Positions 1 to 64,000 of a DNA stretch of 64,000 nt are shown in pieces. Numbering within the stretch: position 1 is the first letter of the stretch; each line of letters begins with the position of its first letter. The stretch spans positions 4,526,001 to 4,590,000 of the forward strand of contig CM038998.1 of assembly GCA_017499595.2 (NCBI GenBank), in the 5' to 3' direction. Position numbers and translations under genes: made by a program. Source of the DNA: Psilocybe cubensis (Eukaryota). Below the pieces are notes generated by a model. The model was not told the origin of the DNA. It ran no database searches and saw only the letters and a list, made by a program, of their open reading frames with translations.

Positions 1-163
1 GTAGCGGGTATATTAGACCCTCATTGCATCACTGAGTCATGAGCGACGACAGAATCTTTGTTTTATTGGTTATACACAATTTTGTAAATTTGTCACGACC
101 ACTACTACACAAGGATTAACTTTGATTTGTTTTTTCATTTCTTCCGTCTTAGATTTGAGGGCT

Positions 164-1512
164 TTATTGAGTTACGACGTCCGCAATTGCAATGTTTAAG
201 CTGACTTTATCGTTAACATTGAAGTTGCTGCGGAATTGAATGTTAGTCTCGGGTCGGAAAATGAGGCAATGAGTCGATCCTCCGAAATGGAACATCCCGA
301 GCTGGTCACCCTTCTTCACAGTGTCGCCAGGTTGTACAGTTACTTCACAAGTGGAGACTTCTGCCATACCAACTGCTACAAAGCACATCAGTCCTATATT
401 CGGGTTTGCGGCTTCGATAAAGATAAGAGCTCGAGCAGCGATGGCGGTGATGAAAGATTGGGAAAGGTTTGGACCGGCGGGGTCTGGGCCATCATCGCCG
501 TAAAATCCGGTGGCTGGTGACTCGGCGTAGTAAGTACCTTGTATGTTGACCGTCTTCACAATTTTGCCATTGACAGGGCTAGCCCATCGATGATAATTGG
601 TAGCGCTTAAGAAGGCCTGCCAAATCGACCCGCCGACAAACTGCTCTGCGTACTCGTCGTTGTTGAGCATGTGATAAAGCGAGTATGGTTCGTCTTTGAG
701 CCAGAATTGGTCGTACTGTTGGATATCCTTCGCGGTCTTGTATAACGTGGACTCGCATGCGCTGTTAACAATAGAATCATCGTCGGGAGCTTCGACGGGA
801 CGTATGCCAGGCCTGAACAAGCGGGTGAAGAAGTCGTCCCATGACTGGAATCCCCAGTGAGGTAAAGACGGATCGCAAATGTAAGTGTTCGCAAAGTCTG
901 GCATCTGTTGCAATGCATCCGTGCTGAACCACCCTCCTGTATCGCTATTCAACACCCCTGCTGAGTCGGTGGTACCGAGATATGTCGCCCATACGTCGAA
1001 CATTTTGTGAAACATTTCATTGACTTTGGGATTGGTGAATGCTCTGAAGCCGGCTGGGGTTCCCATAGGCCAATCCAGGATAGCGTTGATCGGGAATCCG
1101 ACCAGATCGTTGTCCTCATATTGAGGAGCTTCTCCAATAATCAAGTCGAAAAGATCCAGCATCGTTATGTAGTCCCGGATCTGTGATACGCGTTTATAAT
1201 ATGTTACTAATTGCGCGTAATTGTCACTGAACGACATACCTGAGGCTGGCCAGTTGGATCATTGTTGTATGGAGGTTTAGTAGGAACCTGGTCAAACATT
1301 TGGTGGAATGCCATGTATATATCTCCGTCGCTCTCTATGACTTGCTGAAAATCTTTAATGACTTGGGCCCATTCATTAGGCAGTCGATTACGTTGCTTAA
1401 CCGCCTGCAGTTTCTTGTCCAGCCATGCTTCGAGGACGCGCTGGTTAGTGGGGAGCCAACCACCAACGCGGTGGCGAACAGGTGTAGTACGATCGTAGCG
1501 TTGAGAGGGCAT
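164..1512 (-). CDS. Phosphatidylserine decarboxylase family protein (PsiD-like pyruvoyl decarboxylase), 429 aa; exons 1512-1240 and 1180-164
   Basis: Two ORFs join in frame across a 59-nt GTATGT...CAG intron (1239-1181). Motifs GGWL, GFPINAILDWPM, SWDDFFTR, YHRWASPVNG, GMAEVSTC and the self-cleavage motif FHFGGST. Confidence 0.9.
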
Positions 1513-2399
1513 TTTCTGTGGAACTGTGGATGCTGGATTATGGTTTTCTCTTGAACGCAAAGAGCTGCTATTTAAGCGCTAAATTTTATGTAGATTCTAT
1601 TTTTTCTCGGAGTGGGTTAAGCTTCTTTTGATCTCCTCTGTCAGGTCTCCAAACACGGGATTCCTCAATCGAGAAGGTTTTGTCATGGGTGACCTCAGTA
1701 TTCACTAAATATAAGATTATCTCAATTCTACGGTCATATGTCCTTTCAATCAATCATCCGCGCCGTATTAGAAAGCTGGATAGTTGCTAAAGAAAGGGCG
1801 AGTAACTTTATGATGGAAAACCTGTTGGTTCTTGACGCTCCTCGTCTCCCAGGTGGAAGTTCCACGATGATTTGTTTTGAACAAGATGGCCACAATGTCA
1901 TTTTGAGGATTACAGAAACAGAAACAAAGTGCATCTATGAATCGTTTGTTGATTTTTTTGTTAGACTGCGTCGGCCTCTTGCGCGTCGGAGCCTCCGTAA
2001 AAATCTCCGCTCCTGGACCCGAAATTGGCTCCGCGCTGACACTTTGAACTCAGTTATGCACTGCTTTTTCTCTGCTGTGCAATATTAGGCTATTAACACC
2101 CAATCACAGCATCTTCTCATATCATGTTTTGAGAAATGCAAAATTATGCTCTCGCTCAAAACCTGTCTGCAACTCACACTCGGAGCCTTGTAATACTGCC
2201 TTCATTCCCAGCTTATCTCGCCCTTTCAATCATGAAAACTTGGGTATTGTAGCCATTTGGTGTAGATTTTACTCCCATGTCTATGTTTACAGCATGTTAG
2301 TACCCTCTTATTGAAATAGCGCCTCATATGCAGCTGTAAGGAAGAGAACCTTAGATCGTGGATATCTTGTGGGTGGCATGGAACCCCTGTCTCTGGATT

Positions 2400-3090
2400 T
2401 TATTAGGGACGGAGGCGAAATTGTAACGACGTCAAGAACTGGTTTCTGGGGTAAAAACTTCAGAAATAAGTTCCAGGCCCTATACTCAGCCATTGAATCG
2501 TGTGTTATCTCTTGAAAGCTTCTGTAAGAATTTCTAGAATCCATGACAATTTTCTTATGTTCAGAATAGCTGTGATGTCTGGTGAAAGTCATTGTAAACC
2601 TTTTTGTGATGGATTACCTCGCCCAGCGAGCTCAAGCTTTGAGGTATAGTACTTATATAGCGGCGTGTTAGGATGCTCAGAGTCCATTTGCAACCGGTGC
2701 CATGTATTCTTCATGCCATGTCGTGGGCATGGATTGACCAATATCAATCGAAAAAAACAGACGTAGATTTACAGTGCGGATCTTCATCTGCTTCGGTGCG
2801 CATTCCGGTGACAGGGGATGCGATATGTCTAATTTTGCGTCAACACCATTGACTATCTCATCAAAGGCACCTTCCTAAAAAAAGTCAGCAGGTAAGGAGT
2901 TAACGGAAACTTTTGTCTATCATTCGGTTCTGAGGTCTACTTTTCTGAAATCACCCACGATAACAGACTAATCCGTAGAGGATTTCCATTTTCATGAGAT
3001 GTAACTTCTCGCAGGACTGTGTACCCTTGGTTGAGAAGTGACTGGGCAACCCAGGTCGCGACGTAGCTGTTGGAGTCTGTAGCAAGGTCT
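2400..3090 (-). pseudogene. Degenerate Gre2-like NAD-dependent epimerase/reductase relic
   Basis: Fragments DSNSYVATWVAQSLLNQGYTV (~2970-3085), GAFDEIVNGVDA (~2836-2872) and AEYRAWNLF..VLDVVTISPP (~2410-2495) are collinear with the intact paralogs in this window. The Rossmann glycines are lost and the frame is broken. Confidence 0.65.
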
Positions 3091-3574
3091 CCAGCATTTT
3101 CATTGAGCAGAGTGGTCAGTCGTATATTGCTTTAATTAGCACGTTAGGGGTAGCGAATATGTCTTGCTCAATATAACGTTCGATGCTCTTATGACAAGTT
3201 ATTTATTGCTCTTTGATATTGCGTGCGACTGTTCATAAGCTTCTAGTGTCCGCGAAGCTTGACATTCATAGAAGGAAGTGTTGGATGGGGACTACAGTAG
3301 ACCGCGTGATGAAGCAAATTCAGAAGGATCATCTCAAACTCAGCAGCGATAGTTGTAAAGGTATTATTGTAGACCGGACGCTGATCAACACCGACGATAT
3401 AAATTTAGACGAGAGTCAAACGGCAGAGTTCTGCATTTTATCAGCTACGACCAAGAATCGAAACTCTGGGTAAGTTGTGCGCATATTTGGAGCGACGATA
3501 AATAGCCAAAAAATCATCTGGTGTTATATCTCATCCGTCTTCAATCGAATGACGATGACGAATCCGAATAGTAC

Positions 3575-3735
3575 AACCTGGGATACTTAGGAAAGGCTAA
3601 ACGGTATTCATACCGCCAAAGAAAGTGAAACTGTTGGATTTCGCATTTGAAAGACAGATGAAATACAGGAAATGAAAAAAATTCCATATACCAGGATTAT
3701 AAAGTACAGAACGTGGGACACACTTGCGACGCGTC
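3575..3735 (+). pseudogene. Possible C-terminal relic of a Gre2-like reductase
   Basis: GILRKG* and IIKYRTWDTLAT resemble GILKQGNPE...IKYRAWDET at 39877-40086; very short match. Confidence 0.3.
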
Positions 3736-4359
3736 TGGACGCGTTATTTGGTTCCGCTTTCGTTTAATGAAGGTTACCTAATCTTCATCCGCCTCGAGGC
3801 CGAGCAAGCGCGGTCACGTGGTGTTGGTTTGAAGTTGGAGTCGGAAAGCTGTGCGGAGGGATCCTTGTTCTCTTCCCTCTGTGCACTCCCTCGCAAAGAA
3901 AGTCTTCGGTGACTTGAAGAAAGGATACAGTCATAGATTCGTCTTGGTACGGCGGGCACTTGGTGGCTGTCGTGTCGAGGTCAGAGTCTGTGGGACGGTA
4001 AGTATTCGGGACCCAGTTAGAGGAGTGCATCGTCAAGGTAAGTTTCTGGGGCTCTGGCATTGCAGGAATCGATGCTGATGAACCATGGATAGAGTTCCTA
4101 TAAGAATAAATCAAGAACAACAAGCAATTAACGCGCTGAACGAGTCTATACGGCCTATTAACACGGTTCCGAATTGACGACACTACAACAAGCTCAAGAA
4201 CATCGCCATCAAGTTTTCACTTTCACGACTACAAACTTCGTTCTATTCAACAAACAAACATACTTTTTTACTTACGCGACTTACGATTTACGATTTTTAC
4301 ATTCAACGACGAACCTTTTCTGACAATTTACACGACAACGTACGATCACGATCACGAAG

Positions 4360-7300
4360 ATGCTCAGTTCAATTCCAAGGCTTTCAAAGGGCCCAGCGCC
4401 TTTATCTTCCTCCTCGTCGACCAACAATCAACAACCAGTAAGGCCGCCACGTAACTCATCTTTGCAGGCTCAAACAACGACGACGTCAACGCCCCATGCC
4501 AACACCGCTCGTATCCCCTCCATCCGGCTTATCACCGCCACCCCATCAGCGTCGGGCCTCTCATCCTCCGAGGCATCTACGTCCTTTGCCAGGGCGCTCG
4601 AGGAATCATGGGACGCAATGGCGCCCACCTCAGCCTCCATCCCCGTGCTGCCCTCGCCGCTCGCACCAAAGTCCGCGGTGGGCGGCGCGGGAGCCGACGC
4701 CGGCGTCAAAAGGAAGCTCGTGCCCAAGAAATCGAAGCTGAGCATCCTGGGGATGGGTCTCGGATCGAACCGAGATCGAAAGTCCGAAGAGCGCGCTAAA
4801 GACTTGTCGGATGTTGTGCGCCGCGTTGGCCTGTCCGATTCAGGGGTTTTGAACGACGCGTCGTTCTCGTACTCTACCGGCGGAAAGGGCGGCTTTGAAA
4901 TTTACGTGGACCCAAGCCATGTGGACCCTGATATTGGTGAGATTGTACTGGTGAAGAAGAAGAAATCAAGGGTGGCTCTAGACGGGGTGAGATGGGGTGC
5001 GAGTTCGAGTGGAGGGGTGGGAGGAGCGATGGGAGAAGTTACCAATGTACCCAAGGTATCCAAAGAGGCAGCGAAAGAGGCGGGTAGAGATGCAAAGGAG
5101 AAAGCTAAAGCGGAGGAAAAGGAAAAAGAAAAGTGGTGGACAACAATTGGAAGAGGCAGAAAGGACTCCAAGGACAAGAAGGAGAAAGAGAACAAGATAA
5201 GTCACAAACGTAAGTTGTCCCTTCTGAAGCAGCGAACAAGAGACTGATTTGGATTGGGCGTTCGATAGCTATCGAATATATTCACAACCCTCAACCACGT
5301 TCGAAAAGTATGTTTCGCTTCACTCTTTCAATTTTGCCTGCGTATTTTATGATGGTATTCGGCTTTACCATGTGTTCCCCAACCGACGTTTTAGTTCGTC
5401 CACAGTGTGATAGTTGCTGATTTTTTTGCCCCTCACTTAGCTCCAGAACCATTCTCTAAAGCCCAAGCTCAAGGCTCTCAATCACGCATGCGGTTCAACT
5501 CTTTGGACTCGGGGATGCTTCTCAACCCCAAGCCCAGTTCTCCTACACCGCAATTCCCTACCATGTCCAATAACTCCAATATGAGCAACGTACCTCCGTT
5601 TTCTGGGTATCCTATTTCTTCACGCCCTCCTGCGCCCTCCAAGATCGTGCCCATGCCTACTGAAGAGGATGAGGAAAACCAGGAAGCCGAAAGGCGTTCG
5701 TTGGCCTCTCAGCGCGAGCGTGAACGCGAACGTGCAGGATCTGTGGCGACTATGAACTCAACTTACTCCTACAATGGCAACGGCACGCGTTCTCGCTCGG
5801 GTACTCTGAGCTCCACCGTCGGTGGTATGCTCGCGCCTCCTGGCGCTCAGGCCAGCGGCGATAGTCTCAATGCCCAAAACCAGGGCTCGATCGCGCTGCG
5901 CGCGATTCGCAGCGTGCGGTCGTTGGCTAGGATTGGTAGCTGGGCGCAGTTGAAGAACATGCCTGCACCTGGTCCCGAGGATACTGAGGAGCTTGGGATG
6001 CAGCCCAAGGATGAGAAGAAGATGAAGAAGAAAGGCAAGAAGGCTAAGACTGCCGAAGGTGAGAAAAATGAGCAGGAGAAGGAGGGGAAGAAGAAAAAGA
6101 AGGGCACAAAGAAGGGGAAAGCTAATAAGGAGAACGTGGAGACCGCAACGAAGGCACAGCCTATCAGGCAATCAACGAGCAGTTTCGAGGTCGGAGCGTT
6201 GACCTCGAGCCCTGGAGGTCCCTCTACCGCTGTTTCGCCAGTCTCGATGGAGTTCACGAACAATCAGCTCAATGTCGGCAACGCAAAGACTCTCGGTGCT
6301 AAGAAGAGCAGCGGCATGCTCCTTGGTCTCGGGTACCCATCCACCATGCGGCTCCCGAACTCATCCTCGATGCGCGTCGGTTCGAGTGCGTCGTCAATTG
6401 GTGCTCCTGGTTCGTCAGATGCCCCTGGGCTAGCTCCTTCGCCCATCATCACTTCCAACGCCAACGCCCAAGCTAACGCGAACGACAACCGGCTCTCTGT
6501 TGAGTCTGCCTATGCCTACGCGACATGCAGACCGAGCTCAATGCTTTCTTCGGGGTCGAGTTTACGACCCTTGTCGACGACGTCCACGAACTCTAGGATG
6601 TCCTCGTCTTCAGGCCATTCCGGCTCTGGTGCTAGCGTGAGGTGGGACGAGCAGGGACTGCAGACGGTGCGTGAGATGAGGAGGAAGGAGAGGGAGAGCA
6701 GGGAGATGGAGGGAGATGCGGAGAAAGATGAGAAGAAGGAGAGAAGATCGTCGAAGGAGAGCAGGCGCTCGAGTGAAGGGAGAAAGAGGACCGCGTTGAT
6801 GGACGTGTTCCCTGAGGTTCGGAGGTCGCTTGACGGTGCTGCCGCCGTCAGCGGGACCCAAGCTGAGGAGAACGTTCAGGAGGATGAGAGAGCGGATGAG
6901 ATGGAGGAGGATCCCGAGGAGGAGGCGCGCTACAGGAAACGCCAGAAGGAACGGGACAGCGCGAGCATCAAGCGCTTCTCGTACCCTATCCTCACCATTG
7001 AGGAGGCGACTGCAGATGGACATGGAAAGCCCGACGATTGGGACGATGTCATTTCTGGATATGAGAGTGGCAGCGCGGATGGATGTTCGGAGGAGTTGGG
7101 CTTCAAGGAGGAGAAGCCTGTCGTTGACGCGACGCCGGTTAAGAAGGCTCGCGCCCGCCCATTATCCGAGCAGATGTTGGGCAGGAGCAGACCCAAGCCC
7201 ATGTACGAAGACGAGGAAGGTTTGTACTTTTTTTGCACTTTTTTGTGTTCGTTATTTAACATATTGTTTCACCAGGTGTTCTTTCAATCCTTGATGCGGC

Positions 7301-10300
7301 GACTAACGATCTTGCCTTGCTCATCAATAATTTGGATCTTCAAGCCACGCCGAGCACGCCTGACATGACGCCCTTGCGTCCTTCAGCATCTATGTCACCA
7401 TCGCCAACACCTGTGTCGACGCTCGAGAAAGCCAAGGCAATTGACAACGGAAGTCCGACCACGGCAGCATCCAAGAAGCGCAGATTGGTAGCCGACAGCC
7501 CGCTCGGCGCGAAGAGTGTAGTCAAGAATTCTTCTGCCTCGAACGCGCAAACGATGAGACCTGAGCTCTTGAGGCAGATGAGCACCTCGTCCATTAGTTC
7601 TCTGAGGCCGTATGCACAGTCTCGCGGTTACCCTCCCAAGCCCTCAGGTCAAGCTCAAGGCTCCACAATGGCAGCACCTGCGTCCGTCGCACCGTTGAAC
7701 ATTTCATCCAAGGCAAATGCCACTGGCAATCAGACCAACGCATCCCTCATCGCTAAACAGATTACACCATGGGCGACTCTCATTAAAGGTCTCTCACCAG
7801 TGAAGGAGAAGAACACTCCATCTCCTTCATCCTCCTTGCGCATGAAGAAAACCTCTGCTGTCCCGACACCACCCTCAGCTGGCATGGGCACATTCAGACC
7901 TGGTCACAAGCGAACAATGACTCCTGGACCAGAGCCTGAACCTGAACCAGTCCTACAGCCCTTGCGCCCTGCTAGGTCAAGGCTGGTTGTCAAGGCCAAG
8001 ATGCACACCTCCCCCGAGACGAAGATGGCCGTCGACGAGAACGGGAACATCAAGAACGATATGCTACACCCTCGCGCTCCCTCTTCGCTCACTTTCGGAT
8101 CGCGTTCGTCGTCAAGGGCCGCTGGAAGCGTTCGCAGCTCGGAGGAATTCGCAGGCTCATTGACGCCTGTCTTCCAGCGCATTCAAGAATTCGAGTCCAT
8201 TCAAAAGGGCGATGACGCGAATTTAGGAGTGAGCAAATCGAGTCGTGGTAGCCGGTCCAGCAAGGGCAGTCGTAGCAGCTATGGTAGTCAGATAACCAGC
8301 AACCTCTCCTACGCCAACAACGTGGAGGAGGAGGAGCTTAGAATTCCAATTAGCCGCGAGATGCGTCGGGCCCTGGGCATGTCGGGTACGATGGGAGGTT
8401 CGGATGTGTCGATGTATCGCGATGAGGCGGAGGCCGAGCTCGACGCCTCTGACCCGGACTCTGATGTGCCCAACGAACTCAGGTGCATCCTGGCCGCTGG
8501 GTCTGGTGCTGAAGACGAGGACAGTGACATGGACAACGGCGTTGATGAGAGCTATATGGACCCAGATATGGACATGGAGATCGGCACTGTCATGGAAGCT
8601 GCCCGTTCTCGCCCCCATGAAGCTCTCCCTGCCCTTCCACTCGACCTCAACTTTGACACGGGATTGTCACTTCCCGTGTTCCGTGCTGAGCTCGTCGACG
8701 CTCATGATAACCACTTTGATGTTGATGTTGACCCCTCTGAGGATGACGACACCAAGAAGTCATTTGATTTCACTGGGGAGCTTCAGAAGCTCAATGAATC
8801 TGGTGGATCGGATCGCAGGAGTTTCGTCGAACAACTCGAGAACGCTTTCAGGACGCCGGCCAAGGTCGACTTGAGGTATGATTTCGGTGTTGATTTGGCT
8901 GTGCCGCCGCCGGTACCTGCATTGCCATTGCACCTCGCGTCGGCGGCTGAACAGAGGGACGAAAGCTCGGATGTGCACGAGGAGGACTCAGCGGGTGTGA
9001 GTGCAGGGATGAGTAGTGGAGGAGATGGCGATGTTGAGAGCAGCTCAGGCTTCGATGGGTTCACTGAGTCTGGGTCCCATCTCGTTGATATGCAATTCCC
9101 GTCCCTCAACACGAATATGAACACCAAGAGCCGCGTCGAGGACGTCCCACAAGACACCAAATCTCAGTTCGATATGTTCTCTGCATCGGAATCCCGGATT
9201 GTCGACGTCAAGGCCCCCTCGTTGCTTCAAGCTGCTGAAACGACCTCCAGCGATAAGACTGATAATCTGTCCCCGATTATTAAACGGAAGCTCGCGTCGT
9301 CGACCTCGTCTCGTACATCGGAGACGTCGGAGGGTGAGCTCAACACTTCGTTCAAGTTCGGCGGTCTTCCACGTTCAGAGTCGTCTACGTCGTTGCCCAA
9401 GGACGCCAAACCGCTCACGCTTTCGGACATCATCCCGCCTCCTTCTCATGCTCGTTCTCTTTCTGGAATTGATATGGATTCTTTCATGCTTGATGGTCTT
9501 GAGGATGACTCCGTCTTACGGTCCATTTACAACAAGATCGTCTCGGAGCAACCTCCTGCAAGGCCGCGCGTATCGTCTGACCCTGGCGACGTTGTGCAAC
9601 ACCAGGCTTCTGCTCTTGAGATGAAGAGAAGGAGCATATACAAGGCCGACTCCCGCCCTGTCTCTGGCATCAGCTTCGAAGGTTTCAGCTCGTTCGATGA
9701 GGTTAGGCGAGGCTTTGAGTTCCACAACGAAAGGCCGGCCTTTTATCCTCCTGCTGGAAACACGTCTTCGTCGTACTCGCGTTCCACGTCTGCTGCTGCT
9801 TCTGCTGCGGTCGCTGCTGCCAGCCGTCGTGCTCCTCATGCTCGACATGAATCTGTCTTCAGTATCGCGTCGGTATCATCTTTCGGACACGTCATCAACC
9901 CTGGTTCAGCCGACCCCTTCGAATTCGGTCTTCCTAGTCTGCAAGAGCGCCCTTCGTCTGAAGATATGACCAACAGCTTCAGCATTGCGATGTCGGATAA
10001 CGTTGACGATACTTTCGCTTATCTCGCCCACAAGCCCAGGAGAAGAGTCGAATCTGATGCATCGAGCTTTTATTTCAATGCTCCTCAGTCTAGGCATATC
10101 CGTGGACACCGCCGTCGCGAATCCAACATGTCGGTGTCGTCCCAGGCGCCTCCGATTAGCTTGTACAACAGGAGTTTCGCTCATCACCGTCGCAACGATT
10201 CGTCAAATGGGTCCTTCAGCTTCAGTTATTACCACCACCGCAGGAACGATTCGACTGCGAGCTCCAGCTCAGTGGCCATGTCTTATGTGAAGCACGGGGC

Positions 10301-12473
10301 GAATGGCGGGTTGAGCGCTTGGGCGAGACATCGTCGGGACCAGTCCGTCGATTCCGTTATGAGCGACTTTTCAGCTATGCACCTCGGAAGACCCGGGATT
10401 GGCGACAAAATGTTCGATAACGCTGCCCTCGATCACGGTCCTTTGCCCTCTATCTCGGCATCCCCTCCTGAAAGCGCCACCGCGTCGCAGCACCACTTCA
10501 GCCTGTCCAGGCGCAGGTCCTTCGATTCCATTCTTGACGAGGAACAGCGTTCGTCGATGGGAGAGGACTCGCTGTTTGAAAAGACGGGTTATCGGTCGTC
10601 GATTTCCGAATCTGTTTTCGGCGATGACTTGGCGCATCAACTTCAGGGCGGGCTTTTGCCGCCTAACCACTTCAGGCCCCTGTCTATGCTGAGTGCACAC
10701 AGCGTACACAGTCCTATCAGGGAAGATGACACCATGATCAGTGTATGTGCTTTAAATGCATCTTTTGTCTTTTTATTGATTGGTTTTTTTGTAGATGTTG
10801 GGCGGCGGACATGTACGTCGTCGTTCGGTTGGCTCGATTGTCGAGGCGTCTCCATGTGTTCGCGTTGAGAAACGCAAACACTCCGCCGTTCAAGATCTCG
10901 GCTCGCACTTCTACAAAGGCAAAGAACATTATGAGTCTCCTAATAAAGCCAGGATTGTGGAGAAGCCTTCCATTGCCTCCACTTCATCGTTCCAGTTCGG
11001 AGGCGAGCGCATGATCAAGGCTCAGCGCGGACTTTTGGAGAGGCAGAGTCTAGAGGAACATTGCCTTGTAGGTGATGGGGAGGATCTATCTGCCTCTTGT
11101 AAGTTATTGTCAAACTTTTATATACTCGGTGACTCATATATTATATTACAGACCACGCTGTACCTGTATTCACCAGACCTGCCCCTGCCACCCGCTCGCG
11201 CTCGAGCACCTGTACATCATCGAGCTCTGGAGGCGATACCCCACCACTTTCCGCCTCCGACGGGTCTTCAATCTCTGGTGGTTCACAATCCAGCATCGAC
11301 CTTGCTCAAATCAACATTGCTCTGTCAAATGCCACTCACCCCATGTCCACGGTTGCCAGGAACCACGCTCGCACTCGCGCTCGCGCGCGTGGTGCTGGGC
11401 ATCGTCGCCGTTACTCTAAGTCCCACGTTTCGCGCTCCTCGGTGTACGAAACGATTGAGGAGGAGCTGCAGTCCAGTCACTCGAGTCCAGCGCATTCGCT
11501 TCCGTCCAAGAAGAGCAGCGATGACCCTACGACAACTCAGGGTGTTTTCATCGTCGACTCTGATACTGCTTCGCTTAACTCTAGGCCTGAAGAATCTACA
11601 TGGGATGACGAGCGAGGCATTGTCGCTCTCAGGAAGTATTACGCCCTTCGCGACGAGGCTCAAACTACCGTGACTGAAAGTCGCAGACTGTGGTCTGATA
11701 CGCCGTTTTCTATCTTTGCCATACAATGTAAGTTTTCAAATATTGAACTAGTCAGCTTGCTCATGCTTTTATGTCATAGCCTTCCAAGCTCCTGGAAGTC
11801 CTGCCGGCATGCAAGCGCTCCTTCAACACTCAGTGCAAAATTACGGCCCGCTTCCATCTGAACTTCGCCCGCACCGTCGCACCCGTACCTCATCTCGTCC
11901 ATCGCCTTACCCTCAAGGCCGCAGCTCCAAGGCTACCTTGTCACCTGAGAAGAAACGGTCGACTGCTTTCGAGAAGGATGATCAATGCACCCCTGTCCTC
12001 CAACAGGTCTCTCTCAACCAGAACCGTGACACCAAGACGGCTAAAGCATCGACCAAAAATGCGCCATTCTTGAGCGAGCTCAAACCCTTCTCGCCTCTGG
12101 TCATTGATGATACCGAGCCAAAGCGGGAGAACGCCTTTGGACTAGCACCCAATGCGCGCCCGCGTGTGGGTTCCAACGCCCGTCGTACCGCGCTTGGGTG
12201 GACGAAGAGGAGCACAGGCACTAGCAAGTCGTCGACTGACCAGAAGGAGAATGTGTCCATGGGTACAATTGCAACGTACGTTGATCTTTCGATTGTCGGA
12301 TTTCAATGAGCTAATTAGATTTTTCATTCTGTAGCCCTGGAGAGAATTTAAGGCTCAACCGTCCCAGACCTCGAGGCAGGCCAACACCTGGAGGACGTAC
12401 TCCCGCCTCCGCTGCTGCCGCTAACAGGCCTCCGGTCACTGCTGTCCCAACAAGCCGAACCATCCGAATCTAA
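4360..12473 (+). CDS. Very large Ser/Pro/charged low-complexity hypothetical protein; exons 4360-5209, 5269-5307, 5441-7219, 7276-10742, 10795-11098, 11152-11727, 11780-12275, 12335-12473
   Basis: Long ORFs are linked in phase by seven GT-AG introns checked by hand; ends ...RTIRI* at TAA 12471-12473. No catalytic motif recognised. Confidence 0.8.
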
Positions 12474-14168
12474 ACTGTGCATGAACTTCACGATTTATGA
12501 TCTGTTTCGTTACGAATGCCCATTTCTTGAAATTTCTTTTTTTTGCCCTGTTTATCCTCTCCAATTTTCTTCCATCCTCGCTATGAAACATAAATTTGCT
12601 ATCCTGAAGTTATTGCTATCCACAGTGCTCTCGATTTATCTGTACCATTCTAGTTGACATCTACATATAATGTGCCAATTATCGTCGACTCGACTTTTTT
12701 TCGTTGCCCTGTTTTTTCTCTTTTTTTTGCTCAATTATATCCTCCACTCCGCTGTTCGTTTCCCATGTGTAGAATACTTTGAGCTTCCCCCACCCTTTTT
12801 TTAGCTGATGACAAGTGTGTTATTCAAATCGAATGTACGAAGAAATATCTTCCAGAATCTTTTCTTTGCTCGTTATTTATGTACAATCTCTACTTTGTAT
12901 TCGTTGATCGAATGACATTGGTGTTGATTGTCAACGTTGGAAGGCCAAGCGAACTTGAGTTAATTGGATGAGTAAAACCATTAACTATCCATTACCATCC
13001 CCGCTTCGCGAAGTATTCCAAACTATCCTTGGTCGTCTCCCGCAACGTGCGGTACTCAATACCCAAGATCTATGGCTGTCCGTTTGCACATTTAATACCA
13101 ATATATAAACTTCTTGTCCCATACATATAAGTCATAATTGAATATAATTCCAAATGTATACTTTGGTGTCCCGGGTATAGACAGATGGTTTCCGAACATA
13201 TCAATCCAGTACCCATATATTCATAGGTTGCACCCTCAGATACAATTTTGAGTACCATACATAAAGTTTTGATGCCCACGTATACAAATTACAATCCCTT
13301 ACATAGAAAAAAACACTCATTTTTGTACATATTTTGTTCCCTTACTTGTATCTGAAGGTTCCCATATGATTGTTCTTACCTTTCTTCATCCCGAAGATAT
13401 ATAGTCATTTTTCGGCATTCTGTCTATGCCGTGAATGCCTAGACATCGTGAGAATCGGCAAATCTCGGCAAATGAGGACACAAATTACACTTCATTGCCT
13501 GTATGCCTGTCGACACACGCTGATTGAACATTGAAATCATTCACATTTATCCAAGCAATCAATATCTTTCTGTGTAGGCTGATTGCATAAATAGCTTGTC
13601 TTCATAGTCTAATACAAGTGCTTTGACCACTCCCAGTCGCCGTTCTAAGGCTTAAAAAGGCCTAAAGTTGAGGTTGAAGACAGAAAATTGCATTGGAATA
13701 GCCTATATGTAGTCTTATGTTATTTTAATGTATGAATTTATCCTCCTAATGAATTGTATAATCTTGTAACGACCGTCCTACTGTCTTCACAAGTAGCAAT
13801 CCACTGCAAGCGGGACGAAAATCGAGTTCCCACGCCTCTACGGCAAGGACGGCACGCGTAATTTTCATCTGGACAACTCTATATCTTCGGACAAAAATTG
13901 AGGTAGATGCGGAGAGGGTCACAGAATATGGTACTAAATTTTTTATGTACGGGTAACATACCCTAATGTGTGCAGCTCCCATTCAAACTGAAGAGCATGC
14001 AAAGTCAATGACTGGGATAATTTCTTCTATGCTCGGAAATTATTTCTCTATAACCGGGACACCAAGGTACTTGTTTTAGTGGGCCACCGCGGAGCGTGGC
14101 ATGACGAGTCTTTACGATTCAGTGTCACGCTTTGTAATAATATAATATATATATAATATAATATAAAT

Positions 14169-15143
14169 ATGTCCAACTTTGACGTGGATAACGGTGCAAT
14201 GGACAAAGTGATATTCAGACTCCAAGGCATAGTTAGCGACAAGATGCTACCACCAATGGCAAAGCCTGCTTCGTACGTCCACTCCATTGAGGTGAATTAA
14301 TTACAAATGAGGACTGTTACAGCCGCGACAGAACGGTCAAGCAACAACCATATTTACGTACCGCCATTGCTATTACGGGACTCGGAGACATTGTGTTCAA
14401 TAAGGTGATGGAAAAGCTAGAAGAAGTTTTCCTCCGTTTTGCAAACAATTTTCCCGCGGACAGCGTCAGCAGCTATGACCCAGTTCTTCACAAAGACACG
14501 GGTTTCAATGTTTTCCATGCGCATAGCCAATATTTCACGAAGGTATCCGCATATCAAGACAAATCTGACAACATAGGTTTTCATCCCCTGGTCAACCCTG
14601 ATAATGTGTTGGCGTCCATGGTAGGGGACAGTTTCATCCACGCAATCGATAACAAGGTACAGTTTCTTTGTCGGGAGATACTTCCTAACGGAACAGCCAG
14701 GTATGTTTAGAAAATACCAACAACACATCACAACCAAACTAATATCATGTTGCAACAGATATTATTCTTATAATCCTGCCTCCATACGAATTGGAGACAT
14801 TGTTGTGATCAGTGTTGCCTTTGTCGCATTTCCTGCCCAAGGAAACAAGTACAAATTTGTTGTCGCTCTTCGCGGAATACTTGTCTTGGACCAGGAGGCA
14901 AGAGAGGTAAGCAATGTTATATTGAACAGTCTCATAGCCATTCATAACTTCCAACAGAAAGCTGATATTCTCAGAATGCGGTCGCACTATACTCCAGCAA
15001 AAAGACAGGTTGCTGTTTTGTGTAGGACAAAGAGGCAGCTGTACAAAGGTCAGATTGACATTGAAGACACGCAACAGAGGATGGCACGTATGCGCTTAAA
15101 TGAGGACACAGTCCACAATAGCAATACTATGTCCCAAGATTAA
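14169..15143 (+). CDS. Element-borne hypothetical protein, putative OB-fold ssDNA-binding-like; exons 14169-14272, 14323-14700, 14759-14906, 14958-15143
   Basis: Four exons join in frame via GT-AG introns. Motifs VIFRLQGIV..LPP, YLRTAIAITGLG, HAIDNKVQF and NPASIRIGDIVVISVAF...KFVVALRGILVLD (beta-rich). The fold is an inference. Confidence 0.6.
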
Positions 15144-15288
15144 TACATATGTACATAGAAAGACAAGGATATCATAAATGTGCTAAACGAACAATCAATC
15201 CATTTGCGTGAACATTGTAAATAACAAGGAATAATTTGTCAAGTTATTTTCATGACAGAAATTATCTGAAGGTGTTAGTTGGCACCCC

Positions 15289-15469
15289 ATGGGAGAATCC
15301 TGCGTACACTGTATGCAGAATATTCCCACACTCGGCTGAATATCGGCGAGGAAGTCCGTGGGAGAATTCTGCGTACACTGTACGCAGAATATTCCCACAC
15401 TCGGCTGAATATTGGGAGAGGTTGACCGTGGGAATATTCTGCGTACACTGTACGCAGGATATTCCCACG
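15289..15469. repeat. Three tandem ~69-70-bp units, each with a ~41-bp imperfect palindrome (GTGGGAATATTCTGCGTAC-act-GTACGCAGGATATTCCCAC)
   Basis: Directly visible; lies between the 3' ends of the two convergent element genes. Confidence 0.9.
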
Positions 15470-17289
15470 CTCATCCGCAAGTCAAACTTACAAATTAAGA
15501 CAAAAAGAATGAGGACGAGAACACAAGTTTATTTTGAACAAAAATTTGACTAAGGATGGAAGAAATTACAAATATCCATTCCACAAGAGGCTTTATGGTT
15601 GAGAGTGATGCAACCAAAAAATATCTGCCTTTCTGGATAGCAAATACAAAACAGTTGCATGTACACGGTCATCTTTTTGCCTACATTACAGGAATTAAAT
15701 TGACAAATACTAAAACTAAAGAGCACACACCTTATACCCCTTTCCCAGGATTTGATAGCTTTTTTGACACGCTTGTGTAATTGGTAAACATCTGCCGCTG
15801 TGTAGTGAAAATCTAATGCGATACCGCTGATGCGACGGACACCAAAATGCAAACAATCAAATTCATTGAGCAACAATGCCCACAAATTGGCTTCAACAAA
15901 GGAAGTCTGATTTGCTTTGGGTAAAAGAGGCAAAGAATAAACCCAACAATGCCTGTCGCCAACCCGTTTAATCCCAGGAGAGAACAACTCTGGATAAGGA
16001 TCGTAATCCAGCACAACGAGAACATGACCACAAGATGAACTATACCTAACATTTACATTGTCCCTGATAGACTGTATCCTGCTTTGGATATGGCGGTCCA
16101 TTTTCAAAGTTTGCGATAGAATGGAAAGAACAAATTTCAAGCCACGGGAATGATATTTTGCAAGAAATTTTTGCGCGCACTTGAGGTCGGCAGAAGGTTG
16201 CAACAGAGAGACTTGATGTCCAAAGGTAGCATTTGGATACAAGCTGTACACCTTCTCAAAGGTAACAAAATTCATGACGCCGGCTGCAGTAGAACAAAAT
16301 TGAAGTTAACATTGTTTCGACACATGACATTGGGGACATACTGCTATGATACCCCAAAATGCACTCTACCACCGATTGACAAGTCGTAATCAGTTGGACA
16401 AAAGAACCTTGGCACCATAGGTTAACGACCACTCCAGTGGTATTGTAATGTTGATGAAGAGGATGTTTCTGAAGGACGATTTTTTCCATTTTCAAAATTT
16501 TTTCCGCTGTGGTGTTGTCTGGATATTTGGGATGCGGCATGATAGTAAATCCAATGGACATCATCCAGGAAAGAACGGGAAGAGCATATCTGTGCTCAAC
16601 ATACATGTCCATGTCACCCGGAATCCATATATTAGCACAATTGATTACGAAACTTTATGTAAGTAAAGCGAGTTCTTTTATCCCCACAACCCACTGTACA
16701 AAAATATGTCCTTGCCAATTGTCCCCATCAGTAAATCATTGATGCCATCAAAATTGCGTGATTAATACCAGTTTTTTACTTAACCGGTATGCTTGACTTA
16801 ATAATTGGTTACTATCATAGAATTTCTGTTAGTTTTTGTTCCTACCAAGGGGATATGGAAATTAAAATACTAGATATTAGCTAGGTAGATAGGTTAGCTG
16901 CCATATGGTAGAAAACAAAATTAGATACCATTACATTATGACTTTTTAATTGCAAGTTAAACATTTTGACGCAGATAATCATCGCTCATAACCAAAAATT
17001 TTATAATAATGACCTCATTCAACTGATTTAAGGCCATTAATTAGTCACAATCAATTACATACCAACTGTTTTGCATGCTTTATACACCTCTAACGGCAAG
17101 TAGAGGTAAATAGAATGCTTTATTGTTATCAAAAAAAATTTAGCATGAATGACTAGCAGACTGTGGTGGCATAGAATAAAGAATAATAAACATTATGTAT
17201 CTAGCTATTATCTTTAATGCCACTTCAAATAACTTGTCATATTAAACTTGTTGTGCTGTTCATACTGGCCATGAATTAATAAGCAGACT

Positions 17290-17567
17290 GTGGGAATAAC
17301 TTGCATATAGTGTATGCAAGTTATTCTCACGGTTGCCGCACTTTGCATTGAGCAACTTGAACTTCTCTGGTAATTCCTGATATATTACTGAGATGCATTA
17401 CATATACTTTAGGTAAAATACAAGTATTTTTGGCAATAATAATTATTTTCAGTCCTAGTTTAGATGATCTTATTATATTTTACTTGCTGTGGTGTTTGTA
17501 CTGGCCGTGAATTAATAAGCAGGTCGTGGGAATATCCTGCGCACACTGTACGCAGGATATTCCCACG
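17290..17567. repeat. Two more copies of the ~41-bp palindrome family (17290-17330, 17525-17567)
   Basis: GTGGGAATAACTTGCATA..TATGCAAGTTATTCTCAC and CGTGGGAATATCCTGCG..CGCAGGATATTCCCACG. Confidence 0.85.
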
Positions 17568-20335
17568 GTCACTACACTCAATTTGCATTGAGTGGTGGTG
17601 ACCAATCCCTGATGCGTGTGACCGCGGGTGACTTGGGTCGTCACACTGTGACACCACCCATATCTTGAGACATTGACTTTATGCTTCATGCATTGGTAGC
17701 ATAAATTGTAAAATGGCTCCAATATAACTATATAATATATATCTACACTCTGTGAAAGTAGCTAAGGCTAAGATGCAATGTGTCTTTTCAAAATGCAAAA
17801 TGTTACTGTTTTCCCTGCCAAAAATAGTGCTCTTGACTATATAACTATTATCATTACAGCGGATAATGCTATCAGAATGGTTGATAGAGCAAAAAGTATC
17901 TATTTTCAATTCTAAACAACTCTATCAGAGCGGAATTTTTGATTTCTCTTTCATTGCTGAGATATACCCCCAAAATAGCGGTTTTTAGATACTTAGAGAG
18001 AGAAAATAAAAATTTCGCTCTGACCACGTTGCTTGTATTGAAAAATAGACCAATTTCGCCCCCTAAATCATACCTTGAATCGATGTTCTCAGTGAGCTAT
18101 TCTCCTCGTATTGATTTACCTGCAAAATGACAATAACACAGCCACTGATTGCATTCCCGAACGGGCCGGAAATGTCCCGCGACTGCCACACGGATGCCTC
18201 GCACACTCAAAATAGTCTCGAAATAGCGTATATATACACAGAGGCTGCGCAGAAACACTTCTTTCCCCTTTACCACCATCATCTCCACACACGACTGCTC
18301 AATTTTGTTGTTCTTTGCATTTTTGGACCCAATATCTTTGATTCTTCTCTCTTTTGACCACATATTGACTGTGTATATCTCCAGTAAGTAGATTTCTTTA
18401 TTCTAGAGTTGTACTATTGCTGAATAAATTTAACAGTCTCTTTTTTGCAACCTATAAGCCTGCTTTTAAATAGCTTTTTGTCTGTAACCTTTGGTGAGCT
18501 ATTATATAAAGCTAGGATGTATTATTCTAATTTATTATTTTGCAATATGCAAGATTTCTTGACTATCATGCCGCCTGGCAAAGCAAAACGGGTTGTATCC
18601 ATTGCAGCAGCCAGAGAGGCTAAAGCAGAGAAGAAAGCTGCGCTTGACTCAGAGACTGCATTGGAGAGTCTTTGGGAAGAACTTAAAGCTGCACAATTGC
18701 TTTCTAAAAAGGAAAAGGAGTGTGCTGGTCTAAGTTTAAGGCTTGAAAGTGCTCTTTTGGAGTTAGACAAGCATAAGAACGAAGCCTCCTTGATGAAGTC
18801 CAAAAGCAAAGACACTTATCATGAGCTTCGCATGCAACGTCAAACTACAAAGCGCTGGAAAGCTAAAAACTCTCAATTAGAGGAACAAATTATGATTTTA
18901 AAGACAGCGGAGGAACAAGCATCCATACAGCATTTACGTGGAGCTCAGCAGTCACATGAATCCTACTTATCACTTAAAAAGGCTAATGAAGAATTGCGAG
19001 ACACCTTATCTAAATCCTTATCCCAATGGTCTCTCCAACTGGCTGATGCACATTCCAAGCTCAGTATATCCAATGACCGTCTGCAGGATCTTCGAAAAGA
19101 GGCACTGAATCTGCGCAAAACCTTGGAATACACCAAAGCTACCAAGAGTGAAGCTCTTGCTAATTTGCGTCATAAAATTTATCAAGAGCGATCTGTTCAT
19201 CATTTGACTAGCAAAGGAGTTATTACAGAAAGCACTCGGGATGTTGTTCGTCTTCTTGTTAAGGCTGGCTGCTTACGCAATTATATCCAAGATGTTATAG
19301 TAGCCGTGTTAAAATCTGCAGGATTGGAAGCTATTGGTGGAATCAGTCGGGCTTCAGTGTCTTGCATTCTTCGCGAAGGTTACTTTGCTGCACAAATTCA
19401 ACTTGGATATGAAATGAAGAATACAGATGGAATGACCTTTAGTGCCGATGGTACAGGCCACCGGAGTATCAATTATAATTCCCGACATGTTCATCTTCTT
19501 GCAAAAGACTACACAACACTTGATGATACCACATCTGAACAGCATGTTACTCGTTCACTTGGAATCCAATCTTCACGGGATGGTACAAGTGCAGAAGCTG
19601 TAGCAGATTGGCAAAAATCATTGGAGGGAATTCTTAACATTTACAACAATAGTCCACTTGGCAAGCGATCTGGATCCATTTTTAAAATTGCAGAACTCTT
19701 TATAAAACTTATGGGGATGAATACCGATCATTGTGCAAAGGAAAAGAAGGATGCTCGTTTATTAGAGGCAATAAAAGCAGCTGCAGTTGATCAACAGCTT
19801 GGAGAGGAAAGAATGCTTGAAATGTCTTTTGAAGAAGTTTCAGAATATTTTCAAAAGGCTGAAGCGGCTATGATAAAGAAGGCAGGAGGGCAGAAAAAAT
19901 GGGATGCTTTATCAGATATCCAAAAAGGAGAAAGAAAAACTGTTATGTTGGAGACTGCAATTGCGCAACTTGGAAAGACTGCTTTTGATAGCCTTCCAGA
20001 CTCTGAAAAGCGACTTCTTCGATTATTCATTTGGGCTGGATGTGGATGCCACAAAGACTTAAACACAGTCAAGGGTGGCTATATAGCAATGCTTAGGTGG
20101 TGGAATGAGAATGAAAGTGATGATGTTATCCGTCCAGTTCTGTTGGCAAATCGTGACAATGATCCTGTTATACAAGAGCGTGCTGCTATACTTGAGGGCG
20201 GAAATATACCCACAGCTGCTCAGGAGAGAGCCTTTTCTAAATCAACTCGAGGCGCAATTAAAACTGCTGAAATTGCTGGAGCTATCTTCAACCACAAGGA
20301 TGATAAGAAAGGGCACCATGATGTATTCCGCTTTT

Positions 20336-20785
20336 TGTCAGGGTTTCTCCAGTTTCCCCTCTTTATCTTCACAGAATTATCTTATCCTTTCATTATCTTA
20401 TCAATTATCTGATTAGATAGTTTATTTCTTTCATCACAGCCTTTTTGCTCCACTTCTTTCTAGTAAATTCTATATGATTCCTAGTCTTACTCATCCTTTT
20501 TCTATATGATGTCACTTTTATTCTTTAACCTTCCTTTATGATGTAATGTAGGGAATATTCTAGAATAGCTGTAGAGTATAAATACTGGACTTGTAGGTAG
20601 CTGTAGCTTCAGCTTCAATCTCTTAGGATATCCACTATCATTGGTGTGATCTCTTAGAATCATTGAATCTCTCTCACACTCTTATTCTCTCTTTGCTCTC
20701 TTATTCTCCCTCTGCTCTCTCTCTCTCTCCCTTGCTTAATCTTTGTTGGTGGCCTTGTCACACTGATTATAGTGTTGCCCTGACA
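20336..20785 (+). repeat. 5' LTR
   Basis: TGTCAGGG...CCCTGACA; TATAAATA at 20577-20584; identical by eye to 26278-26727. Confidence 0.97.
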
Positions 20786-20787
20786 GA

Positions 20788-20798
20788 AGATTGAAGCT
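20788..20798 (+). promoter_or_regulatory. Self-priming primer-binding site (Tf1/sushi type)
   Basis: AGATTGAAGCT is the exact reverse complement of AGCTTCAATCT at 20611-20621, about 27 nt past the LTR TATA box. There is no TGG tRNA-type PBS. Confidence 0.8.
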
Positions 20799-21295
20799 CT
20801 CTCAAGACAACTCCACCATCTCTTTTTCAACACCACACTCTTCACCTCTTCAACCTCTTCAACATCATCACCTCAACCTTCTTCCTCCACTTCCAACCCA
20901 CCAACCTCTTCATCAACCTCTTCACCAATCTTCTTACCAACCTCTACATCTCCACCAATCTTCAACATCCTCCTCAAGACCTTTCCTCAAGACCTTTCCT
21001 CAAGACCTTTGGCTCATCATCTTTCCTACTCTCTGTTGTGTGCTGTGTGTGAACTTAGTAGATAGGGATACCAACTGTTGGGGCAGACACAGTCCTACTA
21101 GTGTTCTGTTTTTGGTGGTCTAGGAAATATCCAGTAACCCTGTGATCCTAGGTTTAGAGCCCTGAGTGGTGTGACAACTGGGTATCCAGTAGATAGATAT
21201 TTTTTTAGAATACTTAGTATAGTTTCAAGGGCACTTTTAGTAGATAGCTTCTCCCACACACACATCAGAGAGCCTACCTACCCCTACCCATAGAC

Positions 21296-22399
21296 ATGGA
21301 CCCCTCCCAATTGCCTCCCACCACTCCTTCTGTGGAAGAGCTCATGCATCAGGTCCAGCTCCTTACCCAAGAGTTGAATTTTCTTAGACAGCAGCAGCAG
21401 TCATCATCCACTCCACCACATCCTCAGCAACCAGTCAGTCAGTCACCATCATCATCACCACCACCACCACCTGCTGCTCTAGATATTCACTCTTTCCCTA
21501 CCCCTCATGTTGCCCCTTCCTGTTCACACTCTGTCATTAAAGTCTCACCTCCAGATCCATTTGATGGTTCTATGGAGAAGGCAGAAAGCTTCCTCAGTCA
21601 GCTCAAATTATATTTCTATGGGAAAGGGATTACAGATGACTTTCAGAAAGTTATTTGTGCTCTATCTCATATGAAAGGAGGTACTGCTGGGAAGTGGGCA
21701 TATGAGAAGACTAAAGTAATAGACAATGCTCAGTCCCAAGAAGGTCTTTGGGCTGACTTTGTTTATGAATTTAGGGAAGTGTTTGCAGATCCAGACCCCT
21801 CCAACACAGCTAAGCATAAAATGCACATGCTCAAGCAAGGCAGACAGACTGCTGATGAGTATGTTGCTAGCTTCAGGGCTCTGATCTCAGATACTGGGTA
21901 TAATGATGCTGCTTTGGTAGACCAATTCAAGGCTGGGCTCAATGAAACTCTCAGGAATGCAGTCTACTATGTTCCTGACATGCCCAAAACCTTGGATGGA
22001 TGGATTAAATGGAGTACTAGGCTAGATAGGCAGTGGAGACAGAGTGAGGCCTTTACCAAGTCTCTTTCCTCCTCCTCATCTTCTCCCTTTCTTAAAGCCC
22101 CAACTCCCAAGGCTGTTCCTAAGCCTACTCCAAATCCTCCAGTCTTTTCCAACAGCAGCTCAAGGACCTTTGGTGCTCAGGCAAAGCAACCAGATGTAGT
22201 TCCCATGGAGGTTGACTCTGGATGGAAGTCAGTTAGGCCAATTGTTTGCTTCAAGTGCAGAAAGCCTGGTCATAAGGCTGTAAACTGCAGGTCATCAGTT
22301 AACATCAATGCTATGACCCATGAAGAACTGGCTGACTACTTTGGGAAATTAATCTTGGAAGGCAAGGAGCAGAAAGATGAGGAAAAGAAAAATTTTTAG
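21296..22399 (+). CDS. gag: Retrotransposon Gag with CCHC zinc knuckle
   Basis: PDPFDG, LKQG..TADEY...F and [14 protein letters not shown]; ends on the slippery A-AAT-TTT (22390-22396) just before TAG. Confidence 0.92.
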
Positions 22400-25300
22400 A
22401 AGCACCATTGGTGAAAGACATGTCCCAATGGAATAGATTTAATGTATTAGAAAATGAAATTGACAGACTTGATCCTCAGTCTTCAGATTCTGGTACAGAA
22501 ATCATGTCTTCTTCTTCCTCTCTTTCTACCTTCCCTGAAAAGATCTACATCCTCAACCATAATCCTAAAACCTCTACCCATTTGTCTGTCATCTTAAAGA
22601 CAATGGACACAGAGAAAAGGTTATCTGTTGATGCTTTGCTTGATTCTGGAGCTACTGGCCTCTTTCTGCATTCTGGTTTTGTGAAGTATCATAATCTCAA
22701 CACAAGGAAACTTCCTAGAGCCATTCCAGTCTATAATGTTGATGGTACTCTCAACAAGAGTGGCTCTATCCATGAGGAAGTAGACTTAATTATGGTACAC
22801 AAGAACCATACAGAAAGGGCCACCTTTGCTGTTTGTGACTTGGGAGACAAATCTGCTATCATTGGACATACTTGGCTTTGGCACCATAATCCAGATGTTG
22901 ATTGGAAGACAGGGGATGTTCAGTTTATTAGATGTCCCTCTGACTGCCAAATGGAAGCCAAAAGAGCCAGAAGAAAGAGGCAGAGAATAGCTGCAGTCAA
23001 AAGGAGGAAACTCCCTCAATTTGATGAAGAAGAAGATGATTCTATTGAAGATTCTTCTGATTCTGAGATTGAGCCTGAGGACAGAATTTTCATCTCATAC
23101 CTTCATCCTCAGAAGCAGTCTATTAATGCTACTTCTACTATGTCTCAAAGATTAGCAGAAGAGTCTCATCAGCAAGCTGATTCTCCTAAGAAAACCTTTG
23201 AAGAAACTGTCCCTAAGCACTATCACCAGTTTAAAGGTGTTTTTTCAAAGGAATCTTTTGATAGGCTACCAGACAGGAAGCCTTGGGATCATGCTATTGA
23301 GCTGAAACCTGGTTCTGAACCTTATAGATCCAAGATTTATCCTCTCTCTCCCAATGAACAAAAGGAACTTGATGCCTTTTTAGAGGAAAATCTGAAGTCT
23401 GGCAGGATTAGACCCTCCAAGTCACCTATGGCCTCCCCTGTATTCTTTGTCAAGAAGAAGGATGGATCTCTTAGGCTTGTCCAGGACTATAGGAAACTGA
23501 ATGAAATGACCATCAAGAACTCCTACCCCCTTCCATTGATTTCTGACATTATCACCAAACTCAGCAAAGCCAAATACTTCACCAAACTTGATGTTAGGTG
23601 GGGATTTAACAATGTCAGAATCAAAAAGGGAGATGAATGGAAAGCAGCCTTTAGAACCAATAGAGGGCTGTTTGAACCATTGGTCATGTTCTTTGGTTTA
23701 ACCAATAGTCCTGCTACCTTCCAAACTATGATGAATGATATCTTTATTGAGCTCATTGATGGAAATGTTGTCATTGTCTACATGGATGACATTTTAATTT
23801 TCACTGAGACTCTTGATCATCATAGAGAGGTAGTCAAGCAAGTTCTGCAAATCCTAGAACAGAACAAACTCTACCTTAAAGCAGAGAAATGTGAATTTGA
23901 AAAGGAAAAGATTGAATATCTTGGACTAATCATTTCACAAGGCAGGATTGAGATGGATCCTGTCAAGGTAGAGGGAGTTTTTAAATGGCCTGAACCTGAA
24001 AATGTCAAGGATGTCCAATCATTCTTGGGATTTGTTAATTTTTATAGAAGGTTCATAGAGGATTTTGCAGACATTGCTAAGCCCCTTCATGAATTGACAA
24101 AGAAAGGAACAGTCTGGAGATGAAGTCTTAGACAGCAGGAAGCCTTTGACCAGTTAAAGAAGAAAGTCACTTCTTCACCTGTCTTGATTTTCCCTGATGA
24201 TAACAAGCCATATAAAGTTGAAGCAGACAGTTCAGATTATGCTACTGGGGCTGTTTTATCTCAGGAAGGATCAGATGGGAAATGGCATCCTGTAGCCTTT
24301 ATGTCTAAGAGTCTATCTGAAGTAGAAAGGAATTATGAGATCCATGACAAAGAGATGCTGGCTATTATCAGAGCACTAGATGAATGGAGACATTATCTTG
24401 AAGGAACCCAACATCCCTTTGAGATTTGGACAGACCACAAAAACTTAGAGTACTTTATGGTTGCCCAAAAGCTCAGCAGAAGGCAAGCCAGATGGTCACT
24501 CTTCCTGTCCAGATTTGATTTTACTCTTCATCATAGGCCTGGTAAAAGATCTCTTAAGCCAGATGCTTTGTCTAGGAGACCAGATCATAAAAAGGGAGAG
24601 AATGATAACCAAAATATAGTTCTCCTCAAACCTTCCTACTTTAAAATCCAGGCTCTCAAGCAGGGTCATGCTACCATTACTGGTGCAGAAAATGATCTTC
24701 TTAAGAAGATTAGAGAAGCTAAGGAGATGGATGAAAAGGTGGTCAAGGCAGTTCAGGAGCTCAAGAAATCTTCTACCAAGAAGATTGAAGGACAGGAATG
24801 GTCAGAAGAACAAGGCCTTATTCTCTACAGGGGGAAGGTGTATGTTCCCAAGGACAAAAATCTTAGAAGAAAGATTGTGGAACTGCACCATGATGCCTTC
24901 ATTGCTGGACATCCAGGGAAATGGAAGACAATTGAGCTAGTCTCTAGGAATTATTGGTGGCCAGGAATGTCACATTTTATTGCAGCCTATACCAGAGGTT
25001 GTGATAGATGCAACAGAACCAAAACCTTTCCAGCCAAACCTCTTGGCCTCTTGATTCCTACTGAGATTCCCTCTGATGTCTGGCAATACATCTCTGTGGA
25101 CTTTATTATGGGATTACCAGAATGTCAAGGGTATAATGCCATTATGGTGGTTGTGGATAGACTTAGTAAAATGATCCACATTATCCCTACTACAGATGAA
25201 GTCACTTCTGAAGGGACAGCCAGACTATACAGAGATTATGTCTGGAAACACCATGGCTTACCCATTAAAATTCTGTGTGATAGAGGTCCACAATTTGTCT

Positions 25301-26277
25301 CAAGGTTTATGAAAGAACTCAACTCAATACTTGGTATCCAGACAGCCTCATCTACAGCCTATCATCCCCAAACTGATGGTCAGACTGAAAGAGTTAACCA
25401 AGAAATTGAGCAGTATCTTAGACTCTTTATAAACCATAGACAAGATGATTGGGTTGAATGGTTAGCTCTAGCTGAATTCTCTTATAACAATAGAGTTCAG
25501 GCTTCAACCAGGCAGACACCATTCATGCTCAATAATGGCAGACATCCCAGAATGGGCACTGAACCCCTTAGAGATAGTAAAATGGACACTGTGGATACCT
25601 TTGTGAAAAATATGGAAGAAGCCAGGAAAGAAGCAGAGTCTGCACTTAGAAAAGCTGCTGATGATATGGCTAAATTCTATAATAGACACAGAGGTACTCC
25701 AACTCAGTACAAAGTTGGGGATTTGGTATGATTGGATGGCAAAGACCTCAAAACTGATAGGCCCTCCAAGAAATTGGATGATAAAAGATATGGGCCTTAC
25801 AAAATTACCAAAGTTATTAGCCCTAATGCCTATGAGCTTAAGCTGCCATCTACCATGAAAATCCATCCAGTGTTCAATGTGGTTAAACTTCTACCTTATC
25901 ACCCAGATATTGTAGGAAGAAAGCCTCCTTCTAGACCACCTCCTGTCATTCAAGGAGAAAATCCTGAGTGGGAAGTTGAATTTATCAAGGACAGCAGACT
26001 TTTTAGAAACAAACTTCAATATTTGGTCAAGTGGAAGAACTATCCTAATGAAGAATGCACTTGGGAGCCTGCAGAGCATTTAAAAAATGCTTCTAAGGCT
26101 ATCAAGGACTTCCATGCCAAACATCCTTCAGCACCTAGAAGGATTTCTGCTGTGACCTTTGATAGACTTTCTTTCACTCCTATTATTAACTTTACTGAAC
26201 CTCCTCCTCTTCTTAAACCCTCTAAACTAACCCATCCATGTGCACATTGTGGAAAATGTGCCTTAGAGAGGGGGTGA
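22390..26277 (+). pseudogene. pol: Pol (protease, RT, RNase H, integrase, chromodomain) in the -1 frame, with two in-frame TGA codons
   Basis: [29 protein letters not shown] and D-D-E integrase, GPY motif, chromodomain EWEVE..YLVKWKNY..TWEP. TGA at 24121-24123 and 25729-25731. Confidence 0.92.
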
Positions 26278-26727
26278 TGTCAGGGTTTCTCCAGTTTCCC
26301 CTCTTTATCTTCACAGAATTATCTTATCCTTTCATTATCTTATCAATTATCTGATTAGATAGTTTATTTCTTTCATCACAGCCTTTTTGCTCCACTTCTT
26401 TCTAGTAAATTCTATATGATTCCTAGTCTTACTCATCCTTTTTCTATATGATGTCACTTTTATTCTTTAACCTTCCTTTATGATGTAATGTAGGGAATAT
26501 TCTAGAATAGCTGTAGAGTATAAATACTGGACTTGTAGGTAGCTGTAGCTTCAGCTTCAATCTCTTAGGATATCCACTATCATTGGTGTGATCTCTTAGA
26601 ATCATTGAATCTCTCTCACACTCTTATTCTCTCTTTGCTCTCTTATTCTCCCTCTGCTCTCTCTCTCTCTCCCTTGCTTAATCTTTGTTGGTGGCCTTGT
26701 CACACTGATTATAGTGTTGCCCTGACA
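26278..26727 (+). repeat. 3' LTR
   Basis: Direct repeat of 20336-20785. Confidence 0.97.
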
Positions 26728-29700
26728 CTTTTGGTGGTGGGAGCATATTGGAGTTCCATTTACATTTCCAGATACTTCCAACAATCGGTTTCAATCCTAT
26801 TGCGATGCATCTGCTGCACTTTTTTTGTATAAAGAAGAGTTCAAGCTGTTTTTGGAAAATCTCCGTGTCAACAAACAAAACTCAACACTCAACCATATGG
26901 AAACCAATCTTATGAATGCTCTCAACTGTTCTTCTACCGATAGCAAGCTTGCAGTTTTAGCAATCTATGCTGAATGTGTTTCTTATCCTTACATGAAGGC
27001 TATCCGAGCTTCAAATGCACAGAGCCAGAATATGCTTGATCTTGGCCCTCTTCATTCTCAAGTTTACAATCATTTGCAGAAACTTATCAAAAATCCCAAA
27101 ATCCTTACTATTGATCTGGACCCTTTAACTTCATACAAATCAGCAACACTCAATGGAGATGAATGGCAAAATATTGATGTTTTGCACAAAATTAAATCTC
27201 TTCTTCCTGATCTGCCTCACTTTGAGGAGCTTCTTGTTGCATTTCTTGAGGGTGCTGCTGAAACTTGGGATCGGTTTACATCCGAATTTGCACCAGGAGG
27301 CTTGATTGATGAATCAACTGCAGAAGAAAAGCAGCTTGCATGGATGCCAGCAACAAATGATGAAAATGAAGGTGCACTTGGTGCATTTAGGGTTCTTATG
27401 CGGCACCAACCCCAGCTTACTCTTTTGGATCATAACGCAATATCAATGTATTTTCGTAATCAAACTCAGTCATTTGTTGCTGCCAAATTTACAAAAGAAG
27501 AAGACTACCAGTATATTCGAAATCTAGCACGGAATTCAGGAGAGGAAGAAAGAAAGAGACGTAAAGACCTTGTTGATTTCCGCAACACACGTCAGAAACA
27601 GAAAACCAAGCGAAAAGAAACTCGAGAGCAAAATGCCAAAGATACAGCGGCACGACTTCAGCAGCTAAATCTTATTTTAGACAAGACCAAGATTTGTGGG
27701 CTAAAAGGAAAAAGTCTTACTGATCAGCTCAAGCTCTTTAAACAAGCTGGTGCTCCAAATATGCAATCTGGTCGCCTTCCTACCCGTGTTAATGATATCC
27801 GTGAAATATTAATCAAGGCAATTGATTTGATGGTTGATGGCACTTGGATTATTGAGGAAGAGGAGGAAGAGAGCGAAGAAGACATGGATGAAGAGGAAGA
27901 ATGGGAAGATGATGATGGAAGTGATACTTAAACTATCACAACAAGTTCCCAATTATGTGTAGTATACTGCAGATCTGTTCATGTATATTGAAGTTTTTGT
28001 AAACATTTGACAGGAAAATTATACAAAAAAATGTTGGTTATGGGTATATATCTAGTTCTATTAGTTTCAAATGTTATTGCATATAAACGAGACAATGTTA
28101 ACTTGATAATCTTCAAGGCAATCATCAAAGATAACATCATTTTCATAAATTGTGCTATCATGTACGCATTTTTGACGTTTTGGCATATCTTATGCTACAG
28201 AATTATTCTCTATATTTTATGACACATATTCAGTGCAAAAAGTTTGGGAGAAAACGGTTGGAAACACATGAAATAGCAGTGTCTCAAGCAAATCTCAAGA
28301 TATGTGATGCTCTCGCGCGTGTGACGTGACGTCACGCGGCGAACCGGCCATCAGGGATTGTGCAACTCCACATTGAGCACTGGCCACTTTGGTCAAGAGA
28401 TGGTCATTTTGAATAATGTTTTCCATGCATTGAATGTATTTTGGGGAAGAAATAATGCACTAACACTTGCAAATTATGCTTGAAATATGTTTCCACACAG
28501 CCAATTGTGTTTACAGCAACATCAAACTATGCCAAAAAGAAATATGCGCACCAAACAAATGTTTTTGCACACAATATTGTTTCACTCTTGATGCACTTTT
28601 CAAAAATAAGAAAATTATATTTATGGGAAATATGTCCCCACTTTGGCAGCCATACACATGAGCATTCTTCCATCAGTTTTCCATACGGGATTCTCCCAGC
28701 AGATTTGGAATTCTTCAATATTTAGCAGGTATGAAAATTATAATAGACAAGTTCTTCCTTACAATTAGGCCTTATAACCTGTGCAGCTATTTTTTGTGTC
28801 TGACACAACTAAGCTTGTAGTAGACCTAAGACATAGTAATTAATCATAACCTTGCCCAGTATCTGGCTGTACATTCAGAACATATTAATATATATTAACT
28901 ATGTTATATAAATCTAGATTAAAAAATATTTTATACAATTGTGAGATGTAAAGTCTTGTCATGCCACGCTTTGCGTTGGACCACTAAAACAAGTAAAATG
29001 CAAAACGGTGGAACCTGAAATAACCAGGCCAGTCTTGAACTGGAGAAGACGAAACAGCAAATGTTCATTGGGTTTGAAGATAGGAGCAAATAAATTTTTG
29101 GGACGGAAGGCGCGGCGCATATAGCCCGAAATGCGGTTGTTTAGCTCCTTGCAAGTCCAAGAGAAACGGTAGAGGGTTTTCAGATCCATCTGATCCATGT
29201 ACACATCGTCCATGGGAGGCGGAAAGACTCTAAAAAATAAGTAATAACCAAATGAGATAAAACAGTGAACATACTGTTGGAAACGGGGGGATAACGCGGA
29301 AGCCATGGGTAAAACAGTGCGGAGAAAAGTGCATTGTCTATACTACGTCAATAAATATATTAACTGTAAGCCGATAGACGCCCGACGTAGGGGAAGAACA
29401 ATTGGTATGCGTGAGAAACGATCATGAATCAGAAAATCAAATTCAAATAGTACAGAACGCCCAGAACCCAAGAACGCGTAATTATTTCTATTTGAACTCT
29501 GATTGATGAAGCTACCAATATCAAGGAACGTGTGTGCCTGCACAGTTCTATTTCCAACCTTTCAGACCCATAGTTCAAAGAGTGCATTTGTTCCATCTCT
29601 AAGTATTAGTACAATATATAAGCACGTTGGCTAGACGGTTCCACATGGTTTTAAAAATTAAACAACAACGCAAAAAAGTGAATTGAGTAGGACTATTGTT

Positions 29701-32406
29701 GTTGGGTATAATTAATTTTATGGAAACGCACATTCACATTGCGATCAAAACAAATCAAAAACAACCTTTAAAGTAACCAATGGTAAAAAGAAGTCGTAGA
29801 ATGAATTGGAAAGGGGTTGCTTAGGGGGTCCGGTGACCGCTTAAGGAAAATACCGATAGCGGTAACGACATTGATCGCATCAATAATATTTTGATGGGGA
29901 CAATTGGCGAGGACATTTTTGCTCGCTGGGTTGTGGGGATAAAAGAACTCATCTTTACTTACGTAAAGACTCGTAATGTAGTTGGGTTCAAGCAAAATTG
30001 CGATTTATATGTATGGGGATAGAAGTTTATACTTTGGCATTAAATGTGCAAACGGACAGCCATAAAGATCCTCCGTTCCTTGGTCCGATCATACAGAATA
30101 TTGTGAACCTTTTCGCCCTTTGTAGTCTCCGGATATCCGTCGACTGTAAGTTTGCGTGGTTTATCTAAGAGAGAATTGGCTTCATCCACTTTAAAGAAAA
30201 ATGGAGATATCCCAGTCAACAACCAACCAGTCAAACCATGTCATTGGTCAAAAACAAATTTGGCAACTTACACCATTCTTGCCAAACATACCCGCCTGGA
30301 AAAAAAGAAGTACGAGTTATAATTAGATCATTTTTTTAAGTCAGATATAGGTTCAAGGCGAGGGGGATGGAAAGTGACTAACCGGCTGAAGTTATAATTC
30401 GCTCTCCTCCCGCATCTGGCTTTTCCAACGCGAGCACATGGGCAAGGGCGACGTCCCGCACGTCCGCCCACGCATTGGACTCGGCTATTAAAAATGCTTT
30501 TGATTCAGGGGGTTCAGAGAGCACGGCGTTGTACCAGAACGCTAGAGAGAAATTCAGAGACGACGGTGAGGGGATGTCGTGGATGGGCGGCTGCGATATT
30601 GGGGATAAGTAAGTCTGGGTCTGTGGCTATTCATAAAGAAGTGGTGGAGCTCACCCCGTACACCTTGCGACACGGCATCCGTTGGTCAATTTGTGTATAT
30701 CCTGAGGCATGGAAAGGAACTTACGAATGGCGGGGTAATAACACAGAGATCCCAGCCGCTACTATCTTTATGTTTTTCGTGGAACTCCCATGCCGCTGTA
30801 AATTAAAAAAGAAAGCCATTAAGTATTGCCGTGTAGGGCATGATAGGCCAAATCATTTAAAAGGCGACCTACCCCTTTCCGATAGCGTTTTCGATGCACA
30901 GTAGACTGATAGAGGCGGGGCGTCTTTGCCTTTCTCTTTGACGATTTCGGGATGCACGATATCCCAGTCAAGCTCGCTGTATACCGTCGGCTTCTCGGTT
31001 ACTGGGGGCAACACCGCCGCACAAGAGGAAGTGACGACGATACGCTTTACTTGTTTCCTATAATCATGACACCGCATGAATAGTGAGTGTTCAAAGATTC
31101 AAGCTCGGGGATACCATAGGTCGCGATTACTCACCCGTACTTTAGCGCGCTCTCCAAGATGCCGACGGTCCCTTGTATAGCGGGTTGTAGAGTCTCTAAT
31201 AAAGATATTTTGTTAGCCGTCGCTGATAATACAGATGAAGAGGACTACCTTCTGGATCGGCGCCAGTTTGTGAATGCACCGGAGAAGCCATGTGTGCAAT
31301 CCCATCGACGTCCTTGACCACCTCATCAAATGCGCCACTCTACCAAGGACGCATTTATCAGTCAGCTATACTCCTGCAGGTTCCGAGGAAATCATCCCAC
31401 CTTGGAAATATCCTCGATAATAGCAAACTCTATCCTATCCCCATATCCAAGCGACGCGAAGTAATCCTTCACAAACTTTGCTTTCGCATCCGCGCGCACT
31501 GTCCCTCGCACAGCGTACCCGCGCTCGAGAAAAATACGCGCTGTCCACATTGCAATGTACCCATTGACACCAGTCACTAGCACTTTCTCTCCCTTTGATA
31601 TGATGGGCATGGTCAGCACGGGTTTCCTTGAGCAAGTCTAAGTCTAACGATTGACGATGGACCAGCACTCCTTTTTGTACGCCAGCAATGGCCGTCTGAC
31701 ACTGGTGTACCGTGTCATCGACGGAAGTTTGGGTACCGGTGAATCATTCTATGCTTGTCACCTAATGAAAACCAGCCTTTCACAAGCATCTCTCTGGCAT
31801 ACAGCAATTACATTGCCGATCAGCGAGTGAAAAAAAATGCAAAGAGGAACGAGTAGGATTGGAGTAGGATGAGGATGAGTAATCAAGGACGATCGTCTTA
31901 CAAATGAAATGTCAGTATCTGAACAACAACAATAGAAACGTGAAACAACCGATAGCACGGTTATTTTTTACCGGGATAGTATGTTTTCTTTTTGTGCCTG
32001 GGGTGCTAGGCGTGGAGGATGGAAGAGAAACTGAAGAGAAACGCGGGCGGCGCGTAAGCGCACAACAGCGCACAACGTGATTTTCTTACATTGGAAATGC
32101 ACGTGACTCTACGCGTCGACGCGTCGACAGTCGCGCGTTACCTCACAAAGCCCCTGAGTATGTTCGCGGGATGAACAAATGAATGGTATGCTTAGATTTC
32201 AGATTTAAATCGTCATGGTAAAGTAACTAATGTCTATAGATTTTATTTTATCGCCGTGTCTATGGACGTCCCACCTCTTCAAAATTGCTGATTGTGCTAT
32301 ATTCAAAGTCGAGAACGAAACAAACAATTAAACGGTATGGAATTTCGCAAGGGACCTAAAGATATACCAGTAGACAGTGTTGATAGAAAGAGGTATCAGG
32401 ATATGA

Positions 32407-33963
32407 TTAAACGCTACATTGTGCATCGTTCTTAGGTTTCAGCCAACCCCTAGCGTCAAAGTAATCCAACATATCACTAATCATCTCCTCGAAGGCGTGA
32501 TACTTCAGCCCTAATATCCTATTTCCCTTTTCAGGGTTGTATATAAAGAGAAGCGACTTTTCGAGCTCAGGATTTCCGCGGGGAAAAACGTCAGAGGAAT
32601 AAAGATCAGGTCTGATGGAGTAAATGAAGTTGCCTATTATTTCATTAGTCAGTGTGATGTCCGAATTAAAGGTGTTGGATGTTAGAGTATAACGACGTAC
32701 GCGTTTCCTGCCAGGTTGTTGCACCTGTGTACACAAGTAGTATTAGTGAGACCGGTGCGTAGTCGAGAGCAACATGGCTGGCTTACCATTCGCGACAATG
32801 ATCCTTTCTCCCCCCGCTGCGTCCTTCTGCAAGGAAACCACGTGTGCAGCTGCGACATCGCGGACGTCGATGTATCCATAAGTCCCCTTGAGTACATCGT
32901 CAGGTTGCTCCAGGGCGATATGTTTCCACCACATCTCCAGGGAAGAGTTTAAATTCTCCGGTGTATCGACCCTTTGGAGAGGTTCCTGAATGTTATCTTA
33001 GTCTCAGTCTCTTCTTCCTTCGATTAACATAAAGTACTCACTCCTACGACCTAGAAGGTCCCCATTATGACGTCAGTACTATAGTTCTCTGATGGAATGG
33101 TGCTACTTACGAGCGGTGGATTAAGAGCGACTAGGTCCCATCCAATGCTACCTTTATGCTCCTTGTAGAAGTCCCAAGCGGCTTAAATGAAGAAGAAGAG
33201 GTTGTCAGAGAGTAACCTTCGTTGATAACGAGCATATACTCACCTCTTTCCGCAAGAACCTTCGAAGCGCGGTACTTTACTATGGCCGGGTTATCCTTGC
33301 CTTTCTCTTTGATGTCCTTGAGGTAGGCATCTGCCCAGTGCGATTCATCGAAAACGGCAGTGGGCTCGGTGACTGGGTTGATTATTGCTCCAGCAGACGA
33401 AGTAAGCACCACGCGTTTAACGTCGCTTCTGCAAAGAGACCGGGTCAGTCGGTGTGAGTGCAGGAAAATAATCTGAAGACGACCTCGTACCCGTATTTGA
33501 GTGCGCTTTGCAGGACTGACAAGGTCCCTTGAACGGCGGGTTTAATAGTCTCTGTTGCAATGCAATCAAATATTACGCATATATCCACGCATAATGAGAA
33601 TACGTACCATCTGGGTCGGGCGCGGAGGAAGGCAGAGGAGAAGCAGTATGTTCAATTGCTTCAACGCCCTTCACCGCCTCGTCGAACGCACCCTCCTGGA
33701 GGATCACAAAATGATTATAGGCCATACTACGACTTTGACCGGTGCTCACAAACCTTGGTGATATCCGGAACAATAGTCCATTCGACCTTGTCTCCGTACT
33801 TTGAAAAATACTCCTTCAAATGCTTTCCCTTCTCCTCGGAGCGTACGGCCCCACGCACTCTATACCCCTGTTCGAGGAGCGTGCGGATAACCCACATGGC
33901 GATATAGCCGTTTGCACCTGTAACAAGTACCCTCGCACCGCTGTTTGCTGGAACCGTAGGCAT
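32407..33963 (-). CDS. Gre2-like NAD(P)-dependent reductase/epimerase (extended SDR), multi-exon
   Basis: VLVTGANGYIA, GAFDEAVKGVEAIEHTASP, LTSS, YRASKVLAER, YIDVRDVAAAH, AGGERII, ILGLKYH...RGW. Confidence 0.9.
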
Positions 33964-35541
33964 TTCTGACTCTGACAACTGAGATTATTGGAGAACGAGT
34001 TGGGAGAAGATAAGATGGGATGGGAAGGTAAGCTTGCGGATGGGTGTTTGGTTTTGGTTCTTGATCGATATTTATAAAGTACCAAAGTACCACATGATTT
34101 TGTGGTGGTTTATTATCGCGCTGGTTATCATTGGATTCTAGTAAATTCTTTCACTTGAAGGTTATATTCACGCCGGTCAAGCTGGGTACGTGTATCTTTG
34201 ATTTTTGATGAAAATTGGAAGTTTACGCTTGCAATTGTGTTGCCCTTTGCCTTGTCTATGATTTGCTCGAAGCTGTTATAATATATGAGAAAATGGGATA
34301 CCTAGTCTATTGTACCCAAGAGCCACATTCAAGAGACTGATAAAACCTCGCCCGCGGTGAACGCGAAGTAGAACTGGAATGGGCTTGAATTTGCATCACC
34401 TTAATTACCAACCTTTCGCATTTCGCAAAGTTTAGACGAGTATCAAGTCAGCCTGTAGTCCTAAAAACATGCCGCATGTGAGATAAACTGTTGAATCTTT
34501 ATATATAATGCAATTCTTATGAATCAAGAGGCGCTTGTCTAGTGAATTAACTCACCTTCAAGAACATGTACATGATGTCCAACCTGAGGCCACTTTTACA
34601 TCTTGTTGGTTTCCATGTTTAATTGTAATATGACTTAAATATGGCCACACTTTGAAGCCGAGTTTTATTTTCTGTCTATCATGTCTTGCAAGTTCTAGAT
34701 GTAGGAGGAGATATCCATATGATAGCGAATCGTACAGAACCATTATACTATAACCCCTGTCTTGTCGATTCTTCTCACGATAGTGATGCAGTTCAATTGG
34801 CCAATGACGGGCCGCTTTCAATCCCTTTCTATTGCATCTCTCAAACTCTATCCTTCAAAACCCGCTGTCAATTCCTTCCGAGCGTCAATGTTGTCCACCA
34901 CCGGCGTCGTTTTGATAAGATAGACGCCCATGGCCTCGAGGAATGGTGTCATGTTACTCGAGAAAACATAATAGGGCGCCACACTTGGAACCAGAATGTG
35001 CGCTGGAACCAGCTAACCGCAAGTCAAGAGACGTCTGAGGTGCGCTGATGGCGTGGGGCTTTACGCAAGTGCTCTGCTCTCTCGCCTCTACCAGTTGATT
35101 GAAATCTGACCTCTCGCCTCCTCTCGCTAGGGTTAGACAGATTTCCCAGGAGAACTTCCTGACATTTGGCAGGGCCGCTGGATGTACAGAAGGTTGTTGG
35201 AAATGCGGGGGTGCATCTGGCGGGCGCTTTCACACTGATACGGGAAGGTGGCCGAACAATGGCAACATTCAAGCCAGATATGGTTGGCTCTGCGCCGATG
35301 TTTCAATGGGTCGGGGAACCAATAGCGGGTCGTGGGATGATGTCGGGGCAATCTCTTTTAGATCACAAGCCTCTGTTCAAGTATCGCACCCGACCAGAAC
35401 GGCAGGACGTCTCTCTCTCTCTCTTTCTGGCGATCATCTTCTTTTTGACACTCGGAGTCAGTCAGCTGTACCGCTTGGGCTTATAAGCTTTCGAGTCTTT
35501 CAAGCGCTGCTTTTCAACTCTCCCCCAAACTAATTTACAAT

Positions 35542-38231
35542 ATGATGTGGGATTTCCGTGGTCGAAGCCAGGAGGACCTGCAGAAAGGTCGAGGACGAAG
35601 TAAATCTCCTCAACCTCCACCAATGAGGATGCCCAGTCCATCGTAAGTTTCTTCCAATAATCCAACCATTATGATATTTTATGCGCGTCATTTTCAGTCT
35701 TCCAATCCCGTATGTTCTTCGCTCATGAATTTATGCATTGACTGGAATCATTGATATTCGTGCTTTCATGCTCTAGACAAGCGAATTCTCATAGCCCAAG
35801 CACCTATAGCTATGGTGTTAACCTGACCCCATCTTACCAGGCCTCACCGACGTTTTACCCACCAGCGCGTTCATGCTCACGATCTCCTTCTCCGTATTCG
35901 CCGCACAGGTAAGCTTGTCCATTGCGGCCCAACACGGTGCTGACTATCTCCTCGGTACTGACAAATACTTATAATCACAACCGCACGTAGGTCTCACGAT
36001 TACGGAGCAATTCCTCGTAGCATCCCAACCACCCAAAACGCTCAATACATTCAACCTACCGCCCAAATCGTCCACGTTATCCACCATTCCTCACACCACC
36101 ACCACCACTCTTCCTCCTCAAAGCACAAACACAAACCGCACCACCACCATAACTATTCGTACTCATACACTCCCGCACCCTCGGCACCCATTACACCGAT
36201 CACACCGTCGACGTCGTACTATTCTGCACCGGTCATCCCGAAGCCTCCGCGTGCGCCGTCGCCGCGGGTTCACTTCCCCACACCGTCGCAGATTGCGACG
36301 TCAGAGCCTTCGATGCTGCATGTACCGCCAAGGGGCCGGGTACACTCACAGCCGACGATGCCTACGTCAGTACACAGACCGGCTGCAGCACCTGTGCAAA
36401 GGCCGGTGCAGCAGACCTCCGCCGGCGGACTTAACCCGCAATTTCAGTACTCAAAATGTACAGGCAGGAAGAAAGCGCTCTGTGTAAGTCGTTTGCGTTT
36501 CCTGATTGTGTTCTTCCGGGATGGATTGATAATTAATGTACTTATTGGTGTTGGCTATGAAGATTGGTATCAATTATAGGGGTCAGCCGAATGAGCTCCG
36601 GGGATGTATAAACGATGCTAAAAATGTTCGGAACTTCTTGATTCGTTAGTGTTTTTCATTTCATTTTGTTCTCTTGAGCGCCGTGGTTGACGCGTCTGCC
36701 GGTTTAGAGCATGGTGGTTACAAAGCGACTGATATAGTCTTGCTCACCGATGACGCTAGAGATCCTAGGTCTATGCCTACACGTGAAAATATTATTGACG
36801 CGATGCGCTGGCTTGTGCGTCATGCCAGAAGAGATGATTCTTTGTTTTTTCATTGTACGTCTAAATTGTCCATTTGAACTCATGGAAATAGCTGATATGT
36901 ACATTGTTAGACTCGGGACATGGGGGCCAAACCAAGGACTTGGACGGTGATGAAATCGACGGCTGGGACGAGGGTACGTATCACTTTTTTCTCATGATCG
37001 CTCGGATCTTCTTGTGCTCTTTGTTATCTATGCTCCGAGTGCGCGCTTACTCAGTGTCCGATGCTCGTAGTTATTTATCCATTGGATTTTAAGACGAGTG
37101 GACATATTGTCGATGACGTAGGTGATTTTCTTGGACTGTTGATTGATTAATTGCTTATTGGTATACTTACGATGCGTAGGAAATGCATGAGATTATGGTA
37201 AGCTCTTTGCAGAGATTAACATTCGAGCGTTGTAGCGTTTAAACTCGTTTCGCAGGTCAAACCGCTACCGTTGGGTTGTCGTCTAACGGTACGGCGTAGC
37301 TTGTATTTTATTGATGAATCTCACTCACTCTCTTGTCAATCTAGGCTCTATTTGACGTAAGTCTTGTCTATCTTTGCGATATCTCAACGTTTTCCAACAC
37401 CCTCAAAGGCGTGCCACTCCGGAACCGTACTAGGTCCATTTTCTTCCCTTTTGTTGCATCCACGCGTGCTGACCCTCGACACTCGAATTAGATCTTCCCT
37501 ACATTGTGAGAGTCCACATCACATCATAGCATATAGGGAAGAAACCACCGACTGACTGACTCCGTGTTCACCTTCGGAATCTAGTACTCTTCACACGGGC
37601 GGCTGAAAGGAAGCCACGTTAGTGCGCGTGCCCGGGCTAGGAAGGCGACCCCCGCCGACGTCGTGAGTGGTTGTTTTCCCCTTTTGCGTTTGCTTTGTGT
37701 TTTAAATGATTGTTGCGTTAGATCTCGTGGTCGGGGTGTAAAGATGGGCAGACTAGCGCGGATACTTTTGCTGGGGGTGTGGCAGTTGGAGCTATGAGTC
37801 ATGTAAGCTTTTTGACTCTTGTTTTACTCTTTTTTATTTTGCTTTCGTTGATGCTTATGCGTTGGATGTATTATCTAGGCGTTCATCCAAGCGCTAAGTG
37901 AGTTTTATCTAGTCGTCTTGTGTTACTGGGACAAAAACTGAGGTGCCCAATAGAAGAGAACCCGAAGCCTTCTTACCAAGAACTGCTTCGCTCTGTAAGG
38001 TGGGTATTAATCTCTTCTTTTCCTTGGCACAGGCTATTACCATTACCACGATCCACCGCGATTGACCAAATGTCCGATTTTAGGATGATTCTCCACCCTC
38101 GGTATAGCCAGAAACCTCAGCTGGGAAGCTCACACCACATTGTAAGTTTTATACGTAACTGCACGCGCTGGCACTTGCTGACTGCTTGACGGTGGCTTTT
38201 GTAGGATACTAGTCTCAGATTTGTTATATAA
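35542..38231 (+). CDS. MCA1: Type I metacaspase (peptidase C14) with Pro/His-rich prodomain, many short exons
   Basis: [84 protein letters not shown]. The start codon is inferred, and orthology to MCA1 is not established. Confidence 0.9.
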
Positions 38232-38479
38232 TATGCTATGAGATATGCCTATGCTTTGCGCTGCGCTTGTGTATATGCTGTCGCGTTGTATTTTTGTATT
38301 TTATGTAGCTTATGTCAATGCTTTGACGCCTTCGAAGGCTTTTTATGATATACTTGCTGTGATTTAGTGCAGCCTCAACCAGCTACCTTCCGTGCACATA
38401 TTCAATTACATAGAGCAATGCATAAATCCGCTTTTAGATCTTTAGTATTGTATGACAGGAGGTTTCAAGGCTTCCAGAA

Positions 38480-39550
38480 TCAACTCGTTATAAGGCACTC
38501 GGTAAGTGAATCTCGTAAGCTCCATGAGAAAGCAGGCAGCAGTGTATCGTTGTGCCCGTTGAAATAAGGTCCGATATCAGATTCATCAATAATATCGTCT
38601 TTTAGGAGAAATATTCTCCCTTTTTCCAACCTCCTGAGGTTCTTGGTCCAGCAGCTCTCCAAATAGCTAATCCAATCAGGATATGGTACATTGAACCTGC
38701 CGTCCGTGTTGTCCATGCCCTCTTCTTCAAGAGAATATGCTAGAGACTCGATGTCTTCTTCATCATCTTCGGCAGTCAGTCGACGTTCATGTGGGATGCA
38801 CGGTGGCATTTGGAATTCCATGAGTTTGATTACATAAACGCGACCGAAGAGTTTGGGTTCATCCTTATCGAAAATGAGCCATTCTGTCCTATAGTTATGC
38901 CTCCAGATCAAAAGACCTGGAACAAATTTTGCATTGGGGGTACACTGCCTATAGACTGGCGCAAGAAGTTGAGGGGAATGACTTTTGTACGCCACCCAGT
39001 TAACTCCATCCCTTCTGCTGGGACTGAGGTCATTGCATGAAACAAACGGTAGGCCGGGCCAGATACAATTTATAGTTGCCCGTTCTGGCCATTCAAGAAG
39101 CCATATACGAAATTCTTCAGGAATTGCTGGATATTGAGAGAGGATGGTGTCAATATAAGCCTGGCGGTCAAAAGGCTGCAGATTTTCGAGTATCCAGGAA
39201 CGGGTGTCGATAAAATTTGGTGTATTAACCATCTTCAAATACAGCTCGAGCAAACGGCGCCGTACTGGGTGGATATCAGCGAGAGGAAGGAGGCGTTGCC
39301 ACTCTTTGCATACACCACGAGAAAAGAGGTATGGTTTGAGCTCCAATTGTGAGAAGATATGAAGTTCGATCTCGACAGGAAGTGAATGAAGCGTGGCTTT
39401 GGAAATCCGTAGAATTGCTGCTTCTGCTTTTGTTTCTTCAAGTACCAGCTCGTTTCTAACAAAAGAAGGGGGGGTAAATAATGAATTTTGACCACTGACT
39501 GAAAGAGAAAAGACCATGGTGCAAAGAAAAGAAGCTGACCCATTACACAT
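38480..39550 (-). CDS. Intronless F-box protein
   Basis: LHSLPVEIELHIFSQLELKPYLFSRGVCKEWQRL; start uncertain. Confidence 0.8.
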   Translation of the reverse strand: MCNGSASFLCTMVFSLSVSGQNSLFTPPSFVRNELVLEETKAEAAILRISKATLHSLPVEIELHIFSQLELKPYLFSRGVCKEWQRLLPLADIHPVRRRLLELYLKMVNTPNFIDTRSWILENLQPFDRQAYIDTILSQYPAIPEEFRIWLLEWPERATINCIWPGLPFVSCNDLSPSRRDGVNWVAYKSHSPQLLAPVYRQCTPNAKFVPGLLIWRHNYRTEWLIFDKDEPKLFGRVYVIKLMEFQMPPCIPHERRLTAEDDEEDIESLAYSLEEEGMDNTDGRFNVPYPDWISYLESCWTKNLRRLEKGRIFLLKDDIIDESDIGPYFNGHNDTLLPAFSWSLRDSLTECLITS

Positions 39551-39876
39551 TGAAATATATCTCTAGAGAAATTTATGCTGGAAGAGGGGATGTGAGTGTA
39601 ATTTGTGTGGTGAGCGTCGAAACAAACAAACAAACTCAAACCTCGTGTGCATAGCACGTGCAGTGTGAGAATCGGATTTGGATTACAGCGTCCAGGCAGT
39701 CCACATCACTGTCACTTGACTGTTATCAGAAAGTACGAATGACGAGTGTCAAGTTCAAAAATACTAGAAAAGTGATAAAAAATCACAGCCATCGACTAAC
39801 CAAACGGGTACGTTAATGATATATATTTACCGAGTCAAAAATCACAAGCACAAGTTACATAAAACCCCGTTGGGCG

Positions 39877-40075
39877 TTACGCGAAAAAATCCCTCTTTTC
39901 GAACTCGTCCACGGTGGCAGCCATTGTTTCATCCCATGCTCTGTACTTGATATCGAGTATATCCTGAGCTTTTATTGAGTTGAAGGTAAACATGACTTTC
40001 CCCATTAACTCTGGGTTTCCTTGCTTCAGGATTCCGGAAGCATAGTACTCCGGTTTGCGCATAAACAGATAGTTT
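39877..40075 (-). pseudogene. Orphan last exon of a Gre2-like reductase
   Basis: KPEYYASGILKQGNPE...KAQDILDIKYRAWDET aligns with KPEYYTSGLLPRGNPD...KAEDILGIKYKTLEET at ~52385-52571; no upstream exons seen. Confidence 0.75.
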
Positions 40076-40432
40076 CGTGGATTCAAAATGAGTCAGTCTT
40101 TTGTAAAGTCGAGATCTTTGGGAAAGTGTAATGTCAATTTTTTTTCTATTGACTTTTCAAAGAGCATGTTGCTTCCACCAAATAGCAGGCGTTGAATCGT
40201 GAGAATTGATGATTGCCAGAGATAGGAGAGACCATGGTATAACGAGTGTGCTTGACCCATTTATCTTTCCCTCGCAATTTTTTCAATTGTATTGTGTTTG
40301 ATGTATTCTTGCTGCTTTGAGACGTAGATTAGGGGACAAAGTTTTTCAGTTTTCCAAAACACTACAGAATAGCTCTGAAATTTGCAAACAGGATCAACAT
40401 GATATGGAATCTTTTGTAACGAGTTGTAGTAA

Positions 40433-41437
40433 CTAATCAATCATGAGATACTCCATACACGATTCCCGTAAGCTCCATGGAACAGCGGGGAGTTTAGTAG
40501 AATAAGATGAGTTGAATTGCGGGGTCATATCGGATTCAGGCATGACACGGTCCTGAAGCGGACTGCACGTGTCGCGCCGTTCGAGCCTTCTAACATTTTC
40601 GGCCCAGCAGCTCTCCAAATAGGCGATCCAATCTGGAAATGGCACGTTGAGATACCCATCTGCGTCCTCGTCATACGCTTCCTCTAGCTCGTCGTCGTCG
40701 TCGGGAATTTTTTGCCGTTCGTGAGGGATGACCCCCGATTTTTCAAGTTCCAACAAACTGGTGACATACACACGGCCAAAGAGTTCAGGTTCGTCTTCAT
40801 CGAAAATAAGCCACTCAGTCAAGTGACTTCGCCTCCAGATTAGAAGGCCAGGGACAAACTTGGCGTAGGGAGTGTGCTGCCTATAGACTGGCGCTAGAAG
40901 CTGTGGGGAATGCTTTTTGTATGCTACCCAGTAAACGCCAGACCTTCTACGGGGACTGAAGTCGGTGCATGATATGAACGGCAGGCCAGGCCATATACAG
41001 TTTACAGTAGCCCTTTCAGGCCATTCGAGAAGCCATATGCGAAACTCTTCCGGAACTGCCGGATATTGGGAAAGGAGGATGTTGATGTACGCTTGTCGGT
41101 CGAATGGCTGGAGATTGTCAATTATCCAGGTACGAGTGTCGATAAAATCTGGCGTATTAACCATCTTCAAATAAAACTCAGCTAGACGGAGCCACGCTGG
41201 ATGGATATCAGCCAGCGGAAGGAGACGCTGCCATTCTTTGCATACACCACGAGAGAAGAGGTAGGGTTTGAGCTCCAATTGCGAGAAGATATGAAGAAGT
41301 ATCTCGACAGGAAGTGATTGAAGCGTTGCTTTGGGAAGGTACACAGCAGTCTCTTCTGATTTTGGGTGAGAATGGACCATTGACTGAAAGAGAAGAGGCC
41401 TTTGTACAACGAGTGAACTTGGCCCATCGCCCATCAA
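40433..41437 (-). CDS. Intronless F-box protein, tandem paralog of 38480-39550
   Basis: Same F-box and long near-identical blocks (PEEFRIWLLEWPERAT, PQLLAPVYRQ, KFVPGLLIWR). Confidence 0.8.
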   Translation of the reverse strand: MMGDGPSSLVVQRPLLFQSMVHSHPKSEETAVYLPKATLQSLPVEILLHIFSQLELKPYLFSRGVCKEWQRLLPLADIHPAWLRLAEFYLKMVNTPDFIDTRTWIIDNLQPFDRQAYINILLSQYPAVPEEFRIWLLEWPERATVNCIWPGLPFISCTDFSPRRRSGVYWVAYKKHSPQLLAPVYRQHTPYAKFVPGLLIWRRSHLTEWLIFDEDEPELFGRVYVTSLLELEKSGVIPHERQKIPDDDDELEEAYDEDADGYLNVPFPDWIAYLESCWAENVRRLERRDTCSPLQDRVMPESDMTPQFNSSYSTKLPAVPWSLRESCMEYLMID

Positions 41438-44400
41438 TATACTAAGGTATCGCTCACTGAGTAGAGATTAAGTATGTTGGCGGGGAAAGGGAGTGAGTGA
41501 CCTCCTTTTTGAACGTGGTGAACGTAGCTTGTAGCTTTTCAGAGCCCAACGTTTTTACGTTCGACCTCGTGTATATACCACCGTCATGTGATCATCACAC
41601 CTGTCGCGCCTGAAAGATAGGAGGCAACGAGTAATGTGGATCAGAGCAGAGAACCCTCCTTTTCTAAACCTGCATCTAATAATAAGCCGCAAGAAAACTG
41701 ACTGATACTTTCGACCAATAGAAAACTGAGCATGCTGGGTCGCCGACGCGTCCCCTAAACGCGTCGCGCTTTGCATTAACAACTCAATCACGTGTGTCCC
41801 TTGACCGCAATGGGTTTGTATCGCCGTTTGAAATCGAACCGGCAACGCCCGCGTATACGGTCCCTTCGCAATTGTCTTTTTGATTCGAAAAACTTGGACC
41901 GTTCGGCGTTATTTGTGATGATGACCCGGAGATCTTTTGTGTTCTTGGAGACTTGGACACAGCGCAGGCTCATTGGAGTTAGTACCTCGTAAAATTTATA
42001 TAGGATAAAAAGTTGGTAGCTTTGAACGCCTGGACGCCGAACGGCGGTCGTGTCGTGGACATCACTGTTCACTGGCAGTGCAGCGGTAAATTGCGTTAAA
42101 ATGCTCTGGATATTTGATTTATGATATTGCCTACACCCAGTGGCGCGAAATGGTAAATCCTCAACGGTACAGTTGTAAGTTATATATTTGGTGGCGTGCG
42201 TATGCGTATGTATATGTAAATAAGCACAGTAATATGATGACGCGACGCGACGCGCGTCGTGAGTATGTGCCCTTACTATCTCGCAATAGAAGCGAGTAAG
42301 ATATGAGAGTTAACCGTTAATTGCGTACTCATGAGTCATACTACTCGGATCTCGATGACTCAAATTGAATTCACCTCTTAATCTTTGACTCCCTTACACT
42401 TTGAAAGTCCCAATGGAGGATTCGACTCTCGAGCCACTATATAGTACAGACCCGAATCGTAGGTTCAAAGCAGAAATTTATCCATTTACCATTTACCATT
42501 TCAATTTTCAATTTTCAATTTTTAAGTTCAGTGAGTGTTTGACCTCGAGCTCCGAGCGCTTCATGAATCATGATCCGCCCCGTATGTTAACAGTCAAGCC
42601 CCGTTTGACAATGAAGCTGATGCGTACTTAGTATCTAAATTTATCATTGGTCAAAGTTGTGTGTCACGGGCGACGGGCTTAGCCTGAAACGCGAAACGCG
42701 AAACCCAGCGGAGTCGCGGACCCGACGAGACGAGAGCCTAGAGGTCGAGGCCAATAAGGAAATAGGATAGGGGACTCGGGAGCGGGATCCAGGGATTGAA
42801 CACCGCTGTTGATAATTATAGTTGATCTATCGTTACATGTACACAATCATCTCATTCTCGATGATGATGATTGTGTATTCGCTGATTGTGTTCGGGCTCC
42901 TCTGCTTTCTTTCAAGCTGTACTTATATGCTGTGTAGCAACAGTAAAAAAGAGATAAGTATTAGACGAGACGCGTGCTCGACTTCGATCGATTTGTGAAT
43001 TGAATTCTCTCGGGTATATAGGTCGGTTCCCACAAGCTTAATTTGCGTCATAATCCAGTTCCAGGGGGAAATTTACAAGGACGGGACGCTTTAGAATCAG
43101 AAGCGACGCCCGACGCATCATCGGGAACTGGACATCGCTGCTTCTCGACACCATGCATCCTTTAAATCGCCTTAAGTTATGTAAGTAAGTGCATATGTAG
43201 CGCCTCCGCCTCCGCCGCCGCCGCCGAGCTCTTTTCAAGTTTTTTACTCGGTCTCGCATCATGAATTTGGGTATGACGCGTGGAATGTGAAACGCTATGA
43301 CATTGATAATTGATTTCGTATGATTATGATATTCGATGTTGGATTATTACTTGGATATGCCTCTTCTCCAGGGTGTTCTCGCAGAATTCAGATGTGATTA
43401 TAGACGATACTACAGGACATACAGCTCGAATTCCAGCCTGTGAATCGAAAAGGCTAACATTCATGCTGAATACTGATAGTAACAAGCAAGTAGCAAGCGA
43501 TAACAATACGTCGCGGTTATTTAGGAAATTGGATATTCTTGTTGACGTCAGTCTTGAATGCCGCGGTGGCCTTGAGGTGAGACTTGAGAGCTGGGAGAGG
43601 CTGGATTGTTGACTCAGGTCCTCGAGACGGAGATCCGGCCAGTGAGCAGTCAAGTAGATAAGGCAGGGTCTGGGTGCAATCGCTGGATTATATTTTCAGG
43701 AAAGGAGTATGATGCATGATGAATGAACGAGTCCAATTTCGATGATTGTACTGAGAGTGAACGTGTGCCGGTGATCAAGCAGTCGTTAACACTAGCACTA
43801 GTTCACCTCCCAGGAAAGAGACTATCTGCTCTGCTCTGTCAATGCTAGGCGGACAGTAGGTTTGAGCATGCACTTGGACATGGCATTGGCAAACTGAGGC
43901 GGAGCCCGTGACCGTGTCATCTGTCTGTCCTCAGAGAGATATCTGTTTATCAACGAATATTCAAGTGTCAGTGTGTCAGAAGAGATTGACATCGACTTGA
44001 AAAAAAAAAATCAAGACTAACTTAGCAGCGAATTGAAGTTAAGATGCATGCCGTCAGAAATAAGGATATACCGAGTATATCAGAGACTAGGAGAAGAGTA
44101 AAAAGACCGCGTAGATCATTATGAGGTTTGACTTTGGTGTGCCAGAGGTAATATCTATTTGGCGGTCAGTCGAAAGTGCAAAGGTTCTTGGTTATAGCAA
44201 AGGCTCGTGCAATGAGGTCAAAGTGGTCAGAGCGAGGACGGACAAATTGAGATTGAATCGGGAGGTGCTTGCATGGCAACGGTCAAATGTGGGAAAAGAG
44301 ATTCAAACAGCGTCGCAGGGTGGCAACCCTGACTTGTATTGAATTTCATCCCTGTTTAGAACCGGATTATGAACATATATTCATGTAACTATTGGGCTAG

Positions 44401-44883
44401 CGAGGCCCAAGGGAATACAAATCTCGGTCCTCTGATATAGCCAACGGCCTTTTCGCTCCTCGTCTCCCCCTTTCCATTCCCCAACACCTCCACATCTCTC
44501 GACTGACCATCCACACCATCTCCCTCTCTCTATATATATACAACAAAGAGAACAAGGACCCAGTACAAGGCATTCGCTAGAGCCCCACTATTTGATTAGC
44601 CGGGCTTCCTGATCGACACCCACACTCTATGACCTCGATGCCTATTGTTCTCAAATAGTACAACTATCGAATATTCCTCCAAACCTCCCGTTCTTCTCAT
44701 ATAATACCAGGTACGTCGTTCATTTGTTCGAATCTCTCCTTCTGGGTTGACCTCTTCGTCCATATCTTTTTCTTACAGGCCACTTTATCACGGCTCGCCT
44801 CTTTTATTCATAGCACTGCGTGCAGCTCGTACTTTCCTACTGTATATTCATTAATTCTCATATTCACGACCAAACTCCACAAA

Positions 44884-46857
44884 ATGTCTGCAACTTCCAC
44901 TATGGTGTATACCGCACCTCCACCGACGAACAACACGCTCGACCGCGCAGAGCGGATCCGGCTGCTGCGCTCGTCGCGCAAGCTCGGCGCCGTCCTCGGC
45001 GCCACGCCCTTCGTCGTCGACCCCGAAACAGATCTCCCTTCCTCACATATCCTTGCACTCCGCGGCGACGCCCGTGGGGGGTTACACTCGCACACATCAT
45101 CTCAGTCCTCAACATCCTCAAGCGCCCTTGGGGATTCTTCGGAATACGTTTTTGTCAACGCATCTTCAAATTCCCGCTCCGCGCCGTATCAGGTGCAGGC
45201 TATTTTCGACAATGCGTCTCCGTCGTCCTCGCGCAGCTCCTCGCCGTTCCCTGGCGCTGTCACGTCGAGAGCAGCAGGTGGTGCAGGCGGTGGATCGCCG
45301 ACATCTGTCACTAGGAAACGAAAGCAGGACATTGCCACCGGAGAATCTGGACTCGTTCCACTGAACCTGAATCTGAACTTTGCACTTCCAGGCCCTGCTG
45401 CGGGCACGAGGAAGACCCGTTCTGGAGCGGCCGACAAGGACACCGACGCGTCGGCCTCCGCTTCTGCAGGCGCGATCGTCGCGGCGCACCCATCACAGCC
45501 ACTCCTCCTCCGTCTGCGGTCCGTCCCAGCCATCGCGACATCGGAGGGTGGGAGCGACAGTAATGTGCACCACATAAATACCGCTGTCCGTGGTCTGCCT
45601 GGTGACAGCGAGTCGCCGTCGTCCCCAACGTCAGCTAAACCGCTGTCGCCCGTCGCATCGTCGTTCAATATCAACATGGGCATTGATGTCATCCCACCGT
45701 CGCCTTCTTCTGGTGATTTTGGGAGTGTGGCTCCTGGGAGCCTGAGCGATCGCGAGAAGAGGAGAAAGTTGGCAAAGCTGGCGAGGACGCTTGGGGAGAA
45801 TATTCCGCCTGAGCTGGTGTTCCGCGCTGCTCCTGCTTCTTCTTCTTCCACCACCGCCACCGCCACCGCCTCCTCGTCGCAGGGACCATCGGGAGCGGGC
45901 CCCAGCGCTCCTCATCAGCCTATCAAGAAACTCCTCCGTCGGACGTCCTCGTTGACTGCTTCGAAATCTCTCCACCCAGGTCCTACACCCACATCCTCGT
46001 CGGCGGCGGCGACAGTTGACCCTGTAGCCCCGTTCAACTACTACCAAGGTCAACCGTCGATCCCACCGCTCGCTGTCGCAGCTGCGCCTCTCCCCAGTCC
46101 TAATCTTCATTCCAACTCTCACCAGCAATCCGACGCTGAGCCCAGACTCCGCCGTGCACAGGAAAAAGGACAAGCACAAAGACACCGCCCGAGGAGTCTT
46201 ACACTCGGTACAGCGTCTGCATTTGCGTTTGCAGCGGCCGCTGCCCTGACGCGCGGAAGCAGCGCGAATGTTTCTGTCCCAGCGGCTGGAAAGGCGCAGC
46301 CCGCTCCGGCTCTCTCGCCTCTACGCAGGACAACGCCGACGCCGACGACCACACCACCTAAGTCCATCGCTCGTCAGCGTTCACCTTCCCCCGAATTCCA
46401 AGTCGAGGACGAAGATTCCGACTCTGAACGAACACCAACTCTCGAGTCCACACGCCTGTTCCCCGTGCCGCATCCCTCAGAGTACTTCTCGCGGGGCAGC
46501 ACATCGCTCGACGAGCCCCCCTTCGGCCCGCGCTCGCGCTCGCACCTGCGTCCGGCGCCGCTGACGTTCTCTGATCACTCGAGAGCGCAGAGCTACTATG
46601 CGTCTGGAGGTGCGATGTTTAATGACCCGATGCCGTCGCCGAGACCGTTCATACATGTCGCTGCGCCTCCTCGCGCTGATGATGTGCGCGCGTCGGAGGA
46701 TAGTGTTTGGAGCAGTGCGAGTGCTGAGACGGAGGCGAATGGGAATGGGAATTTGAAGGAGTGGGGGAGGAGGAAGGAGAGGGAGTGGAGTGGTGAGTGG
46801 AATTTGAAGGATATGGAGGATGTGGCGAGGAAGTTGAGAGGGTTGAAGGGGCGCTAG
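44884..46857 (+). CDS. Ser/Pro/Ala-rich hypothetical protein, 657 aa, single coding exon
   Basis: Long GC-rich ORF with short ordered islands RSSRKLGAVLG, KLAKLARTLGENIPPELVF and EWSGEWNLKDMEDVARKLRGLK; TATA-like run at ~44531. Confidence 0.8.
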   Translation: MSATSTMVYTAPPPTNNTLDRAERIRLLRSSRKLGAVLGATPFVVDPETDLPSSHILALRGDARGGLHSHTSSQSSTSSSALGDSSEYVFVNASSNSRSAPYQVQAIFDNASPSSSRSSSPFPGAVTSRAAGGAGGGSPTSVTRKRKQDIATGESGLVPLNLNLNFALPGPAAGTRKTRSGAADKDTDASASASAGAIVAAHPSQPLLLRLRSVPAIATSEGGSDSNVHHINTAVRGLPGDSESPSSPTSAKPLSPVASSFNINMGIDVIPPSPSSGDFGSVAPGSLSDREKRRKLAKLARTLGENIPPELVFRAAPASSSSTTATATASSSQGPSGAGPSAPHQPIKKLLRRTSSLTASKSLHPGPTPTSSSAAATVDPVAPFNYYQGQPSIPPLAVAAAPLPSPNLHSNSHQQSDAEPRLRRAQEKGQAQRHRPRSLTLGTASAFAFAAAAALTRGSSANVSVPAAGKAQPAPALSPLRRTTPTPTTTPPKSIARQRSPSPEFQVEDEDSDSERTPTLESTRLFPVPHPSEYFSRGSTSLDEPPFGPRSRSHLRPAPLTFSDHSRAQSYYASGGAMFNDPMPSPRPFIHVAAPPRADDVRASEDSVWSSASAETEANGNGNLKEWGRRKEREWSGEWNLKDMEDVARKLRGLKGR

Positions 46858-47398
46858 AGGATATGTGGCGAGTGCTACGGCAGGTGGAGTGGGGCAGAGA
46901 TTTTTTGGGCTTCGAGATGCTCTGGATAGCGGTTTTGGTTTCGCTTTCACTTTTTTTCTTTGCTTTTTCGATTCGTCTTTCGGTTTTTTTTTTCTATTTC
47001 TCTCTCGTCTGCTTTTGTTTTTTCTTTTTGCATTCTACCTACCTCCCACTCACTGCTCGTGCTCCATGCTCATAATTGTACCACCACCACCACAATCTCC
47101 TTCTTGCCTGTCATATATGCAAGCGATGCCTATTATATTTTCATCTTATTTCACGTAACTTATTCCCCGCTGCTACATTTGTTCAATGTAGTGGCTTAAT
47201 AAAATTCAAATTTAAGTTCAAATTAGAGGCTGTGATTGAGATTGTATTTTGAAGTTCGAATACGAGTTTAATGCTCAAACGCTCAAATGCACTGGCCATG
47301 TGAACTAGAATCCGAAATTGGATACATTGGCTGACTGAGTTTTGCGAGTGATGTAAGGTTATTTGAGGACAGAAACGGTCAGATGTTGCAACAGATTG

Positions 47399-47578
47399 GA
47401 TGTAGATGTAGATGTAGATGTGGATGTGGATGTGCTGGCTTTGGATCATGTTGTTCTTGATGATGATGATTATGTTAGACCGTTGTTAAACTGTTCAGTG
47501 TTGGTGACAGTTGGGGTCAAAGTTGGGGTTCTCCCCAGAAGTGCAAGTTGCAAGTTGCAAGTTGCGAGTTGCGAGTTG
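47399..47578. repeat. Microsatellites (GATGTR)6 at 47399-47434 and (GCRAGTT)5 at ~47543-47577
   Basis: Directly visible. Confidence 0.85.
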
Positions 47579-48684
47579 GTTACATCCCACAATTACGACT
47601 ACAATCAAACCAAACATAAACTCATCATCTCTTCCATTGACAAAGTACAGATTCTAGACTGTACGTTGGCTATGTGCTGGCGTTATATTATAATAAAGGT
47701 CATTAAACGCAGGTACTACTAATGCGATTTTATGAAGGGCGAATGAAGGCACATAGTAATATATCTTTACAAATTAATTTGGCGCAGGACTTCCAAGACA
47801 GTAATATTAATAATGTCAAGTGGAGACAACGACGACGACGACGACGGAATATCGGAGACAAGGTGGTAAATAAAGCAGGCTAATAGTAATAGCATGTAGA
47901 CAACCATAAATATAAGTGAAGATGTTGCGTCGAAGCCTGAAATTGAAAGACACTTCTGTCTCGGCTTTCGAAATCATGCATAGTTACATACAGATCTTCG
48001 GCCACGTTCACCGCCAGAGTAAGGTGGTCACCTCCTGCGAGATTCAGACGCCCGGCATTCCGCACAAGTTGAAGTTAAAGTCTGAGATTCAAACTGGGAT
48101 CAAAGAATATTGATTTAATCTCGGCATAGGTCGGCTTCCGACATGGTTCCGGGACTCTCCGTTGCACTCCCAACACTGGATACCCCTGAGCTTAGCTTGA
48201 TCTTTATAACCATCATGACTGCTCTCCCATTCTTTTCAAAATCATGATATATCGTCAAACTTGAACATTGTTTCGAAAAGCAAAGATTGCTAGGAATCTG
48301 GGACATCTTTGACATCTCCAGACCCGCCATCCTCCTGGGTCCGGCCTGTTTACTTGGGAACAAAGCCACTTTCGTAAGCGAGTGCTTTGATATAAATTTG
48401 GAATAGGGAGCGCTGGATGAGTGGGGTCAGTGTATCAGCTCAATGGGTGCGTAATCGTATGTCTGTTGCGAACAGTGATATCACCCTATTCTGATTTTTG
48501 GGTCTCTGGATCTTTTTGCCCCTCACGGTCCCCTCCTTTAGCATAGTACGTTGTAACAATTCGGTCTCATTAACTCATTTCACTTTACTTATTCCAGAAT
48601 GCGAACTGCGATGCAGAGGCTTCTAATTCACTCTAGATCAATTTCAAGTTGGGTTGATCGTTCGACATTGGTTTGGAAAGCATC

Positions 48685-50025
48685 ATGCCTGCAGACTTGC
48701 TCCCGACAGAGATTCTGTGCACAATATTCGAGCTTAGCACCGTCGGGCTAGCGATATACACTCCCGGCGTTACATCTAGCCTAAACACGCAATTGGAAAC
48801 ACATCGAAGAACACCTAACACCTCCCCAATCCGAGGTCAACCGTTATTCTATCATACCGAATCTGTGGCTCTTCCTTCCTATAAAAGCACCCTTCGTCAC
48901 TGCATCGCCATCTCTCATGTGTGCAGAACATGGAGATACATCGCTGTGGATATGCCAAATTTTTGGACGGGTATCTATCTCTGTCACAGGGCCTTCCTAA
49001 GCAAGGATTATCACGACCACGAGGCAGCTGAAATGACTTCAACCTTTTTATCCCGCTCAGGCAAGTCGCCGTTGCATTTGGATATAACGTTTGCCCCCCC
49101 TGATGCTCGTTTGGGTCTATCCTGGATCCAAAAAACGCGCTATGAAGAGAGTATACGTCGTGTTCTGTTTTCTCACATTGGGAGATGTCAGTCATTGCGA
49201 GTGGAAAGCGATGAATTCATCATTACTACCATCCTTGACCTCTTTCTTGACTTTAATTTGTCACCTTCCAACAATTCTGTATACACGCCATTATCTCGTT
49301 TGCACCTTGCCAAGACCATATCGGCTTCACCTGTGGTATCTGATCCTCCGGACTATGGACACCAACAGCCCACATTTCCTCCTGACCTCAGTGTTGTTGC
49401 GCCTCATCTGACACACCTATACGTCGACGGCGTACAAGTAGCTGTCTTCCCTAGGTGGAGTCTCGAGCGTCTATATCTGACAGATCTGTTCGTCTCTTAC
49501 CAAAACCACTTTCACATATTCATGAAAACGCGTGTAACCACCCTCGTCCTTCATCGAGTCACGATCCCAGGTGGCATACCTTACGTCCGCCAAATATTGA
49601 CCTACCACCCATCCTCCGTGACGTCTCTGCGTCTGTCTGAGCTGCGTTGTGCTGGCCCAGAAAACGAACATCAAGACATATACGCGCTCTTTTTCACGCT
49701 TACTCCGTACCGCACGCTTCACGATCTCGAGCTATGTGGTCTGAGCGAAGATGCAATGTACGGACTGACAAGGATGCTCATGAGTAATTCTGAGCTTGTA
49801 TTCTCGGAAATGCGGTTATTGACGCTGAGGAATGTGAAGCTGATTGACACTATGGTGGTTCCCTTGACGAATGCTACTCCGGGATTGAATGGGTTGGTTT
49901 TGGATAGTGTTGGTGGAGGTTCGCGCCTTCTTGAGGTATGGCGGCGCCACCCTGGAATATGGCCTCAGATGACCGAAGTATCCATGGGCGAAGGAGAGTC
50001 TGTTCAAGTAAGAAACGGCCGATGA
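48685..50025 (+). CDS. Intronless F-box-like protein with degenerate LRR-like C-terminus
   Basis: LPTEILCTIF...ISHVCRTWRYIAVDMPNFW, FLSRSGKSPLHLDI, repeated LxxLxL. Confidence 0.8.
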   Translation: MPADLLPTEILCTIFELSTVGLAIYTPGVTSSLNTQLETHRRTPNTSPIRGQPLFYHTESVALPSYKSTLRHCIAISHVCRTWRYIAVDMPNFWTGIYLCHRAFLSKDYHDHEAAEMTSTFLSRSGKSPLHLDITFAPPDARLGLSWIQKTRYEESIRRVLFSHIGRCQSLRVESDEFIITTILDLFLDFNLSPSNNSVYTPLSRLHLAKTISASPVVSDPPDYGHQQPTFPPDLSVVAPHLTHLYVDGVQVAVFPRWSLERLYLTDLFVSYQNHFHIFMKTRVTTLVLHRVTIPGGIPYVRQILTYHPSSVTSLRLSELRCAGPENEHQDIYALFFTLTPYRTLHDLELCGLSEDAMYGLTRMLMSNSELVFSEMRLLTLRNVKLIDTMVVPLTNATPGLNGLVLDSVGGGSRLLEVWRRHPGIWPQMTEVSMGEGESVQVRNGR

Positions 50026-50325
50026 ATCATTACATTTCAAGCTATGTGTGACGCTATAAATTTTCGATTTCTTTCAAAATATATTCATTTGAGTTAAGTA
50101 GGTAGGTGATAATGACAATCTGGTAGGTGGGGGAGCTGGACGACAAGGAAGATATGTTTATCGAGTGGCAGCCTGAGTGTGAATGCAAAATTATCTGTGT
50201 AGTTCGAAGGCCAGTTCAAGTTGAAGTTTGAGCATAGCCTTTGATAGCTTTTGCACAGGAATGAAAATCAAACAATTGCCTGCTGAGTCGATGAGATATG
50301 CATGTAATATAGAACTTGTAAAGGA

Positions 50326-50450
50326 CTAGCAGTGCCCCCGTGCTTTGCACGGAAAGTTGGGTGGCAATTCATCATGCTATTCCCTAGTGTTTTTGCACAG
50401 AAAGACGGGAGGTAATTTATCGTGTTATTTCCCCAGTGTTACCATATTTT
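50326..50450 (-). mobile_element. Canonical Helitron 3' terminus (relic; 5' end not located)
   Basis: On the minus strand: hairpin CCGTGC-AAA-GCACGG, 8 nt, then CTAG followed by T. Next to a ~48-bp imperfect tandem duplication (50345-50440). Confidence 0.6.
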
Positions 50451-51151
50451 CAGGCCCGATTACAGTGTTTTTAAGCCTCGATTACAACGTTTTCAGGCAT
50501 ATTTCGAATTTTTGGGTGATCGAAAAAGCAATGTTGCTTTGATTATATTGATTCGGTAATCGGTTTGGGCGGAGAATAAAATATAGAATACATTACATAT
50601 TACATGATGGATGGCAACACAATAGAAATCAACAACAACCCATTTCCGGTTTACCGAGTCGCCAGTAGCATTTCCTTCCGATAGCCCGTGTTTTACCAGA
50701 TTTACTATGTAGTTCTACATATTCGGTACTCCTGCTTAGGATACACCTTATTCCGGTCATCCCAGTTTCGCAGCAGCACAGTATAGTCTCTATAAATTTG
50801 TCAGGTCAAGATGGTTCGTTCAACTTGAACGGTCTGATGCTCAGTGCACAATGATTTGTCAATTATGGAGTGGAACGCTTACTCACTCTCTACAGGTTCA
50901 TGACAGAGCCAAACATACTGGACAGCAATTCGTGTTGGAAAGATACTGGCCATCGGGCAGCAAGGTCTCATAGATTAGTGTTTTGACGGATGTTTGCAGC
51001 TCGGGTGACAGGTGTGTTCTCTCGGCATGGCTTGTGGATTATAACTTCGCGCCTTGATATAGTAATCCCTATATCAGTCATGAAAGTATTGGCGTACTAT
51101 AAAAGTCGCCGCGAATGGTGTTGACTGCAATCAACAAGCCTCATTTTCGCC

Positions 51152-52571
51152 ATGCCTGCAGTATCTACCAACTCCAACTCCAAAGTACTCGTAACTGGAG
51201 CCAACGGCTTCCTTGCCCTATGGATTGTTCGCGTCTTGCTAGAACACGGATTTATCGTCCGTGGAACCGTGCGCACCGCAGACAAGGGTAACAAACTGAA
51301 ACAAATCTTTTCGACCTACGGCGACAAGCTCGAGTGGGTCGTAGTCCCAGATATCATTGTTGTACGTCTCGCTTTACTTCGATCTTCGTCGGGTATGAAT
51401 GGTCTCCTTTTAGGAAGGTGCATTCGATAAAGCACTCGAAGACATTGATGCGGTGGTACATTCAGCATCGCCGGTGGTCGTTGAATCCGAAGATCCTGAT
51501 GGTAAATCATCCGTGTCTTCCTGGCTATATTTATTCATACTCCTGCATAGCTGTGATCAAACCGGCCCTTGGTGGAACAGAAAGCATCTTTAATAGTATC
51601 CTCAAATATGGGTATGTAACACAGCAACCTCAATATATACCCAGATGCTGAATCTCGATTATAGAACAAAGGTCAAACGTGTTGTCCTGACATCTTCCAT
51701 GGGAGCTTTGATTCCGATCATGACTGGCCCTGTTGTTCTCAATGAAAACAGCTGGGGAGATGACATAGTCCAATTGGTCAAACAACTGGGGAAAGCCGCG
51801 CCGCAAATCACTAAATACTGGGCCTCTAAGACGTTAGCAGAGCGAGGTAGGCATTTAAAGCACAAACTTCTTTTTTCATGATTAAAATTCTACTTTTAGC
51901 CGCTTGGGACATCTATGAGAAAAACAAACCGGAAATCGGATGGGAGTTAGTCGTCCTCAATCCTTCTATTGTAAGTCGCGATTACTCCCTGACATGAGTT
52001 TCATATTTATAAAAACGATGCACCACATAGGTTATTGGGGTAAGGCTTACTCGTATTTAACTCGTGTCAATTGCTGATAAACTCGTTCAGAGACCAGTCC
52101 AGGATTTCAGCACCCCAGCCGAGGCACCCCATTCCAATCAAATGTGGTACAACCATATTGTCGACTTGGTAGATGAGGAAGGAGTCAACGGAACATTTGT
52201 CTACGTTGATGTTCGCGACGTTGCCGAAGCTCACATGTTATCGATCACGAAAGAGGCCGCAGGAGGAGAAAGATTTGTGCTCTCAGCAGGTACGTTCGAG
52301 TGGCTTCTGTCCGAGCCGTCATTTTACATCTGTTCTTCAAGGCTCCTCTGGCTATCAAAAGATGCGCGATACAGTTTTTGCTCTGAAACCAGAATACTAC
52401 ACTTCCGGACTTCTTCCAAGGGGCAACCCAGACGTCCAAGGTGAACCTCTCATCACCACGAATACAACCAAAGCAGAAGATATTCTTGGAATCAAGTATA
52501 AGACTTTGGAAGAGACAATCGAGAACACTTTGGCTGGCTACGAGGTGAATGGATTGGTAGGAAAGAAATAG
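51152..52571 (+). CDS. Gre2-like NAD(P)-dependent reductase/epimerase, multi-exon
   Basis: VLVTGANGFLA, HSASP, VVLTSS, YWASKTLAER, YVDVRDVAEAH, AGGERF. Confidence 0.9.
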
Positions 52572-52673
52572 ATGAATGTCATTGATGTAATTTGTCGAAC
52601 TCGACTGCATATTAGGATGCCTCAGTACTCCCTATGGATAGTGTCCCCAACGATTAGAAAAAATGTCATGAGA

Positions 52674-53579
52674 TTATTTTTGTAGAGAGTCAGTCGCCTG
52701 ATTGAGTGTGGCTGTAAGACGCATTGTCTCTGCCATCATGTTCCTCGCAGAAATATCGCAATTACCACCATCCTCGCATATGGGTTGGGCATAATCAACG
52801 ACCTTGGGCTCCTTCAGCTGGAAGTAGAGTGCTGGCGAGTGAATGAAGCTGATAGCCGGAGCTTGACAGTTCCAACAAAGCCAATCCCTCTGTTTCAGTA
52901 TCGCGTTATGGTATTTGGATACCAATTTGACGGCATAGAGTCTCGAAGGGATCTCAGGAGGATTTTTCGAGCACAGAGCTTCTGGTATATCATCGAAAAA
53001 GAGGATTCCGTGTGCATTGTTAAAAACTTTGACCTCATACCGCAGTAGCCGCCCAGGAACGGCATCTGAACGTTCCGTTGCTGGGAAGCATCGACCTTGG
53101 TCACGATCCATGATGGCATGCAGGATTTTGGAGCGTAGCTCCCTCTCAGCGGCAGTGGGCTTGCCTCCAATTACCTCGCGATACTCGTCCATCTTTTTGA
53201 TGGCTTCTCCAAAACGTTTCAACTCGAATAAACAAAGAGCGAATCGAAAGTGCGCCTTTTGATCGACGTCGGGAGCTTCAGCAGGACATTGCCGACCTTC
53301 AACGCTATTTGGAAGCACCCACTGGAGGTCCTTGAGCCCCTCTTGATAAAGTCCTGAAACAGTATAAATAAATGTGACAGATATGGCGATGCAGGAGGGG
53401 GGCACACCAAGTTCTATGCAACATGCAGCACGATTACAGTGAATAACCCTAAGAAATGACGGTGGCGCGTCTCGAAAATGATCTATGATGTGCGTGTACA
53501 GCGAAAAGGAGCTCGAGAAGTTTCTTTGAATATAGAGCAGGTTTGCTTTTTGTTTCAAGTTGAGTGCCGACTCTGTCAA
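52674..53579 (-). CDS. TPR-repeat protein with a Cys/His C-terminal motif (5' end uncertain)
   Basis: LKQKANLLY...YT, IHCNRAACCIELG, KAHFRFALCLFELKRFGEA; C-terminal CWNC...H...PIC....C. Confidence 0.7.
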   Translation of the reverse strand: MTESALNLKQKANLLYIQRNFSSSFSLYTHIIDHFRDAPPSFLRVIHCNRAACCIELGVPPSCIAISVTFIYTVSGLYQEGLKDLQWVLPNSVEGRQCPAEAPDVDQKAHFRFALCLFELKRFGEAIKKMDEYREVIGGKPTAAERELRSKILHAIMDRDQGRCFPATERSDAVPGRLLRYEVKVFNNAHGILFFDDIPEALCSKNPPEIPSRLYAVKLVSKYHNAILKQRDWLCWNCQAPAISFIHSPALYFQLKEPKVVDYAQPICEDGGNCDISARNMMAETMRLTATLNQATDSLQK

Positions 53580-53999
53580 TCTCCAACAAGAACAAAGCCA
53601 AATTGTGAAAATGATCGAGGAATCGAGTTAAGCGGACGCATGATGAAATAATAGGTTAATTGCTGACCAGGCACTGATGGTGGTTTTTCCGACATACGCT
53701 TCTGTGAGTGAAGGATAGTGTGATTGAGAAAGGAGAGCAGTGCGTCGAACAGCTCCAATTTGTTGAAACAGGAGGAAGGTCTCAGATTGCGATAGAGGCC
53801 CGCAGGCTCATGACGCAAGGTGTCAGAAAAGGCTTGCTTTGGAAAAGATATAACGTTTGAACGACACTCAAGCTGATAAAAAAATATCTTTCAAACTAAT
53901 AAATTAGGTTCTGAGATGAAGAATGAAGCTGAAGTAGCGCGCTCATACTACGAAAGCTCTATATACTGGGATATACTACAAGCCGCCTATTCTAATTTG

Positions 54000-55550
54000 T
54001 CAGTGTGAACCCATATTGATGGATACACCGTCATCCGAATCGGTCGATTCGCTGCCAGTACTTCCTGAGATATCGAATCCAGCGTTTAGGAGTCGTAGAT
54101 ATGTTATTGAGTTTGTTGAAATGGGATGACTGGAACAAAACCGAAGCGAAATACGATCTAGCGCAGCGCCCAAGGAAGCGCGTTGGGTGACAACATCAAG
54201 CACTACTTCTGCATTCACATCCTGGAAAACAAGCTCTCGAAGATTGGGTAAAGAATGCTGCGAGTTATTTTCGCAAGGATCACCCAAAGCGGTGATTGTT
54301 TCATCGGATACGTTGTATAACCCCAGATGTGTCAATGATGATAATTGTCGGAAGACAGGAACTAATTCTTCTCTGCCAATGGATATACCGCGTAATTCCA
54401 ATGACTTGAGTGAGGGCAAAGGAAGATAGGTCGGGATGTAATGTTTTCTGTCTGAATGGCTAGAAATGCTACGACTTAGCCATCTAAACAGGGAGGTTGC
54501 GTCTGGTGTTTCGCTGGGACTGACTGCTCTCGTCACATCTTCCAGGATAAGATGTTTGAGAAGAGGAACGTCCAGGAAAGATAGAAATTGCGTTGTGTAG
54601 TCCGCGTCCAGTAATCCCAGTGATAACGTCTGGAGATTTTGTATCCGAACACGGGTTTCGATACTTGGAGGGGATGAATCAGGAAGTGTGGGACCCCACC
54701 CATAGATCACAAGATGGGAAAGATGCGGGCAATTGTTGACAATGGCGTTAAATTGAGACAATGATGGCATGACACTGCTAGCCTGGAATTTCAACTCAAG
54801 CTTGCGCAGATTTCGAGGGGTTGGTTGGTTCCAATCAATGTGGACACCTACCAAGGTGACGCTTCTTAAACTCTCGAAAGCGATACCCCCAAAAAGCTTC
54901 ATCGGTTCGGCGAGGGAAGACGGCTCGAAGGTTTGGCCCCGTGCTGCATAGTATGCGTTGCAACGAGTAAGTGAGAGTGTTTCAAGCATGGGTGCAGATT
55001 CTACCGCCCGAGTATACCACAAGAAGGTGAAAATGGGCGCCCAGGTATCTGTTAATAATTCGACAAGCCTCCACCTTTTGACATGGGGTAGGATAAGTCG
55101 GACAATTGTTTCCATTTCTTGCCAACGAATGACATGGTTATCTTCGTTCCAGTCCCACTCTGGGTCACGGAGGTCAAAAATTAGGTCGATTGGATAAGGA
55201 TTTGACCTTGTGAGCCAAGTGGCGACGTAAGAGAGGCTCCGAGGGTGTACTGGATGCACAAGGGTAATGCGCGACCACAAGAAACCATTGGCTAATGCAA
55301 CACTCCTCCATAGCGAACATACATGAGTGATACGGGAGAAGAGCATGGTGTTGATAGTAGCATCGTCGATGGAGGCGCGAAAAATGTAGGCTAGAAGTTC
55401 GTGAGGAAGCTGGTTGATATGCATGGACTGAACCGGCGTCGCAGAGCTATTTGAAGGGCAGGAATTTGCCTGAGGTTGGTTAAGGAATGCTCCAATAATC
55501 CGACGGGTGTAGAGGAGAAGGAAATCCCTGACAAGCAACAATATCTTCAT
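54000..55550 (-). CDS. Intronless F-box-like / LRR-like protein, 516 aa
   Basis: INQLPHELLAYIF...ITHVCSLWRSVALANGFLWSRI, WLTRSNPYPID, repeated LxxLxL. Confidence 0.85.
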   Translation of the reverse strand: MKILLLVRDFLLLYTRRIIGAFLNQPQANSCPSNSSATPVQSMHINQLPHELLAYIFRASIDDATINTMLFSRITHVCSLWRSVALANGFLWSRITLVHPVHPRSLSYVATWLTRSNPYPIDLIFDLRDPEWDWNEDNHVIRWQEMETIVRLILPHVKRWRLVELLTDTWAPIFTFLWYTRAVESAPMLETLSLTRCNAYYAARGQTFEPSSLAEPMKLFGGIAFESLRSVTLVGVHIDWNQPTPRNLRKLELKFQASSVMPSLSQFNAIVNNCPHLSHLVIYGWGPTLPDSSPPSIETRVRIQNLQTLSLGLLDADYTTQFLSFLDVPLLKHLILEDVTRAVSPSETPDATSLFRWLSRSISSHSDRKHYIPTYLPLPSLKSLELRGISIGREELVPVFRQLSSLTHLGLYNVSDETITALGDPCENNSQHSLPNLRELVFQDVNAEVVLDVVTQRASLGAALDRISLRFCSSHPISTNSITYLRLLNAGFDISGSTGSESTDSDDGVSINMGSH

Positions 55551-57313
55551 TTGAAGGAGCTTTAAGTATCAGGTTGACGGCATCGACATGAATGTCGGCG
55601 TCTACAGGTCAGGATTTCAGCTATGTGCATTGATGAAGGTATCGTAATACATACAACTTCGTGAGACTGATGTCCTTTCAGAAGTCAGAATGTCAATTCG
55701 AAACGAGAAAGGCAATCTCGGTGTATAGCACACCTTATATATCCATGCTGTGTGGTGTGTTATGGACTTATTTTGTATGAGCATCACGTACCTCTGGCGT
55801 AAGCATGTCTTTCCAAGCATCCCGCTATGCATAGTACCACTGTGTTTCGGGGACATTGCTTTGTTCCTGATTAGATGATCGAAGAAAGTAATTATGCTCT
55901 GAACTTTACTGTGATTTTTTGCGGTGCAAATACATATTTCTCCTGGCTTCGAGCAGAGATAGTGACATAGCAACATGGTTTCGAGCACCGGACTCAGAGA
56001 CAAATTGAGGTACTTTGTTCCGAATATGGGTCGCAGCCTTCGCAGAAATGCCCACAGACTAGCCAGGTGTTCAGCCTCAAGGCATTATCCACGGTGGTCA
56101 AGGCCAAATCTGATAAACTGGACACAGAGTACCTAAAGTAGCGGTCAGGAAATTATAACTGTCGGCAACACATGCATGGTTGTCCACTCAGACAGGGAAT
56201 AACGCTCACAGGGGTATCTGGCCCAAGTATCGGAATGTGAAAATGATGGTTGGGGCTTGTAGTAGACTCTCTTTGACTCTTTTTTCATGTATGATCGAGG
56301 ATAAGACTGGAGAAGATCGGCAGATTTGATCTACCTCTTACACCTCGTCACTTGAGTTCTGCTAGTCGAAGGCACAGTTAGTCCATTTTCTGGCCCGGTT
56401 TTTCCGGTTAACAAGCGAGTGCTAGTACATCAAATAACGCGATACCTGAGATCTGAGAAACATAGCATTGCAAAGCATAGTGTTATCTTGACCTGACGGT
56501 ATGAAGGTAGGTGCCACGCAAGCCTGATATGAGGCTTCCACCGAGTAGCGAGTCAAGCTAATCAAACAGCGTAGGTCTCAAAAATTCAGGGCAATCTGTT
56601 CAAATTATTGAGGTGATTCGGTGTATCATCGCTTAGAGCTTTTCGCCTACCTCAATGTCCAAGAATCAAGTAGCTTAGTTCAAGGTTGGGCTTGGATTTC
56701 CCCTGATCGTTTATGTCACGTGACGAAAGCTTCGGCGTCAAATTTTCATTCGGAGCCTGAATAAAGCCGAAAGCTATGCGGACGGCAACGATGGTTCTAG
56801 TACAAAGTAGTCGCACCGCTACTTTTGTGGGTTTCGACGGGGTTTTCTAGGATCTTGACAATATATGTATACATAAAAATTCTGTTAGGTTCTCAGTAAG
56901 GAGTGTAATAAAGCTCAAGTTAATCATAGTTATCTCTACTAGCCCGTATACCTCAATGGTAGTCCTATGATCGTCGAATTAGAACTATTTTTGAGCATTG
57001 AAGGCGCACCAAAGCTTGATTGACCGCAACAAGTGTACATTGAACAGCTGTACGATACAGTGAAATTGAGAGTCATTTTCATTATAGAAATTGAAGAGTC
57101 GACCTCACAGCTATAACGTAAAAGTCCATCAAGCTGCCAAACCTCGTTAAGTTTGTGCCTTTTAAATTATATTTCGGTCCCTGCCAAGGACTTTACTAGA
57201 TGTAAAGGGTAGACAGCGGCACGGTCCAAAGTTGAATAGCATTTAAAGAGGATGTGTGACTTCAAACAGAGGCCCCCTTCTCATCCCTCCTATCCGTTTT
57301 ACGTTGCAGAACT

Positions 57314-58652
57314 ATGGTAAAGCTTCAATGCAGTCTTTCCGCTCAAGACTGTCCCAAACTGTTCGGCCCCAGTGCGACTCTACACAAGCTTCCATACACC
57401 TCGGGAAGCTGCGTGAGAGATCCTAGGTTGCTGGGAAGCGTAGGAAGATGTGGGTTTCCTGGGGCCTCATGCGTGGTAGATTCTCTAGGAAACGATAATT
57501 GTGCATATGGTGGAGACAGTACCGGTGCGCATGTTTTTGGTGCCTTATAGAAACAACAGTTAACCATTCTCAAGTTCCACATTATACGCCATTATGCCAG
57601 AATGGGATTTGCGGAGGGTGATGTCGTCTCGCTTATTTACTCTGCGTTAACTGAACCAGGGAAATTTGAAGTGGATTGGGGGCAGTGTGTATTAATGGAA
57701 ATTACGATTGCAATTGTGAGCATCATTATTCTCTCACATATCACCTTTGTAGAAACCTTAACTTCAAGGGGGATATTACTGCAATACCACATACCCGGAT
57801 CCTGGTGTATGTGGTGGTAAGGGATCCTTTGTCACATCCCAAGGAGACACGGATATCGATTTCGCTTTCGTTTATTGCTTAAGCGGTTAGTATTACGAAT
57901 TCCATATACACAACTAACCTAGACTAATCAGAGACGTATGCATTTTTGTAGGTAAAGCAACCCAATCATCGACAGGAGACTGGTTTTGCAATGGTGAAGA
58001 AACAGATGTAATTGTTACACCCACGACTTCCACAACCGCGTCGAGAACTTCATCTTCCACAAGTTTCTCAACAAGTAGCAGCGTCTCCCCTGGACCGTCC
58101 CCTATTCACAACGAAGGAAATAAAACTCCTGTAGGCCTGATTGCGGGGGTCTCAGCGAGTATGGGCGCAATTCTTCTTCTCCTCGTAGGCTTCTTCATTT
58201 GGTGGAGATCAAAACAGAAACGACAGCAACTTGGTGCCATAAAGACTATTCATATTTCGAATCCTTTACCACCACCAAGTCCAAATAGTACTGGAATGTT
58301 TGAAGATAAGCAGCTCCCTGGAGGGTCGCAGCCTGCCCATGCCGCTTCTACATTTACTTATCTTCCTGAAGTCCAACATGATCCTGATGCCGCCAGGAAC
58401 ATAAACTCACCTTCTGCAGCATTGCGTGTTACGCCTACTACGCCAACATTCCCATACAACTCTTCAAAAGGATCTTCTAATGCAATCCAGTACCCTTCCG
58501 CTCACGAATCCCCGGTTCCTTCCAGTCTTGGTGTTCCAACTTCGACGCATTATTCTTCGAGCACATCCGACGCTGTAGACCGTTATCTCCTCGAAGCAAG
58601 GTTAGCAGCCGACAGAGAGCTCTCCAAAATGCGACAGGACGGACGCTGCTAG
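57314..58652 (+). CDS. Putative single-pass membrane protein: Cys-rich exons, Ser/Thr stalk, TM helix, Pro/Ser tail (exon structure unresolved)
   Basis: Cys-Gly fragments (CGFPGASC, CQNGICGG, YCNTTYPDPGVCGG), TTSTTASRTSSSTS stalk, VGLIAGVSASMGAILLLLVGFFIWW followed by RSKQKR. Confidence 0.55.
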
Positions 58653-60638
58653 ATAACACCGCTGACTTTTACACTACTACTATGGATTACTGTATGTTGA
58701 CAATGAATTATGATGATGACCTGTGCGTTCCTTTATCTTCAATTGCGCGGTACTGAAGCTATTCTTCGGATGTCATACTACGTTAAATAATATGCCCCCA
58801 ACATCAACATATCTTCGCTCTCCCATCGCTGTATGGCACATAAAATTACCAGTAAGTCTATGTCGAACGTGGTATTCTTGCGATGAGGTTATAAAAATGA
58901 ACTCAAAAGTCACGTTTAAAGTCTGGAGTACCAAGGCTGGGCGCTGGAGCCTCGACGAATGCGGTGACAGTTGCCATCACTCCGCTTTGACATTAGCGGA
59001 TCACTACAGGCCCGGTCTAGACTCAGACTATTCTCCTTACGATGCACCTCGACTCTTGACTTGGTGAAATCTCGTTAATTATACATGAGTAGCCTGAGCG
59101 CGCCCTTAGTCTTGTTCAAAAGTGTCTTGATGCTAAAGGCGGGCGCCAGTTTAGAAAGACACGAAGATACCTCTCTTTACAAGAGTAGAATCGCTCAGCT
59201 GTCTGTCCCATAGTATTCATGGTTTTGTGAAGAGCTGCCAAAAACGCGAGCGTCAAATTTAACGAACCCCAAATACGAAAGTCATGATTGCCACTAGAAG
59301 CTCAAAAAATGCCCACCCATCTATAATCCGATTCAGAGCATATCAGGTTCTTGCATTCCTGTACTGGTAATCAACGGCATGCATCAATCAAGCAAACCAT
59401 GGCAGTTCTGCAAGGTCTGGCACCGCAAACAGAAGACTTGTCAGCGTGTATATTTTGGCTTTGCGAGAGAAGAATCTGAACACGGTGAATGCACACAGCA
59501 CAGCACGTTTCGGCGAACTCCACCCTGTCCCTATCGCGGCTGGTAGCCATGTGCGCAGGGAAGGGCTATGAATAGCAGCACGACTAGGATTAATCCTGGA
59601 CTAATCCGTTGTTTAAATAACGATTACACACCTGGACCAGATCGAGGCGTCGCTGGGTTGAAAACGGGGTGAAACCGTAATTAACGACGACATCCCGGAG
59701 AAAGTGAACGTTCGAGTGATTTGGCCAATCGATATGAGCGAGCGTCAATGTCTGTTTCGCCAATTAAAACCCCACAATTGAATTAAAGCATAGCGCCGCG
59801 CAGCTATGAAGAACGTGGTCGATGATCGATACAATGCCCATTGCCCATTACCCTGGAGGGTTCGCAACGAGCACCACGGAGGAGAGAAGAGACGACCCAT
59901 GCCACGAGGATACCTAGTTCAGACCTGACAGACAGTCTGCAATCTCTATTGAAGTACCCTTGATGTGATGAGATTGGGATAACATTTCATTGTAGTTGGA
60001 CGCACGAGAGCCATAAGGCTTGTCAACATAGTTTATTGCCACTTCGGTTCTAGGATTCAGGAGTGCTGGCCTTTTATCACAGACGAACCTCCCTTTGGGA
60101 ATATGAATCTGTCGCGGAGGAAAAGAAAACATTCCGACTTCCGTAAGTGAGCTCTTAACGCCTGTCTTGGCGTCATTTCTTCTGCTGAGATGAGCTCTTG
60201 GTCTTGGACGATGGGCCTGATAACTCCGAACGGAACTTTGATGAATTGATAAAAGGCCTTTTTCCGAAACTGCTTTTCGAGTAGGATTGTTGCTTACCAC
60301 CTGCTGAAGCAAGAGTTGAGAGGATGAGATTAGTAGCGATAACATTTCATCGATCCAGGCGGTTATGATCGCGAGTGGCGGCAAGAGTCGAGATCTGTAT
60401 GTTCCAGACGACGGAAGACGGAGGGCGATGCCCCGTTTAGAATGGGCCTTTTGGTATCAACACGTGCTTGCGGTGCCCATTTGTTTTAGGTCGTGTGCGC
60501 CTTGCGACCGACTTTCTTTCTTTAGCACCCACCACAACCTATATAACCGCCCATTTCTCCTAGCGAAGCCTAGTCTACAGCGATATCCATATATCCATAC
60601 CTTTGCTGTCTTACATTTTCAGTCCAATTCAATCTACA

Positions 60639-61388
60639 ATGACCTCAAATTACCGTCTCGGCCCAGGGTCATCTAGTCCCCAAACAACCACCTGCCCCAC
60701 AGCTTCGACGTCGACAGCGGCGGCGTCAGACCACCCAGACGACCTCCAACATTCACAGCGCAAACTACAAGCGCTATTTATTGAAGACATTCCACGGCCT
60801 CTGACCGCTGTGTGTGCGCGCCCCATCCCCAACTCGTACTGGGCCACCCCCCTTCTCCTCGCATGCGAATACCCATGGACGCCTAAAAACCCAAACAAAC
60901 CCAAGCTCGACGCGCTACTGCGCGCTGGCGTGCGCACATTTATCGATCTCACCGAGTGCGGCGAGCTGCTACCATACTCGTCTATCTTGTCACAGCGCAG
61001 CGCGCTCCTGGGAATCGACCCCGCCACTATCGAGTACCACCGTTTCGCAATCCGCGACCGATGCCTTCCTGAAAGCATTAACCACATGTACCGCGTGTTA
61101 GATACGCTCCGGGACAACCAGGAGCGCGGTAGAATCAGCGCGGTGCATTGTCGGGGAGGGATCGGCCGCACGGGCATGGTGATTGGGTGCTGGCTCGTAG
61201 AAAGTGGTATAGCGAGGGATGGCAAAGAGGCGCTAGCCATTATTGCGAGGGAATGGAAGACTGTGGAGAAATGCAAACGCTACCCCCACAGCCCAGAAAC
61301 GGGGGCGCAATTCGACTTTGTTGCAAAGTTCCATCCATCACCGAAACAACTACACGCTACATTGGAGCTCGAGAGCGAGGATGCATGA
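60639..61388 (+). CDS. Cys-based protein tyrosine/dual-specificity phosphatase, intronless
   Basis: P-loop VHCRGGIGRTG (CX5R), GVRTFIDLTE, FAIRD acid loop, SPETGAQFDFV. Confidence 0.9.
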   Translation: MTSNYRLGPGSSSPQTTTCPTASTSTAAASDHPDDLQHSQRKLQALFIEDIPRPLTAVCARPIPNSYWATPLLLACEYPWTPKNPNKPKLDALLRAGVRTFIDLTECGELLPYSSILSQRSALLGIDPATIEYHRFAIRDRCLPESINHMYRVLDTLRDNQERGRISAVHCRGGIGRTGMVIGCWLVESGIARDGKEALAIIAREWKTVEKCKRYPHSPETGAQFDFVAKFHPSPKQLHATLELESEDA

Positions 61389-62789
61389 TCCGTGATCCTG
61401 GTGTGTATGTACTGTATTTGTTCCGCCCGCACTTAGACTGACTGACTCATTGTGCAGTCATGTTTTCTCTGCATTGCTATCCATCATCACTGCCCATACC
61501 AAGCTAAAGTTCTCTGGCAGACTTTACCCTTACCTTACCCACACCTTTTGCTTGTCATGGACTTTTTCTCGTCTTGTTTTCATTGCTTTCTCGGTTTCTT
61601 ACAGGCTCTGCGGATCGCGACATACCTGCATGGACGCGCTTTCCTCATCTTTCTTAGATTTACATCATCGGATTGGGTTGACGACATTTTACTGCATTGT
61701 ATACTACTTACCCACATATCTATGGTTCCTGCTTGTTTTTTTTTCTTGCACCTTATTATGAGATTTTATGACATCAATTTGCATCATTATGTGGGGAGGA
61801 GTACGAGTTTGACGAGATCATTTTCATGCATCCATAGTACTTTTGGGTCATTTATTTTTGGCAGCACCTGTCTATAAACTGGTAAAAATAGCCTTTTCAG
61901 TGCCAGCCGTAATTGATGATGATGCCATCGAGGTTCCTTCGCGTTTTTGGATGATTTGGCATTCGGAATGCCTTCGGTAAGAGCGGTAAGGTATCTATGT
62001 CCAGGAAAACGGAGTTCAGATATGTTGTTACTTAGGAATCACTCAGAGACGAGTACCGATTTTTAGACTGCACGACATATGTGGGTCGGGCGTCATGTAT
62101 CCCTGTACTTGGGGCCGAGGGAACGACGTGAGGGTTGGAGCAACAGTTTTGACGTGAGTGAAGTATGCCTATACTTTTGTCAAGAAAAAAAAAATACGAA
62201 CACCGATCTCTCCGACCTCTTGATGAACCATATGTTTTGCATTCTGAAAATACACTCAGGAAATTTCATTGCATTGGGGTGAAGAGACTCGACTGTTTCG
62301 TTATTGTATCAAAATTCAGTATGGACCAGGTTGGGTCCTCTGCACCTGATGTCAGAGGCAATTGAAAAGCGGTGAAAACAACAAAGTTGCAAACGTCCGT
62401 GGCAACGGAACCGCCGTTAGCAACGGAGTCAAACTCAAGGCACCATGCTGGCCTTCGCTAAAGAAATGAAGCTTGAAGCAAAGGCCCTTTCATTGACTCC
62501 TGGAATAGTGTCATTTTGCTGATATCTCCCATGAAATCGAAATATGAACACGGAATGAAATGAGGTGGTGGAAAGGTAAATTTTTATTGACACGCTTGAT
62601 GCTGAAAGTGGGCCGTATAGAAAGCAACAAGAAAGCTATTTTGCAAGTCGTCAAGGCCACTGACGAAGATAAATCTACTCAACAGCTTTGTTCCAGTCCA
62701 TTGGAGAGTAAAAATTCGTCTGGTCCAGGAGTAATTGTATTGGGTCGAGAATGCCGTCCGTGGTGAAGCAAGAGTTGAGGAATCCTAGC

Positions 62790-64000
62790 TCAACTGAACG
62801 TAGAATTGAGGAACATCAACAAATCCTGCCTGTTAACATCCCTCTCTCGATCGGTTTTGTCCTTCTTCACTTTAAGCTTGATCTATTCACCCAAAGAAAA
62901 AAAAAAAGGTCAGAAAACATGCCCGTGGCATATCATAATTAACAAACGCGAAAGTGCGTACCCTTTTACCAGTCAAAACGCTGCGCCTCTCTTCATCTTT
63001 CTCCTTCTTCTCTTTCTTATGCTTCCTCTCCTTATCTTTTTCCTTATCCTTGCGCTTCCTTCTCTTGCGATCACGCGAATCCGAGCGGTCCCTTCGCTTG
63101 CGCTTATGCTTATCTTTCTCTCGTTCTTTCTCACCGTCCCTATCTCTGTGAGAATGCGAGTGAGAGTGCGAGCGGTGCCTTTTCGAGTGACTGCGGTGTC
63201 GCGATGAAGACCCATGGCGACGCGAATGCGAATGATCGTCCGACGATGAAGTCGAGGAAGACGAAGAGGAGGAAGATGAAGCCGAACGCGAGGAAACAGA
63301 CGCAGAGGAACGAGTGGGCGAGCGTCCCCGGCGATGCTCGTCCTTCTGCGGACGCGAGCTATCGCGGTAAGAAACTTCGTCGACGCGAGAACGGGAGTGC
63401 GAGTGAGACCGGCGTTCTCGTTCGTTGCTCCTGTCACGACGGCGGTGACGACCTTGGTCACCCTCGCGCTCATGTTCGGAGGGGGTAATCATTCCTTCTG
63501 CCTATGTATACATGCGTACAGGAGTTAGAGTGCATTTAACGTACACCTTCGAAGATTAGCGTCCCTTAATTATTTGTGAATCTATGAACACGTACCATGT
63601 CCCTGTGATTCTTGGAGTATGAAATATGTCGGTCATCTTCTTCATTATAATTTCCTCTTCGATATGAATGGGAATGGGAATGAGTGGAACTCTGATATAT
63701 GGTTTACGTGTCAGCAATACGCTTAAACATAAAAAGTCTACTTACTTCGTGACGATAACGATGCCTCGATAAAGAGTGTTCCTCTTCCCTTCTTTCCTTG
63801 GCCTGACCACCACGTGTTTCTTCTTCAACATCCTGGTATTCTTTTCGACTGCGATGTCGATCATGATTGTGCTCTTGACCTATAGAATGCGGTTCCTCCC
63901 GGTGCATGTCTCGATGGCGCACTGGTGACGACCTGTGTATATGCTTGCGGCCCGAAGAGTCTATATCACGCGTATGTGAAGAATCTCGAGGGAAATCCGT
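62790..64000 (-). CDS. Arg/Ser/Lys-rich protein (5' part outside the window)
   Basis: RS/RD/HS-rich exons; spliced last exon RRSVLTGKR|IKLKVKKDKTDRERDVNRQDLLMFLNSTFS* (TGA 62792-62790). Confidence 0.7.

Follow-up and report, generated by a model that had tools for sequence, protein, structure and literature searches.

The window analyzed here comprises 64,000 nucleotides of Psilocybe cubensis (contig CM038998.1, positions 4,526,001 to 4,590,000), and all coordinates below refer to it. Five insertions with exact boundaries were resolved, nested such that a Ty3/Gypsy chromovirus lies in a transposon (W), W lies in a short gene-less element (X0), X0 lies in gene B of a gene-carrying element (E1), and E1 lies in a host element (YZ). 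YZ occupies 13071-14069 on the left and 29977-30064 on the right, with inverted ends at 13071-13139 and 29996-30064 and an AAGATC duplication. The ends of E1 fall exactly at 14070 and 29976, the span given in the original prediction, and without its nested load (14070-16645 plus 28995-29976) the element measures 3,558 bp, in agreement with the compact 3.56-kb size proposed for it. Its left arm (14070-16645, plus strand) carries the left end and gene A, followed by a palindrome array and the gene B body; its right arm (28995-29976, plus strand) holds, besides the right end, exons 1 and 2 of the minus-strand gene B.

The limits of E1 were defined by where likeness stops and by the empty site. 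An inverted counterpart of the left-end sequence (14070-14115) lies at 28993-28948 (87.5% over 48 nt, E 1.8e-11), and one of the right end (29836-29977) lies at 16788-16644 (79% over 146 nt, E 9e-28). Likeness breaks off sharply in both pairs, at TA|CTTGTTTTAGTGG and at ...TCGTAA|T, with the likeness to the right end of X0 stopping at 29976/7. Before 14069, 448 reads enter diverse, unlike flanks, where consensus agreement is only 0.37. Contigs of runs X5 and X10 go from 14069 straight into TGTAGTTGAGTTCAA..., the window sequence after 29976, with no duplication, and resume at 29977. They also explain the flank at 14069-13140, for which a second gene B paralogue had been considered; nothing was found there by tblastn. 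A target-site duplication was absent from both resolved insertions, that of E1 in YZ (from the empty-site contigs) and that of X0 in gene B (from an in-frame join and three intact gene models), as had been claimed; these statements about insertion sites cover the two resolved sites only. The sites read GAT^A and CAT^A, giving AT^A at both (or A^T, with a 1-nt ambiguity), and neither insertion lies between T and T.

Gene A (14169-15143, plus strand) is intact and encodes 271 aa in four exons (14169-14272, 14323-14700, 14759-14906, and 14958-15143); its spliced translation is identical to P0127 at 259 of 271 residues. Gene B, on the minus strand, has five exons and is split by X0 in the window. 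Exons 1 and 2, with an F-box-like N-terminus, lie at 28995-29306 (29306-29275 and 29229-28995), and exons 3-5 lie at 15569-16645 (16645-16342, 16283-15731, and 15680 to approximately 15569), where a stop shortens the usual frame by 9 codons. The two intron-containing genes thus converge on the central array in the arrangement originally described. When 16646-28994 is removed, the frame of gene B runs through 28995|16645 for 403 codons; this exact join is present in three P. cubensis gene models (P0125, P0142, and P0143), and residues 1-89 of P0125 match 29306-28995. The junctions with X0 recur as well, that between the gene B body and the end of X0 in P0124 and P0134 and that between the gene B N-terminus and the start of X0 in P0137. 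Gene B is interrupted in most copies.

The gene A family is multicopy in P. cubensis, and 11 adjacent A/B locus-tag pairs were found in this species. Of the 15 listed members of the main gene A cluster, 11 are exactly 271 aa long; the protein has a conserved tyrosine close to its C-terminus and an H-A-H triplet that reads Y-A-H in one copy. A word-based search with exon 2 returned only six P. cubensis paralogues, and the look-alike clusters in the Atlas are unnamed and come from Basidiomycota. Gene A had no Pfam match at E<=1 except CDC48_N at 0.06, and its AlphaFold model, for which the input was 12 near-identical sequences, had a pLDDT of 40 and was unusable. The OB-fold-like identity originally predicted for gene A stays putative. 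When gene A was compared with 152 relatives of gene B by blastp and phmmer, nothing fell below E 0.18, and no relatives of A or B were present in 80 metagenome loci. The gene B family comprises 1038 representative clusters; every one of the ten checked by name comes from Agaricales, a pattern typical of a host family. The only Pfam matches were to the F-box models PF12937 and PF00646, in 7 and 6, respectively, of 48 aligned gene B relatives, with no match to P0142 or P0125 themselves, and the family profile had no significant match among PDB sequences (best E 0.027). Judged by sequence, gene B falls in a large, putatively F-box-like family of Agaricales.

The left end shared by the family (14070-14117, plus strand) begins CTTGTTTTAGTGG... 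and contains a small hairpin and the inner copy of an inverted repeat; the opposite end, of about 140 nt (29836-29976, plus strand), finishes ...CTTTACTTACGTAAAGACTCGTAA and contains the outer copy and a hairpin with a 7-bp stem. The repeat, ACGAGTCTTTACG, is exact over 13 nt at 14104-14116 and 29962-29974, a length reached by 0 of 2000 shuffles, and its copies lie 34 nt from one terminus and 2 nt from the other. An asymmetric inverted repeat had been predicted and its asymmetry was borne out, but its length is 13 nt, not 14. In X0, just 9 of the 13 repeat positions pair, with no compensation. Read on the minus strand, E1 starts with TTACGAGTCTTTACG, where the repeat, set 2 nt inside, contributes to a small hairpin, and finishes ...CGTAAAGACTCGT-CATG-CCACGCTCCGCGGTGG-GCCCACTAAAACAAG, where CCACGCTCCGCGGTGG is the hairpin, a stem-loop between the partner repeat and the terminus, 13 nt from the latter. 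The stem CCAC-CGC/GCG-TGG of the left end is kept in both members, with different loops and weak fold energies (z -2.0 in E1; z -0.15, not significant, in X0), and the 7-bp stem of the right end scores z -1.3 in E1 but fails to fold in X0. The terminal and subterminal hairpins that had been predicted are present but weak.

Between the 3′ ends of A and B lies the predicted palindrome array (15287-15472), which consists of three units of about 70 nt, each with a palindrome of 40-46 nt (z -2.9, -6.2, and -7.9). Its 20-nt half-site occurs 7 times versus 0.01 expected by chance, and read joints indicate that the number of units differs between copies. The termini of E1 are CTTG.../...CGTAA, or TTACG.../...ACAAG on the other strand. 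In canonical Helitron1 elements the ends are 5′-TC and 3′-CTRR, and a hairpin precedes the 3′ end by 10-12 nt; the E1 termini have neither of these end motifs. They also depart from the ends of cut-and-paste transposons, in that they are not inverted copies of each other and are not flanked by a duplication.

X0, a short relative of E1 on the minus strand, has its 3′ part at 16646-17590, with the right end at 16646 and palindromes at 17283-17336 and 17525-17571, and its 5′ part at 28376-28994, with the family CTTGTTTTAGTGG end at 28993. It carries the same two ends as E1, and only the ends and palindromes are common to the two. W (17591-28372, plus strand), an inverted-repeat DDE transposon unrelated to the E1 family, lies in X0 between TTG duplications at 17588-17590 and 28373-28375, and 400 reads pass directly from 17592 to sequence starting at 28376, showing X0 copies that lack W. 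The ends of W are conserved in metagenome loci. Its open reading frame (ORF) of about 1000 aa (18571-20335 and 26728-27931) is interrupted by the chromovirus (20336-26727, plus strand), which has identical 450-nt long terminal repeats (LTRs) and a CTTTT duplication.

The ORF of W is accompanied by conserved inverted ends of its own, an arrangement also seen in five of eight inspected metagenome loci. A 3-bp duplication flanks the element, TTG in the window, GAT in locus L007, and AAA in L032 if the repeat starts at TGG; in L072, the flanks share 7 nt instead. The predicted fold is closest to that of Hermes (Z 13.7, 332 residues aligned, rmsd 5.0; Foldseek probability 1.0), with an RNase-H-like DDE core and a large helical insertion. 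The hAT superfamily is characterized by an 8-bp duplication and a hAT dimerisation domain. W agrees with it in fold but differs in its 3-bp duplication, in that no hAT Pfam domain matched its ORF, and in an N-terminal coiled coil of 200 residues. We conclude that the ORF encodes a Hermes-like transposase that is not the partner of the E1 family; its candidacy as an autonomous partner was ruled out by the ends of W itself, the empty-site contigs, and the intact gene B join. W represents a widespread Agaricales transposase family named by no Pfam model.

Raw reads were placed on 12000-20335, the left 8.3 kb of the range, so that the two identical LTRs would not both fall in the stretch examined, and the depth and flank results apply to this part. 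Over this interval, the depth of X13 reads was approximately 704 across E1 versus 32 in the single-copy flank, or roughly 22-fold, and the copies differ by 2-5%. Depth is level across 16645/6; among the joints listed there was no strong loose end at that position and no circle or head-to-tail junction. E1 is thus one copy of a young family with about 20 copies per genome, and it recurs elsewhere, as seen from the sharp ends shared by two members, the depth, and the diverse flanks at 14069. None of the 20 window ORFs scanned matched the Rep/helicase models (Helitron_like_N, PIF1) in Pfam. Both observations accord with the multicopy, non-autonomous element without a Rep/helicase that had been envisaged.

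As in non-autonomous Helitron families, members of the E1 family have little in common beyond their ends, sharing only these and the palindromes. The predicted likeness of the asymmetric ends to those of Helitron2/Helentron elements is borne out by the layouts given in the portions of PMC5148889, PMC4067079, and PMC11417382 used here. In HINE/Helentron elements, one 13-bp subTIR is set back 2-4 nt from the 5′ terminus and the other 38-60 bp from the 3′ terminus, which also has a palindrome at a distance of 8-35 bp; repeats occupy the center (PMC4067079, in part). E1 resembles HINE/DINE-1 and Helitron2 (HLE2) elements, as characterized in these portions, in leaving no duplication, in having a 13-nt repeat that lies 2 nt inside one terminus and about 35 nt inside the other, in its central tandem repeats, and in belonging to a family in which only the ends are common to members. 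A candidate stem-loop, of weak fold energy, lies between the inner repeat and the terminus as well. It differs from them in inserting at AT^A rather than by the T^T rule stated for HLE2 (PMC11417382, in part), in having no T runs at its boundaries, in carrying two complete multi-exon genes, in central repeats that are long perfect palindromes, and in its basidiomycete host.

Closer in insertion site are FoHeli1 and FoHeli2 of Fusarium oxysporum, for which the relevant part of PMC5148889 describes terminal hairpins, insertion between TNAT and A, and a 12-13-nt terminal inverted repeat that is asymmetric, its 3′ copy lying 20-40 bp upstream of the 3′ terminus, in a fungal host as here. FoHeli elements start with TCAG, end with ATTTT, and encode a Rep/helicase (same part of PMC5148889), whereas E1 starts with T(T)ACGAG, ends with ...AACAAG(T), and encodes none. 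HELPO1 of Pleurotus ostreatus likewise has an Agaricales host and carries intact captured genes in autonomous and non-autonomous copies; its subterminal hairpin and 3′-CT[A/T]G end are those of a canonical Helitron1, and E1 has neither TC nor CTRR (PMC4289320, in the portion used).

From the layout of its ends, we lean toward regarding the E1 family as a candidate group of non-autonomous mobile elements whose ends follow the plan seen in Helitron2/Helentron-derived elements. One end would be nicked by a Rep/helicase from a different genomic locus, and a single strand would be displaced up to the hairpin end and pasted in at AT^A with no duplication; genes A and B would be cargo, not machinery. 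In the history we propose, X0 landed in gene B and the composite kept multiplying, with W probably inserting later into X0 and the Gypsy element then into W. Since the composite with split gene B went on multiplying, B appears not to be needed in cis. The family is most likely new but of a kind already described; Agaricales Helitrons with intact ‘captured genes of unknown origin’ appear in the published account (PMC4289320, in part).

Several other readings bear on this assignment. E1 may belong to another, possibly undescribed, class of duplication-free element that is moved in trans by an enzyme other than a Rep/helicase, its Helitron2-like ends being convergent. We consider this possible, with a distinctly smaller share of our belief: no Rep/helicase partner is known for the family, its end hairpins are weak, the 13-nt repeat is degenerate in X0, and its terminal letters and AT^A site differ from the HLE2 T^T rule (PMC11417382, in part), but the repeat, its two distances, the hairpin, the central repeats, and the lack of a duplication jointly fit the Helitron2/HINE descriptions available in the cited portions, and insertion at T^A is also given for FoHeli1/2 in that of PMC5148889. 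A different partition of the locus would make 14070-28993 a single cut-and-paste transposon with 48-nt inverted ends (14068-14115 and 28995-28948, TA-flanked) and a TA duplication, mobilized by the approximately 1000-aa ORF, a DDE transposase by fold, with A and B as passengers. We regard this as refuted: the empty-site contigs pick up at 29977, not 28995; in intact gene B, 28995 is followed directly by 16645; the conserved inverted ends at 17591 and 28372, with a TTG duplication, belong to the ORF itself; and the depth of the ORF is about 2-fold versus about 22-fold for E1.

The remaining question concerns whether A and B are the element's own module, either for mobility, with A acting on single-stranded DNA and B transferring nucleotides, or as a selfish pair spread by the element. 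Pol-beta-type nucleotidyltransferases carry a G-S...D-x-D signature, which the sequence ISGS...DLDLYV in the gene B family consensus resembles, and a Gad2-family cluster ranked 20th (score 0.91) in an Atlas feature search, as a lead only. The pairing of A and B in 11 locus-tag pairs and the 271-aa length of most listed gene A members, with gene A intact in the window, point the same way; however, given a divergence of just 2-5% between copies, an intact frame is poor evidence of selection. The composite multiplied although X0 splits gene B in most copies, the many gene B clusters look like those of a host family, gene A lacks a Pfam match and a usable model, and gene B lacks a Pfam match and its family profile a significant solved-structure match. 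A module of either kind is therefore improbable, and the dedicated single-stranded DNA-binding and nucleotide-transfer module of the original prediction is not supported. We give even less credence to the proposal that gene A, full-length in most copies, is a new mobility or single-stranded DNA factor, helped by an intact nucleotidyltransferase-like B, that moves a duplication-free family by recognizing hairpin and palindrome DNA.

Were a Rep/helicase partner to be found, E1 would represent a young, active-looking Helitron2-type family in a mushroom, with two whole genes at about 20 copies. The family is a clean case for studying how such elements acquire entire genes and disperse them. A diverged, intact A/B pair (JR316_0004007/8) lies four locus tags from a distant gene B paralogue (JR316_0004011) and could be the source locus. 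The exact limits of the five nested insertions should help to annotate repeats in Psilocybe-like genomes, in which the fragments of gene B currently appear as separate genes.

The window, which is of fungal origin, contains an AT-rich island at ~12.3-30.1 kb (GC ~0.40, versus 0.47-0.55 in its surroundings). The best annotated protein relatives are from Psilocybe cubensis (94-97% identity). The elements within it are nested, from outermost to innermost, as YZ, E1, X0, W, and a Gypsy retroelement. Self-comparison of the window yielded inverted matches between 14068-14115 and 28995-28948, between 16644-16788 and 29977-29836, and between 13071-13139 and 30064-29996. The P. cubensis gene models P0125, P0142, and P0143 connect an exon at 29306-28995 straight to the body of gene B at 16645-15569, and when 16646-28994 was deleted in silico by coordinates, the window's gene B was in frame with 403 codons. 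Because full-length models and the in-frame read-through both join across 28995/16645, gene B was cleanly interrupted by the insertion of 16646-28994. This insert and the outer unit have the same two ends in opposite orientation: the end that starts with CTTGTTTTAGTGG is found at both 28993 and 14070, the end that finishes with AAAG(A/T)(C/T)TCGTAA is found at both 16646 and 29976, and likeness begins or ends abruptly in both end pairs. Without the insert, the outer unit E1 (14070-16645 and 28995-29976) measures 3,558 bp, in agreement with the 3.56 kb of the original prediction, whose observation of 14070-29976 as one bounded element was borne out almost to the base. Taking the transposon W out of the insert leaves X0 (16646-17590 and 28376-28994; ~1.56 kb), a gene-less member of E1's family that has only the two ends and palindromes in common with E1. 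A first reading of the region as one 15-kb inverted-repeat element, with its long ORF as the transposase, was dropped, since the gene B joins, the shared ends of the insert, and the assignment of the ORF to a transposon of its own, W, overturned it.

Reads from one raw run (X13) and contigs of three others (X1, X5, and X10) were placed on 12000-20335 at 88% likeness. The mean depth of X13 was 32 in the single-copy flank (1-fold), 704 in E1 (22-fold over the flank), 686 in part of X0 (21.5-fold), 554 in YZ, the element that hosts E1 (17-fold), and 74 in W (2.3-fold). Before 14069, 448 X13 reads go into unlike sequence with a consensus agreement of just 0.37, and the left end of E1 therefore abuts many different flanks. 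From 17592, 400 X13 reads pass into the sequence of window position 28376 with an agreement of 0.92; W is absent from most copies. In contigs of X5 and X10, 14069 is followed by TGTAGTTGAGTTCAA, the sequence beyond 29976, which shows the empty site in other YZ copies and the insertion of E1 without duplication. The 29976 boundary, outside the range covered by read depth, rests on the inverted end matches, the sharp stop of likeness, and these empty-site contigs. Position 16645/6 was crossed at level depth, with no strong loose end among the joints listed there, and the junction of the gene B body with the end of X0 is also present in the gene models P0124 and P0134, as is that of the gene B N-terminus with the start of X0 in P0137. 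Taken together, the level depth, the read joints, and the recurring gene-model junctions establish that the composite of E1 and X0 multiplied after X0 had nested in gene B.

Near its termini, E1 has an exact 13-nt inverted repeat, ACGAGTCTTTACG, at 14104-14116 and 29962-29974, a length equaled in 0 of 2000 shuffles; one copy lies 2 nt from its terminus and the other 34 nt. The inner copy and its terminus flank a small stem (CCAC-CGC/GCG-TGG) that E1 and X0 keep with different loops, and the outer copy forms part of a hairpin with a 7-bp stem. The end hairpins are weak by energy (z of -2.0 and -1.3 in E1, -0.15 and 0.11 in X0), and only 9 of the 13 positions of the repeat pair in X0. On the minus strand, both resolved target sites take the form ...AT^A, with a 1-nt ambiguity: one is GAT^A and the other CAT^A. 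Read on the minus strand, E1 is a close fit to two published layouts: that of HINE/DINE-1 elements and Helentrons, which target TT and have repeats in the middle, subterminal repeats of 13 bp placed 2-4 nt inside the 5′ terminus and 38-60 bp inside the 3′ terminus, and a palindrome at 8-35 bp from the latter (PMC4067079); and that of the Helitron2-like FoHeli elements of Fusarium, with hairpins and an asymmetric repeat whose 3′ copy lies 20-40 bp from the terminus (PMC5148889). The latter source places FoHeli insertions between TNAT and A, a T^A site that E1 has as well, whereas HLE2 elements generally insert at T-T (PMC11417382), a rule that E1 does not follow. Unlike canonical Helitrons, E1 lacks the TC...CTRR marks, and Pfam searches found no Rep or helicase domain in any of the 20 window ORFs scanned. 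Judged by architecture, the best available reading of the E1 family would be Helitron2-like, an assignment we favor by a modest degree. Gene-carrying Helitrons have already been described in Agaricales (PMC4289320), and the E1 family is therefore probably of a known kind.

Of the two convergent genes of E1, gene A, a candidate OB-fold gene in the original prediction, is intact, with four exons encoding 271 aa, of which 259 are identical in P0127. The relatives found were P. cubensis paralogs throughout; of the 15 members listed for its main cluster, 11 have a length of exactly 271 aa. Gene A had no match in Pfam, the protein-cluster feature search Atlas returned only unnamed Basidiomycota look-alike clusters, and the AlphaFold model had a pLDDT of 40; we consider it very improbable that gene A hides something new. 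Gene B belongs to a family of 1038 representative clusters (E ≤ 0.001), of which all ten looked up by name come from species of Agaricales; the UniRef label "F-box domain-containing protein" is borne by three of the ten rows. F-box profiles match the N-terminus in 7 of 48 relatives, and the core has the family consensus ISGS...DLDLYV, which resembles a nucleotidyltransferase signature; a search of solved-structure sequences with the family profile yielded nothing significant (best E 0.027). In the window, gene B is split by X0 and has a stop 9 codons early. A and B are adjacent in 11 locus-tag pairs of P. cubensis, and the cassette thus travels as a unit. Gene B is broken in most copies and therefore cannot be needed in cis, and the proposal of a dedicated module of ssDNA binding plus nucleotidyltransferase found no support. 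The P. cubensis locus tags JR316_0004007, 0004008, and 0004011 correspond to P0142, P0148, and P0166, and the cassette copy whose B is intact and whose A is longer and more diverged sits four locus tags away from a B paralog that is single-copy and 43% identical; this region may be the locus of cassette capture.

Between A and B are strong palindromes of 40-46 nt (z of -6 to -8), whose unit number differs among copies; one palindrome of X0 has perfect symmetry despite different inner letters. The palindromes at 17283-17336 and 15426-15470 have the outer arms GTGGGAATA...TATTCCCAC in common, and since their inner letters differ yet each is perfectly self-complementary, the symmetry itself appears to be conserved. 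The palindromes between A and B could terminate transcription of the two convergent genes or act as a site of protein binding or of recombination.

W (17591-28372) contains an ORF of ~1000 aa in two parts, 18571-20335 and 26728-27931. Its inverted ends, approximately AGTGGnGnTGnACAATCCC, are kept around homologous ORFs in five of eight inspected metagenome loci (L004, L005, L007, L032, and L072), where the W-like elements are 4.2-4.8 kb long. In the window, W is flanked by a 3-bp duplication, TTG; L007 has GAT and, provided that the repeat begins at TGG, L032 has AAA. The flanks have 7 nt in common in L072, and no clear duplication was found at those in L004 and L005. The predicted protein structure (pLDDT 78.5) most resembled that of Hermes, a hAT transposase (Foldseek probability 1.0; VIA Z of 13.7, with 332 residues aligned at an rmsd of 5.0), the next match being ISCth4 (Z of 9.3). 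With its own inverted ends, 3-bp duplication, and Hermes-like fold, W is thus a DDE cut-and-paste element and not a partner of the E1 family. The transposase has an N-terminal coiled coil of 200 residues and no Pfam family; relatives number 209 proteins at E ≤ 0.001, and 347 metagenome stretches encode one. W may represent an unnamed Agaricales transposon family. Relative to contigs of X1, X5, and X10, which have 24 additional nt behind 18697, the window's copy lacks 8 codons in frame. A non-coding block upstream of the ORF (17915-18023) is 72-74% alike in L005, L036, L039, L040, and L068, and may be a promoter or binding region.

The ORF of W is interrupted by a Ty3/Gypsy chromovirus (20336-26727), whose LTRs were detected in the self-comparison as direct repeats of 450 nt at 20336-20785 and 26278-26727. 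The LTRs are 100% identical with TG...CA borders, the target duplication is CTTTT, and the full domain set (gag, protease, RT, RNase H, integrase, and chromodomain by Pfam) is divided among four stop-to-stop frames that adjoin one another; the insertion looks very recent. The outermost element, YZ (13071-14069 and 29977-30064; ~1.09 kb), has 69-nt inverted ends and an AAGATC duplication. In X13, 108 reads link 13139 and 14069 on opposite strands, and other YZ copies therefore seem to have their inner segment in the reverse orientation. Elsewhere in the window, two long open frames of 657 and 1202 codons (5395-10865) had no Pfam match at E ≤ 0.001. Four further F-box-like genes are located at 38480-39559 and 40433-41464 (a tandem pair of paralogs, ~80% alike), 48658-50022, and 54000-55565; tblastn linked none of them to gene B.
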